The position numbers were made by a program, and so were the translations under genes. A model generated the notes under the pieces. That model did not search any database, was not told the origin of the DNA, and saw only the letters and a list, made by a program, of their open reading frames with translations. This document shows positions 1 to 64,000 of a stretch of 64,000 nt of DNA, in pieces. The stretch covers positions 32,180,001 through 32,244,000 of the forward strand of contig NC_087251.1 of assembly GCF_037042905.1 (NCBI RefSeq). Reading direction: 5' to 3'. Each line of letters opens with the position of its first letter. Position 1 is the stretch's first letter. Source of the stretch: Lytechinus pictus (lineage: Eukaryota).

Positions 1-389
1 ATCCTGTGTGATGAAAATTTTGCCCATTCTAAAGAAATTACTGCCTTTTTGTTTGACCTTACTAGACAATATGCTTTCCGCATTGCTGGGCCTGCCCCAA
101 ATTGGTAGGGACACAAATTACCCTCGTTCTGGTTAAAATTTCACCCAATATTTTTTACAATGGAGTCACAGCTGACGTATATTCTAGTCAGAAATAATCC
201 TGTTCTAGTAAAATATGGCTAGAAAATATAATCAACCATGACTAGAATAACGGTTACACCCAGCTACATATGACCCGATTAACTAGTCATTTTGACTGAT
301 TGGTTTTGAGATCGTAAAGATCAATAAAATGTCATTTCCTTAAAAAAAATGAAAATGGTTTTTCTTCAGTATAACAATAGACAAATCAC

Positions 390-423
<34 letters not shown>

Positions 424-1250
424 TATAAGAATAAAAAATAATAATCACGAACCCTTGAAAATATAATATTTATGCATTTTATAATACTAGTATAGTGGGG
501 CAGCTGCTCGTTATGACGTCACAAATAAGAATAACTTTCTTAATCTTTGATGGATTTTTCCTCAAAACTTCACTCGTGTTTTTTTTTTATTTTCTGCAAT
601 TTTTTACAACAAACTTTTCGTCAGGGAACTTCCCCTTTAAGAAAATATACTAATGGATATCTATGTGATTGGGCCAATGCGTCTAGTGATCGAGGATGGA
701 GTCGGATGGATTATGTAGGCCTACTTACTTGCGCGTGCCTTTATATGCAATGATAAATACATCAATAATTAATTATTCTTCATTGTTGTACATGCCCAAT
801 TATGTAACAAGTTCAGTTTGATCAATCTTTGTCTTAGCCCCGGGTCTTATTATGTTCGTCTTAGCCGCTATAGGCTTACAACCATACATAATTTTATTAA
901 CTTTCAACTGAATTTCATATCGGATGAACTTGAACTTGATTTTGTTTGTTAATAGGACTCAGAAGATGTAGGCCTATGTTTACATATGTTAGGACAACGA
1001 GCCCATCTGTCAATTATAATAGATGGTTGTTATTTTCTCTTTTTTTATCCCAGGTTGATCATATCCGAGCTTTGTCTTAATTTCTTCCTTTACATGCCTG
1101 TTCAAAGTCAATAGGCCTAAATTAATAAATAAATGTGTGAGTAAGAAATTAAAACAAACAAATATCCTCGATCCCTTTCACTTTTCGTCCGCTTTTCGTA
1201 GAAAATCACAACATCGCTGTACATAGCAGGATGATAGGACCATGAGTTTT

Positions 1251-1680
1251 TCACGTGATCAATGTCTCTTCACACACCACTTCACCGACGATCAACGATG
1301 ACGTAGACGCCACCACAATGAATTCGAATAATAGAATGGTATTCAATCAGGCGCGCGGTTTCCGAGAGCAGGGCGCGAAATGAGAAAAGCATTTTGTCTA
1401 CTATACTACCGGTATGTTTTCATTCATTCTAATTCTCTCTCCGATCCCGCGCTCATATGTATGCTCTCATCCTAAATACACAGTCTCGACGATCATCTTG
1501 TGACGGTTTTCGGATTTCTTACCATGTCAGCAAAAACTTTTCATTCTATTTTATGATATTCTTTTGACTATTCAAGGCTTGTATTCATTGTGATCATGTT
1601 TTTCATCCGCAGACAGTGATAAATCGAGATATTTGGTATTTTATCCAGCCTACATCCAGTTTTTTGTCTTCTCTTGCCAG
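1251..1680 (+). promoter_or_regulatory. Putative MTHFD1 promoter and 5' non-coding exon with a 5'UTR intron (1412-1680)
   Basis: Locally CpG-rich; E-box TCACGTGA at 1251-1258; donor-like CCG|gtatgt at 1411/1412; acceptor-like tttttgtcttctcttgccag ending at 1680. Confidence 0.4.
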
Positions 1681-1735
1681 CCGAGCACGTTGTGAAGCAG
1701 CGCCCTCGATCGTCAGCAGCTGATCATCTCAAAGC

Positions 1736-1915
1736 ATGTTTAGGATACGAACGTGTTCATGTCTTATCTCAAATTCGGAGGTGGTTAGTCCAAGGTTCAC
1801 TCAAATCAAACGTTGGGTCTCAAATACGACGACAAGAGAACTGTCGAAAACGACATTATCTGCCAGTCAGAGGCTGAAAGTTCTCCCATATCCATATCTT
1901 CGTCCGTGTCTAAAT
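1736..1915 (+). CDS. In-frame 60-aa N-terminal extension of MTHFD1, putative mitochondrial targeting presequence
   Basis: ATG at 1736 lies 180 nt upstream of ATG 1916, in frame with no stop. The peptide has 7 R, 3 K, 15 S/T, 2 E and no D. Confidence 0.6.
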
Positions 1916-4900
1916 ATGGCCAGTATAATTGATGGAAAGGGCATTGCCAAGTGAGTATTCGAAATCGAATGGTGTTCATTCATTGACATTGTTGACATGG
2001 CATGGTTGATTTGATTCGACTCCAAAACAGTCTCATTTATTCTGCATGCATTCATTTTATCATTCATCCAAACATCTCTAACTTCACATTAAAAGTTAGC
2101 GCTAGGAAGGTTCTCATAGTCATAATCGATAATGATAAATGACATTCTAAAGTTAATCCAATTCCAAATTGGCCTAAATTCAGAGTCAGAGTCAGAGAGG
2201 AGTTTGCATGTCTGTGGCTGTGCAATAATAATATTGACATCAAGTGTAAAACTAGACCAAAAGCTTCAGTCTCTGTATTTTGGTTGTTCCGCTGAACTAC
2301 GTTGGCTCCACTCACCATACATAGACTGAAGGGGATGGGGCCCCGTACCTACAGCCAACGTATAGTGAACTAGCATTTTATAGATCGCGATTTAAAACTG
2401 TTTTTTAAGCAAAATTGAAAGTTTCATGGTTTCCATCAGTAGAGGCGCACGGCCAATATGGGAGACTCTCTCCAATAGGGGAGACGATCTCCCATATTGG
2501 AGACTTGCTTTGCAAAAGAACAAAAGAAACAACACCAACAAAAGTGTAATTTTTTCCACCCAAAACTTTGTCTCACTGAGGTCAGAAGCCCATTTGTTTT
2601 GTGTGTGGATGACAACAAAAATCCTTATCAAAACAAAAGTAGACGGTGAATTTTTAAAGTAGACGGTGAAAAGGGGTAATTTTTCATGAGGAATCTCCTT
2701 ATCACATTTTTATTTGCCGCCAAGGTAATCCTTTTGCAGCAAATGTAAACAAAGGAAATTGGTCTCCCAAACTGGAGACTGTCTCTGAAATTGGATACCC
2801 AAATTCTTTACAAAAGTCTCTGATATTGGAGATAATCTCTCTCATGGGAGACAGTCTCCCATATTGGCCGTGCGCCTCTACTGTCCATTATCAGGAAAAT
2901 ATAAATAACTTAAGCAAGGCTCCACATTAACTTTTTTTGGTGGTGGCCCGTTCGGGCCACCAAAACCATCAAATAATTTTTTTGGTGGCCCGATATTAAA
3001 GTTTGGTGGCCCGAAAAATATAAAGAAAAACATTAAAAATTAATAAAACAAACTTCTGAAATATTAATTCTGCAGCCACTACCACTAAGTTCCTTTCACT
3101 TTATACATCTTGTATGTAAACCTTGTTTGCTGTTATTTTACTTTGCTAATTGATAATTGTTTCTATCGTTGTAAAAATGAAATGATTTAAAGTGAATAAA
3201 TGAATTGTATTGTTCGCAGGTTGTGTGGACTTTTTTTTAAATCTCTGTATAGAGATAATGGTAAAGTAAATAAATAGTGCATAGCAAACTCGGATAGATG
3301 TACAAAACAATGGTTTTTCCTTCCTTCCTCTTTGAATCCTAAAACCTAGATTATGCATGCCCCAAATCCAGTTTTTTTCTGTTTTCTCTTTTGCAGCATA
3401 TAGAAGGAGAAAATCACAGAAAAATATGCTGCAAAATTAGAACAATTATGCATAAAAGGGAGAAACAAACGAAAATTATTTTCAAAAAGTATATAACAAA
3501 AAGAAAACAAAAATAATAAAAGGAATTAGTGAAATAAAACAAAAGAAAGAAAATGAAGAAAGAAAAAAACAAAGAACAGGGAAAAAAAGAAAAAAAGAAA
3601 AGAAAAAAATTAGAGAGAAAAAAGAAAAGAAAATTAAAGAAAAATTAATAAAACAAAGTTAATATAAAAATGGGGAAAAGGGGAAAATTAAGAAGCCATT
3701 ACATATATTTTTAACAGCTGTGGCAACAGTCTATTCTGACTGGAATATAATTAAAAGCCAAGCATATAATTTTCACTTACCTTTTGGGAATGGCACATTT
3801 CTATTTTTACATCCTTTAGTTTGTATTATTTTATTTTCAGTAGAAACATATTTTTTAATCAGGCATATTCAATGGGAAGGGGTATAAATGGTTTAACCAC
3901 TGTCAAAAAAAAATGAAAGAAAAAAAAAGAAAACAGCAAAAACTATATTGGAAAAAAAGTGTGAGAAAAGTCCTTCCCTATATTTGCCAAAATGTTGGAA
4001 AAAAAAAATCACATTTCATATCAATGAAATGCCTTCCCAAAGTATTTACTTTCTCAAGAGTTGTTTAAGAAGTCATTTATAAACAAGAAAGAAAGAAACT
4101 GTCTGTTTGTTTAAGGCTAGAAAATACACAGCTTCGAAAGAAACCAAGTATCAACATACATACAAATGCACACGTGGGACTGTGATGTACTTACCTATGT
4201 GTTTTTATGTGCATTAATTCATGTGGAAATCGGTCTTTTTGAGTCAAAAGAGAGGTCATAATTCCTCTTCTTAATACTTGCAAATAATCAGGGTACACCA
4301 GATTTTCGTAATATAGACTGTAGAATTTCATTTCGTTGGTGTAAAAGGTGACTTTGACTTAGATTTTCAAAGTTCTGTGGAAGATTTCTCAGCAGCAACA
4401 TTTTTTATCGCAGCTCCCAGAGTCTGAATAGGCTGAGCTAGATCTAGAGCACAGCTGTATGCAGTGGCTTCATGCAAAGCTCACGCCAGCCGGCCGGCGC
4501 GGCTGGCTGGATAATAGCTACTGTATGCTATAGCTGTAGGCCTAATATGCAAACTGTGTGTGTGTGTGTATTTGTGTGTAGATCAACAAAAAAGGCGCAT
4601 GACGAACTGGCTTGCAATTTGAGCTGTAGAAAGTTGATAAATGCGTGCAAAATTGGGAGAAAAATTGCGCTACTTTGAAAATTATTGGTTGCCCGATTCG
4701 GGCCACCAAAACTTAACATTTTATCAATAATGGTTGCCCGAGGTGAATTTTTGGTGGCCCCGGGCCACCGGGCCACCGCTAATGTCGAGCCTTGACTTAA
4801 GTAATTGCATACCTTGGGCCGGAGTTATTGAAAAAAATCCTCTGGATGATTGAGAAATCTGTCATCTAAGACATTTTCACCTGACCTGACGGTTTTTCTT

Positions 4901-7900
4901 GCAAGTTGCCATCTTGAATGACGTCATTATCGTTATTAACTTAATGTCTCGAATCGATATATCGCGATTATAACTAGTACTAGTACTAGTATAACTAGTA
5001 TCGTTTATCTTCGGTTTCGTTCGCATATGGAGCAGATCGTATAATATCGAAAGCAATATCGATATCACATTCGTGATTGTTGACGTTCGTTTGTAAATAT
5101 TTTATAGTTTGGCTGCCATTGTGACCATTTTTATCGTGTTCAACCCAATTAAACATCGGTAAAGTATATTTTTCATGCCTTTTTCATCTATATCGTTTAA
5201 AGTTTTTAAATATTGGAATATCAAGGTCTAAAAGTTTGTTGTTTATACATCCTTAGATTGTAAATTCGATGTGTAAAATTACATCAAACTTTGGACTGTG
5301 AATTGACAAAAGGGAGGGAATGAGAACACATGCGAGCCCACACGTACACCCTACCGTCGGTAAATGGGGATTACAGTAAAATGTCAGAAATTGTTGAATA
5401 AATCCCCAGAAACGACGGTTATTCCTGTCTAGTGTAAAACATGAACTTCATTTAAATTACACATACATGTACATTACTGCTAGGGCTAGGCTCCACACTA
5501 TTTTTTCTTGGTGGGCTGATGGGTCCGCCAAATTCATCAATTTCTGACTTGGTGGCCCGCAAAGCAAATTTGGTGGCCCCAAAACAAAGGAAAACATTAC
5601 AATTCATCAAAACTTTGGAAGCCCTACCGGGACACCAAGTAGGGTGTCTGGAGAAAAAAATTCTTTTTCTTATTTCAAGAAAATATCACATTTTCTTTGT
5701 GAATTTGAAGAGAAATAACCTTCAGACTGACAAAAATGTAACATGTTTGAAAAAAATCCAATTATTGGCTGCAAAAAAGAAGAATGAAATTAGGTAAATT
5801 TTCAGCATTTCTCTGCCATAGACTGTGTAGTTAAGAAATGGACGCACACAAATCCAAATTTTTAGCTTCCGAGAGCTGTTATGAATTTATTATTAATGCC
5901 AAAAACTTGTCCATGAAGAGTCCAATATGATTTTTTATGCTCTATCTGATGGTATGATTTTTATAAAGATTTGGAAACCAGATCACAATGAAAATTTGCA
6001 ACAAAGTGAAAAAAATTGTGCAAAACAGAAATTTCATTTTCCCATAGAAAACGCATGGAGAAATGGCAATCTCAACACACACAAAAATAAGGGTTTGCAA
6101 TTTATCTCTAAATCCTTATTTAAAATGATCATATAAACTTGTCCTTACTGTCAAAAGAAGCCCCTGAATTTTCTCTTTCCATACATGCCAAACACAAGTT
6201 AATAATCAATTCAGATCACATTTTTCTAGTAGCCTGAACTTCCCCGAAAAAATGTGCCATATTTTCCCCTAAATTAGCCTGTTTTATGCTGACACTTTTC
6301 AGTGTGGCTTCAGACACCCTACACCAAGTGTGGGCTTTTAACAGAATTTTGGTGGCCCAACTCTCATTTTGGGTGTCCTGGGCCACCGAGCCACTGCTAT
6401 TGGCTGATTTTACTGTTAGTTCGTCCAATTGAAAGTTATTTAACAAAACATATATTGTTCCTCCTGATCCTGCTTGATTCTATTCCATACCTATCCTATG
6501 TAGGATGACTGGGATCAATCTATTATTGTCAGGCTAATCTGGTAAGATCCTTTGAACAGTAGTCATGGGTCAAGGTCCGAGCTGACGGGCCAGAATGTGT
6601 CAGTTTTGAAGAGATAAAGTTCACTTCAACAGTCACTCCATCAGCATACGTGTACATCATAATATCTCTAAAGACTAATTATATAGCAGTTTCTGCAAGC
6701 TAGTCTGAACAAATTTAGTAGTATTGTTATTATTGTTGATTTTTCCAATGCCGGTTTCTTACTTCTTTTTACATTCCTACACCCTGTCACACCACATCCC
6801 TCTCTTTATCCTCCTTATCTGCCATTCTCTATTTTCTCACCCTCTCACTCCTTGTCTTTTCCGGCTCTCATTCTGTCTCCCCATCTCTCCTTGTCTTTTC
6901 CTGTCTCTCATTCTGCCTCCCCCTCCTTGTTTTTCCTGTCTCTCATTCTGTCTCCTTCTTTCTCTCCTTGTCTTTTTCTGTCTCATTCTGTCTCCCCTAT
7001 CTCTCCTTGTCTTTTCCTGTCTCTCATTCTGTCTCCCCCTCTCTCCTTGTTTTTCCCATCTCTCGTTCTCTCTTCCCCTCTCTCGTCTTTCCCTATCTCT
7101 AATCATCTAGGGAGATTCGTCAAGAACTCCAAGGAGAGGTGGCCATGTTGAAAGAGAGACATCCTGGTTTCATGCCCGGTCTTGCCATTGTTCAGGTCGG
7201 TTATGAACCCTTGGCTGGGCCTTGTAAATAATAAATGATAAATTGAACAAAAAAATTGTAAGCCTAAGTGCAGGGGCGGAACCAGGTTATTCCAAAGGGG
7301 GGCATATTTTCCCCTGTGAAAATTTGACAAGCAAAAAAAAAAGGGCTATCGTTTTCAAATGGGGAGGGGGCATACTTGGGTAAAATCTGTATTTTTGCAT
7401 TACAAATTTTGGTTATGGCTCTCAAAAAGGGGGACATGGGTAGGCTGTCCCCCCCCCCCCTTCTGGATCCGCCACTGCCTAAGGGGGTGTTGAAAATCAA
7501 TTAATTGCAAATATTCAATATATCAATTTTAACAGTAGCAAATCAGATTATGCTCCTTGTTTCAACAAGCGGATTAGCAACCAATCTCAAATTTGATGTT
7601 AATTGCAAAGCATACATGTATGATTGATTTAGGGACTGAAAATGCACTTGCTATTGATCTTGCAATGCCCCAATTAGTCTATAGCTGAGACCATATACAA
7701 AAGCTTAACAAAGAATAATGAATTTTATCTTGGGTCATATTCTTATTCATATTCTAACACTTCATGTGGCTAATTAGAGGTTTAGAAGTAAAGCCAACGG
7801 TAACAGAAGTTACAGGTCAGTCGCAAATTACAAGAACCATGTATTATGTAACCTCTATGTAGTTTTGTCACAAAATGTATTGTACAAGGGAGCATATTGC

Positions 7901-10900
7901 ACCTTTTACTGTATGTAAATTGACCTCCAAAATAAAAAGAATTTATCATTTTGTGATGTCATTCCTCTGTCGATTGATTGGATGGCAATTTACTTCAATA
8001 AATGTATAACATGTATCTTGTCAATTATGAAATGTACAAATCTCAATTATTTACTTTTAGATACAATTATGAGCACCCCCTGCCCCCCCTGCCAATATCC
8101 TGTACTTCAATCAAATATTTGTGTAAATTATTCTGTTTGCATGTTTATGTTTGTTGTTTTTATCAGGTTGGAAACAGATGTGATTCTAATCGATATATCA
8201 AATTCAAGCTTGCTGCAGCTGCCGAGGTAAACTTCATAAATATTTTTACCTTTATCTCTAATTTCTTATATGACTTGGTGTGAGGGAAATATCTTATTCA
8301 TATTATGTGAGAATGGTGATGAGGAAGAGGGGGGGATGGGGTGGTTGGGATGACATTGATGATGTTGATGATGATGATGATGGTGGTGATGGTGGTGGTG
8401 GTGGTGATAATGATGGTGGTGGTGGTGATGATGGTGATGGTGATGGTGGTGGTGATGGTGGTGGTGATGATGATGGTGGTGATGATGGTGATGGTGATGA
8501 TGCATCAAGGTGATAAAATCTGTGTAAATGTGTGAATGTCAAACTGTCAAAGTTCAAATATGGTTTAATATGCAAATTACATGAATTCAATGATCATACC
8601 ATTTTCTTATATATTGTATGTTATTGTTTGAAACTAATGTTCTGTCTATTTTTCCATTTTGGTTTAGATTGGCATGGTAGCCCAGCATTATAAACTTCCA
8701 AGCTCCAGTACACTACCTGAGGTAAGTTAAGTGTTGATATTGGTGTTTAGACCAAGAATCAGGCTTTCTTACCTTGCTCCAATATTAAATGTTGGTTTAC
8801 ATTAATTGCAGTCACATTTTTGATATTTTAACACGTGAAATCAGCCCAAGCTCCAAACTCATTTCAATTTAAGGGCAGTGACTGGTGTAGATACATGACA
8901 CCAATCACATTATTGCTAGCTCAACACCTCATGAGATCTGTCTATACACTTGCCTTATTTTGAGTTTGGTGTTATGCATGGTGTAGGAACCGGTTCCATG
9001 CTAACATCACCCAACATCAAACTTCTATTAAAGGTAAATTCCAGTTCTGGTAACGATCTCAAAATGACTTTTTACAGAATCTAATATAATGGCCACCCAA
9101 GTGTCTGTTTGTATGAATAAAGAATATGTGCCAAAGGATTCTGGAAGAAATTGTGTAATTGCTGAGAAATAAGCAAAAAAAGCGCGGATTCGATCACTTC
9201 CGTCTGGTCTTTATTCCAGCAATAGTAATACACTGTCCCACGTGTGCCTATCTGTGTTGGCGATCTTCAGTGTGATCGTATTTCAGCTTAGATTTTATGA
9301 TTTCACAATTTACGTAACAGTTTATGTAACTGTACCAGATCTAGATCCACGATGATATAGCTATACTTAACCTTGGTTTTACAGACTTTCTCACAAAATC
9401 AGTGTTTTACTGCAACTACTGTAATTTAGCTTTAAATACTCATTCAATATACCATAAACTGTTTTCTTATAATATGATCTATATCTCTAATCTGACTTCT
9501 AATGGATTCTAACAGATTTATGTTTATGCAAGAATACAAAGATTATTCTATTATTGACATAAAAAGAAGACATCAGTTTATTGTAAACAAACATTACTGG
9601 CAAGCAAGACAGGTGCAGGGGTATTCTGTCGTCTGGGTATCGCTTTCTAATCTATCATTTAAAGAACTACATGGTCAAAGATTTTCTGATTGAATTGAAT
9701 ATTTTAATTTATCCAATGTCACAGGAATTTTTTTATATTTGATGTTGGATGATGTGTTTTGAGAAACTGACCCTAATATCAATAGGGCAATGGAAGCTTC
9801 ATGTTTACATTTATGATCTCAGAATAATTTAGCTTACCAGAGTTTGTTAGCATTTTGGGTCAAAACTAGTTTCAACTAGTCTTGTACAGTCATGTAAAAG
9901 TAAAAATCTGCTACACGGAAGGCTTTTTCTGTAGCAGTCTGTAAAAAGTTTGGAGCAAATTGCGGTGCAATACCAGGACCCTGTTGCATAAAAGTCACCA
10001 TTATGGTAACTTTCCTGAAATCCTGGATTCTGATTTGCTGTTGAGCTTTGTTGCCATGGTAGTTACCATTGGATGGCAAAGTTACCATAAGAATAACTTT
10101 TATGCAACAGGGCTCAAGGAAATTATTCCTTGAATCTTAACATACATGTAAGTGTTCTAGCCTAAAATTTGCGTGATTTTTCTATCCCATCTCAGGTTGT
10201 GAATAAGATCCAGGATCTGAATAAGGATCCACGTATCCATGGTATCATAGTTCAGATGCCACCTGAAACCAATGAACCCATAGATGAGGATCTTCTACTC
10301 AATGCTGTGGCTCCAAGCAAAGACGTGGATGGGTAAGCTTAACGGCTGTTTGTTCAAATTCTTGACTGGAATGTGCGACTACTGGTACAGGAGCTTACCA
10401 TGGTATATAGCCAGGGTTACCTGGAAAAATTTGTGTTCAGTGAAAAGTCAGGGAATGTGGAAAATTTGTGAAAAGTCATGGAAAGGTCATGGAATTCCAT
10501 TTACCTCTTGGCTGTGGCAGCTTTCCAGTTTGTCGTGTCTCGCAACTCTCATACTCTGCTATTATAATTGGTGTTCATAATTTCCATTTTTCCCATTTTT
10601 GTGACATCTCAAATACTACACAACTCCCGGGACATCACAGGAATTCATGGAAAGCAGCATTTTAGTCATGGAATTATGTTTTCATATTTCTGTGGGAACC
10701 CTGATAGCTTAAAGTGGCCGGAACGGGAGGATTCGTGGGGGGAAGCAAACCCTTTCTTGGCTTAGGTTTGATGCTATATTTCAAGTGACGTGATTTATTG
10801 CCCTAAGTTTCAAATTTCATACTGTGGTTGGTCAGTCAGGCGAAGCAGGTGAACGCATGAAAAAACGATAAGCAAACTCACAGACGAAGCCTGAAAGGGT

Positions 10901-13900
10901 GGTATGTAATAATGGGCACTGTTAGGCCTGTGTCTGGAAAGGTCTAGGAGAAGGATCAAGTGATAGACTCATCAACCAGCTCGCCCAACCAGGAACAAAC
11001 TACTTTTCCTTGCCCACTTTGAACATATTACAAGCACATTGCTGTCGGGGGGGGGGGGGGAGATGTGTTAAAATTTGGTAGAAACACAAAACCAAGCCCC
11101 TCCCCCTGCTGTGTATGGCCATGTTTTAAGCATTGAGCAATGAGCATGTTGAAATTACTGATTTAATGATTGACTGATAATGAATCATGCATGGAAACAT
11201 ATTGTCATATTTTCATGAAAATGCAGTGTGATCTATCAATGAATCTTTGACAGATTGACTGACCGCAGTGCAGGGAAGCTAGCAAGGGGTGAACTTGGGC
11301 AATGCTTTCTACCATGCACACCTAAGGGATGTCTGGAACTGCTCAAGAGATCGGGTAAATAAATGTCAATATTTGCAGGATTCCTTTGCTAAGACAGTCC
11401 GATCAAAGATCGTTTACAGAATCATTGGTCCAAACAGTTGAAAAGTGCAAATGTGTGTTTTTATGATGAAGATAATAGGTGTATAGATTTTGTCATGCAA
11501 TTTGAAGAATGAAATACAATTATTCTTATTGATGATACAAAGTCATCCAGTTTCTTTCTTAATCTGAAGAAGTGGTTTGAAGTATTTCCATTTTGTTTCA
11601 TCCATTTCTTGAGTCTTTTTTCTGTTTAATTTGGCAGTGATATTGTTTCAGAAGAGATGAAAATAATTGGCTGCATGTAAATAAGGAAGGAAAAAATTAT
11701 TTTTTTTATTCTGAATAATATTTCAGGTGTTGAGGTAGAAGGTAAAAAGGTGGCTGTCCTAGGAAGGAGTAAGATTGTCGGAGCTCCGATGTCGGATCTC
11801 CTTAGAGCTAAAAATGCCACAGTCACCATGTGCCACTCCAGGACAAAGAACATTGATGAGATTGTAAGTAATATTTTGTCCTTATTTTCCCATCTTTTGT
11901 GAATGTAGCTTTATTTTTGTTTATTTTTCCCATCCCATTGCTGGTAAATCAGGCCTGAGAAGAGAGAGAAAAAAACTAATCAACACAAAAAGAAAAGTGT
12001 TGATTAAGCAAACAAGCTCAAGAGCCTCTTGAAATAAAGCTATCTGAAAAATGTTGCTTCAGATTGTGTATTTGAATGATTAAAAGTAAGAGGCACATAT
12101 TCTGAAGTCTGATTTAACCTAAGCCATGGTCTAACTCTATGCTAAAATAATGGGAATCCAAAAACGTCAAAATGGTTGTAACATTGTATATTTTTTATGT
12201 CCATTGTGTTCTTTCATCATAATGGGGTAGAACAGTTCCAGTTTCCAGTCAGTTTTGAATAATTTGCGTGTCAAACATGCTGATAAACATAAATTGTGCT
12301 ATCACAGATGTGTGCCACAATTGGCTATCCATAGTTTAACCACATCCTTAGACCAGAGTTTAAATTGCATGTAAATATTGAATACTGATCATAGTGTTCA
12401 TGTACATCCTGACCTGCTGGGCCCCATCTTAGAAAGAGTTGCGATTATTCTCTGTTCCCCCTCTATGATTCCTCCGTCCCCCTCTCTGTCTCCTCCGATC
12501 CCTCTCTAGCCATGTATTCCCCCATCTTTCTCTTGACAACTATGGACGGCCAGCAACGTCAACATCTATTATGCACGTTTGTTCAAATTTTTTTCTAACT
12601 ATGATGTATATTCATGCATTCATTGTTTTCTTGAAAATTCACTGTGCTTCTCTTTGTTTACAAAAGACATTGTGTAAATTTCCTGTAGAAAAAATTATGA
12701 CACTGATGGGATTTCCATAGAGTTACGATTGATCGGATCAATCGTAACTCTTTGTATGTATAGTAATTCTATCTTGTTTCAGTCTGAGCAGCATATGAAT
12801 CCTCAGTGACATAATGGTATCTTGCTGTTTAACACTAGATTCGCGAGTCTGATGTGATCATAGTTGCTATACGTCAGGCTAAGTTTGTTCAGAAGGAATG
12901 GATCAAACCGGGAGCAGTAGTTATAGACTGTGGAATCAACTTCATTGAAGGTAAGGTTTATACTCATCCATGTCATTCCGAAGATTTGCCTTGCACTTTG
13001 ATAATATATCCTCAGTCATCAATGCAAGCTGCTTCAGCTTAATTTGATAATAAAGCAACTATCTAGATACTTACATTGCCTAGACTTTGTATACTTAATT
13101 TTCATTGCGAGTTTCAGTGTTGTATTTTACCCTGATGAATTTTATAATTTGTTTGATCTTTTTTTATTGTATTAAGATTATTTAATCAACACTTGGTAGA
13201 CAATAAATGTATAAATCACAATTCAAAGTCAAAGTTTAGTTTTTATTATTATTACACACTTAAAGGGATGGTCTGGGCTGAAAGTATTTATAGCTTAATA
13301 AATAGAGTAGAATTCACTGAGCAAAATGCCAGAAATTTCATCAAATTTGGATAACAAAGTTATTGAATTTTAAAGTTTAGCAATATTTTGTGAAAACAGT
13401 CGTCATGAATGTTCATTAGGTGGGCTGATGATGTCACATCCCCACTTGTTCTTTTAGAAAAATTGGATTGACAACTGATTTAGTGCATTAGATATTCATT
13501 GCTGCAACTTATTTCATTATAAGGGAGACATATTATTCACCCAAGTATGAAAAAATGAAAAAATTATGATTTTATGTAATAACATAAGAAAACGGAAAGT
13601 GGAGATGTGATATCATCAGCCCAACTAATGAATATTCATGATGGCTGTTTTCACAAAATATTGCTAAACTTTAAACTTCAATAACTTTATTACTTATTAT
13701 CCGATTTTGATGAAATTTTCGGCATCTTGCTCAGAGAATTCTACTCTATGTATTAAGATATAAATATTTTCAGCCCGGACCATTCCTTTAACAAATTTCG
13801 TGTCTTTTTTGTATTTTGAGGAGTGTACATTTGTTTAATCATTTTAATATTTTTGTAAATGATTTTTTATGCCTCGGCTCACCACTGTAGATGGTTGCTG

Positions 13901-16900
13901 GAAGCATTATGTTTTTGGGTTGTCTGTCTGTCCCATTTTCGCTCTTGCGATAGCTAAAGAAGCATTTGATGGGTCAACTTTAATCTTGGTCCTAGTTTGC
14001 AGGAGTATGTAGGAGTGACGATAAGGTCAAAGGACACGTCATAAATTATCTCTCAAAATAATTAGAGATCAATTTGTTCATTTGAATTTCAAACTTGACT
14101 CATTTATGCATATGAAGGTGATGATGATCTCAAAGGTCAAATGTCACAGAGGTCATATAAAACATTGAAGAACTATATATTGAATATATTGAAGAACTGT
14201 TAAAAAGAGATCAACTTCAAATTTGATTCATCAGGAAGACAATAATCTAGGGGATTAGATTTTAGGGGCATGAGGTCAAAGGTCTCAGAGATCAAAGGTC
14301 TTAAGTTCAGAGGACATTGAAATGAGGGATCATCTATAATCTTGCTTCATGTGTACATATGTTTTATCTTGCTTGGGGTAGGAATGAAATTCAACTGTGC
14401 CGTCAAGAATCCATCTAGTTTGTTGAAATTATTTTAGTAAATGGTACTATTGAATTATTTAAACAAATTAAGTTGTTGCATCAAGATGTGTTTCTATTTC
14501 AGGCTAATACAGTGATATCTCTTGCATGACAAATACATTACATTTCCTCTGTTTTATTTAAGTCAATAATTATGAAGTGCCTTTGAATATTGTTGATATA
14601 AATATAGAAAAAGATACAAATCAAACCCGAAAACATGGCGTTATTGAAATTTTAATTTTTGTTTAATTCAATACAAGATCAACATTATACTGTATATTGC
14701 ATTTGCATCGCTCATAATTACTCTTCAGAATATTTTCCCTAGTTTTTACCTTTTGTATTGGGTTCATAACCATTTAAGATTAAATAACTCCACTCTAATG
14801 AAAATTGATTATTAAGAACTCTCAATTTTTATTCAACCATATTGTATATTGTTTGTAATCAGATTAGTTACATTAGTATTAACCACATTAACATTATCAA
14901 CTCATTAGCAGCGAATCCCCCCCCCACCGCAGGTGACTTTATTTTTTAATTTTTTTTTAAAGTTTTAGATTGACATGCACTAAAGTCCAATTTAGAGATA
15001 TAGACCTAATGTGAACTATTTAACGCAATAGTTGATTGATTTGAGTTGGTTGATTAGATGTACATGTAGTATTTGTGTGTGACGATTAATTGGCATGAAA
15101 ATAGTTTAATGTATGAATTCAATACAGAAAAAAAACATGTATTTCTCTTGTGACATAAATCCATGAATACACAGTATGAGTGATTTTAATCATATCTAAT
15201 GACATAATTAAAAGATCAATTTCGATAATCACACTTTAATGACTTTTATACGTAGTTAACAAAAAATATTAAAAATGGAGTGACATCAAATTCCAAGACC
15301 ACCAAATAAGTACACATATAAAAGAATCTCATAAATCATCAATTTTATGATGTGGATGAATCTGTTCCTAAACATTTCCAATTACCATTTTCCTTTTTTG
15401 CTGTTTTACGTGGAAAAACCAGGGTCTGGTGAAGAGTTGGAGGTAAGGTGGGGGGGGGGGGGATGGGGTAGGCAATCTCCTTATTGTACCCTCAATGTCA
15501 CTTTGATAGGATGTATGCAGTTAGTCCAGCTAATCAGTGAATACATCTATATCAGCGTGTTAGTTCTCTACTTGATTTTATTTCAGTATGATCACAGTGC
15601 ATCGAGTGCTTGAAACAATCAATATATTCAAATCATGCTCCCACTGCTGATGTTGTCATATACTCCTGATAGTTCATTAACCCTCAATGAAATCGTACCA
15701 TTTCAATGCATTCTGAAGGGATCAAGATTTAAGTCTTCAACATATGTACATGTACATCACTGGCGTGCATCTGAGGGGTTTTGGTCCTGGACCCCCCCCC
15801 CCCCCCAATTTTCTTGATCAAGAAAAAAAAAAATTAGAAAAGGAAAGGGAAAAGGGTGAAATATGATATTGCTATCTGAATAATATGTCTAAGTCTATCA
15901 CAAACTTAGATTTTTGTATTGAAAATGTCAAAAATTTTTGCTTGTATGCTTTGCTCGCTTGCAGCTGTTTATGAATTTTGCCCGATTTGCTTGTCATATG
16001 AGATATGAAGGAGAACTATAGCAATTTAAAATGCAAATATTAAGCACTGTAAAATAAAATGATTCTTATTTCATACCACATCATGTACATATATATTATT
16101 AAGTATATTTTGCCCAGGTTTGGCTAAAATGGAATAATAGTCTATTTTATATAAATATCATTCATTTAATTTGGTTCTTTATCTTATTTTATTTGTACTG
16201 TATCTTAAATAGTGACCCAAATGGGCAGGATCTGGGGAGCGTTTCATCAATATTTTCATCCGACAAGTTGTCAGATCTGACATCTTTCCATGATTTTGAT
16301 TGGCTGAGAGGCACTGTTCCTATGGTAACTGTCGGATAAAATGGGACTTGTCGGATAAAACGTCCGACAAGTCCTTTCATGAAACGCCCCCCAGTTCTCG
16401 AGTTTGATTACAAAAAAAATGTATCTGGAGATCCCTTTTTTTTTCCAAAAAGGAAGGTATAAAGATATATGTAACCCCCCCCCCCCATTTGTAGCATTTG
16501 CCATTCCTATACTGTCTGGAATATTTGAATGATATAGAGGCTCTATTTTACCAACACAACAAAGCAATCGAGGGGTGGGGGCAATGCACTTTTATTTTAT
16601 AAACTTTTACTGCTAGCACATGCATCTAGATCTTGCAAGATCATCACTGCATACGATTAAGAAAGATGGAACAAACATAAACACAAGTGGCAATTACACC
16701 TATTTCGCATGCATTTACTCAAATAATGAATACTTAATAATGCATTTAATTATGAGTTTTATGAGCCTATACGCTGAATTTATCAGTGAAATACTAAAGT
16801 TCCATCACTGTTAGTGATGATGGAAAATCACATGATTGACTTTTGACCAATCCTGTAGCATATGTGGAATATGATAAATTTAAACGACCAGTTATCATTT

Positions 16901-19900
16901 TTCAATTAACACGTGAAATCAAACTGTCTTTTGTTTTCCATACGTTGGGAAGTAGATATACACATTGTGTGAGAAACTTATTGGCTGTATCTTTTTTATG
17001 TGAAATTGTGTTCCTAAATTTACTACCGTGTGTAGTAGTCATGGACTTTCCATGATGTAATGTAAAAGTTCCTGTTCTAGATTTCATTTACGTGCATCTC
17101 TCGAATGACAGTGTGATTCTTGATGTCTGTTCAACTTCTGTAATTATATACTGACCCAATTCCAGTTGAGAATGAATGACCACTGAACTATAGGCCAGCC
17201 AGAAGTCACTCCCTAGACTACAAATTCCCATCTTTGATCCATTCAAAAGTTTCTATACAAATCCACTTTGTTTATCCACTTTTGCATAACACAGATGACA
17301 CCTCTGAATATAATGATGATGATGATGGTAAGAGAACTAGAATTGATCATTAATAACCCCCGACTCTATCACGCTATAGGCCAAAATTCCACCTAATTGA
17401 TAACAATAATGTATTCACCTTGCTTTAATATATCCCAATTGGCCAATTCGCAGCTTACCAATTATTACTTTTTTTTGCCAGTACATGTATGTCATTCTGT
17501 AAACATGATTTTGTTATTAAAAAAAATACTGGTAGATGTTTTGGGGTCATTTAAAAAATCTAAATTATGTTTTTAATTTACCAGTCTCTGTTCAGTTATC
17601 TGCCTAAAATAAAATGAACTCTGAAGCAAAGAACAAAAACAGAGGTCCAAATTCAAATATTTTGTTTTCTCCTTGAGTAATATCTTAGTTAAGTTTGAAA
17701 TATACTGTGAATAGTTTGCTTTTATAACTTTCTTCAGTAATGTAATTGTAATATCAGGGCGTAATATATGCAGATGTCAAGTTCTGAATATTGTTATCAC
17801 TTAGGATGGACAAGGGTTGCAATCCTTGGAGAAAAAGACTTTCAAAATACTAATAAACCCATCAGTGAAAACTTGAACAAACTTATCTTTATAACCCGAT
17901 GGATTATAGAAATGATACTTAAAATAACAAAATCCACTTTTAACAAAACAGATTGAAGAATATTGCTTGATGTCTCAACATCCAAGTGAATGTCAGTTTT
18001 CCTTTGAAGCCTCTACATGAAGCTGGCTTCTACTTGGAAGGAAAGCAAAATAAAGACAAAAATTTGTTAAAATCAGTTTGAAAACCTAATGGAGAATTGA
18101 TGGGTCCTGGGGGCAGCAAAATGATTGAAACTATGTGTTCAACCCACCTCTCAATTTGTTCATATTTTCACTGTTTGATTTATTGATCAAGTCTTTTTTT
18201 TTTCTGAGGATTGTAATTACCATTTGTGTCTGCTTGGTTCATAGGTGCTTTGTACATTGCTTATTATATGCATCGTGTGTCTGTGTTGTCAGTAAGGAAC
18301 GATTTAGTATGAAGTTCTTAATTTGAAACAATTACATGTATGTAACACTTGCATGCATCTATTATTTTTCTGCACACTTTCATGATTTACATGTATGCAT
18401 ATTGCACAGTAATCATTTTAAACTAGTATTGATGCTTGGAGCAAGCCTCTTTTTACTTGCATATATCACCATCATAACATTAAAAAAATGTTTGCTTTTG
18501 ACATTTTGGGGCTTACGCATCGTCAGAAAGGAAATGTATTAAAGTATGCATTAGTTGTGTAAAGGAGCAGGTTGGAGAGGAGAAGAGAAAAGAAAATGAA
18601 GAGATGGAAGGAAAAGAAGAAAGTGGAGGGGAAGGGGGGATGTAGGAAGAAAAGGATGGTTATTTTTGTTTATTTATTCTATCACATGAAAATTCAACCA
18701 GTCTTTATTCGTATATTGTATTCAAATTCAATTTATTCAAATATGAATAAAAGAAGGGATATTTTTTAAACAAGCACAGAGTAGACTTTTAATGTGTTGG
18801 GGAAAACATCTTCCTGGTATCATTTCTTGGTTTAGATTTGATATGAAACACTTTTGTGTGTCTCATATTTACTTATGCATATCTCAAATTGAATCTGCCA
18901 TCATATCTGGTTACTTTAATTTTTCTTGTTGTAAATGCAACCTCAGATTTAATTAAAATTCACTGAATGAACTTCAGTACCGGTACATTGTTGGTGACTC
19001 CTTATATCATTGTGGTTCTGGGTATAAACTGCAGACTCTTGTATAGTCATTGCAAAATAAATCTCTCCTGTCTGTTCAGTTGTAAAAACCAAGATTTATG
19101 ATAATCAGAGAAAAATTGTAAGAAAACTTTAAATGATATATATTTCATTGATAAAACAAAAATACTAGGCCTTTGTAAACTGATTTTTGATTGGTACTTT
19201 AAAAGGTCTTTAACACTCACTCATTGAATCATTCAAGTGTTTGCTGTTTGTCATATTGTTGTCTATTCAGACTTTTTATCATTTAAAATTTGATTTGAAA
19301 AAAAAGTGATTCAATTGAAAGCTTTATGTTTTTCTTCAAAAATTAATTTCTGGTTCCATGATTATAATTATTTAACTCATGTTCAGACTCAGTCCATCAA
19401 TATGTTATGTATTTCTTTTATTTTATCAACATAATTCCACATCTAAAATGATGATTAAGAACAGAAAGTATGTTCATCCATATCAAATGCTCAAATCTGT
19501 CATGCTTGAATTGCCACATCTTCATGCAAGCACCCATCTCACTTCTCACAGGACGATGAATCTCACTCTCGCATCTATAATTCAATCCTCTTCCTCCGCT
19601 CACTCGATCTTTTGATAATGCCAACATTCATCAATTCCTCTTTATCATCCTCTCATCTCTGATCTTTGAAAGCCCCTCTACTAATGGAACAAGCTGTCCC
19701 GTCTGACATTTGGTATAAATTGGCTTTATTAACCAGTGGCCTGACCACCACGTACTGTACACCCACATTGCTTGCACAATGTACTTGTTGCCTGTGCATA
19801 GTTCAATTACGTACTGAAATTTTATTTTTGTGTGTAAATGTGTGTGTACTGTTCATTTTGCCATTAAAATAGTCTACAAAAGTACCCTTGTTCATCTACT

Positions 19901-22900
19901 CTTATGCATATAAATCGTAATTAGAAATATTTGAAAATGTACCTTTGAATATCATATCATTTAAATTATTTGAAATCATGTCTTTATTAGTGACATAGCT
20001 GAAAATTTGAGGGGGGTTTGTAAATTTGCAAATAAACCAAGAACTTTTATTTTAAATGATGATAGATTCTGTCCTATTTCATAGATAATGGTAGCTGTAG
20101 GTAACTTTTATTTATTCCTCTCTGGTTACTATCATGTGCATGAATGCAATAGTTTAATTATTATTGTTTGTATTCAACCAGTCGAGGAAGAATTTCTGTT
20201 ATAGACTTAAAATTGAATTGAATTTGATTTCTAGAGAAAAAAAATGGCAAAGTTTTCAAAAATATGATACAAATTTGTCATTCTAAATAAAAGTATTTAA
20301 CAGTAATTGAACATTTAAAAAAATGTTCTTAAAAATTGGGGGGGGGGGGACTCTAGCCCCCCTGACAAACTTAATATCACTGAATAAAAGTTAGTTCATT
20401 GTGATGCCCTCTTGTGAATTAATGTAACTCAGAAATAAATATTGATAATTTACAAGTAAAAAATAGCTTCTTGTGCAAAAATTGATGAAATGCATTTATT
20501 TGCATGAATGCACCTGAAGAAGTTATTATTCATCTTTTATAACTAGACATAGCATGTATCCTTATCAATTTAATTGCTATTAAATGAAATTGCTAGGTCA
20601 TCCAGTTTACCTAGCAAAGAACAAGCTCTCAAGTTTCAATGCCAAACTATTCCATTTTTTACACAATAGACTTGATTGATAGTGACGTCTTTATATATGA
20701 AATCAAGAAGGGAAATCATATTTGTGAGTTCCAAAGAAGTGCAAAGACAAAACTGTTTCTTGGGGATCAAATAACAAATGGGTCAAAATTCCAACGTCTT
20801 TTAAATAAAAAAAAAATGGTATTATTTAGTGTTCGGAAATTGTAAATTTGATTTGAACAATCGTTGAAGCATTCAATCAAGGAGAGTCCATGATTCAAAG
20901 TTTGATTGGGAATAAGATAGACTTCACTAGAAATTCGATGGGAATTAAGGGACAATTCGTAATGAAATATTGTTTTTTATAGTATTTCTTATATTAACAG
21001 TGTACCACTGTTACCATTGATGCTAGTATTACTTCACTAGAAAGTCAATGGGAATTACGGGACAAGTCTTAATGAGATATTGTTTTTTTTCAAGTATTTC
21101 TTATAAAAACAGTGTACGACTGTTACCATTGATGCTAGTATCGATATACATGTAATAATAAGTGTATTGTCTGATATAATGTTGATCATCCCATTTTCTT
21201 TGTTTGTAGATTATAGTCTAGTATGATTTCTGTTATCTTTTCTTTTATTTACTTGTACTTTTCACACACACATTGCCATGTCTGTTTATATGCATATCTT
21301 TGTCGTGTAGAACTTGACATGAAGATGTACATTTCAGTGTTTTCATTACTGGCAATGTTATCAAATACCTTTAGATATAATTTACCACACTTTTTCATCT
21401 TGTAAAAGAATACTGCATTTAAGTGCATTCTCAATGTAGTGGCATTGATATATTTTAATATTTTCATTATTTATTTTGGTCTGTGTCTTGTCGAGTCAAA
21501 GTAGTGCTAACCAATGGTACGAAGATTTAGTTTATTCTCATATGTACCCATATTTTTGTATATATGTTAAAACATTTTGCAGTTCAGATGAGTTAGAACT
21601 CTACCAAAAAACTGTGATAATTCCAAAGCTACAAATTGACTTTATTTTAGGATATACATGCAATTCTCTCTTTGCCTGAAAAAAAATATATAAAAAAAGA
21701 TAAATGTATTATTGTGTTCTCATATGCATTAACTTAACAAACGATTCTTAAATGAACTTTGATAGCATACCTTCACTCTTCATTTATTGTACAAAATACT
21801 GTACCCTCATATTATTCAACACTCAAATACCGTTCTGCATTGTCCTCATTAACCTCGTTTTGTATGTGTACATGTAGATGAAATCTATACCCAACAAATG
21901 TTAAACTGCATTGCTCTTTCCAAACAGAAAATAAAGTGGAAAATGTTTGCAATCGATTTGCTTTCTGGTTATGGACTGAATTTTAGGAAAGGAAATTACA
22001 AATAATTGTTTGCATTCAGCGTTTGCAAACAAATATGTTATGAAGGTACCATCTCACCGTGTAAAAGATAGAACTTTTGATGACGATGTTCCTCTCCATC
22101 TCCATCCTAGATCCATTCTCCAAGCAAGGTAGGAAGATGGTTGGTGATGTAGACTATGATGGTGTCAGGGAGGTAGCAGGAGCTATTACTCCGGTCCCCG
22201 GTGGAGTAGGACCTATGACTGTAGCTATGCTCATGGGGAACACCGTGGAGAGCGCCAAGAAGACCGTCGAAGGAACTCTGGTGAGTTCAATACGTTGCTT
22301 GCAGGAATCGGATGTTCCCTGTACAAAGTCTGTGGGATTGCAGGGTCCCATTTTTCTGAAGACTTGTATGATAACAATTGCACAATTTCTATGACAAATT
22401 TACAATCAGCCAATCAGATTTGAGGATTTTAGTAGCTTTTAACTGTTATTTGAAATTTGTTATTGTAACGAGTTTTATGAAACTGACCTTAGAATTCAGG
22501 TTAACCTTTTGTCTTCTAGAATCATGTGATCCCTTTTCAAAGATCTTAGCCGCGGATCGCGAGATCGCGATGAAAATTTGCATGATGGTAGAGAATGACA
22601 ATCTGCAATATGCCTAATCTATAGTACATGGTTGCATACTTGAATTTCTCTTTTTTTATGAAATCACATAATCTGCTCCAATTCACTAGCTAAAGCTCCT
22701 AGAATGCTAATTTGGGGATTCTTGGAAGCAAGAAGTCAGTGAGAGGTGCTGTCAAAATTTTTTTGCATGGCACGTTTATCACAAAAAAAATGTTGAGGGG
22801 GGGAGCATTATGACCCCTCCCAGCCAGGAGTATTGTGGTTCGAAAATCATGAATTCAATGATAATATAGAAATGGTCATCATATTCCATAGCAAAGATGT

Positions 22901-25900
22901 GCTCTCATGCCTCTCAAATAGCTGATTCCTGAAAAGTTACATTTTCCTCCTTTGGGAGGGAATGTTGGAAGTCTATGTGAACAAATGCTGAACGTGAAAG
23001 TAAATGTAAGAGATTTCATACCTATGTTACTGTTATTCTCAGGGTGACCAATGGAAGATGAGATACCTACCCCTTCATCTCAAGCAACCTGTCCCCACTG
23101 ACATTGAGGTCTCCAGGGCTCAAAAACCAAAGGAGGTCTCAGAATTAGCCCAGGAACTACAGCTTCTACCCAGTGAAATAGACTACTATGGCAAGACCAA
23201 GGCCAAGATCTCTCTATCAGTACTAGATAGGCTAAAGGACAGGGCTCCAGGAAAGTACATCGTTGTTGGAGGGTGAGTATGTCTGAGAAGATTTGAATCA
23301 GGTCTTTACTGTAATACCGCTCCAAGGAAAAGCACCACATTTACCAAACGTACTTGATTTCAATATTTAAAACTGATTAAACTCTTTAAATTTGAGGAGG
23401 AATAGTAGCTTAGTCTGTAAAGGGGGTTTTCAGATTGGTGAACTTGGTGCACTTGTGCCTTAATGCATTTATCTTCATTACCAGTTAATGATGATGGTGG
23501 TGGTGGTGATGATGATGGTAGTGATGATGATGATGATGATGATAAAGTTTAAGAAAAAAGCTTGATCAATCTTCTCAATATTCCATAACAACTGCACACG
23601 CTTGAAATATCTCAAACTGATTAACCACCCTCTCTCTGTTTCAGAATCACACCAACTCCTCTGGGAGAAGGCAAGAGCACCACCACCATCGGACTAACCC
23701 AGGCTTTAGGATCCCATCTCAAGAAGAATGTATTTGCATGTGTGAGGCAGCCATCCCAAGGACCCACCTTTGGTATCAAGGGGGGTGCAGCGGGTGGAGG
23801 CTATGCTCAGGTCATTCCTATGGAAGAGGTGAGACTTCCCTTCCTGGAATAGATGGTACCTGTAGAAAATATGTGGGGATTACAGAATTTGGCAGTAGTT
23901 TGTCAGAAAATAGGTGCACGGGGGATATGCCATGGTAATCATTTGAGGGGGCGTAAACAAATACCCCATCTCCCCTTTCCCTTAAAAAATATACAATAGA
24001 TCTGATTTTATATTTAGTCTTTTTTGCAAATCTGTAGTTATTTGGCAGTAAATGTCTATTTTACCAGTTTTGCTAATTGTAGAATATGATAACATTCTGA
24101 TGGTTTGCAAGTTTATTTAGCAACAACCCAATATGCCACTCAATTTTCTTGCGATGAGTAATAGCTTCTGAAACAATAAAAGTATTACAAGCGACCATTC
24201 AATTTCTTTGTCCCGTGTTGCAGGTGGCAATACAATCTCTTTAACCTATATTATAAGTGACAATTACAATTATCTCTAATCTGTATTACAAGTGACCATT
24301 CAATATTTTTCACCTGTATTATTAGTGACGATTCAGTTTCTTTAACCTATATTGCAATCATTTTGTTTTCCAGTTCAATCTCCATCTTACCGGAGACATC
24401 CATGCAATCACAGCCTCAAACAACTTACTTGCTGCAGCCATTGATGCAAGGATCTTTCACGAATCAACTCAGACAGACACCGCCCTCTATGGCAGGCTAG
24501 TGCCAAGCAAGAAGGGCGTCCGACAGTTTTCAGATATCCAGCTCGGCAGACTCCAGGTGAGTTAAAAGACTGATATGTGCAGGGAAAATATATATGATGT
24601 CTGCACATACATGATTACCATATTACTGTATTGGTGGTGGTGGTGGTGATGATGATGATGTTGGTGGTGAGGATGATGGTGAGGATGATGATGGTGAGAA
24701 TGATGGTGAGAATGATGGTGGTGGTGGTGGTGGTGAGGAGGATGACGATGATGATGATGAGGATGATGATGATGATGATGAGAATGATGATAATGATAAT
24801 AATGGCTACTTATAATACACCACCTTTGGTGCTCATGGCACTTCAAGAAAGTAAGTGTACACATGAACAATAATTGAAATAGAAAAGAAATGGAAAATGA
24901 AATGTCTTAAAATTCTATTAAATGTAATACATTATTAAATCATTCAGCTGATTTTACAGCTTGAGGATCTGAGATGTTATCAGGCATTCTGTAAAACTTT
25001 GTGTTCTGGTTCACTTATTAAGCACCTGATTAGATTCTCAATGAATGTAATGTTACAAGACAAACAAATGTATAAATGTTTCATTTGAATAAAAAAGATA
25101 AGGATGCAGGCTGGAAAATATTTATGTGTGTATCCTTCATTAGACTTTGTTAACTTTTAAATTTTCATATCACTCCAGAAGATGGTTATCAAAAATAAAA
25201 ACTTGGGTGGCGTTGAGAACGTTCTTAAGTTAATAGTTATGTCACATTTATCTTTGTTTCTAATAGCGTCTTGGCATTGATAAGACCAATCCTGATGACC
25301 TAACAGAAGAAGAGATGGGACGTTTTGCTCGTCTTGATATTGATCCATCTACTATTACGTGGCAAAGAGGTAAGAGATACTCTCCATCAAAACCCATGTC
25401 ACGTAAGGCAGGCCTTGCCCTTTTGTGACATTAATCCTGGGAATGGTCGACCAAAGGGTACACAACGCCATACATTAATCACAGATATTTTGTTTTTTGT
25501 GTGTGTACAGTTGAATCAATTCAATTTCAGTAGATTAGGACATTACTGTTCATTCTATGTCATTATTAGGTAATGAAGTTTGCTGTTGTACCATGTAAGT
25601 GAAGTAATCCTGAAAAGGACTGTCAACTGTTCATCTCAACGTTCTAAGATATATCTCCGCTCTTTGTCAGGAGTGAAAAAACCAACAGATGTTTTCAGGA
25701 CTACTTCACTTATACTTGGTGCAACCTCAAACCTTGTTACTGGTCTTTACTGGCATGCAAACCTTCAAAGATCATATATTGTTATTGTACATGTACAGGA
25801 CATTAAGGTAATTCAATTCAATTAATTTTATTGTCATGTATAAAAAACACAAAAATTGTCCTCAGACTCTTTTCTTAACAAAAAGTGCATTAAAAAAAAA

Positions 25901-28900
25901 ATAATAATAATGGAATTGCCAATGCCATCTGAAGATTTTTCTACATGAATGGGTTTTGGGGTTCAAATTGAATTTGAATTTTTAATTGATTTAAGCTGTA
26001 AGTATGAGGGACACTCCACTTGTTGACAAACTACCTACAGGGTAGTGATCAGTTTAATTTCCAACACATATGATAGTAATTGGAATAATAAATTAATTAC
26101 TTTCCTTCCCATACTCCTCCATCTGCTTCCAGTCATGGACACCAATGACCGCTACCTTCGTAAGATCACCATTGGTCAGTCTCCCACCGAGAAGGGCTAC
26201 ACCCGTGAGACACAGTTCGATATCACTGTGGCTAGCGAGATCATGGCTATCCTTGCCCTGACCACAGACCTAGGGGACATGAGGACCCGTCTTGGTAAGA
26301 TCGTCGTCGCTAGCAACAAACAAGGAGAACCTGTGACGGCTGATGATGTTGGTGTCGGAGGTGCTTTGGCTGTTCTTATGAAGGATGCTATCAAGCCAAA
26401 CCTAATGCAGACACTTGAGGTAAGGACTCAATCCTAATGGTTCTGGGCTCTCCTTTTTGTATTATGACTTATCAATAAGAGGTTGTAAGCACTGTTATAA
26501 TGTAATTAAACTCTTCCACTCAAATGGGTGGGATCAAATTAATCAAAGAATTGTAGGATTTGTTTAAAAGTTTTTGTGAAATTGTGCCTAGAGTTATTGT
26601 GCGACATGCAATGTGGTGAAGGCCTTCTAATGGAATTATTTCAAATTAATTTGTAAGAATGACTAGATGAGGATATATACCATGAATTTTCTTGATGTAT
26701 TTCTCTACAGATAATAGTAAAACTATTGAATTCATGGATTTATTTTTATTTACTGAATCTGGCTGAAGATATTGGGACAAAAACATGGATATTAACATCA
26801 GAATATATGTAGTAATGCGTGTATGTATGATGTGAACACTAATTGATTTGGTTGATATACTACTTCTTCTATAGGGGAATCCAGTATTCGTTCATGCTGG
26901 TCCATTCGCTAACATTGCTCATGGCAACTCTTCTATCCTGGCTGATAAGATCGCTCTGAAGCTTGTTGGAGAACATGGATTTGTCAGTATGTATTTCCCA
27001 GTTAAAAGAAAAAAATTTCGGAACACTTATTGTTAAATTATTCAGAAAGTTCCTGTTGTGGTAACTCCTGTAGGAACTCGACAGGAGAGCTTTTTGCTGG
27101 TATATAACTTATTACTGAGAAACGTTTTACTTCCAAGTTAATCCGGTTTAGTCGCTGACCACATAAGAGTATAGACTAAACAAACCTCTGTGATGATTCG
27201 ATGACGAGGCTGATCACAGCTTCATGTTACCATGGTAACAGCAGGCTAGACATGTTTTGTGTCTTCCTGTTGTTCGCCTGGTGATATGATGGTTGTTCTT
27301 TAGTGATGCTAGATTCGAGGCATTTGTCTGAGAGGCTCTGAAGAATTACTCTATTGACATCACAAGTCGTTCCTCTGAAATAAAATCCCCTTCCAACAGA
27401 AATAGGATTTACTGGGGGCTGATCTGTTTCATGAGATGTAATTTTGGCTTGACTTGAAATTTTTAATTAATGGAGATTATGAGTTATGAATATGATGGGC
27501 ATTGGCTCTTATACATGGCTTTGAGTCACATTTGAAAGTTTGTGAAACAATCCTTGATCTTCAAACCTCTAACAACTCTTCAGTTCTTGAAATATTCCTT
27601 TGAAGCATGTGTTCTTTCAACCTTTATAATGAAATTATCTATAAGTTTGACTTTGATGTTCTGGAAAGGACATGAATTATTTGCAAGAATAGCCATAATA
27701 CTGCATTTGTATAGAGACATGCTATCTCTTCACTACTCAAAGTGCTGCCACTGAATATTCTCACCAATGTGCCATGTTTTGTATTATGATTGTAATTGAA
27801 TGAAAGGGAACTTTTGCCGAGATTTTTCAAAAGGAAAACAATGAGTATAACCTTTTCTATTTCTGTTTTTTTAATATTTCTTTAGTCACTGAGGCTGGAT
27901 TTGGGTCTGACATTGGAATGGAGAAGTTCTTTGACATCAAGACCCGATACTCTGGTCTAACACCCAATGCCTGCGTGATTGTAGCTACAGTCAGGGCACT
28001 CAAGATGCATGGTGGTGGACCCAATGTAAGTCTAACATAATAGTGTTTCACTTGTCTGTAGCGCTTATCACATTTGTTGGGTTTTTCATATAGCTGTTCG
28101 CAAGTAACTTTACGAACGACTGGTGAAACCTTGGGTGCTGTAATCAGTATCTTGTTCATTTACATGGAGCACAAGAAGGTATCACCCGCCGTGTGTAAGT
28201 CGCTTGTAACTTATGAAAATATCTATGAAACACCCAAAACAGTGAAACTAAGCACTTTACAGACACAATTATTCCCCTAGTTATTGGATTCTGTGTGTAT
28301 GCACATACCCCACTCCCTGGGGAGTATTCCAGGAATGAGCAGTCATGACACTTTAATATCTAAGCCAATGGCATTAATGTCATATGATTTAACCCACACT
28401 AGGCCTATACATTTCACGCAATATTCCCCCCCGCCAAACGAAGTTTGAAGGGGTATATAGGATCAGTGTACGGTCAGGCGGTCAGTCAGTCCGTTGCAAA
28501 TGTTGCACATTGAACTTCTTCCTCGGTTTTTAACCAATTCTCATGAAACTTGAAATACATGTTGGTGTTAGGGTGAAGATGTGCATGACACATTTTTCGC
28601 ATGTGTCGGAAATTGTGTTGCCATGGTAATGGTATATTTTGGCAAAAATAAGGTAAAAATCTTGCAGTTCAAACTACTCCTTCAGTTTTTAACCAATTCT
28701 CATGGAATTTGGCACACACATTGGTATTGACATAAATATGTGCAAGACATGTAGTTTTCAAAAATTGTGTAAAAATTGCAGTTTTGATTACTTCATCAAT
28801 TTTCAACCAATTCTCATGAAAATTGGCTCACACATTGGTTTTGAGGTAAAGAAGTGCGATACGCTTATTTTGTGTGTGTTGAAAATCGTGTTGCCATGAT

Positions 28901-31410
28901 AACAGCATTACATGCCCCAAATTAGTTAGAAATCTTGCGGTTCAAATCACTTCATCAGTTTTAACCAATTCTCATAAAACTTGGAACACATGTTGGTGTT
29001 GGGGTGAAGATGTGCAGACACATTTTTCGCATGTGTTGTAAACTGTTGCCATTGTAACAGTGTAGGGCGGAGGTATAAATCACCTTCAGTGATTGTTCTA
29101 GTTTGCTAGGTGACAAGCTCGTTGAACCCCCCCCCCCCCTTACTATACTGGTGTGAAATATTCAAATTGAAATGGGGTGAAAGCTCTGCAAGAATATAAA
29201 TGGGATTTGTAATCAATTACAGCCAGGACTAACACCTTTCTTCAGAGTTTATGTAGACCATAAATACAACATGTGTGATATTTCCATTGTGTGTTTAGGT
29301 GACAGCTGGAAAGCCTCTTGCCTCTGAATACAGTGAAGAGAACCTTGAACTACTAGAGAAAGGATTCTGTAACCTTAGGAAACAGATTGAGAATACAACA
29401 CATTTTGGAGTGCCATGTGTCGTTGCTATCAACCAGTTTGTGTAAGTCCTCTTTTCCTGTGCATGTAAAATCTTTGCACCATTCTTTTTAGCTATAGATT
29501 CACTGTGTAATTTTATGATTTTTTATGAATTTTTGACTGAAATAATCTCATCAGCCCTCACAGTGAGGGCCTTTCATAATATCAAATAAACAAATATAAA
29601 TTTTCGTGTTTGCAACAGTGGATAATTGATTAAAGTTTAAAATGGAAATGGATTACAAAGTCAAAGAATGTCTCATGAACCCTTTTACCCTTTATTTGAA
29701 CACTGTATTACTTCTAATTTAGACGAATGATGTTCATGTGTTGGTATTTTATTGAGTTATTAATGTACATTGAAGCTCTGCTCCCCCCAAAAAACAAAAC
29801 AAAACAATAAAAAATACCTGTAATAAATAGGTTTTATCTTCTTGCTTGTTACTGTATACTCAATTTTATATTCTTTTGGTATTTCAGAACTGACACCCCC
29901 AATGAGCTAGCCCTTCTCCAGCAGCTATCTAAGGAATGCGGTGCCTTTGATGCTGTAGTATCAAACCATTGGGCTCATGGAGGACAAGGTGCTGTTGATC
30001 TAGCCAAGGCTGTAGAGAGGGCCTGCTACCAGCCAAGCGACTTCAAGTTCCTCTATGACCTTGAGGTGAGCCTGCAACTATGTCTTGGTGGTGGTAGTGG
30101 TTGAAATAGATGTGGTATTTTTTAGTGGAAGTGGTGGTAAATTTGGTAGCAGTGGTGGTGGTGATTTTGGTAGTAATGGTAGATTTGGTATGACTGACTC
30201 TTGTGATCTCACAGGCCATTCCTACAAGGTCACCAGTAAATCTTCACTCATTGCAATTTTCCTTTATTTGTGGATTAATTGAATAATTAAATTTCATACT
30301 AGAAAGACCAAATCTTGTGTGGAATATGTACAATTATGTCCACCTGAAAATAAATTTTGGATTTGGCTGGCGATCTGTCTAATACATTTTTCCCAGCTCA
30401 TCCAATAATTTTATTGTTCCCTCTCATAATCATGCAGTTCTATCTAAATATTTTAGTGCTGTTGTTTCTAAAAATGTACATGAATCTTACTGATAATAGC
30501 CTTATCAATGTTTCACCTCTGTAGCGTCCCGTTGAAGATAAGATATCAACCATCGCCCAGAAGATCTACGGAGCTGATGGCATTGAGCTCTCTGAGGAGG
30601 CACAGAAGAAGATTAATCTGTATCGAAGCCAGGGATTCAACGATCTACCCATCTGTATGGCCAAGACTCATCTCTCCTTGTCACATGACCCGTCTAGGAA
30701 GGGCACGCCCTCTGGATTCACTCTACCAATCAGAGATGTACGAGCCAGCGTAGGGGCGGGATTCCTGTACCCTCTTGTGGGAACCGTAAGTACCATGACC
30801 GGTATTCATTGCCTTAATAATTCCAAAAGATGAATGAAATTAATCATCTGCTTTAAACATAAAAATGATTGTGCAAATAGTTTCCATAGAAATGGGTCAG
30901 CTCAGCATATTTTTCTTGTGAAGACCCTTTCAACCAAGTTGACTTTTACTTGTGATGAAATTATGAAATATGTAATTATTTTCAATTATTTTCATTATAA
31001 TTTGAATGTTATATCAAAGTGAACATGTATGCCAGAGCATTAAATTTATGATTTCTTTTAACTCTGCCACAAGTGTAATTGTCATGGTAACATTGCTTAA
31101 TACCCAATTAGAATAAGATTTCATTATTTCATTAAAGGTTACCCTAAATAGTTACCATAGTTTATATTTATGCATCATCACCATGGGCTTGGAATTTTAA
31201 AAACTTTTCAAACTTGGTCTTTGTAAATCTTCTGCAAACCATGTTTATAAGTCTTTTAAAGTATGTTTATTTATATAATTAAGCTAATGAGTGGTTGATT
31301 TATCTCATTTTGATCTACAGATGAGCACAATGCCTGGCTTGCCGACCAGACCATGTTTCTATGACATCGACATTGACACCGATAATGAAACAATCTTTGG
31401 TCTCTTCTAA
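1916..31410 (+). CDS. MTHFD1: C-1-tetrahydrofolate synthase (methylene-THF dehydrogenase/cyclohydrolase + formyl-THF synthetase), 20 coding exons, 933 aa
   Basis: GT-AG exons with consistent phases: 1916-1950, 7111-7195, 8167-8226, 8668-8721, 10196-10332, 11254-11354, 11727-11863, 12839-12950, 22111-22280, 23043-23272, 23645-23828, 24374-24556, 25267-25369, 26133-26419, 26875-26986, 27886-28025, 29299-29441, 29888-30065, 30525-30785, 31321-31410 (2802 nt including TAA). Recognised motifs: YxxxK (YIKFK), [105 protein letters not shown]. Confidence 0.97.
2437..2883. mobile_element. MITE with 30-bp TIRs and 5-bp TSD (TCCAT)
   Basis: CAGTAGAGGCGCACGGCCAATATGGGAGAC ... GTCTCCCATATTGGCCGTGCGCCTCTACTG; TCCAT at 2432-2436 and 2884-2888; subterminal GGAGAC repeats. 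Confidence 0.85.
2915..4794. mobile_element. Non-autonomous DNA transposon, 1.9 kb, 7-bp TSD (ACTTAAG); P- or hAT-related
   Basis: TIR CAAGGCTC(C/G)ACATTA at both ends; subterminal GGTGGCCC/GGGCCACC repeats; ACTTAAG on both flanks; A-rich non-coding interior. Confidence 0.85.
5486..6400. mobile_element. Degenerate relative of the 2915-4794 element
   Basis: Starts CTAGGCTCCACACTA and has GGTGGCCC/GGGCCACC motif clusters at both ends; termini eroded. Confidence 0.5.
6780..7100. repeat. CT-rich minisatellite (about 35-40 bp unit) directly upstream of MTHFD1 exon 2
   Basis: Repeated CTCCTTGTCTTTTCCTGTCTCTCATTCTGTCTCCC-like units. Confidence 0.85.
7271..7477. mobile_element. Short hAT-like MITE
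   Basis: CAGGGGCGGAACCAG ... CTGGATCCGCCACTG, flanked by CCTAAGTG / CCTAAGGG (8 bp, 1 mismatch). Confidence 0.65.
8340..8502. repeat. (GAT/GGT)n trinucleotide microsatellite
   Basis: Visible directly; it produces spurious poly-His/Asp/Met ORFs. Confidence 0.95.
9032..9431. mobile_element. TTAA-flanked MITE (Kolobok-like ends)
   Basis: TTAA|AGGTAAATTCCAGT ... ACTGTAATTTAGCT|TTAA. Confidence 0.65.
9976..10115. mobile_element. Short palindromic MITE
   Basis: CCCTGTTGCATAAAAGT...ATGGTAACTTT mirrored by AAAGTTACCAT...ACTTTTATGCAACAGGG. Confidence 0.7.
13264..13787. mobile_element. Palindromic TTAA-flanked MITE (Kolobok-like)
   Basis: TTAA|AGGGATGGTCTGGGCTGAAA ... TTTCAGCCCGGACCATTCCT|TTAA, with about 180-bp imperfect inverted arms. 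Confidence 0.85.
16232..16394. mobile_element. Short palindromic MITE; related copies at about 46370-46553 and a fragment at about 39170-39220
   Basis: CTGGGGAGCGTTTCAT ... ATGAAACGCCCCCCAG termini, recurring elsewhere in the window. Confidence 0.75.
20921..21140. repeat. Tandem duplication of about 110 bp (2 copies)
   Basis: ACTTCACTAGAAA...TGTTACCATTGATGCTAGTA at 20921 and again at 21031. Confidence 0.85.
24631..24802. repeat. (GAT/GGT)n microsatellite
   Basis: Visible directly. Confidence 0.95.
27185..27335 (+). ncRNA. SNORD15: Box C/D snoRNA of the U15/SNORD15 family in MTHFD1 intron 15
   Basis: Terminal stem CCTC/GAGG; C box GTGATGA 27190-27196; D' CTGA 27210-27213 preceded by GATGACGAGG; C'-like GTGATGC 27303-27309; D box CTGA 27328-27331 preceded by CGAGGCATTTGT. 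Both guides are complementary to the conserved 28S rRNA segment GCCAAATGCCTCGTCATC. The 3' end GAGGCATTTGTCTGAG matches vertebrate U15 as recalled. Confidence 0.9.
28421..29103. mobile_element. Non-autonomous element with internal tandem core repeats (Helentron/DINE-like architecture)
   Basis: 5' CCCCCCGCC with subterminal complement GGCGGAGG near the 3' end; GGTCA/GTCA microsatellite; four copies of an AACCAATTCTCAT core; 3' small hairpin followed by CTAGTT. Confidence 0.55.
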
Positions 31411-34153
31411 ATGAATGATCTCGTCCTTGTTCTTTTGGCAACCAAGGAATTATTTCGTCCATGGAGATTGGCTGTTGATATGGCATGTATTCTTATTAAT
31501 AATTATCATTTGAACAGGACTGATATGTTAATTCATTGTGTTGGACCTTATTGTACCGTATGGAATCTCTGTGATGTGCACATTTATTCTTCTCTCATGT
31601 TTTACAAGTTTACAGGTGTGCTCAATTATTTTATCATTAAAATTGTCCCTTTGTTGGGTATTAATAATGAATACAACATTACAGTGTCACACATGACTCT
31701 ACTCACAATAAAAGCAAACATGCTTCAGCTTTATGATGTGCACCATTTTGAAATTCTATTGACTCTGAGTTGATGTACTGTACACAGATAGTATTACCAT
31801 TGCATTCAATATTTGACATATTTTTTACATTCCCCCCCCAAATATTTGTAATATGCAGATATTAAATTGAGTTAACTAAAATGGATGTTTAGAATGTTGA
31901 AAAATTATTGGTAAATTTGAACATTTTTATCTGATATCCAACCATGTAAATTTATACATTCCTTTGACAAACAGTCAGAGTTGAAAAGAAGTCGTCATTT
32001 TAATGTTGGAGTAGATCATTCAGATGCGCTCTTGATTAGTGAGAAAAAGATCTGTCAGCCAGCCTGATAAGAAATGTAAAATGATGTCCAATAGCGCAAA
32101 AATGTACATTATTCAGTGTGTGAATTAGACTTCTATCAAGCGTAGATGCTTGCAGCAATCTTGCATTATGTCTTGGCTTGGACAATGATTTTTGTATGAA
32201 AAAAATGTTTTTTATAGGATATTATCTTGGAGTTCCATCAAATTATGTTTCATTTATTTCGTGAAAAAAAATTGTATTAATGAAGTAAGAAATTTGTACA
32301 TGTTGTAGAGGTTTATAGGCTGTTTGTCTTCAATAATGTAATTAGATTTGTATATAATTATAAGATTATTTAGTGTTTTTCTAGTTCTATATAAATCTAA
32401 CTGAAATTCTGATGATGTTTCCCATTTTATCATGAAAATATTCTATTCTCTTTCTCAATAATGCATTGCCAGCTTTAATGCTAGGGAGGGCTGAGGTTCG
32501 AGGCAGACTTGTTTCCTCAAAACTATAAATATTTTTTAAAAGGAAAAAAATATATTGTCTGCTATTATGAGTTGCGATTGACTTAGTTCACATGAGGATG
32601 TAAATGAGAGAAAATAGCAAGGCCTGAGAAGGATATTATGAAATTTATTTGTAAGATGTGCCTTTGATAAATCTTGAATATAGGACATTATATATTGGCA
32701 ACAAAGTTCTGCCAGAGCTAAATGGTTACCTTTAGCATTACTGAAGTGTGTTTACGATGGAATGTTGATAATATTTGTATCTACTCGGCATTATGGATGT
32801 TCTTATGTGATCTTATGTATTTATCGCTGTGATTGTTTACATGAAATTGACTTTTATGTATGTTTCAAATATAAATACTTGTGTGGTTTTAAGGCCTGTA
32901 ATGGGGCTTTTTTTTATCCCTAATAAATGAAGAAGAATCCATGAATATTCATATTAAATCAATGCAAGAGTCCAGAGTTTATATAGTAGAAAGAGGATGG
33001 GCCCCTTTACACTGAGATGGTGGCATAATGCAGACAAGTTCTATATATTATTTGGTTATTTCACATTATCATTGTATCAACTAATGCATGTTTATCTGGT
33101 ATATGTTGTGTGTACAGATCACCGTTGGCAATTAATCTGTCTTACACTGATGTTAAAATTCATTGGTGTGGTTAGTTGGGTATGATGTATTTTGTTTATC
33201 GAGCACTATCTTTTATGTAGCACAATGCAAATTACAATCTATTCTTTTTTGGTGATTTTTTTTGGTATTATGTTTTTGCTATTTTGTTTTCCCTTTGTGT
33301 AATAATCTGGGATATGATCCAATCAGTGAATACTGTTGTATGAAAAAAATGTATTTTGTTTGAAATTAAAGGTTAACATTATTTAATTATCGTCTGACTT
33401 GACTTTTGTAATGAGATCTTATAATTTTTTTAGATCTTTTTTTCTTTAGAAAGAAGAAAATACAATAATTTTAAGTATATGCTATTCATCACAGCAGTCA
33501 CGTTTTCGACTCACAAGTGAGTTTAAGCCAAAATGATATTAAGTAGGCCTATTAATGCATGTATCTTCACAGTTGACCATTACATTATATAAAACGGATT
33601 TGGTTGTTTTAGTTGCCACAATTTGACAGGTATTGTGGGTAAAACATCCATTTCATTTTCTAAAATTGTGATGGAAACAGTCAGACACACGATTCATAGT
33701 TGATTCTGTATAAAAATCATACATAGCTGTACAGCTTATGGACAGTTTAAAACTCCCCGATTCCTTGTCATACCTTTGCACAACTGAATGAATGTCTATT
33801 ATAATACATTTCAATAAGCCACCATAAATTTATTTACTGGTATGCAATGCAGCCAAGAAAAAATATAATTGATCTCCACATGATGTAAAATACTATCGAC
33901 TGTCTATTACTGTTCATCTTACTCAAAACAATAGTCAAAATGACTGTCCATCCCATAGAAAAGTAGGGAAAATTCAGAAGCATGGATGTGTGATAGGCTG
34001 CCATAGAAGGCTTGTCACTTGGAAAGAAGATGAGAATTCGTATATGCTTTGATTCAATCACATAATGTGGAGCAATATGAAATGCACAAACGGATGACTC
34101 GACGATGTTGAATCTGTCAGGGTCATTGAACCTGTCATGCAGACGCAGTGGAT

Positions 34154-34483
34154 AGTGATGATGATGGTAATTATGGTGGAGATGTTGATGATGATGATTG
34201 TAATGATTATGATGGTGATTATGATGAAAATGATGGTGGTGGTGATGATGACGGTGATGGTGATGATGATGTTGATTATAATGAAAATGATGGTCGTGGT
34301 GATGATGATGGTGATGATCTTGATGGTGGTGAGTGGTGACACTGATGATGATGGTGGCGGTAATGGTGATGATGATGATGGTGGTGACACATGATGATGA
34401 TGATGATGGTGGTAACTGATGATTATGGTGGTGATGATGATAATGATGGTGTTGATGTGGTAATGGTGATGGTGGTGATGATG
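34154..34483. repeat. (GAT/GGT)n microsatellite
   Basis: Visible directly. Confidence 0.95.
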
Positions 34484-35360
34484 GCATATAACTGCCAATA
34501 TTAAATAAGAATCTTCTTATTTTTTTTGGGGGGGGACAAGAAATCTACCATTCTAACCATTTTAACTCGTGTGTTCCTATTTCTGTGATTTTTTTTGTAC
34601 CATTGAATAGGAAATTCAAGAGAACACCGATTTTCATAAATTTCTTAGTAAATTAATTCTATTTCTTGGTTTACAGGATTGGATGTGATGATGATGGACG
34701 TGCTCTATCAAAGAACAATAATAACTGTGGCTAATGTAATCTACTGTACTTGCCTTTTTCTATTTGAAACAAATTTTCTTTTGATTTTTTTGAATTGGTT
34801 TAAATAAGGTAAGCTCACTTCCTACCATAAATACCTACGAAATAATGTAACCTGCATGTTGAAAACTTCCATCTAAAATGATAGGTCGACATTTCACTAT
34901 CGGGACAGTATGCAACTAATGAGTACTTTGATACAAGTATCATGATATACTTTTTCAATATCTGTCGTTTCATCTATAGCTCAATCTTTTTCTACTTATC
35001 TATATTTGGTTAATTATGAATTTAAAAGAGTAAAGCTGAATGTCTGTTTCTATTTAATATACCGAGCTAACTAAGGAGCTACTATATACTTTTTATTTCA
35101 CTGATGAAATATTCTACAACTAGGATGCACAAAATTAATGACTGGGATAATTTCAATGAAAACAAATGGAGTTTTTTTATGAATGAACTTTTCACTGAAC
35201 ATTAGACCTGCCAGTTTCCAATCGTTACCAACCAAATGAACCCCTTCTGACTTATCTGAACAGAGACATGCAGACACAAACAAATGAACAAAATTAATAT
35301 TCTTATTCTTAACTAGCAGCATGGAAGAAGAAATAATTTTCGGAATGAAACTGGTAAAAC

Positions 35361-37244
35361 TCATTTTTTCTTGAGAAACACGTAGAAGCTTGTGTTGTCA
35401 CAAATGGCGATCTCACCGCTGGAAAATTCTCTCATCATACGAAACTCCCCATTGAATGGGAAGTCGGAAAGGACGGTGTTCACGTACTTGAGATGGTGAC
35501 TGTACATCTCAACACAGAGCACACCTTCATCCTTCACCCAACCTATGAGAATATTGTCATCCCGTAGAACGGCCATCCGACCCGAGATGAAACGTCTGTC
35601 GACCTCGTGTTTCACCCTGCCCTTATCATCGACAACCCTGACTGTGAGAAGATCACGAACCACCAACATCTTGCAGTGACGCATAGGACAGATCTCGACT
35701 GGTTCATAGTCGTGACAAGCAAGCTCATTGATAGGTGCCCCGCCCTCTGGATTGAACACCAAGATCTTCTTAGCTGACCAGTAACCGACGTAGATGTGAT
35801 CCTCCACGTCCACACCCAGGCCTCCAAAACCGTCTTCACGGAGCGTCTCGAATTCTACATCCTCTTTCTTCCATTCACGTGTGTAGAGGGATATGACATG
35901 CTTCTCGTTTTGCACCACGAAGCGACCATCGGACAGGACAGCCACATGCCCAACATTTTCATCGTGGAGTACTGTCTTTGAGGACCTTCTACCACCTTGC
36001 GTGGAAGGCCTGTACATGAGCTTGGTCGGCGTTCGCACCATTTCCTGTGGTCCGTCTACCGTGAAGAGCTCAACACCACCACCCAAATACCCAACGGCCA
36101 TTTTGCCATCAAGTACAGGTACAAGGTCATACACATCTGATCCAGATAGAGGAAAATCGTTTATCTTGTCCATAGTCCAGTTGTTCAAGATTACTTCACC
36201 TAGACCCAGCTTATCTCGATAGAGCCTCAATTCAACATTCGCTGCCCTCTTTGTGATGTTCGTCGCTTGTTCGTCGCTCGGTTCACGATGTTTCAACAGT
36301 TTCTGCAAATCAGCTGTGATGTTATTGTGAACACTAAGAGCCTGGCCCTCCAGCAGAACCTTGGCTCCATTGTTGACTAATTCAGAAGCGCTCTTATAGC
36401 CATCTATCAACTGGACATCGCTGTCTCTTGCGTGTTGCAGTTCAGCCATGAGAACTTCTCTATGTCCCTTGCACATGTCTATCAGCTTTGTCTTTTTCTC
36501 CAACAGCGCTGTTAGACTCTCCTCAAACATTTCGTTGATGCTCACTATCCTTTCATCAATGATTTCATCAACCTTTGTTGATTCTTCATCCACGACCTTC
36601 ACGTGGTTCTCGACTATTGCTATCTTCTGTTGGGTTTTCTCCAGAAGAGTTCCGATATCAGATTTAATTCTCATCAAGAACTCGGGCACTTCCTCGACAC
36701 GATGGTCAGGCCCAGAGTGGTTCTCCATACGGCACCTTAGGCAGATTGCTACTTTACAGGAAGTGCAGATGCATTCTCGTTCATTTGATGGATGCTTAGG
36801 ACAAGTCTCTTTGACCTTAACTCCACCGGTCTTGATGTCATCAACGTTCACCACTTCGTGTTTTGCGTTTTTCTTCCATTTCCTGTGGACATCCAGACAA
36901 TCTTCACACAGATGATCCTGACAGGTTTGGCAATATGCCACAGCCGTAGATTCCTCCCCCTCTTCGCATACAGAACAAAGCTTCTCCGCGCTCATCATAG
37001 CTTCCAATTTTGCCTCAAGTTCGGTGTTGATTTCTAATGTAGAAACATCACTGTCATTGATGGTACTAATCTTCAAACAATCTGGGCAAGACAGCTCCGC
37101 GTCTTTCATTTGAGACTTTAATACAAGGGACAAGCATTTCTTACAAAATGTATGTCCACACGAAAGAAGTTTTGGATCTTCTGGCAGATCATGACATATG
37201 GAGCAATCCAATTTCTTGGATTCTTCTGGGTCTTGGCTTGCCAT
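35361..37244 (-). CDS. TRIM family E3 ubiquitin ligase (RING, B-box1, B-box2, coiled coil, NHL-like beta-propeller; TRIM56/TRIM2/3/71-like), 627 aa, single coding exon
   Basis: C3HC4 RING CSIC...CGHTFCKKC...CPDC; B-boxes CSVC...CQTCQDHLCEDCLDVH and CPKH...CTSCKVAICLRCRMENH; helical middle region; C-terminal repeats such as GGLGVDVEDHIYVG. Likely 5'UTR intron 37253-37538 (minus strand CAG|gtgaga ... ttctctag|ACACCGAGATG). Confidence 0.92.
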   Translation of the reverse strand: MASQDPEESKKLDCSICHDLPEDPKLLSCGHTFCKKCLSLVLKSQMKDAELSCPDCLKISTINDSDVSTLEINTELEAKLEAMMSAEKLCSVCEEGEESTAVAYCQTCQDHLCEDCLDVHRKWKKNAKHEVVNVDDIKTGGVKVKETCPKHPSNERECICTSCKVAICLRCRMENHSGPDHRVEEVPEFLMRIKSDIGTLLEKTQQKIAIVENHVKVVDEESTKVDEIIDERIVSINEMFEESLTALLEKKTKLIDMCKGHREVLMAELQHARDSDVQLIDGYKSASELVNNGAKVLLEGQALSVHNNITADLQKLLKHREPSDEQATNITKRAANVELRLYRDKLGLGEVILNNWTMDKINDFPLSGSDVYDLVPVLDGKMAVGYLGGGVELFTVDGPQEMVRTPTKLMYRPSTQGGRRSSKTVLHDENVGHVAVLSDGRFVVQNEKHVISLYTREWKKEDVEFETLREDGFGGLGVDVEDHIYVGYWSAKKILVFNPEGGAPINELACHDYEPVEICPMRHCKMLVVRDLLTVRVVDDKGRVKHEVDRRFISGRMAVLRDDNILIGWVKDEGVLCVEMYSHHLKYVNTVLSDFPFNGEFRMMREFSSGEIAICDNTSFYVFLKKK

Positions 37245-40200
37245 CTCGGTGTCTAGAGAAGATAGATGTGAAAATAGAAGAATGTCTATATTTATGAAAA
37301 TAAAACAAGTACGTCATTGACATCGACATGTCTCTTCATTTATATTAAAACATATAAAATATTAATCATTAATTTTAAGCAGTGTATCCATGAGTTTATG
37401 AAAAGCCCAATAAACACACTGTATTCTGCATCTCTTGTTATCTTTTGAGAGATAAGGCTATACTTAAATATTATTATTAATATTATTCTAACGGTTAATA
37501 CACAACATTTTTTTAATCAATTGAAGCGTAGATCTCACCTGTAACTTGCAAATTTCAATTATTTCTCCAAGTTTCATCTACCGTTTCAAATTTCCAACTT
37601 TGACTTCCTCTACAAAATACAGGGTCCTTTAATAAATAACAGAGTTTTTAGATAGTAAATAAAAATAAAATTGAAGTGAACAATATCCGTCATGTCAATG
37701 TTCATCCAGGCTCGCATAACAGCACGATCATTCGTTCCCGTTGGTTGATAGATTCTGACTGATACATCATCAAACAGAAAATTGAGTTTGATTAAACTTA
37801 TGTTTTACAATTACAATGGAAAAATCTAACAGCTGCACAGAGATTAATTGAAAATTAAAACAATGATGAATAGTGTCCTCGGTTAGCGTTGAATTGAAAT
37901 ATGAAATACTCTTTCCGTCCTTTGTCTTTACCACTATCGATTCTACGATTGATTTTTTGAGGAGAATATAGGCTGTCTGATTTACCAAGTGTGATCCACA
38001 GACAAAAAGACATCTATTACTATTATTATATAGGAGCGCCTTGAGCACAAATCCTATATTATAATTTATTAGATATTAGTAATGCCTAATTAGAATACGA
38101 CTCTATTGTGTAATGTTGCTAGAACACTAAGCTTATGATAATGCAGTTCTTAGTAATATAGGCTTATTATTTCGTCTCTCTCTACCACAGACCTTAAATC
38201 AATCTCAAAATACAAATTTCGACATTTTTATTACAAAAATCTAATTTTGTAATTAAAATGTCATTATATCCAGAAAATAATATAATGTTTCACCCTTCTC
38301 GGGTTTTTTTTTTTTTGGGGGGTGGGGGCGGGGGGAGCAAAAGCTCCACCATCTGGACGCCACTGCCACTGTTTGTTTTGTTTCTTAATTAGACGAAAAA
38401 TATATTTTGTTTCCTAGACGAAAGTTATGGCTCATTACTACATGTATATATTTTTGTTGTGTTTCTAAGACAAAGTTTGTAACTGAAATTAAAGGCAGAT
38501 TCACACATTATTCTGCGCAATTTGTTCCCGATACACCTCAGCTTTTATCCTTTGCAAAATGTAATTTATTAGGTTAAAACTCTCCCGTTGAAATAAAGAA
38601 GGAAATTAGACCAAATACAGTAAGACAAACAAGACGAAGGAAATAAGCGAAACAGAGAGGATTATTAGCAAACCATTTCAGAAAATGGAAAAAATTATTT
38701 TTTAGAGATGCTGAGGCGAAATGAAGAGGGAAGGGGGTGAAGGGTGAAGGAAGGAATGAAGGAAGGAAGGGAAGAAAGAAAGACAGGGAGGAAACCTCAC
38801 TAGAGGTATATATAGAGGGGGAAAGGGAGGCATATATGCAGAAGGAAAGTGCTGTGTCGTACGGAGGTAGAGGGTTATTAGTGTATCATACTTTCATGTC
38901 CGGTGTTCGAAAGTCGATTTATGAATTTCCAAACAGGTTGATTTGAATGAAAAGAGGAAAATCAGACAAGCATACCGCTAAAAATAACTATATGGTCGAT
39001 GTCAAATATGAAATCAAAACACGTTTGATGATTGCGACCGAGATCTTTGGAAATTGTATTTTCTGGACCAACAGTCCTGCACTTAATTGCAGATAATATT
39101 AGTTTCAATTCGATGCACTTTATTTTCATCCTTTTGAAAGTGAGAGGCAAGAATTTGCACTTACAGACCAGGGGAGCGTTACATGAAAGGACTTAATTGT
39201 CGGACGTTTTATCTGACAAATAAAAAAAAAATTATGATTTAAAAAACCCATAAAGTTTATGGAAAGTTGCTGGTAGAATCCTGGTTTTATTTAATGCAGG
39301 TTTGCACTATTTGAATCGGTAGGACTGATGAAGATCAATTCCAGCAACAATTAAATGCACAATAACAAACAACGTATATAGGATGTCAAAGGCAAAGAAG
39401 CGTAGCAGACGATATTAATATGTCGGGCTTTACATAAATTAACTTACGCAACATACATGTTATGAATAGCTCGTTTCGCACGTGTATCTCCAGCTGAGAG
39501 ACTGGTACAAAATCTCCAGCGTTGATCACCGCATGCTTTAGTGCGTACAGAGGCAGAGATAGTAATATGATTATACCAGTCTTTATCATTATGTAACTTC
39601 GATTTTATAACCAGGGAAGTCCTATTGTCGGAGTAGAACTGACGAGCTTGACTGTAAACGCTTGACCAAACTGACCAGAGCAACTATAGCAGACGTGTGA
39701 AGTGAATGCTTACGAACGGTAGTTCAGCTGTGGTGGATTCCTTCCCAAAACCAGAGGTAAGTGTTATAAATGTTGCTATTTCATTTTCGATTTCTTCACT
39801 TAGCTTAATATGTTTTTTCTTATGATTTTTATTCTTATAAATGATGTGATCCGGGATGTGATGCTGCAATGTATGATTTTATTTATCACGAAATCAAAGA
39901 GCAGAATATACCGGGGATATACAGTACCCTTCCATATATGTTTGCATGGAACTATATTATATAAATGTATATATACGTTGATTACTATTCTCTCGATCTG
40001 CCAACTGATATCACGGGAAACTGTTCATTTTTGTCCACAATTTCGTGTAACATTCTTTCTTCAAACAGCATGAACTAACATTTGGAGTATTAATATGTCG
40101 GAAAGGGATAAAGCACGCCAACTAAAAAATTATTATGAACTAAGTGCCTTGGCTTTATGGCTTTTGAAAAAAAAAGTAAATAGCAATTATTAGAAGTTAT

Positions 40201-40586
40201 TGAAACAGAAAACCTTTCTTTTCGTCTTCTATTACAGCTGAATATTCACCCTGCATATATGCACTGCTCACAATTAGCGGCTGCATGGCTTATAACTCGG
40301 CTTATGTTCACTAAAAAGGCTAGAATTATAAAATGCAACGCATCTAATATTCACGTTGCTCTTTAAAGAAGATCGAGAAACAAATGAATAAAACTCATGA
40401 ATGCATTGTACTTCTGAGTTTTTTTTTCTTGCATTTTTTCTTGATCGCATCTTATGGATGACAATATACGTCACTCCAAATTTTATTATCTCACTCTACC
40501 GCTTGACTTTTCATATTACCCATTTATCATATTAACATCGTTCGGTCTTCCCCAATATTGCAGATTGTTTGAATTGACCAACCCTA

Positions 40587-43500
40587 ATGACCGCCATCAT
40601 GTTGGCTAACCTAATTCGTCCATCCCTTCGCTATGTGGCAGGCTTGGTCTCTGTAGTCCTCCTCAAGTCTACCATCCACTCATCACCATCATCCGTAGCC
40701 ATGGCAACCAACCCATCAAACCCTTCAAAAATGCCACATCGAGGAGTTAATAATCATTACTACGCCGGTCATCATCATCGATATCATCATCATCCCGAAT
40801 ATCATGAACCAGGCTATGCCGGTGTTTCGTCGTCGTCGTCGGGGCCGTGGTTTGAGTCGATGAGGGAAGGATTCTCTGATAATTCCAATCCAGTCCAGAA
40901 GAATTATGGCGTCGCTGTAACAGATGTTGACAACGACGGAGAACTCGAAATCATCGTTGCTGGGTATGTTAATTGATGATAATTATGTTTGATTGTGTAC
41001 GTTAAACCATTTATAATCTAATCAAAATATTATAAACCCTATATAAGTATGCCATCATGCAAAATCGTCAATAGGCAACACAATCTAGCTGCGATTTCCC
41101 TGGCATGCTGAGAATAATACGTAGATTTATATTTGCTTATATAAAATATATAATTACCAATGGACTTTGATCATTCTAACACGGGATTTCGGATGCCGTC
41201 CACCAATTCCTTAATCATTCACGTTTATTACATCTACAAAACGAAACAGTAACTCCTGTTTCTAAAAACTTAAACATTTCAAACGGAAATAAATGTATAT
41301 TATAACGATGTTTGTTGTGAATAAAAATCAATAAATGCGTCGACTTCTTTGGATATATTCGATTTCGTTTTGTTTATTGTTGCATTTAAGTGACGCAGGT
41401 GCTGTCACTTTTCGCCTCATAGCATGATCAGACTTCTCTGTCATTAAGCCTCATTTGGCAATTATCAGATTATTTTATCATAAAATCTATTTCATATACG
41501 TTCTTTCCTCGTAGGTTCGACGGTCCTAACTTAGTCCTAAAATATAACCACGAAACAAGACGACTCGAAAACCTAGCCATCGATGATCCCACCTCACCGT
41601 ACTACCAACTCCGTGATCAAAGAGGAAGCGCAATAGGCGTCTGCGCATGTGACGTCGACGGTGATGGGCGGGAAGAAATTTATTTCTTGAACACGAACAA
41701 TGCTTATAGTGGCCGGAAGCAGTACATGGACAAGCTCTTTAAATGGAGGAATGACCAATATGAAGATGTACTGTCGGATACGATCAATTCAAACGTCATT
41801 AATCAGTATGCTGGTGAGGAAGGCAACCATTATAATATCATGATTCAATAAAATTCGCTTCTGAAAAAAAAATGAATATATAGGATCATGTTGTAATCTT
41901 CCTCGCTGAAATCATTGGATGTTCAACTAAGATGAAGTAGATTTATCGACATTGTAGGCCTATAGTTTTTCTTGATTTTTTTTCGAAGTACCCACTATAT
42001 TATTAAGATCTTTAAAATAATATCCGCTGTTTCATTGTAACTGGAATTTTTGTTAAGATCAGTCTTCCTATTGAAATATTATCTAATTCTGCTGAGACAG
42101 TATATGCATTGTGCGCTCGTTATAAACTGACGTACTGATTTCGCTATATGTTTTGAAAATAGTTATGACAATAATAGTGATAATGATAATAATGGCAACA
42201 CAAATTGGAAGGAACTTTAATGGATAATAATGACATTGTGTGTTTTCAACTACTTAGGTCAAGTGAACTAATATTTCGGAAAATAAGGTTGGAACAAGGT
42301 TGCAATGGGTTTTTTTATGAAGTTGTTTAGATTTATACTGTTTTTTTTTCCAAACAGGTCGTTCTGTGGCGTGTATTGATCGTAAAGGAACTGGTCGCTA
42401 CTCCATCTATCTATCAAACTATGCTAACAGATGGGTGTCCCCACCCATTGGTCCCTGTGCTATGGTAGAAATGGATGAGACTCAAAGTGACGTCAGTGCT
42501 GGTATCATCAAGATTAGAAACGTCGCATCCGAAGTAGGCGTGGAAGGATACACTGGTAAGTTTTTGTCAAGGAAGTACTTTTATTTACACATGTATGCTG
42601 CTCTTTTGATGTTCATGCAACTCGCATAATCAGTAATATGAAAATAATCTTGTTTTGTATACTTTTGACTACTTTGGAGGAATATTATTTAGCATATCGG
42701 TTTAGAAACTTAAGTTTCACGTTCTTTCCAAGATGTCCACAGATGCACACTTACATAACAAAACTGGTGAAAAAGCGAACTTCTTACACTTTCTGCCACT
42801 ATATACGTGAAACGAGGAATGAATTGGCTTAAAGTAATTCCCCTTCCCTATCGACCTCTATTGATCGTTGGGGGTTGAACCCGAGATTAAATATTACAGA
42901 GGCATTTGATGCTCACCTAATCATTGGAGCCAAAACTTCTGCCTATAACCCCGCAGGAGGAACGTTTTCTTTTCATATGTTTTTATCTTACGAAATGTCG
43001 CGTCGTCGAGTATATAGGATTTTGTTTTTATAAATACCGTCACAATTAAAAAAGAGATCATCATATTCATTCTTTTTTCTCGAAGGTGGCCGAGGTGTTG
43101 CAGTTGGTCCCATTCTGAACGACGAAGGGAGGTCAGATATATTTTGTGACAACGAAGGTGGGCCAAACTTTCTCTACAAGAACGATGGACGCGGAAATTT
43201 TGAAGAGGTTGCAGCCTCGTCAAGTACGTTAAATTTCTTTATATTTTATTCATGTTTTATTAAGTCAACAAAAATCAGATATAAACAGAATATAACATAT
43301 AAAAAGTTACATTATTTACTGGTAATCATACAGTCAGAAATAAAAATGATAAAGAGGCAAACATATCCCCAATAAAAATAGATTTAAATTTTTTTTAGTA
43401 TTGCTAAGAATAATTTCGGATGTTTCAACGAAAAAAAATTGTTTTTTAAAAAGTGTTTTAAAAATCGTTGAAACACAGTCAGACCGTTTAATAAAGAAAT

Positions 43501-45296
43501 GTGATGCCTGTCGAATTAAGAAACTTAAAAGTGAGTGACCTGATAAACAGCACAGGTTCCGCACATGGCTGTTATGTAACTGCAATCAGAACTTTATTTC
43601 AAGAGAAGAATGTAACTGTTAGATCGTAAAAATTTGTGTAATACTTATCATTTGGTTATTTACCGATGACTTGTGATCACAAACGTCAATATTTAACTCT
43701 ACGAAAAATCTTTATTATCCAAACAAAATTATTTTTGTTTATTGCAGGGATCTCTGATGCAAGAGAAAACGGCAGAGGTGTTGCTCTTGCTGATTTCAAC
43801 GGAGACGGCAAGTTAGATATTGTCTACGGCAGTTGGAATGGTCATCACCGTCTCTATTTACAGAAAACAAGAGGTGACAGACGATGGTTTCAGGTAAGTC
43901 CTAACCCATCCTCCTTGGGTCATGGCGATCATTTCTCTTTCGCACATCAATGACATAATAGCTGATTGAGTTGTCTGAGACCTTTCTCCATTTTAAGTGA
44001 TAATGTCTTTACTATCCAAGTATCATTTACCAGTGATATGAGTTTTGAAGGTTTGCATAATGTGTGTCTTGATGACAAGGTTCTCTGGTTCACCCCTTTC
44101 ACCATGTGAGATTGTCCTGAAAAGGACTGTTAGGAAGATCTTTCGGATAATAGTTCTTAGAGGAACTAGTGGCCTCGGCGTTTCGAGCACGGGAACTCTG
44201 TTGTCCATCAAGATTATTTATATATTGAAACCGTAAAACGTTGTCATTCATCTATCAATGATGTATGCTTGTTTCGATATAGGTCTTTGAGAGTGATTTT
44301 AACATTCATTTCTCGTCTTTGTAATATAATTTCATTTTTTCCCCAGAATGTTGCCAATGCTTCGTTCGAGGAAGCTTCGCCTATCAGGACGGTCATTGCA
44401 GCTGACTTTGATAATGACGGTATCCTCGAAGTATACTTCAACAACATTGCCTACCATGGTCCCGCCCCTAACAGGCTCTATAAGATCAGACCGACGGGAG
44501 ATTGGGGTGTCAACATTGAAGAACAGACCAATCTAGGTGATGCTGCAGAGGTCAATGGATATGGAACAGGTAAATGAAAGTATACAAACATGATCGAGGG
44601 CAGTAGTAAGAATTACACAATCATATAAGGTTCCTTTGGAACGGTTCAAACACTCCCGAGACATTAGAGCTAAAGACAGCATGTTTCGCTTTTTATTACT
44701 ATGTGTGCCATTCAACGTTCGCTATTTCTTCCAGCGTCCATTCTTGAGTACCTGTGCAAGGGCTGTTAACCGAAAAATGACTGACACATTATTTTCATGA
44801 CTTGTGACATTCTCTTTTAGAATGACTCTTTGTATATTCCTTCGCAGGTGGAGCAGTGACTGATCTCGATGGTGACGGTCAGCTGGAGCTCATCCTATCC
44901 CATGGTGAATCTGCTAGTCAACCTCTTACTCTATACCACTCCAGACGTGCCACCAACCATCGGTGGTTGCGCGTCATGCCCTTGACGCAGAACAACGCCC
45001 CTGCTCGCGGTGCCGTCGTCAACGTCATGACGCGGAATGGCAACTCCCATCTTCGGGTCATTGACGGCGGGTCCGGATACCTTTGCGAGATGGAACCGGT
45101 TGCACACTTCGGCTTTGGCCCTTCGGATGTTCCGGTGACCATTGAGGTCAAATGGCCGGATACCTCAACCATCACGCGGGAAATAACCGTGAATGAAATC
45201 AACTCGTTTATAAAAATTCAGCACCCGGTAAATTCTCAGAGTGATACGAACCAGCGAGATACCTCCGGATCCAATCGAAATGACCGACCAGAATGA
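40587..45296 (+). CDS. CRTAC1: Cartilage acidic protein 1 homologue (FG-GAP/VCBS propeller + ASPIC/UnbV domain), 7 coding exons, 609 aa
   Basis: Exons 40587-40963, 41515-41813, 42358-42555, 43086-43223, 43748-43893, 44347-44569, 44848-45296, with consistent phases. Motifs: NYGVAVTDVDNDGELEIIVAG, CDVDGDGREEIYFLNTNNA, GRGVALADFNGDGKLDIVYG, ADFDNDG, IDGGSGYLCEMEPVAHFG. Hydrophobic N-terminus. Probable non-coding first exon ending GAG|gtaagt at 39756. Confidence 0.95.
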
Positions 45297-48079
45297 GAAG
45301 CAACCCAGATAATCTTTGCAATAACTTTACTCCTCTATGACGAAGTTTTGTCCTTCTTTATTTGTATGCTACTATGTTTTTCTGAAATGTACTTAAGATG
45401 ATTTTATCATCATTCCGTTTTTTGCATGTTGTTTATACTTGATAAGCATGAATTGATGTAATTATAAATATGATATGCAGTTATTCAGTATTCAAATTCG
45501 TGTTTTTTCTTGAATCAATATACGGTGCTTTTTTCAACATTGTGTGTAAATCGATTTAATACGCACGTTTACTTAAGTAAAATAATATTTATATATCATG
45601 CATGTAATATGACTCAATGTAGGCCGACTTATATCTTGAATTCTGATGTATGAATTTATTACGTGTTACTTTGTGATGAGGGAGCAGAGACTTAAATATG
45701 TCTTCCATACTTCACTGTTCACGTGATTCACTGTGTTATACTGTAAATATATTTATAAATGAATATTTGCATGACATAATGCTTGCAGTGTAATTATTTA
45801 ATCACACACTAACAACTCGAACATTAATTCAAAATTCCAGACATGTTTGCATACGGGCACCTATTTTCACTATCAGTGAAGAGTACACGACCCGGTACAC
45901 GATGACTGGAATATGAGCTTATAATGAGAGAGAGAGAGAGAAAGGGGAATGATAAACAATTTGGTAACATAGATTTATATGAAGTTCGCGGGGTCAGTGA
46001 GAGGAGGAAGGAGTGGAAAGTAGTATTGAAGAGGGAGTAGAAGGGGGGGGGTGAGGGAGTGAGGTTGATCGATTCATGGATGTAGTAGAGACATGATGAA
46101 TTGTGACTTGTTATAGAAGGTATAGGAGAGACGGGATTAAGAGATGGGGGTGAGAACGAGAGGGAGAGGGGGGGAGTGGCGAAGAAGGTCATGAAATAGA
46201 AAACGGGTAAAATGCATGCACATATTTTTTTGGAAACTTACAAGAATAGCGTGATTTGTTAGTCAGATTATCAATGTATAAGACTCTGACCAACAGGGCC
46301 AGGTCGTACGGTATAGTACGTAGCCCGACTTCCTTGTCTATCGATATCTCACTGATCGCAAATGATCAGAGGAGCGTTTCATCAACATAATCATGTTATT
46401 CGATAAGTTGCCACATCTGACAACTTTCATTGATTTTGTGTGGCTATCAAGCATATTTTCTATGGTCGCATTTCCTTTATGGTAATTGTTAAAATAAAAT
46501 AAAAACTTTGTCGAATGAAACATCCGACTATAGTTATTTGATGAAACGCTCCCGGGTGAGACGGTTATTACGAAAGAAAAGTCATCTTCTTTATTTGGGT
46601 ACATGGCATTGTAAGTATATACTGCTGTGTTTTCACATAATTACTTTTTTCAGTTTTTCTGAACAGTGCTTTTTAGTCGCAACTGGCACAGAGCAAAATT
46701 TGCAGTTGATGTCAGCGTAATCAGCCAAAAATTTGGACCTCTTCTAGACAAAAAAAAAGAAGAAGCTAATTTCATGATAGATTTTTACACAATATATATT
46801 CAGAAAATGATACCCCTTTTGATCACCCCTTTTCCTTTCCTTTTCTTTCTTTTTCACCCTTTTTTCTAGGTCGTATTTTTTTTTTTTTTATTATTATTAT
46901 TATTTTTTTTTTTTTTGGGGGGGGGGGGTCCATGGCCCCTACCCCCTATACCAAAATAATATTATTAAACATCTAGTAGAAGATATTCAACAAATAAGTG
47001 ATATTCATTTGAAAAATGTACTAGGGGTCAATTCAACTCCAAAAAGTGTTATGAAGAAAAATAACAATGATAGAGGCAAATTAGGTGAATAAATGCTTGC
47101 AAAAAAAAAATCATTCGAAAGTTGACATTTTGAGACGACTTTTTTCTCCCCCCCCCCCCCTCTCTCTCTCTCTTTCATCTTTTTTTGTTGGTCGTATTTT
47201 ATTCGGGGGGGGGGGTGTCTATCTATCTATCTATCTATCTATATATATGTATACAGGCTCCTGTACAGAATTCGAAATACGACCCCCCCCCCTCCCACGA
47301 GGGCGCCCATGGCTGGACGTGATGGAGCAAAGGGGAATCTCCAGCACTGTTAAATTACATATCATTGGCCAAAAACAGAAAAGTGCGTAATAGGTGCTAA
47401 CAGAAATCAATATAAATAGATAAAAGAAAGGAGAGATAGAGAGAGTTTTACTAATAAAAAAGGGAAAACGCTGAAATTATACATTTTCAGCATCCAACCA
47501 CAGACAAACATGAATGTGGTGTCAATTATTTTGTACTTAGACTTCTAAATTTCTAAACTAAATTATCCAAGCAAATGAATAAAAAAATAACAAAACAAAA
47601 CAAATCTTTCAGACTAGGCTATATACAATATGTAGTTGAGATAATAACAACTAAAAATTAATACTTTTTGTGTAAAGGGTAGCCTTATTTATGTAAAAAG
47701 CCTTCTTTGTATCACAACATAAGAATGAAAAATCTAGAAAAATACATGCCGTATTTCTCAAAATGAAGAGTGAGATAGTTTGGTATAGAAGTTGTACAAA
47801 TTTTAGACATACTAGTTTTGATACCCCCCCCAAAAAAAAAAAAAAAAAAATCTAGAAATTTTGACTCAATAATGGATTTGAGGCCGATTTGAGGTTACTA
47901 ACTTTAATCGCGACTTTACATGATTGTTAATTGAATGGTATAAAACTATTCTGCTTACGTAATTCATCATAATATTAAAAATAATGTTTTTAACCAAAAT
48001 ATAATTTTGATCAATGAAACCTTTTGTAGGTATATAGTGATAACTTTTAACAAATTTGAGCTAGAATCAATTTAATTAA

Positions 48080-48663
48080 AGGAGTATGAAACTCTTGGAG
48101 CAAGTTAGCTTTTGTGAAAGCAGAAAAATCAAAGAATAAGATCAACAAAAGTTTGAGTAAAATAGGACTAGCAATAGAAGAGTTATGAGCATTTGAATGT
48201 CGAGATCACTAATGCTATGGAGATCCTCCTCTTGGCAATGCGACCAAGATCTATGATGTCACAGATGAACAACTCTCCCCTTTTGGACACTGAAAATATA
48301 CCCCAAAACATCTCTTTTTGCTCATTCTAATCATATGACAAACGATTCATCAATGATATAATGTTGTGAAACCTCTGTACTTGTCCTCTCATAAAGAGAA
48401 CACATCACCTTGTGATAGACTCTATAAAAATGAGAATATAAGTGAAATAAGTACTAAAGTAATGAGGGAGTTGTACGTGTGTGACATCACAGATCTTGGT
48501 CGCATTGCCAATGGGAGGATCTACATGGCATTAGTGATCTCAATATTCAAATGCTCATAACTTTCTTATTATTCATTCAATCTTCCTCAAACTTTCAACA
48601 ATATGTTTCTTTGATTTTTCTCTTTGATATGGATTCAGCTGGTTTCAAGGGTTTCATTCTCCT
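48080..48663. mobile_element. Palindromic TTAA-flanked MITE (Kolobok-like)
   Basis: TTAA|AGGAGTATGAAAC ... GTTTCATTCTCCT|TTAA; internal inverted repeat GAGATCACTAATGC...GATGTCACA / TGTGACATC...GCATTAGTGATCTC. Confidence 0.85.
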
Positions 48664-49227
48664 TTAAGAAATAGTTTTTTGGGGGTCATTGTCATGGGAA
48701 ATATAAAAATCTTTTTAGTTTTTATACTTTCATCCTGTTTTTATGAGATTGAGATCATAATTTGAATACCAACTTTCAATAATCCTGATATAGAGATATA
48801 TAGCAAAATGAGATATAATATTATCAGTAGAACTATATATCTTCTCCTTCTTTTTTCGTCTTTGGGTCCGGCTTTGGGTATACTGCCCAATGCTCCACAA
48901 TGGGAGCCAATCGGGCAGAAAGTGCACTGATGTTGATGGCGCGGAGAGAAAATATACATTTTAGTCCTGCTATGCTTTGCATAATTAATTTGAAGTACAT
49001 GTACGTTTCGCTTGAAGGTTTCGGTGCCTTTGATTTCAATGGTTGGGGTGTGAGAGAGTTTTAGTCTGGGACCCTGGGATGGGTCTTGGGATGAATGAAT
49101 ACGTGTAGCAGTTTTTTTTTGGTGGAGATGGGGATGAAGCTAATTTGTAGGCCTACCCTGATTTTTATCTCTGTGGCCCATGCCTTCTTCTTTTTTTTAT
49201 ACTAGCAGACGACGAAGAGCAGTAAAT

Positions 49228-52200
49228 CAAGGCCCTATATAAACAAGGTTGCGACAACAGGGGTCAAAGGTCAAATTTGAAGGATCTCGAATAGTTCCAA
49301 CCGGGCCTTTTTGTCGACTGCTGCCATTGGAAATGCGTGCAAATTTTTGAATCATTTTTTATAATTATATCGGAAATCGACGTTAGAAATTCATTTTTAC
49401 ACTGCACATCCATATCAATATATTAGCGACCACATAAATTTATCAAATTTGTACAATCTTATAACAAAATCCGTGAAATATCGTTGATTTGAAAAATGGC
49501 AACCGAGTTCGTCGCAAGCCGCAAATGCTCACTGCTGCTGGTAGCGAGCGGGACGCTGCACTAATTTTCCCCGGAACTGTCGGGCTGGATGTAAGGTTCT
49601 GCTGGCCCCCCACGGGTCGTTTGGAGAGCGAGAGGTAAGTATGTACCGGAATGTCATGTGGTGCCATAAATACTAGTTTCATGTCCTAAATTCTTATTGT
49701 AGATTTTGCGCCGTTGTAAATTTAGCTGAATTTGATTTTTTTTACTAGAGTAGGCCCTACTCAAAAACATGAATGATTTGAGCATATCTTTGTGCTTGTC
49801 TTTAGTTTGAGTTTGACTGAGTGGGCCCTTAAGGCTTAATTTATTTATTTTTTATTTTATTTCTGATATTTAACATGTTTGAATAGGCCACAGGGCGGCA
49901 CATATCATCAACTTGGTGGTTTTCCATGTGGCCCTATTAACAAAAAGTACAGCAAAAAATGTTACTAGATCTATTAATAATACCAAATAGATCTAACGTT
50001 AGATCTACTAGTACTAGATCTACATCAGTACATGCAGTGAGTTGAAATAAACATGACAAAATGTACAGGCAAAAAATGTATGCAAACATGTTATAAGAAA
50101 GATTATTGGTATCCTTAATTGGGAATTTGTTCATTTAATATTAAAATCAACTATGACAATTTGAATCAAGCTTGTGAATTTAGATTTTGAAGATGAAACA
50201 TATATTGCCTATTAATTGATGGAAAGTGAGATAAGTGCTGTGCAGAATGCAGATATTCAATTCTACTAACCTTATTTTTAATAAGAACAAAACTAATTTC
50301 AAGAATTCAATTCATTTTGGGGGCTTGGGGCCAATGCATAAAATGAATTTACAACCAGGACTGTACCATATAGTAAAGTGCTTTATCCAGTTTAGATCAA
50401 AAGAACATAAAAAAAGAAAGTAAATATTTATTCATTTCAATCACCACACAGCAAAAGGTTTACAGGATAACGTTAGGTTACTTGTATAAAATTTTACATT
50501 GGATAAGTGGTCTTGTCAGTTGTCACCAGAATAAGGCTAGTGCCAGTTTCCCCTTATATTCCTATCGCTACAGAATTTTTCATAGCGTTCTTAATATTTC
50601 TACCCTTTATGCCCTGTAAAAACATACCATGGTGTTCTTTGGATTTTATACCATTTCAATGCCTTACATACATGTACCTCGTTGCTCTCGAGATCAACAT
50701 GCTTTATTTTATTTTCATATATGATACAGGCCAGGGTTATCCTTATAGTTGCCACCGTGATGTAAAATTATTCCGAAGGAAAGTGAAATACCCAAGTAGG
50801 CCTAGTACAGTACTAGACCAAAAGCTTTAGTGTCTGTATTTGGTTGTTTTGCTGAACTGTGTTGGCTTTTCTCACTTAGTAAAATCCCTAGAAATGGTTA
50901 TTCCTGTCTAGCCTAGTTCCAATTTGGCTATAAACTCTTTGTTGTGTACTGGGTGAGTTCAATTCTCACGAGGCATATTCGAACATCATTGACCACCAAG
51001 TCTATGATAACCCTAAATGCTTTCATGGTGTCAGTACATGGACAAATGAGTTTAGTAATCCAGTTGGTTTGCATGTAGCTTCCTTTTTTTTTTAAATATT
51101 ACTTTCATTTCTGCACTGCCAATACTTTGCACATTTTCTAGACCAAAAATCTTCAATCTCTGTACCATCTCAGATGTTGTTCTGGAAGTTTCCATGGCAA
51201 AAAAGAATAGTGTAGAAAAAAACATCTGAGATAGTGTAGTAGGTTTCATGGTCATCATGTATCTTTCTTGGGCAAATGTTGGTCCTGAAAAGGACCACCC
51301 AATCTTGACGTTGCGACAAGTGTGTTCTTGTCGTCCTACTCATGCCTTGTGTACTGAAAGCCCTCTCGCTCAGACAGCAAGTATTGTATGTGCTAGTCCT
51401 TACGTGGAGCCACACTTACAACAAGTTTCATTCGGTCTGTGCCTGCAGACTAAACTAATGTGGCCATGGCACCTCCTCACCCATCCAATGCCATATAAAG
51501 TTCATATTGGCATTAAAATGTATTTGCTTAATAAAACAACCTCTTTACAACTATCTAAATTAACGCATGATCCAACTATATTATCATTACATGTACACTA
51601 AATATGAAATAAAAGAAACAATAGGTAGAGAGTGAGAGATTGACCCTCATTTTATGCTGTTGCCACCAATGAAAGTTCTTAATTTAAATTTGGAACTTCA
51701 TGAGAGTCGAACTCATCCAACATTGCACAAAATGCGGTCAGAAGACAGGCGGAATGATACATGATGAAAGATTTAAAGGAGAACATTTCAAGCAAATAAG
51801 AAAGATTGACTGCACAATGTAGCCCTACATGTATGTTATATAATCACATCTTATTAAAATCATGATGAAAATCAAACAATCATACTTACACAGCTTACTG
51901 GCTTATCCAGTAGTTCCTCTCATCCAAAACAGATCAATCGGCAGCAATTACATGTAGGGCCTATTTTATTTTCCACAATCAAATTGAAAAAAAAATCTAC
52001 ATTTAGATCTAACTTAGATAAGTTTGGTGCATCAATGATTATCTTGTCAACTAAGCACGTATTATCATTGGCTTTTGTAATAAAGTTATCACACCATACA
52101 TATCAACAGAGTAGAGGTCTACATGTGCATGTATGCTAAATTAGGCCTTTAAAGTTTCTTTGAAAACTACAAAGAATTGATTTTAATTCCAAACCATTTC

Positions 52201-54110
52201 AAATTACTTGGCCTAGTCGAAGAAATTTTTGGTCTAGATACCCAACCTGTCCGGACATGCAACTAGTGGTATGATAGGGGCACTTGTCCAATACTACAAG
52301 GTTGTGATAACATCCATGTGGTCTTAAACCACTTTTAAAAAATGCAGTGCTAAGCTAACACCACTTTTATCACAAGGTTGTGATAACCTTGTCCACAGTT
52401 AGTAACCTGTGTGGTGAACAAGATTGTCTTGAATCTTGAAGAAGTACTTTTTGAGTGTCAACAAGATTGTCAATTTTCTCTTGATCTAGACTGGATGAAT
52501 ACTTGATCAACAGTCAATTTTGACCATACAGTGAATTCATCATCATAAAAAAATGCCTTGGCACAAAACTAAATTGAATTCTTGAAATTTATAATTTTTT
52601 TTCTAATTAAAAAGAGATTAAAAAGAGAGTCTGTGGAGATGAAGATCTGCATCAGTCACAGAGAGCCTCACAAAAATATGCTCAAAATTAAAAGTTTTTG
52701 AGCGCTCTTGTGAATAAAAAAAAAAGATTTCTAAGTCTAGAATGAAAACAAATAACTGAATGGATCTGTCTTTTTGAGTGTGCATTGTACATGAATGTTG
52801 CATAGACTCAAGACATAAAGAGTGGTTGGAGAGTGCAAGAGGATGGGGTGCTTCCACTCTTCCCGCAATTCGACAAATTTTTACTTTTTCCAGGAAAGGT
52901 TCCAGAAATGAAAAAAATTCCAGGAAATTCAGGGAAATCCACAAATTACAAGGGGGGCCCCTTGAGAAGCAAAATTTAAAATTGTAATGTAGAAATGCAG
53001 AAGTGTGCCCCCCCCCCCTTTGAACGTGAAGTCCCTTTTATTTTTGCATGTCAATTTTTTCCTCAGGAAAATGTGCCTCCCCTTTTGGAAAATCCTGGAT
53101 CCGCCCATGATTACAATTAAATGACAATTTACCGTAGCAACTTTAAAATATTCATGTAATATTTTACAAAGATTTAGATCTTCCTCCGGATCCAGACATA
53201 GGCTCCGTCGTCGGAGCTCAAAATTTTCTGCGCTCGTCATTTCGTAATTTTGTTCCTATTTTTCAAGAGGACATGATGAACAAAAATGTTTTATTTCTTG
53301 ATTTTGGTCACTTCTTGGACCAAATTTAGGCTCACTGTATTAATTATTATTGCCAGATTTTCATTAAAAATCAAAATGGAAAATTCCAGGGATTGTCTAT
53401 GAATTTCAGAAAATTTGGGATTCATTTTCAGGAAATTTGTTTTAGATCTGTGGAACATTGATGAGGGGTTTGGTGTCCGGACACTGAAAAATAAAGCCTT
53501 GTATTTGTAGAAGTTTAGGCTTGCTGTTGTTTATCTCACTTGTTTGTTTTTTTATTTTATCTCAAATTCTCACTTCTCAGCAAAATAAAGCAAAAAATAT
53601 AGCTTGAATAATGCTTATCACCATCATTATTTGTTCTTTATAATATTTTCTTACATTCTGAGCTAAAAAAAATCAAAGACATTGCTTGTATTTTTTGTAA
53701 ACTTTTCAAAATTAAAGGAGATGTCGTGAGTCCGGACGGCCCAACCCGTCAGGAAACACAACCACAGCGTATATCGGGCTACTGAGCCAGCCGCACTGCC
53801 GGCTACAGTTGCCAGTCCCATACCGTATCTTTACTGTCATGTTTACGCCTTGGAACTATTAAAAATTAGTAAAAAAGCATGTTAAAATTCAAAATTATTG
53901 CAAACCAATCATATCAAAATGAAGGACATAAAATTCTCTTTAAAAACTATCATTTTGTTTTTATCAATAACAATTTCAATTACCTGAAATTTGCTGTCGA
54001 AAAATCTCCCCCATTGACTTTGTACACAAACTTCGGTGAGTTTGGAACTATTCAAAAGCTCCATGAGCAAATGACGGCAACTTCCGGTGTCGCAACCTTG
54101 TTTATATAGG
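49228..54110. mobile_element. Element A: 4.9-kb TIR DNA transposon (29-bp TIR), probably a decayed hAT
   Basis: Left TIR CAAGGCCCTATATAAACAAGGTTGCGACA (49228-49256). Right TIR TGTCGCAACCTTGTTTATATAGG (54088-54110) lacks its last 6 bp. Preceded by CAGTAAAT. Minus-strand LAHTILAV/SERAFSTQG remnant near 51310-51397. Confidence 0.85.
51310..51397 (-). pseudogene. Remnant resembling the hAT transposase C-terminal dimerisation domain
   Basis: Minus strand reads L-A-H-T-I-L-A-V, then after a frameshift S-E-R-A-F-S-T-Q-G-M-S-R-T-T-R-T-H-L, resembling LAxxxLxxPxSxxxxERxFSxxGxxxTxxRxxL. Confidence 0.45.
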
Positions 54111-54584
54111 TAGGCACTTATGATCCAAGTTTGAAAGGAGACTCGTAAAATGACGTCACTCTCGCCGATGAATATTCATTAGATCGTGGTCGTGCGTGTT
54201 CAATACACACTGCGTGCAGGCATGCAGATAGTTATATGCGAGGAACTTTGGCTCAAGTTGTCAAATAACGTGTGTGTGTGTGCGCGTGTGTGTATCATCG
54301 GCTGGTAGTATTCCATGCTGTCTAAGACTTCAAACGCGTCGGAGAGAGTGCATGGCAATTCGGTAAAACGAAGTTTCCGATATAAAGAGATAATAAAATA
54401 ACACTATGTACAGTACGTTGAGAGGCAAATGTCAGATCAGGGAGGCAGGAGTACAATCAGGTTTTTTTTTAAAGGGAAGAATAGTGTAAAATAAAAGGTA
54501 TTATATATATAGCCAAATGGTCTAGGTGAGGGAAGTGAACAATGATGTTTTTTTAAAAAAAGAATGAATATACCTTACCTGAAT

Positions 54585-57433
54585 ATTATGGTGAAGCCAA
54601 TTTAAAAGGAGGTGAGACAAGTTTCAATGGAGGTTTAAAAAAATAATAAACTGTATTATGGTGAAGCCAATTTAAAAGGAGGTGAGGCAAGTTTCAATGG
54701 AGGTTTAAAAAAAAAAAAACTATACTAAGAATTATGGTGAAGCCAATTTAAAAGGAGGTGAGGCAAGTTTCAATGGAGGTTTTTAAAAAGAATAAACTGT
54801 ACTACAAATTATGGTGAAGCCAATTTAAAAGGAGGTGAGGCAAGTTTCAATTGAGGTTTTTAAAAAGAATAAACTACAACAAATTTAAAAGGAGGCGAGG
54901 CAAGTTTCAATGGAGGTTTTTAAAAAAGAATAAACTGTACTACAAATTATGGTGAAGCCAATTCAAAAGGAGGTGAGGCAAGTTTCAATGGAGGTTTTTA
55001 AAAAAGAATAAACTGTACTATACAAATTATGGTGAAGCCAATTCAAAAGGAGGTGAGGCAAGTTTCAATGGAGGTTTAAAAAAATAAACTGTATTATGGT
55101 GAAGCCAAATTAAAAGGAGGTGAGGCAAGTTTCAATGGAGGTTTTTAAAAAGAATAAACTGTATATGGTGAAGCCAATTTAAAAGGAGGTGAGGCAAGTT
55201 TCAATGGAGGTTTTTAAAAAGAATAAACTGTATATGGTGAAGCCAATTTGAAAGGAGGTGAGGCAAGTTTCAATGGAGGTTTTTAAAAAGAATAAACTGT
55301 ACTACAAATTTGAAAGGAGGCGACGCAAGTTTCATTAGAGGTTTTTAAAAAGAATAAACTGTACTACAAATTATGGTGAAGCCAATTTAAAAGGAGGTGA
55401 GGCAAGTTTCAATGGAAGTTTTTAAAAAAGAATAAACTGTACTACAAATTATGGTGAAGCCAATTTAAAAGGAGGTGAGGCAAGTTTCAATGAAGGTTTT
55501 TAAAAAGAATAAACTGTACTACAAATTATGGTGAAGCCAATTTAAAAGGAGGTGAGGCAAGTTTTAATGGAGGTTTTTAAAAAGAATAAACTGTATTATG
55601 GTGAAGCCAATTTAAAAGGAGGTGAGGCAAGTTTCAATGGAGGTTTTTAAAAAGAATAAACTGTATATGGTGAAGCCAATTTAAAAGGAGGTGAGGCAAG
55701 TTTCAATGGAGGTTTTTAAAAAGAATAAACTGTACTACAAATTATGGTGAAGCCAATTTAAAAGGAGGTGAGGCAAGTTTCAATGGAGGTTTTTAAAAAG
55801 AATAAACTGTATTATGGTGAAGCCAGTTTAAAAGGAGGTGAGGCAAGTTTCAATGGAAGTTTTTTAAAAAGAATAATTAAGTGTACTACAAATTTAAAAG
55901 GAGGCGACGCAAGTGTCAATGGAGGTTTTTAAAAAGAATAAACTGTACTACAAATTTAAAAGGAGGTGAGGCAAGTTTCAATGGAGGTTTTTAAAAAGAA
56001 TAAACTGTACTACAAATTATGGTGAAGCCAATTTAAAAGGAGGTGAGGCAAGTTTTAATGGAGGTTTTTAAAAAGAATAAACTGTATTATGGTGAAGCCA
56101 ATTTAAAAGGAGGTGAGGCAAGTTTCAATGGAGGTTTTTAAAAAGAATAAACTGTATATGGTGAAGCTATATTTAAAAGGAGGTGAGGCAAGTTTCAATG
56201 GAGGTTTTTAAAAAGAATAAACTGTACTACAAATTTAAAAGGAGGCGAGGCAAGTTTCAATGGAGGTTTTTAAAAAGAATAAACTGTACTACAAATTATG
56301 GTGAAGCCAATTTAAAAGGAGGTGAGGCAAGTTTTAATGGAGGTTTTTAAAAAGAATAAACTGTATTATGGTGAAGCCAATTTAAAAGGAGGTGAGGCAA
56401 GTTTCAATGGAGGTTTTTAAAAAGAATAAACTGTATATGGTGAAGCCAATTTAAAAGGAGGTGAGGCAAGTTTCAATGGAGGTTTTTAAAAAGAATAAAC
56501 TGTACTACAAATTATGGTGAAGCCAATTTAAAAGGAGGTGAGGCAAGTTTCAATGGAGGTTTTTAAAAAGAATAAACTGTATTATGGTGAAGCCAGTTTA
56601 AAAGGAGGTGAGGCAAGTTTCAATGGAAGTTTTTTAAAAAGAATAAAGTGTACTACAAATTTAAAAGGAGGCGACGCAAGTGTCAATGGAGGTTTTTAAA
56701 AAGAATAAACTGTACTACAAATTTAAAAGGAGGTGAGGCAAGTTTCAATGGAGGTTTTTAAAAAGAATAAACTGTACTACAAATTATGGTGAAGCCAATT
56801 TAAAAGGAGGTGAGGCAAGTTTTAATGGAGGTTTTTAAAAAGAATAAACTGTATTATGGTGAAGCCAATTTAAAAGGAGGTGAGGCAAGTTTCAATGGAG
56901 GTTTTTAAAAAGAATAAACTGTATATGGTGAAGCTATATTTAAAAGGAGGTGAGGCAAGTTTCAATGGAGGTTTTTAAAAAGAATAAACTGTACTACAAA
57001 TTTAAAAGGAGGCGAGGCAAGTTTCAATGGAGGTTTTTAAAAAGAATAAACTGTATATGGTGAAGCTATTTAAAAGGAGGTGAGGCAAGTTTCAATGGAG
57101 GTTTTTAAAAAGAATAAACTGTACTACAAATTTAAAAGGAGGCGAGGCAAGTTTCAATGGAGGTTTTTAAAAAGAATAAACTGTACTACAAATTATGGTG
57201 AAGCCAATTTAAAAGGAGGTGAGGCAAGTTTCAATGGAGGTTTTTAAAAAGAATAAACTGTATTACAAATTATGGTGAAGCCAATTTAAAAGGAGGTGAG
57301 GCAATTAGTTAATGGAGGTTTTTAAAAAGAATAAACTATATTACAAGTTATGGTGAAGGCAATTTGAGAGGAGGTAAGGCATGTCTACAATGATTTTTTT
57401 TTAAAGAATGATAAGTGTAGAATATAATTCAAA
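54585..57433 (+). repeat. Satellite array, left arm (77/70/69/62-bp monomer variants, about 40 units)
   Basis: Consensus AAATTATGGTGAAGCCAATTTAAAAGGAGGTGAGGCAAGTTTCAATGGAGGTTTTTAAAAAGAATAAACTGTACTAC. Confidence 0.97.
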
Positions 57434-58846
57434 TGATGAAGCCATCTTGAGAGGTGCATGAGGCAAGTCTACAATGAGGTTTCTAAAAACAATGAATAGT
57501 GAAGAAAAAGATCGCAATTGCTTTTAATAATCCACAAAATTGTTTAGTTATTTATTTCATGCAAATTGCTATTAATTGATTATGCTCATTTGTGCATAAT
57601 TAGTATACTATACCTATTCCTCTAACTCCCTAAATAAAGCTCCAAATGTTCTAATTTTTGGTTTAGAAACTCTTTGTGGTGTTCTTCGATAATGTATTTC
57701 TTGTGTTTTTACCTTTGTATTGCATTGTTTTTTTTCAACGATGCTCGGACTCTCGTAACAGCATAAAATAAATCAGTTTAGTTCAACAAAACTAAAAACA
57801 ATTAGGCATTCATGAATTTTGGTTGAAAACGCATATTCCATTGACGTGGTACATAAATATCACAATTTTGAGCCATTTTTGTCTGATATGCACTTACAAA
57901 TTGTTTGGTAATTTTCAGAACCCAGTACCCGGGCTTCGCAAAACTGGTCTCAAAACATGCAAAAGACTTTTTTTTTAAATCGCAGAGCTCAGAGCCCCCC
58001 CCCCCCCTGCGTAAATAGGTTAAGTTTGCATTAATTTTGAACTTTTCCATTCCCAAATACGTAATATCCCCTCCCCAAAAATGCAATTGTCACTGAAATG
58101 GAATATACATAATATATTTTTTAATAAGCCATGTTTTGCAAAATAATCATCATGTCATCCTTTGTCAACAAGAAATCTGTACATGTCCTCTGGAAGAAAA
58201 TAATACCTCGGCCGCCTATTAAATTCTAAGTTTTGATTTTGTAAGTATTTTACTTAGCAATTTGGCTGGCTTATCAAAATGCTTAAACTTGTATGCAGAT
58301 CAGATCTCAGAATTTACCTTATCCAAATTGAACTAAATACTAATACCCATTGTGATGTTATAAATTTTGAGCCAAATAGTGCCAAATGTGTGAATGTATT
58401 TCTGTGCGTATCATTTTTGTATATGTAGACTTAAGTCTAGTAGATGGCTGACTTACATTTAAGCAAAATATTTAGCCAAAAAAAATGCAATTGAATACCA
58501 AAGATGGATAAGTATTTTACTTTTGCAAAATACTGAGTAAAATATACTTGAAATTGTGGCTTTAAGAGTAGCATTGAATACCGGCCCTGTTCCTCATCAT
58601 CATTATCATCCCACTACTTGACTGAACCATATAGTATTAAACAAAGCTAATTCCACATGTTCAGGGAGGAATTAATCGTTGTATCACTTGACATTAAGGA
58701 GAAACTTAGAATATTTCATATTTCCTATAATAAAATACAAAAGAAATAGTGTGAGGATGACGTCATCAGTCTCCTCAGGTGCATACAGACCAGGATGTGC
58801 ATATAACTGTTTTTTTTAATTAAGCAAAACTTTAAAATGTCATAAC

Positions 58847-61122
58847 TTTGAATTATATTCTACACTTATCATTCTTTAAAAAAAAATCATTGTAGACATG
58901 CCTCACCTCCTCTCAAATTGCCTTCACCATAACTTGTAATACAGTTTATTCTTTTAAAAAACCTCCATTAACTAATTGCCTCACCTCCTTTTAAATTGGC
59001 TTCACCATAATTTGTAATACAGTTTATTCTTTTTAAAAACCTCCATTGAAACTTGCCTCACCTCCTTTTGAATTGGCTTCACCATAATTTGTAGTACAGT
59101 TTATTCTTTTAAAAAACCTCCATTGAAACTTGCCTCGCCTCCTTTTAAATTTGTAGTACAGTTTATTCTTTTTAAAAACCTCCATTGACACTTGCGTCGC
59201 CTCCTTTTAAATTTGTAGTACAGTTTATTCTTTTTAAAAACCTCCATTGAAACTTGCCTCGCCTCCTTTTAAATTTGTAGTACAGTTTATTCTTTTTAAA
59301 AACCTCCATTGAAACTTGCCTCACCTCCTTTTAAATTGGCTTCACCATAATTTGTAGTACAGTTTATTCTTTTTAAAAACCTCTATTGAAACTTGCGTCG
59401 CCTCCTTTTAAATTTGTAGTACAGTTTATTCTTTTTAAAAACCTCAATTGAAACTTGCCTCACCTCCTTTTAAATTGGCTTCACCATAATTTGTAGTACA
59501 GTTTATTCTTTTTAAAAACCTCCATTGAAACTTGCCTCACCTCCTTTTGAATTGGCTTCACCATAATTTGTAGTACAGTTTATTCTTTTTAAAAACCTCC
59601 ATTGACACTTGCCTCACCTCCTTTTGAATTGGCTTCACCATAATTTGTAGTACAGTTTATTCTTTTTAAAAACCTCTATTGAAACTTGCGTCGCCTCCTT
59701 TTAAATTTGTAGTACAGTTTATTCTTTTTAAAAACCTCCATTGAAACTTGCCTCACCTCCTTTTAAATTGGCTTCACCATAATTTGTAGTACAGTTTATT
59801 CTTTTTAAAAACCTCTATTGAAACTTGCGTCGCCTCCTTTTAAATTTGTAGTACAGTTTATTCTTTTTAAAAACCTCCATTGAAACTTGCCTCGCCTCCT
59901 TTTAAATTTGTAGTACAGTTTATTCTTTTTAAAAACCTCCATTGAAACTTGCCTCACCTCCTTTTAAATTGGCTTCACCATAATTTGTAGTACAGTTTAT
60001 TCTTTTTAAAAACCTCTATTGAAACTTGCGTCGCCTCCTTTTAAATTTGTAGTACATATTATTCTTTTTAAAAACCTCAATTGAAACTTGCCTCACCTCC
60101 TTTTAAATTGGCTTCACCATAATTTGTAGTACAGTTTATTCTTTTTAAAAACCTCCATTGAAACTTGCCTCACCTCCTTTTGAATTGGCTTCACCATAAT
60201 TTGTAGTACAGTTTATTCTTTTTTAAAAACCTCCATTGAAACTTGCCTCGCCTCCTTTTAAATTTGTAGTACAGTTTATTCTTTTTAAAAACCTCCATTG
60301 AAACTTGCCTCACCTCCTTTTGAATTGGCTTCACCATAATTTGTAGTACAGTTTATTCTTTTTAAAAACCTCCATTGACACTTGCGTCGCCTCCTTTTAA
60401 ATTTGTAGTACAGTTTATTCTTTTTAAAAACCTCCATTGAAACTTGCCTCGCCTCCTTTTAAATTTGTAGTACAGTTTATTCTTTTTAAAAACCTCCATT
60501 GAAACTTGCCTCACCTCCTTTTAAATTGGCTTCACCATAATTTGTAGTACAGTTTATTCTTTTTAAAAACCTCTATTATTGAAACTTGCGTCGCCTCCTT
60601 TTAAATTTGTAGTACATATTATTCTTTTTAAAAACCTCAATTGAAACTTGCCTCACCTCCTTTTAAATTGGCTTCACCATAATTTGTAGTACAGTTTATT
60701 CTTTTTAAAAACCTCCATTGAAACTTGCCTCACCTCCTTTTGAATTGGCTTCACCATAATTTGTAGTACAGTTTATTCTTTTTAAAAACCTCCATTGAAA
60801 CTTGCCTCGCCTCCTTTTAAATTTGTAGTACAGTTTATTCTTTTTAAAAACCTCAATTGAAACTTGCCTCACCTCCTTTTAAATTGGCTTCACCATAATT
60901 TGTAGTACAGTTTATTCTTTTTAAAAACCTCCATTGAAACTTGCCTCACCTCCTTTTAAATTGGCTTCACCATAATTCTTAGTATAGTTTTTTTTTTTTT
61001 AAACCTCCATTGAATCTTGCCTCACCTCCTTTTAAATTGGCTTCACCATAATACAGTTTATTATTTTTTAAAACCTCCATTGAAACTTGTCTCACCTCCT
61101 TTTAAATTGGCTTCACCATAAT
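58847..61122 (-). repeat. Satellite array, right arm (inverted; mainly 77/62-bp variants, about 32 units)
   Basis: Reverse complement of the left-arm monomer. Confidence 0.97.
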
Positions 61123-61203
61123 ATTCAAGTAAGGTATATTCATTCTTTTTTTAAAAACATCATTGTTCACTTCCCTCACCTATAGATCATTTGGCTATAT
61201 ATA

Positions 61204-62944
61204 CAGTGCGTCCCAAAAAAAACTATACACTTTTGAAATGGCTGCCAAATAAAAAGTATATCACTTTGGGGGGAAAGACTTATACATATGGAAAGCCGAT
61301 AAAGTCATCTTTCAAATTACACCAAAATGTTGGAAAACTATTCATGCTTGAGTGAGCACTACCCGCTTAAACAAAGGGTATGAAAATTAGGGTGGGCAGG
61401 AATTAGCCTTTCGGTTTCTTTCAGTTTTTGAGAGGCGAATCCCTTGGAACTTGCAAACTTGAGGGTGTTCTGATGAATTGATGGTCATTCATTATCAATT
61501 TAAATTGTTAGAGCAAATTTCATGAATTATCAAATTGAAATTCCATGCATGAGTAAGCATGAATTGCAATCTTTAGTGAAGCATTTTACTTACAATGTGG
61601 GTCTCAGCAGTGTGTTCATTGGAGTCAGGAGAATAGGAGTAAGAAATGACTTCAGTGTGTGAAGTAAGCTGATGGGAAAAGGGTCAACAGAACGTTTAGC
61701 CTCCCTCCTACAGGTCCGTCCCTCCCCCCTCCTGTTGAGATTGAGACTGATTGCTATTACATGTACGCATTAAGTGCAAAGCGGACTGTCAATTTGATAA
61801 TAAATTCTGAAAATTAGATCATCAACTTTTATCTATCAATCATTCAATCAACAATCTGTTAGTAAATAAACTCAATCAAATATTCACCTTTTTCAATACA
61901 TTATCAATCAAACATTCAGCTTTTTCAATAAATGATTTCATAAATTATCATAATTAGTCAAGTTCTTAATAAATCATTCAATGGAAAAGAAAGACCCATC
62001 AACCATCAGTCACTTGGCATTTTAAGTTTTAAATACCAACCAAGAGAAAGAAAGGGGTGGAGGGCGGGGTGAGTACATGACATGTAATTTGTAAGAGAAC
62101 ACAAAGAAGAATGCCCCTTTAACCCAGTCTTACCCTATCTCATCCCCTTGCATGTAACACCATCACATTACTCTGACTCTCACAAGCACACTTGCTAAGA
62201 TCCACATAATAAACGAAAAATGCTACACTAAAATTACAATTCCTGTTTACTCATGCATTACATTTCAATTTAGTAACTCGTGAAATTTGCTTAAGAAACC
62301 AAAACGGATCTCCATTTATCAGTAATTTAGCATAACACCCTTAACTTTGCAAGTTCCAAAGGACTCACCTCAAAAAAAAAATGGAATTAAGGCTAATTCC
62401 TGCTCACCCTAGCAAAGGCTAGTCTCTCAGGAGGGGTGAAAGGGGTAGAGAGAGAGAGGGGGGGGGGTTATAAGTGTTCTGTTGACCCATATCCCGTCAA
62501 CCTACTTCCCCCACCTAAGTCCTATCCATATTCTGACTTCCATGAACACATTGCTGAGATCCACTTAAAAAGTGAAAAATTGTATTTCATGTTCACTCAT
62601 ACATTAAATTTCAATTTAATAATTCTTAAAATTTGCTCTAAAAACCTAAATTGATAATGCTTGATCATTGATTTATCAAAACATCCTCAACTTTGCAAGT
62701 TCCAAGGGACTCGCATCTCAAAAACTGAAAGAAATTGGAAGGCTAATTCCTGCCCACCCTAATTTCCATACCCTTTGTTTTAGTGGGCAGTGCTCGCTCA
62801 AGCATGAAAAGTTTTCCAACTTTTTGGTGTCATTTTAAAGTTGACTTTATAGGCTTCCATGTATGTAAGTCTTTTCCCCCAAAGTGATATACTTTTTATT
62901 TGGCAGCCATTTCAAAAGTGTATAGTTTTTTTTGGGACGCACTG
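61204..62944. mobile_element. Non-autonomous Tc1/mariner-type element nested in the right arm of element B
   Basis: TA|CAGTGCGTCCCAAAAAAAACTATACACTTTTGAAATGGCTGCC ... GGCAGCCATTTCAAAAGTGTATAGTTTTTTTTGGGACGCACTG|TA; imperfect TIRs longer than 250 bp; empty site in the left arm at about 54503. Confidence 0.92.
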
Positions 62945-63374
62945 TATAATACCTTTTATTTTACACTATTCTTCCCTTTAAAAAAAAACCTGATTGTACT
63001 CCTGCCTCCCCTGATCTGACATTTGCCTCTCAACGTACTGTACATAGTGTTATTTTATTATCTCTTTATATCGGAAACTTCGTTTTACCGAATTGCCATG
63101 CACTCTCTCCGACGCGTTTGAAGTCTTAGACAGCATGGAATACTACCAGCCGATGATACACACACGCACACACACACACGTTATTTGACAACTTGTCTCT
63201 GGAGCCAAAGTTCCTCGCATATAACTATCTGCATGCCTGCACGCAGTGTGTATTGAACACGCACGACCACGATCTAATGAATATTCATCGGCGAGAGTGA
63301 CGTCATTTTACGAGTCTCCTTTCAAACTTGGATCATAAGTGCCTACCCGGTTTATATAGGGCCTTGCAGTAAAT

Positions 63375-64000
63375 CAAGGCCCTATATAAACAAGGTTGCG
63401 ACACCGGAAGTAGCCGTCATTTGCTCATGGAGCTTTTGATTAGTTCCAAATTCACCGAAGTTTGTGTACAAAGTCAATGGGGGAGATTTTTCGACAGCAA
63501 ATTTCAGGTAATAACAATTGTTATTAAGAAAAACAAAAGGATAGTTTTTAAAGAGAATTTTATGTGCTTCATTTTGATATGATTGGTTTGCAATAATTTT
63601 GAATTTTAACATGCTTTTTTACTAATTTTTAATAGTTCCAAGGCGTAAACATGACAGTAAAGATACGGTATGGGACTGGCAACTGTAGCCGGCAGTGCGG
63701 CTGGCTCAGTAGCCCGATATACGCTGTGGTTGTGTTTCCTGACGGGTTGGGTCCGGACTCACGACATCTCCTTTAATTTTGAAAAGTTTACAAAAAATAC
63801 AAGCAATGTCTTTGATTTTTTTTTTAGCTCAGAATGTAAGAAAATATTATAAAGAACAAATAATGATGGTGATAAGCATTATCCAAGCTATATTTTTTGC
63901 TTTATTTTGCTGAGAAGTGAGATAAAATAAAAAAAATGAAAAAAAGTCAGTGAGATAAACAACAGCAAGCCTAAACTTAGAAATACAAGGCTTCATTTTT
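63375..64000. mobile_element. Element A': second, inverted copy of element A (right end first), truncated by the window edge
   Basis: Begins with the full TIR CAAGGCCCTATATAAACAAGGTTGCGACA and is the reverse complement of about 53487-54110, with scattered substitutions and small indels. Confidence 0.9.

Follow-up and report, generated by a model that had tools for sequence, protein, structure and literature searches.

A sea urchin palindrome as a probable nest of four transposons from three families, with two relatives in one 8-bp target

The window, the whole 64,000-nucleotide stretch of Lytechinus pictus DNA analysed here, raises the question of how a palindrome of more than 10 kb came to have one 8-mer and one 17-mer repeated at its transposon ends. 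The original prediction was that three elements of one transposase family (A, B and an inverted A') had used the same target three times, or that A-B-A' moves as one giant composite. Our analysis makes it likely that four transposons belonging to three families are nested at this locus, which is then no stack of three relatives. A and the inverted A' are ~4.9-kb non-autonomous members of one family, with their R ends facing, both in a single 8-bp target. The 8-mer CAGTAAAT was found at 49220-49227, left of A, and at 63367-63374, common to A and A' (both + strand), as predicted. A third copy was expected where A' should end, ~4.3 kb past the window, and it is there: the 9 kb of contig beyond the window contain the end of A', ...GGGCCTTG, at extended coordinate 68266, and directly after it come CAGTAAAT (68267-68274) and then GTACTA. 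Three copies are present because A and A' occupy one and the same 8-bp target. The word itself occurs eight times in the window against four expected, so it is not rare, and what is telling is where it lies relative to the termini. Three sites, 49228 (+), 63350 (-), and 63375 (+), carry the 17-mer CAAGGCCCTATATAAAC, for which chance predicts zero occurrences.

Element A begins with a 29-bp terminal inverted repeat (TIR), CAAGGCCCTATATAAACAAGGTTGCGACA (49228-49256, + strand), and its main body (49228..54108, + strand; ~4.9 kb, non-autonomous) runs from the L end to within 8 bp of the R tip. Next to it lies element B, a Foldback-like element of 9,239 bp (54109..63347, unstranded) with the termini GGTAGGCACTTATGATC...GATCATAAGTGCCTACC. 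The 9 bp to the left of B, GTTTATATA (54100..54108, + strand), are part of A's right TIR and form the left copy of B's target duplication. The right copy (63350-63358) is offset from B's right terminus by two extra bases, CG (63348..63349, + strand), and lies within A's own right terminal 17 nt, GTTTATATAGGGCCTTG (63350..63366, + strand), which B has cut off from A's body. After the second copy of the A/A' target site duplication (TSD) comes A' itself (4,892 bp, - strand), R end first and inverted relative to A, from 63375 to the end of the window at 64000 and on to 68266. The outer flanks of the locus around CAGTAAAT are GACGAAGAG on one side and GTACTAACCCC on the other. A (49228-54110) mirrors A' (68266-63381) with ~95% BLAST identity, and the two differ by substitutions and indels as had been noted. 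A second mirror pair lies within B (54109-57440 and 63347-58840). The mirror image noted earlier is present, and the large palindrome is made up of the inverted pair A/A' together with the inverted arms that belong to B itself; it is not the product of a giant stack of three elements.

Whether CAGTAAAT is a TSD or part of a longer TIR was decided by other copies of the A family. Perfect 8-bp direct repeats that differ in sequence by copy flank 18 of 19 of them (at L035 the repeat is shifted by 1), and an empty paralogous site has its 8-mer once, which identifies CAGTAAAT as a TSD. Strong re-targeting of sites, which the original prediction had proposed, holds genome-wide: where termini of the A family and its sister family X abut, the distance between them is exactly 8 bp in 22 of 24 cases. 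With spacers of 0-30 bp allowed, all six A-A junctions have one of 8 bp. The spacer is also 8 bp at 14 of 15 A-X junctions and two of three X-X junctions. The same 8-mer occurs three times at four of the six A-A loci (the window, C3:64689939, C11:4135260, and C20:6377347), that is, with one TSD length between the termini and the same 8-mer outside both, as in a same-site double insertion. At the other two, the 8-mer was seen twice (C14), or unequal 8-mers lie on the two sides of a footprint (C20:10912682). In a five-element array (C3:5029125-5059704), ACTTTTAT is present at five of six boundaries, and an X2-TCCGATAC-X3 doublet lies inside the ACTTTTAT stack. Re-targeting is a general habit of the A family. 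In the window, the reuse of one target by one family stands for A and A', which account for two uses and three CAGTAAAT copies; the third use, by B, does not. In another sample, one contig of run X1 contains an X-ACGCTTG(T)-A junction. Public runs share at most 0.12 of the words of the locus, and the contigs of four runs on 47500-50500 match repeats only.

Element B consists of unique arms (54109-54505 and 62945-63347), inverted arrays of a 62/77-bp satellite that are unequal in length (54584-57381 and 58871-61123), and a unique centre (~57440-58840). Its right arm alone carries element C (61204..62944, unstranded), a MITE of 1,741 bp with ~500-bp TIRs starting CAGTGCGTCCC. Compared with the paralogous left arm, which is uninterrupted at 54505, the insertion of C brought a gain of one TA. 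This TA duplication and the TIR start CAGTG, which is typical of the Tc1/mariner type, place C among the MITEs of that type. B has long inverted tandem-repeat arms, family-specific termini, and its own TSD, as expected of a Foldback-like element. We surveyed 40 of 231 candidate B arms, the window's own and 39 others. Among these 39, 35 start at query position 18-22, i.e., at GGTAGGCAC, and none carries the 17-mer. Termini could be read at each of the eight other copies of B that were inspected, and the 9-bp TSD is perfect in five, has one mismatch in one, and is unclear in two.

These observations bear on the reading of A, B, and A' as three stacked elements of one transposase family whose A/B junction was later deleted. 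The 17-mer does adjoin B's right end, and the left A/B junction is the mirror of the right junction minus ~35 bp. This "35-bp deletion" is exactly what insertion of B into A's TIR predicts, and a deleted junction is absent. The 39 arms surveyed elsewhere lack the 17-mer, B-family copies end in termini of their own with TSDs of 9 bp, and the window's B is flanked by GTTTATATA like a simple insertion into A's TIR, all of which leaves the stack with almost no probability. B is a Foldback-like element of a family unrelated to A, and its insertion point lies within the right TIR of A, 8 bp from the tip. Because B lies inside A's right terminal repeat and is flanked by GTTTATATA, the 17-mer at 63350-63366 is A's own tip. 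The 17-mer was correctly placed at three termini and is shared by A and A'; it does not belong to B. The apparent 17-bp shared terminus and the "deleted junction" both stem from the Foldback insertion into the TIR. Mirror halves would also result from one fold-back duplication (hairpin or palindromic) or from an artefact of assembly, and the symmetry over ~19 kb fits such an origin; none of the public runs was found to contain the locus. We consider this origin very improbable, since A and A' are 2.4% apart and fall into separate clades, C is found in one arm only, the two satellite arrays are of unequal length, the outer TSDs repeat in direct and not in inverted orientation, and the layout T-A-T-A'-T recurs at other loci with other 8-mers.

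Independent arrival of A and A' is supported by their distances and by the occurrence of C in a single arm of B. Their p-distance of 0.0237 is close to the family median (~0.023), the nearest copy is at 0.0151 for A and at 0.0092 for A', and the two fall into different clades with supports of 0.95 and 0.98. The distance table and tree cover 23 of ~76 A copies; the misoriented L051 is to be ignored, and L041 was left out because its second terminus lies beyond the analysed stretch. We infer that A and A' are independent insertions. The tree also shows a parallel between two doublets, in which A groups with C3a and A' with C3b in the same R-to-R orientation, a pattern that simple independent hits do not predict. 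This parallel fits a composite, A-(B)-T-A', that was built elsewhere and moved here by its two outer ends. Other observations favour such movement: the related array has a doublet whose inner 8-mer is foreign, X2-TCCGATAC-X3, with the local ACTTTTAT on its flanks, which seems to reflect a composite move there, and three sites with unlike flanks hold A copies that contain a nested LINE fragment, so an element with cargo is still mobile. The inner 8-mer of a composite should be foreign; here and at C3:64689939, however, it is identical to the outer TSD, and a composite is for this reason not needed at this locus. Furthermore, the locus is bounded by an L end on each side, whereas two different ends are required for P-type synapsis; the P-type 5' and 3' ends are described as having distinct spacing (PMC7776569). 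A composite move to this site is therefore improbable. Returning to two separate insertions, terminal branches are 0.0101 for A and 0.0054 for A', and 0.0114 for C3b and 0.0062 for C3a, with the shorter branch on the motif-side element in both doublets.

The 8-bp TSDs of the A family would also suit a hAT-like family, with the double insertions representing a hAT hotspot as reported for hobo tandems. The start of the A TIR, CAAGG, fits YARNG, the pattern of hAT termini. hAT excision is not known to leave transposon ends, and the hAT target pattern is nTnnnnAn. In A-family footprints at most 17 nt of each end survive, and only one of 17 TSDs fits nTnnnnAn; the TSD length agrees with hAT, the target pattern and the footprints do not. 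Hobo is also described as forming tandems with an 8-nt junction (PMC5932611). We regard a hAT affiliation as rather unlikely. None of the 17 mini-footprints retains more than 17-18 nt of an end, in a scan that could detect up to ~27 nt per side, and in 10 of them one side or both retain the whole 17-mer. The X family likewise has footprints, of 17+2+17 and 17+3+17 nt. These footprints appear to match the 17-nt staggered donor cleavage of P-type elements, a cut presented as a special mark of P transposase (PMC7776569). The 8-bp TSD of the P superfamily is present in A, A', and sister family X. The A family is thus probably P-like, and its transposase would probably be of the P/THAP9 type. A and X have no similarity to the P-like proteins of this genome, and for this reason the P assignment is based on TSD length and footprints only. 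Past the 29-bp TIR the L and R ends diverge and have different conserved words, GGTCAAAGGTCA for L and CCGGAAGT for R, and these subterminal words are common to A and X.

P-type transposases are encoded in the genome. There are eight PF12017 matches, and one P-like gene on C12 is intact (817 aa, with HTH, RNaseH_N, GBD, and RNaseH_C domains). A/X TIRs were not found within ~3-4 kb around this intact gene, and the 17-mer, with four or fewer mismatches allowed, was not found within ~1.5 kb of any of the eight PF12017 loci. No autonomous element with A TIRs was found. A has no ORF longer than 139 aa, and eight window ORFs had no Pfam match. In A, A', 19 other copies, L040, L041, and one X copy, a search for transposase ORFs returned only nested LINE reverse transcriptase, and tblastn of two genomic P-like proteins against A and X gave a best E value of 0.76. 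A word match in L056 was shown to be due to chance.

At most sites a 9-bp motif, GCGCCATCT, lies 6 bp beyond the TSD on one side, and it is at offset 8 after the TSD in nine of 28 unique flanks. The mean in a shuffle test for this offset was 0.035, and none of 2000 shuffles reached nine. Elsewhere in the 28 unique flanks the motif occurs only twice at other offsets and not at all on the other strand. It is present in all 15 W repeat flanks (14 at offset 8, one at offset 9) and also at L080, L082, and L083; the 14 tabulated motif sites, which include this last set, were chosen because they bear the motif. The motif is degenerate beside the present locus (ACCCCATCT, 7/9 matches, 68281-68289 in extended coordinates, after GTACTA), even weaker at the C3 doublet (GCGTCCCCA), and missing at L038. 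Apart from these 9 bp, no relationship is seen between the flanks of one site and those of another. An Rfam scan of the 2 kb next to the site gave no match that attains the gathering score. Targeting of small-RNA genes, as by Dada, was considered and set aside, with no tRNA or snRNA gene match in Rfam beside the site. No enrichment of CAA/TTG was visible by eye in the 3 nt beyond the TSDs; the model of a TIR-restored palindromic target comes from PMC2577343. GCGCCATCT resembles published site words of YY1 (AAgATGGCggcg) and CTCF (CCACCAGGGGGCGC).

The junction spacing and the motif suggest motif-guided, repeatable targeting by A and its sister family X. The main determinant of the target would be GCGCCATCT, located on one side at 6 bp from the 8-mer. 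Neither the motif nor the TSD copy next to it would be destroyed by an insertion and, as sites fill up repeatedly, there is no sign of target immunity, so the same site could be hit again. A and A' would have arrived in two separate cut-and-paste events, in which the second staggered cut, made on one of the two CAGTAAAT copies created by the first insertion, duplicated that copy again. A' adjoins the motif and is probably the later arrival; A bears nested elements and is probably the older. B, an unrelated fold-back transposon, jumped into the tip of A later. In the widest form of this proposal, for and against which we see the chances as even, the P-like families are true site-specific integrators at a 6-bp ruler distance from GCGCCATCT, perhaps by way of a bound host factor or a transposase DNA-binding domain; several families then hit one site repeatedly, and stacks of up to five elements record the order of arrival, newest by the motif and sometimes moving on as composites.

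Same-site double insertion of the P type is already known from Drosophila, where it arises in the way proposed here for A and A'. PMC5932611 describes Drosophila P double insertions whose junction holds the 8-bp TSD and also states that P dimers form at strong target sites, and PMC2577343 describes inverted P pairs exactly 8 bp apart in singed-weak. The likeness is close: in both systems one family uses one target and keeps the 8-bp TSD between and outside the elements, and A and A' are inverted exactly 8 bp apart as in singed-weak. Unlike Drosophila P, A and X are ~4.9-6.6-kb non-autonomous elements in a host genome of ~812 Mb with no known autonomous partner, and their stacks can mix families (A with X) and contain as many as five elements. 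The choice of site in A and X involves an external 9-bp motif at fixed spacing, whereas that of Drosophila P involves a 14-bp palindromic motif centred on the TSD. Tn7 at attTn7 is a case of fixed-distance targeting, and the A family, Dada, and Tn7 all insert at a set distance from a recognised sequence that is left intact; the comparison with Tn7 ends at target immunity, of which the A family shows no sign. Dada targets multicopy small-RNA genes (PMC3706591), whereas A-family flanks are otherwise unique. According to the same source, strict target specificity had before Dada been seen only among non-LTR retrotransposons.

B has counterparts of its own. Like Drosophila FB, it lacks a transposase and has a short unique centre between long inverted arms that consist mostly of tandem repeats, and the FB target duplication is 9 bp, as in B. 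The TSD of Galileo is 7 bp, and the GGTAGGCAC termini of B are unrelated to those of A and X. Galileo is named as a P-superfamily member in PMC4168063.

By itself, the window is an ordinary nested-transposon locus with a P-type double insertion. In a narrow literature search, motif-guided P-like elements did not come up. Should integration really be directed by the motif, A and its sister family X would be a rare case of sequence-guided cut-and-paste transposons in an animal genome. They would also offer a natural case in which target choice, missing target immunity, and palindrome formation can be studied together, and a possible lead for targeted integration tools.

The window corresponds to C7:32180001-32244000 in a eukaryotic assembly of 812 Mb. 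It contains three copies of the 17-mer CAAGGCCCTATATAAAC, at 49228 (+), 63350 (-), and 63375 (+), where chance expectation is none. The 8-mer CAGTAAAT adjoins it at 49220-49227 and 63367-63374. In the 9 kb of contig sequence following the window, a third CAGTAAAT comes directly after the end of A', the inverted relative of transposon A, which terminates in ...GTTTATATAGGGCCTTG at extended position 68266. Self-comparison identified three mirror pairs in opposite orientation: A and A' (49228-54110 versus 68266-63381, ~95% identity), the arms of the Foldback-like element B (54109-54505 versus 63347-62945, 97.5%), and a satellite array with a unit length of 62/77 bp (54504-57440 versus 61203-58840). 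A is oriented left to right and A' right to left, and the two ends of the element are unlike past a common 29-bp TIR. The original prediction described A, B, and inverted A stacked at one 8-bp target with a deleted A-B junction. Its raw observations of 17-mers, 8-mers, and mirror halves are real, and A' ends beyond the window and is followed by CAGTAAAT, as forecast. Just left of the locus, window positions 48100-48650 contain a short, very high-copy repeat with summed contig depths of 10^5-10^6 in a related organism's runs.

A genome search using the B right arm including the 17-mer as the query yielded 231 candidates, of which 40 arms were scored. The other 39 begin at query position 18-22 (n = 35), 10-13 (n = 3), or 27 (n = 1), and none of them contains the 17-mer (0/39). 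All eight other copies with flanks read have the termini GGTAGGCACTTATGATC...GATCATAAGTGCCTACC; their 9-bp direct repeats are perfect in five copies, differ at a single base in a sixth, and are ambiguous in the remaining two. A ninth B terminus was found at locus L002. The order in the window is ...CAACCTT-GTTTATATA-[GGTAGGCAC...GTGCCTACC]-CG-GTTTATATA-GGGCCTTG-CAGTAAAT, in which GTTTATATA was duplicated on B insertion, plus two stray bases (CG). Given these termini and 9-bp repeats elsewhere, and GTTTATATA on both sides in the window, B (54109-63347) is a simple insertion in the right terminal repeat of A, 8 bp from its tip, and the 17-mer at 63350-63366 is the tip of A itself. The triple stack was thus mistaken, B being unrelated to A with its own termini and repeats, and the 35-bp "deleted junction" was rejected, as insertion of B into A predicts the apparent gap. 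The Tc1-like MITE C (61204-62944; TIRs starting CAGTGCGTCCC) is nested in the B right arm, and comparison with the uninterrupted left arm shows that its insertion gained one TA. ORFs of A, B, and C had no match in Pfam. The landing point of B is also no more than ~20 bp from the symmetry center of the 9.8-kb A/A' inverted pair (window 54100-63366), and the palindrome spacer has grown from 8 bp to 9.2 kb through B. The proximity could be coincidental, or B could favor centers prone to cruciform formation.

Other A copies are flanked by perfect 8-bp direct repeats of varying sequence (18/19), and an empty paralogue of one A site has the 8-mer in single copy, which makes CAGTAAAT a target duplication rather than a segment of the TIR. 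The mirror halves could instead have been made by fold-back duplication or an assembly artefact, against which several lines of evidence argue. Across 23 aligned A copies, out of about 76 in the genome, A and A' are separated by a p-distance of 0.0237, close to the median for the family, and the closest copies among these 23 lie at 0.0151 from A and 0.0092 from A'. A and A' are placed in separate clades (supports 0.95 and 0.98, ignoring the misoriented row L051), the three 8-mers are in direct orientation, and C is found in one B arm only. Among public sequencing runs none contains the locus, and contigs aligned to it cover repeats only. A and A' are thus most likely separate insertions into a single target. 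Same-site re-targeting, the core idea of the original prediction, was right.

Junctions were counted genome-wide between outward-facing termini of A and its sister family X, with a spacer of 0-30 bp allowed. X elements are 6.0-6.7 kb, have the TIR CAGAGTTATCAATAGACAGAGTGGCGA, and have the subterminal words CCGGAAGT and GGTCAAAGGTCA in common with A; the X 17-mer terminus has 97 genomic matches. Spacers are exactly 8 bp in 6/6 A-A junctions, in 14/15 A-X junctions (14 bp in the other), and in two of three X-X junctions (10 bp in the third). Same-site stacking is the rule in the A family. At G000:C16:5931551-5937784 (L088), for example, X is followed by the TSD CAACGAAC and an A terminus, and excised doublets at C11:4135260 and C20:6377347, with one or both partners gone, have footprints between three equal 8-mers. 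A five-element array, X1-A-X2-X3-X4 (G000:C3:5029125-5059704; L046, L083-L086), has ACTTTTAT at 5/6 boundaries. The odd boundary is X2-TCCGATAC-X3; because this 8-mer differs and the X3 left TIR is reduced to a 17-mer, the X2-X3 doublet seems to have formed elsewhere and moved into the array as a composite. An exception with unequal 8-mers reads A (left end)-GCAACAGT-22-bp footprint-ACAGCAGT-X-like terminus (L078, G000:C20:10912600-10912800; junction at C20:10912682).

The doublet at C3:64689939-64699771 is like that of the window, GCTGAATG-A(L>R)-GCTGAATG-A(R>L)-GCTGAATG, with another 8-mer. Both doublets are right end to right end, and the tree groups A with C3a and A' with C3b, the two A copies at C3. 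Successive waves of two subfamilies on a limited set of sites could have produced such parallel doublets; alternatively, doublets may have been copied by some process in which the inner 8-mer is renewed.

Flanks aligned on the TSD contain the motif GCGCCATCT (variants GCCCTCT and CCCATCT), which begins at the seventh base past the 8-mer and is confined to one side. The core motif is present at offset 8 in 9/28 unique flanks (shuffle mean 0.035; 0/2000 shuffles reached nine), twice at other offsets in these flanks, and never on their other strand. It is in all 15 flanks belonging to the end of W, another repeat hosting insertions (CCAACGAACGTAGAGGGCAGCAACAC-ACAAGCGT-GTTGCTATAAGGAAGG...). The W 8-mer ACAAGCGT, 26 bp from the W tip, is a hot spot struck repeatedly by A, X, and footprints (W-repeat sites L001-L010, L022, L030, L034, L035, L043, L044, L047, L049, L051, and L053), and ACAAGCGT or ACGCTTGT occupies 7/15 A-X junctions. 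The motif was also found at L080, L082, and the outer left flank of the five-element array. By tally, it is at about 17/23 sites; three flanks are hidden by another element, and the others are weak or negative. Target 8-mers oriented on the motif have no consensus. In the window, the motif-like ACCCCATCT lies right of A' at 68281-68289 (L031:4281-4289).

This external motif is the likely reason for re-targeting. The motif and the adjoining TSD copy would outlast an insertion, so that the site would stay a target, and the motif-adjacent element should be the youngest. Terminal branches are 0.0054 for motif-side A' versus 0.0101 for A, and 0.0062 for motif-side C3a versus 0.0114 for C3b; nested insertions in the window are only in A, far from the motif. 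From these two doublets, we infer that the motif-side element is the younger. As a lead only, the motif resembles words printed for a YY1 site (AAgATGGCggcg; PMC4669652) and a CTCF site (CCACCAGGGGGCGC; PMC11525195).

No transposase ORF is encoded in A, X, or longer copies. Mini-elements made up of two termini only number 17 in the genome, plus a few more at other loci. The 17 never retain more than 17-18 nt per end, where the search pattern would admit about 27 nt per side, and 10 have the full 17-mer on at least one side. Excision footprints are 22-46 bp, with at most 17-18 nt per terminus (L003, L005, L006, L010, L014, L022, L030, and L078-L082, among other places), and several are of a 24-bp form expected if the TATA stretch pairs in two 17-nt overhangs. 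A 17-nt staggered cut is described as a peculiarity of P transposase (PMC7776569). The capped footprints and 8-bp TSDs point to the P superfamily, of which A and X are probable members. The genome has eight PF12017 matches to P-type transposase genes, none bounded by A or X TIRs. One, at G000:C12:261277-263730 (L055, L089, L090), is an intact 817-aa P/THAP9-type reading frame that encodes the full set of four domains of a P transposase (HTH, RNaseH_N, GTP-binding insertion, and RNaseH_C) and has no TIRs detectable within about 3-4 kb; the gene may be domesticated or of another family. One and the same fragment of a LINE reverse transcriptase (ORFs of 312-368 aa) is nested in three A copies at different sites (L035, L038, and L041), and the A tree pairs L035 with L038 as sisters. 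A cargo-loaded A element was apparently mobilized again.

Re-targeting of one site by A and A' matches the double insertion known for Drosophila P elements, which is described as arising at strong target sites with the 8-nt TSD in the junctions (PMC5932611), and singed-weak is reported to have inverted P pairs exactly 8 bp apart (PMC2577343). What may be novel here is stacking that is genome-wide, cross-family, and linked to a motif.

What the first reader, a model, noticed from the sequence alone, without database searches (positions are those of the whole stretch)
54111..63366. Foldback element with satellite-filled arms that uses the termini of a probable hAT transposon
Seen: about 470 bp of unique outer arm, then 2.3-2.9 kb of 62-77-bp tandem repeats, inverted around a 1.4-kb non-coding spacer; the terminal 17 bp are identical to element A. 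Known: foldback elements with tandem repeats in their TIRs include sea urchin TU elements and Drosophila FB and Galileo (the last a P-superfamily element). Inference: B is a non-autonomous passenger of the element A transposase and a vehicle that disperses a satellite. A hAT-driven foldback family of this form may be undescribed.
Basis: partly seen in the sequence, partly recalled or inferred. Interest (0 to 1): 0.75.

Follow-up and report, generated by a model that had tools for sequence, protein, structure and literature searches.

The report
Foldback transposon nested in another's tip
A 9-kb gene-less, mirror-image jumping element with satellite-filled arms sits inside the tip of a second transposon in a sea urchin genome, so the end it seemed to share belongs to that second element; it was likely moved by a Merlin-type enzyme and is a new example of a known design.

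Summary
The foldback (B) is real, but it does not use element A's termini. B spans 54109-63347 and has its own ends (GGTAGGCAC...GTGCCTACC, a perfect 146-bp inverted match). It sits inside A's right 29-bp TIR, between two copies of GTTTATATA, with two extra bases at the right junction. The 'shared' 17 bp are the displaced tip of A's own TIR and occur on one side only; A (49228-63366) is flanked by an 8-bp TSD. In four public runs, contigs of B's end stop at 63346-63348 and run into other flanks, and one contig shows A's end intact without B. B has no coding sequence. Its GGTA start and 8-9-bp duplication fit Merlin best (zebrafish Merlin-2_DR has 79-bp arrays near both ends); MULE/Rehavkus is the rival. 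A looks more P-like than hAT-like. A 1.74-kb TA-flanked element, not in the finding, interrupts B's right arm. The two arrays match at their edges and differ in the middle. This scan has noted similar satellite-armed foldbacks elsewhere in this genome. One oddity remains: the duplication starts exactly 17 bp from A's tip, the P-element cut depth. Verdict: new member of a known kind; interest 0.25.

The parts
49220..49227 (.). Left copy of element A1's 8-bp target site duplication (CAGTAAAT)
   Evidence: identical to 63367-63374
49228..54108 (+). Element A1, non-coding body: left 29-bp TIR 49228-49256, 12-bp subterminal inverted repeat at 62 and 64 bases from the tips, inner 21 bp of the right TIR at 54088-54108
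   Evidence: 54 reading frames of 40 aa or more gave no Pfam match at cut-off; covered by many contigs in public runs
54100..54108 (.). Left copy of the 9-bp duplication flanking B (GTTTATATA), part of A's TIR
   Evidence: repeated at 63350-63358; chance about 2e-5 at a fixed place
54109..63347 (.). Foldback element B, 9239 bp (7496 bp without the nested element), ends GGTAGGCAC / GTGCCTACC
   Evidence: perfect 146-bp inverted match from these two positions; contigs of other copies stop at 63346-63348
54109..54583 (+). Left outer arm of B; the inner part is made of decayed monomers
   Evidence: 468 of 470 aligned bases match the right arm; decayed-monomer scores above all of 300 shuffles for 54340-54510 and 54510-54583
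54584..57439 (+). Left tandem array, units of 60-80 bp, with a higher-order repeat of about 770 bp
57440..58839 (.). Central non-coding spacer, 1.4 kb; the first ~70 bp are one more decayed monomer
58840..61123 (-). Right tandem array, mostly 62- and 77-bp units
61124..63347 (-). Right outer arm of B, in two pieces (61124-61203 and 62945-63347) around the nested element
61204..62944 (.). Nested 1741-bp non-coding element, CAGTG...CACTG ends, TA duplication, ~490-bp arms 83-86% alike; Tc1/mariner-like (label recalled)
   Evidence: removing it and one TA restores the left arm's sequence at that place without a gap
63348..63349 (.). Two extra bases (CG) between B's right end and the duplicated target; unexplained
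   Evidence: no listed contig of another copy extends over them
63350..63366 (+). Displaced outer 17 bp of A1's right TIR; the first 9 bp are the right copy of the duplication
63367..63374 (.). Right copy of A1's 8-bp TSD, also the spacer between A1 and A2
63375..64000 (-). Second A copy (A2), inverted, right end first, running off the window
   Evidence: 602 matches and 20 mismatches against A1's re-joined right end

Best explanation
B is a gene-less foldback element with its own GG...CC ends that sits inside the right terminal repeat of element A; it was likely cut and pasted there by a Merlin-type transposase encoded elsewhere in the genome. Shown: B's ends, the 9-bp duplication of A's TIR sequence around it, A's own 8-bp TSD outside, the later insertion of a TA-flanked element into B's right arm, and decayed monomers at both edges of the arrays. 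Inferred: the arrays grew from a short stretch of the arm and then gained and lost units separately in each arm (slippage or unequal exchange); the insertion split A1's right TIR and probably fixed A1 in place; the two extra bases are a junction repair product or donor-flank remnant. The transposase was not found.
For: Perfect 146-bp inverted match 54109/63347 and the direct repeat at 54100/63350. With these ends the smallest-filler register is a 9-bp duplication plus 2 extra bases; 8 bp plus 3 extra also fits. In one search, 9 of 27 listed contig pieces end at 63346-63348, none listed crosses into 63350, 10 contigs in 4 loose-end rows leave the reference at 63347-63348 into other letters, and summed depth falls from 1e5-2e5 to 17-151 (X2, X5) and from about 60-260 to 0 (X16, X15); a 786-bp contig of X1 runs through A's end into GCCTTG and another flank. 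Merlin: TIRs start GG, TSD 8 or 9 bp (PMC8101967); 12 of 12 family ends seen in its S3 Appendix start GG plus a pyrimidine, 9 of 12 GG(C/T)A, 3 of 12 GGTA like B; Merlin-2_DR has 79-bp arrays at 847-1832 and 12117-12880 and a DDE domain; Merlin-related proteins are listed for Strongylocentrotus purpuratus; the host is close to Lytechinus.
Against: No transposase is linked to these ends (no genome), so the superfamily rests on four terminal bases and a duplication length that MULEs share. The duplication is not flush: 2-3 extra bases need a second event. Most Merlin TSDs in that paper are 8 bp, while 9 bp is the more economical register here. The 3.3-kb arms exceed the 24-462 bp first given for Merlin. 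No other B copy was seen with both ends and its own TSD; contigs are short, 204 of 231 pieces were not shown, and no run holds half of the query's words. Summed depth is no copy number.
Confidence: 0.6

Rival explanations
1. Same anatomy and same nested insertion, but the mover is a Mutator-superfamily (MULE/Rehavkus) transposase, as proposed for Tetris.
For: 9 bp is the most economical duplication; Rehavkus TSD is 9 bp (PMC6446971 Table 1); Rehavkus elements carry satellite arrays in their inverted ends (10.1101/2024.12.02.626372); most foldbacks seem to be Mutator and Tetris has 8-10-bp TSDs (PMC4079207).
Against: Most arthropod MULE TIRs have G/C in the first three bases (PMC13359780), B has GGT; Rehavkus is listed for arthropods and annelids only; B's first four bases match published Merlin ends.
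Confidence: 0.22
2. B's junction was made or reshaped at a break cut by A's own, P-type transposase. A staggered cut at A's right end would leave two complementary 17-base overhangs; B was joined between them (or the cut hit the junction after B landed), so the apparent TSD is a trimmed and a full copy of the overhang, with GG microhomology on the left and CG filler on the right.
For: Both copies of the direct repeat begin exactly 17 bases from A's tip, the depth at which Drosophila P transposase cuts (PMC7776569). The left junction has 2 bases that fit both elements and the right has 2 that fit neither. A has P-like ends, and contigs in X5 and X2 show what reads as a scar of two joined A TIR stubs.
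Against: A's cut depth is unknown; the scar shows only stubs of 14 bases or more, at one locus, from 8 loose letters. Given an insertion inside the TIR, landing within one base of position 17 has a chance of roughly 1 in 7 (my estimate). Capture of a whole excised element needs two rare events in one nucleus (inference). A 9-bp duplication with intact ends is what plain transposition gives.
Confidence: 0.12
3. One reading: B carries A's termini and is moved by A's (hAT) transposase.
For: The 17-mer next to B's right end is identical to A's tip. The composite A1+B still has a left TIR, 17 bp of a right TIR and an exact 8-bp TSD, so passive carriage inside A is not strictly excluded.
Against: No such 17-mer at B's left end; the 8-bp TSD flanks A1, not B; other B ends do not run into the 17-mer; an A end without B exists; A's subterminal repeat is now 9.2 kb from the displaced tip; A is not shown to be hAT.
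Confidence: 0.02

Closest known systems
Zebrafish Repbase Merlins with arrays near both ends: Merlin-2_DR, Merlin-N5_DR (PMC8101967; passages, S1 Table part 1 of 2, passages of S1 and S3 Appendix)
   Same: GG start, 8-9-bp duplication; tandem arrays some hundred bases inside both ends with unequal copy numbers (Merlin-2_DR: 79-bp unit, 12.5 and 9.7 copies; Merlin-N5_DR: 113-bp unit, no transposase)
   Different: B has longer arrays (38 and 30 units), no transposase, a non-flush right junction; no sequence comparison with the Repbase entries was possible
Tetris foldback transposon and TIR-220 satellite, Drosophila virilis (PMC4079207; passages and section 19)
   Same: outer flanking domain, tandem domain, inner domain, non-coding middle; repeat related to the flanking domain; TSD 8-10 bp; transposase unknown
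   Different: unit 62-77 bp against 220 bp; Tetris was assigned to Mutator on TSD length; escape of B's repeat into free satellite is not shown
Rehavkus (MULE-related) elements of Tribolium (10.1101/2024.12.02.626372, passages; PMC6446971, passages)
   Same: satellite arrays of up to about 50 units in long inverted ends; 9-bp TSD
   Different: not listed for echinoderms in that table; B's terminal bases fit Merlin better; no transposase to compare
Galileo, P superfamily (PMC4168063, passages)
   Same: a 9-kb transposase-less copy with tandem repeats and nested elements inside kilobase TIRs
   Different: Galileo has 7-8-bp TSDs and P-type ends; here the P-like element is the target (A), not the foldback
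TU elements of Strongylocentrotus purpuratus (Lieberman et al. 1983, seen only as a citation in PMC4079207; structure recalled)
   Same: sea urchin foldback with modular, repeat-bearing inverted arms
   Different: recalled: much shorter repeats in the outermost domain; sequence not available here (one search found no paper), so family identity is untested
Drosophila P element, for element A (PMC7776569, passages)
   Same: about 30-bp TIR, 11-12-bp subterminal inverted repeat, 8-bp TSD, unlike left and right interiors, TIR stubs at a likely scar
   Different: no THAP or transposase remnant in A; the subterminal repeat lies at nearly equal distance from both tips

Membership tests
   17-mer only at the right; best left match 9 of 17
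   CAGTAAAT flanks A1 (49220, 63367); B is flanked by a duplication of A's TIR sequence
   contigs of 4 runs stop or diverge at 63346-63348; none listed crosses into 63350 (27 of 231 pieces listed)
Foldback structural class (Tetris-type) | long modular TIRs with outer, tandem and inner domains around a non-coding middle | tested here: met
   against PMC4079207
Foldback structural class (Tetris-type) | TSD of 8-10 bp | tested here: met
   9 bp with 2 extra bases, or 8 bp with 3
Merlin superfamily | TIRs start 5'-GG | tested here: met
   both ends GGTAGG; end position backed by contigs; feature from PMC8101967
Merlin superfamily | TSD of 8 or 9 bp | tested here: met
   one locus only, with extra bases at the right junction
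Merlin superfamily | TIR length 24-462 bp (first description); about 1 kb in two zebrafish entries | tested here: inconclusive
   outer arm 475 bp, whole arm about 3.3 kb; S1 Table lists 1000 for Merlin-1_DR and Merlin-N5_DR
Merlin superfamily | DDE_Tnp_IS1595 transposase in the element or in a partner with the same ends | not testable with these tools
   none in B; no genome; pattern scans of metagenome, viral and prokaryote collections found no copy
MULE / Rehavkus | 9-bp TSD and long TIRs with tandem repeats | tested here: met
MULE / Rehavkus | G/C in the first three terminal bases (trend in arthropod MULEs) | tested here: not met
   B starts GGT; PMC13359780 passage; a trend, not a rule
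MULE / Rehavkus | MULE DDE transposase partner | not testable with these tools
P superfamily (element A) | about 31-bp TIR, subterminal inverted repeat, 8-bp TSD | tested here: met
   29 bp, 12 bp at offsets 62/64 (a shared word of 9 or more in 9 of 300 shuffles), 8 bp (PMC7776569)
P superfamily (element A) | cut inside the TIR, leaving TIR stubs at donor sites | tested here: inconclusive
   one scar-like junction in X5 and X2; could be an assembly or library artefact at a palindrome
P superfamily (element A) | THAP-domain transposase | not testable with these tools
   no remnant in 54 frames of A; no genome
hAT superfamily (element A) | 8-bp TSD and CA-type start (recalled) | tested here: met
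   shared with P, so not diagnostic
hAT superfamily (element A) | hAT transposase; no TIR stubs left on excision (recalled) | tested here: inconclusive
   no protein; the scar-like contigs argue against
Sea urchin TU elements | sequence homology to TU inverted-repeat domains | not testable with these tools
   no sequence or paper available

The most novel reading that the evidence does not exclude
A whole foldback transposon was joined into the 17-base staggered break cut by an unrelated P-type transposase at its own element's tip, so that a repair junction mimics a 9-bp TSD: one transposon's cut serving as another's landing site, which would also mean that TSD length can misassign foldbacks.
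Probability: 0.12. Interest if true: 0.55.

Novelty: new member of a known kind. Interest (0 to 1): 0.25.

Why it matters
As it stands it is a clean four-layer nest (two A copies tail to tail, B in A1's tip, a TA element in B's arm) and a caution that a 'shared terminus' can be the target's displaced end. It adds a sea urchin case of Merlin-like ends around satellite arrays, and shows arrays turning over inside arms whose unique parts differ by 2 substitutions in 470 bases, which makes array turnover measurable across copies. If the 17-base coincidence is causal, it would show one transposase's break capturing another element.

Tried and rejected
No genome was held, so copy counts, TSDs of other B copies and a partner transposase could not be sought. 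Exact-pattern scans for B's end in metagenome, viral and prokaryote collections and for A's end in viral and metagenome collections: 0 matches each. Rfam on 48000-64000: 0 matches at E up to 1. Pfam on 87 of 87 frames of 40 aa or more in A, B's left outer arm, the spacer and the nested element: 3 weak matches, all below cut-off; the arrays and B's right outer arm were not scanned. Look-ups of earlier findings by sequence or look-alike stretch found nothing. Folding of B's end, the monomer and A's end: none better than shuffles. No word of 8 or more shared between B's first 122 bp and the monomer, and none of 9 between A's ends and B's end or monomer, so no sign that the monomer repeats a terminal binding site; 54109-54340 gave only a borderline monomer score (2 of 300 shuffles). 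A 7-base word shared between B's end and two Monocercomonoides Merlin ends was judged within chance and not used. A possible piggyBac-like end in the spacer has no partner. Registers with a 10- or 11-bp duplication were rejected because they cut into the perfect inverted match and the contig ends. Of 24 runs listed 5 were laid (X1, X2, X5, X15, X16); all are contigs, none holds half of the query's words, none shows this junction or its empty site, and parts without cover prove nothing. Paper searches with no or no useful result; 10.1101/2021.09.26.461848 (passages) gave nothing on ends.
Full report
Setting. No genome was held for this window. A single-exon RING/B-box protein of the window falls in a 90%-identity cluster whose other 2 of 3 members are named Lytechinus variegatus and L. 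pictus proteins, so the host is a sea urchin in or close to Lytechinus. The finding lies about 9 kb beyond the last recognised exon of an FG-GAP/ASPIC-domain gene.

Observation. The foldback is real. The outer arms align with 468 matches, 2 mismatches and five small internal indels once a 1741-bp element at 61204-62944 is taken out of the right arm; that element has CAGTG...CACTG ends and a TA duplication, and the left arm serves as its empty site. The arrays lie at 54584-57439 and 58840-61123 in opposite orientation, with 38 and 30 units counted between anchors. The spacer is 1.4 kb. Rfam gave 0 matches on 48000-64000 and Pfam 3 weak matches below cut-off among 87 frames.

The ends. The 17-mer occurs three times in the window: 49228, 63350-63366 (minus strand) and 63375. 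It is absent from B's left end (best match 9 of 17). A perfect 146-bp inverted match runs from 54109 and 63347. Left of 54109 lie the inner 21 bp of A's right TIR, ending in GTTTATATA; right of 63347 come CG, then GTTTATATA again, then the last 8 bp of the TIR. Taking out B and one copy of the 9-mer restores an end identical over the 37 bases printed to the start of a second, inverted A copy at 63375. CAGTAAAT flanks 49228 and 63366. So A1 is 49228-63366 with its own 8-bp TSD, and B lies inside its right TIR. The chance of the 9-mer at a fixed place is about 2e-5. With GG...CC ends the registers are 9 bp plus 2 extra bases or 8 bp plus 3.

Other copies. The run search listed 24 runs, none with half of the words; 5 were laid, all as contigs. 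On 49100-54575 a 786-bp contig of X1 follows A to 54110 and runs on into GCCTTG and a different flank: an intact A end with no B. On 63280-63425 summed depth over B's end reaches about 2e5 in X2 and X5, 260 in X16 and 77 in X15, and over the displaced 17 bp falls to 17-43, 60-151, 0 and 0. Of 27 pieces listed (204 not shown), 9 end at 63346-63348 and none crosses into 63350; 10 contigs in 4 loose-end rows leave at 63347-63348 into other letters. In X16 the piece of depth 60 ends at 63347 and the branch with one more C has depth 14.5, about what a random flank gives. This places the family end at 63347 and shows that B-type ends do not carry A's tip. The tool warns that summed depth is no copy number; I use only its shape. 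The first ~100 bp of the arm are covered much more deeply than the rest (X2: 145,926 against 1,894 and 861), which suggests, as inference, shorter relatives with the same ends. No contig links both ends of another copy, so their TSDs are untested, and this junction and its empty site were not seen.

The arrays. The outer 5 and inner 3 units match between the arms, the middles do not: 14 of 31 middle units on the left are of the 69/70-bp class against 0 of 23 on the right; several variants are private to one arm; the left has a higher-order repeat of about 770 bp (757 of 779 columns alike), the right an exact 240-bp repeat 1190 bp apart. Decayed units continue outward (54340-54583) and inward (57350-57520), scoring above all 300 shuffles in four stretches, while 54430-54510 alone (16 of 300) and the rest of the spacer (105 of 300) do not. 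The repeat therefore likely grew from the arm itself, as proposed for Tetris (PMC4079207 section 19). No shared word of 8 or more links the monomer to the terminal 122 bp, so extra transposase binding sites are not supported. The monomer occurs nowhere else in the window; dispersal as free satellite is untested.

Which enzyme. B encodes none. Merlin TIRs start GG and make 8- or 9-bp TSDs (PMC8101967, passages). Among 12 family ends visible in its S3 Appendix, 12 start GG plus a pyrimidine, 9 start GG(C/T)A and 3 start GGTA as B does (one further Monocercomonoides family was not looked up, and the figure with TIR logos is not held). Its S1 Table (part 1 of 2) lists Merlin-2_DR with 79-bp arrays at 847-1832 and 12117-12880 and a conserved DDE domain, and its S1 Appendix lists Merlin-related proteins of S. 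purpuratus. Against this, 9 bp is also the Rehavkus length (PMC6446971, passages), Rehavkus elements carry satellites in their ends (10.1101/2024.12.02.626372, passages; its supplementary figures could not be seen), and Tetris was assigned to Mutator. Arthropod MULE ends are mostly G/C in the first three bases (PMC13359780, passages), which B is not. I put Merlin at about 0.6 and MULE at about 0.2. An unreviewed-type note of this scan (e1-9207697) reports a 1.9-kb Merlin-type foldback with 78-bp repeats and an 8-bp TSD in the same genome; it moved me from MULE towards Merlin, but I could not check that it is the same family.

Element A. It has 29-bp TIRs, an 8-bp TSD, unlike interiors at the two ends and a 12-bp subterminal inverted repeat 62 and 64 bases from the tips (a shared word of 9 or more arose in 9 of 300 shuffles), close to the P design of 31-bp TIR, 11-bp subterminal repeat and 8-bp TSD (PMC7776569, passages). 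A contig in X5 and one in X2 cover 63353 onward, and in X5 the 8 letters before it continue as the opposite TIR stub, which reads as a palindromic excision scar; hAT elements do not leave TIR stubs (recalled). This is one locus and could be an artefact. A is thus more likely P than hAT, but unassigned without a transposase.

The oddity. P transposase cuts 17 bp inside its TIR, and both copies of the duplication start exactly 17 bases from A's tip; the left junction has two bases that fit both elements and the right two that fit neither. A break cut by A's enzyme could give this pattern. A's cut depth is unknown, the position can be chance (about 1 in 7 within the TIR, my estimate), and capture needs two rare events together, so I give it 0.12.

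Order of events. Shown by nesting: A1 before B, B before the TA element. A2 shares the 8-bp target with A1 tail to tail; its timing relative to B is not known. Inferred: B split A1's TIR and left the tip 9.2 kb from its subterminal repeat, which probably immobilised A1.

Novelty. The design is published for Tetris, Rehavkus, Galileo (PMC4168063, passages) and zebrafish Merlins, and this scan has noted several satellite-armed foldbacks in this genome. I found no paper on this family (searches), but Repbase and Dfam were not available and TU elements were seen only as a citation. New member of a known kind; interest 0.25.

Noticed in passing
window 49220-64000: Two A copies lie tail to tail around one copy of the 8-bp target (63367-63374); before B landed they would have formed a near-perfect inverted repeat of 626 bp or more (602 matches, 20 mismatches), and B sits within 17 bp of the spacer.
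   Followed up: partly
loose ends before 63373 (X5) and 63374 (X16): Two of four flanks seen at A-family ends in other runs hold the same 10-mer, CGTAGAGGGC, ending 16 bases before the element, with different bases next to it (counted by eye); the X1 and X2 flanks lack it. Possible target motif for A; its likeness to a CTCF site is recalled only.
   Followed up: no
contigs from 63353 in X5 and X2: A palindromic junction of two A TIR stubs next to another A end, seen in two runs of different studies: a likely P-type excision scar.
   Followed up: partly
window 61204-62944: TA-flanked 1741-bp element whose arms are identical for the first 69 bp and 83-86% alike over 490 bp, with a third, decayed part-copy of the arm at 62169-62411.
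   Followed up: partly
window 50747-50929, 51113-51478, 52577-53125, 53309-53491: Parts of A's interior are covered far more deeply than their neighbours in X2 and X16, suggesting further small repeats nested in or captured by A.
   Followed up: no
window 54109-54211: B's first ~100 bp are covered about 75 times more deeply in X2 than the next bin, with 5 contigs leaving at 54211: probably an abundant short relative with the same ends.
   Followed up: partly
window 35361-37313 (-): Single-exon RING/B-box (TRIM-like) reading frame of 627 aa from the first Met, lying opposite to and between an FTHFS-domain gene and an FG-GAP/ASPIC-domain gene.
   Followed up: partly
window 13260-13791, 48076-48667: Two further short inverted-repeat elements (about 530 bp at 75% and 590 bp at 78% self-complementarity).
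   Followed up: no
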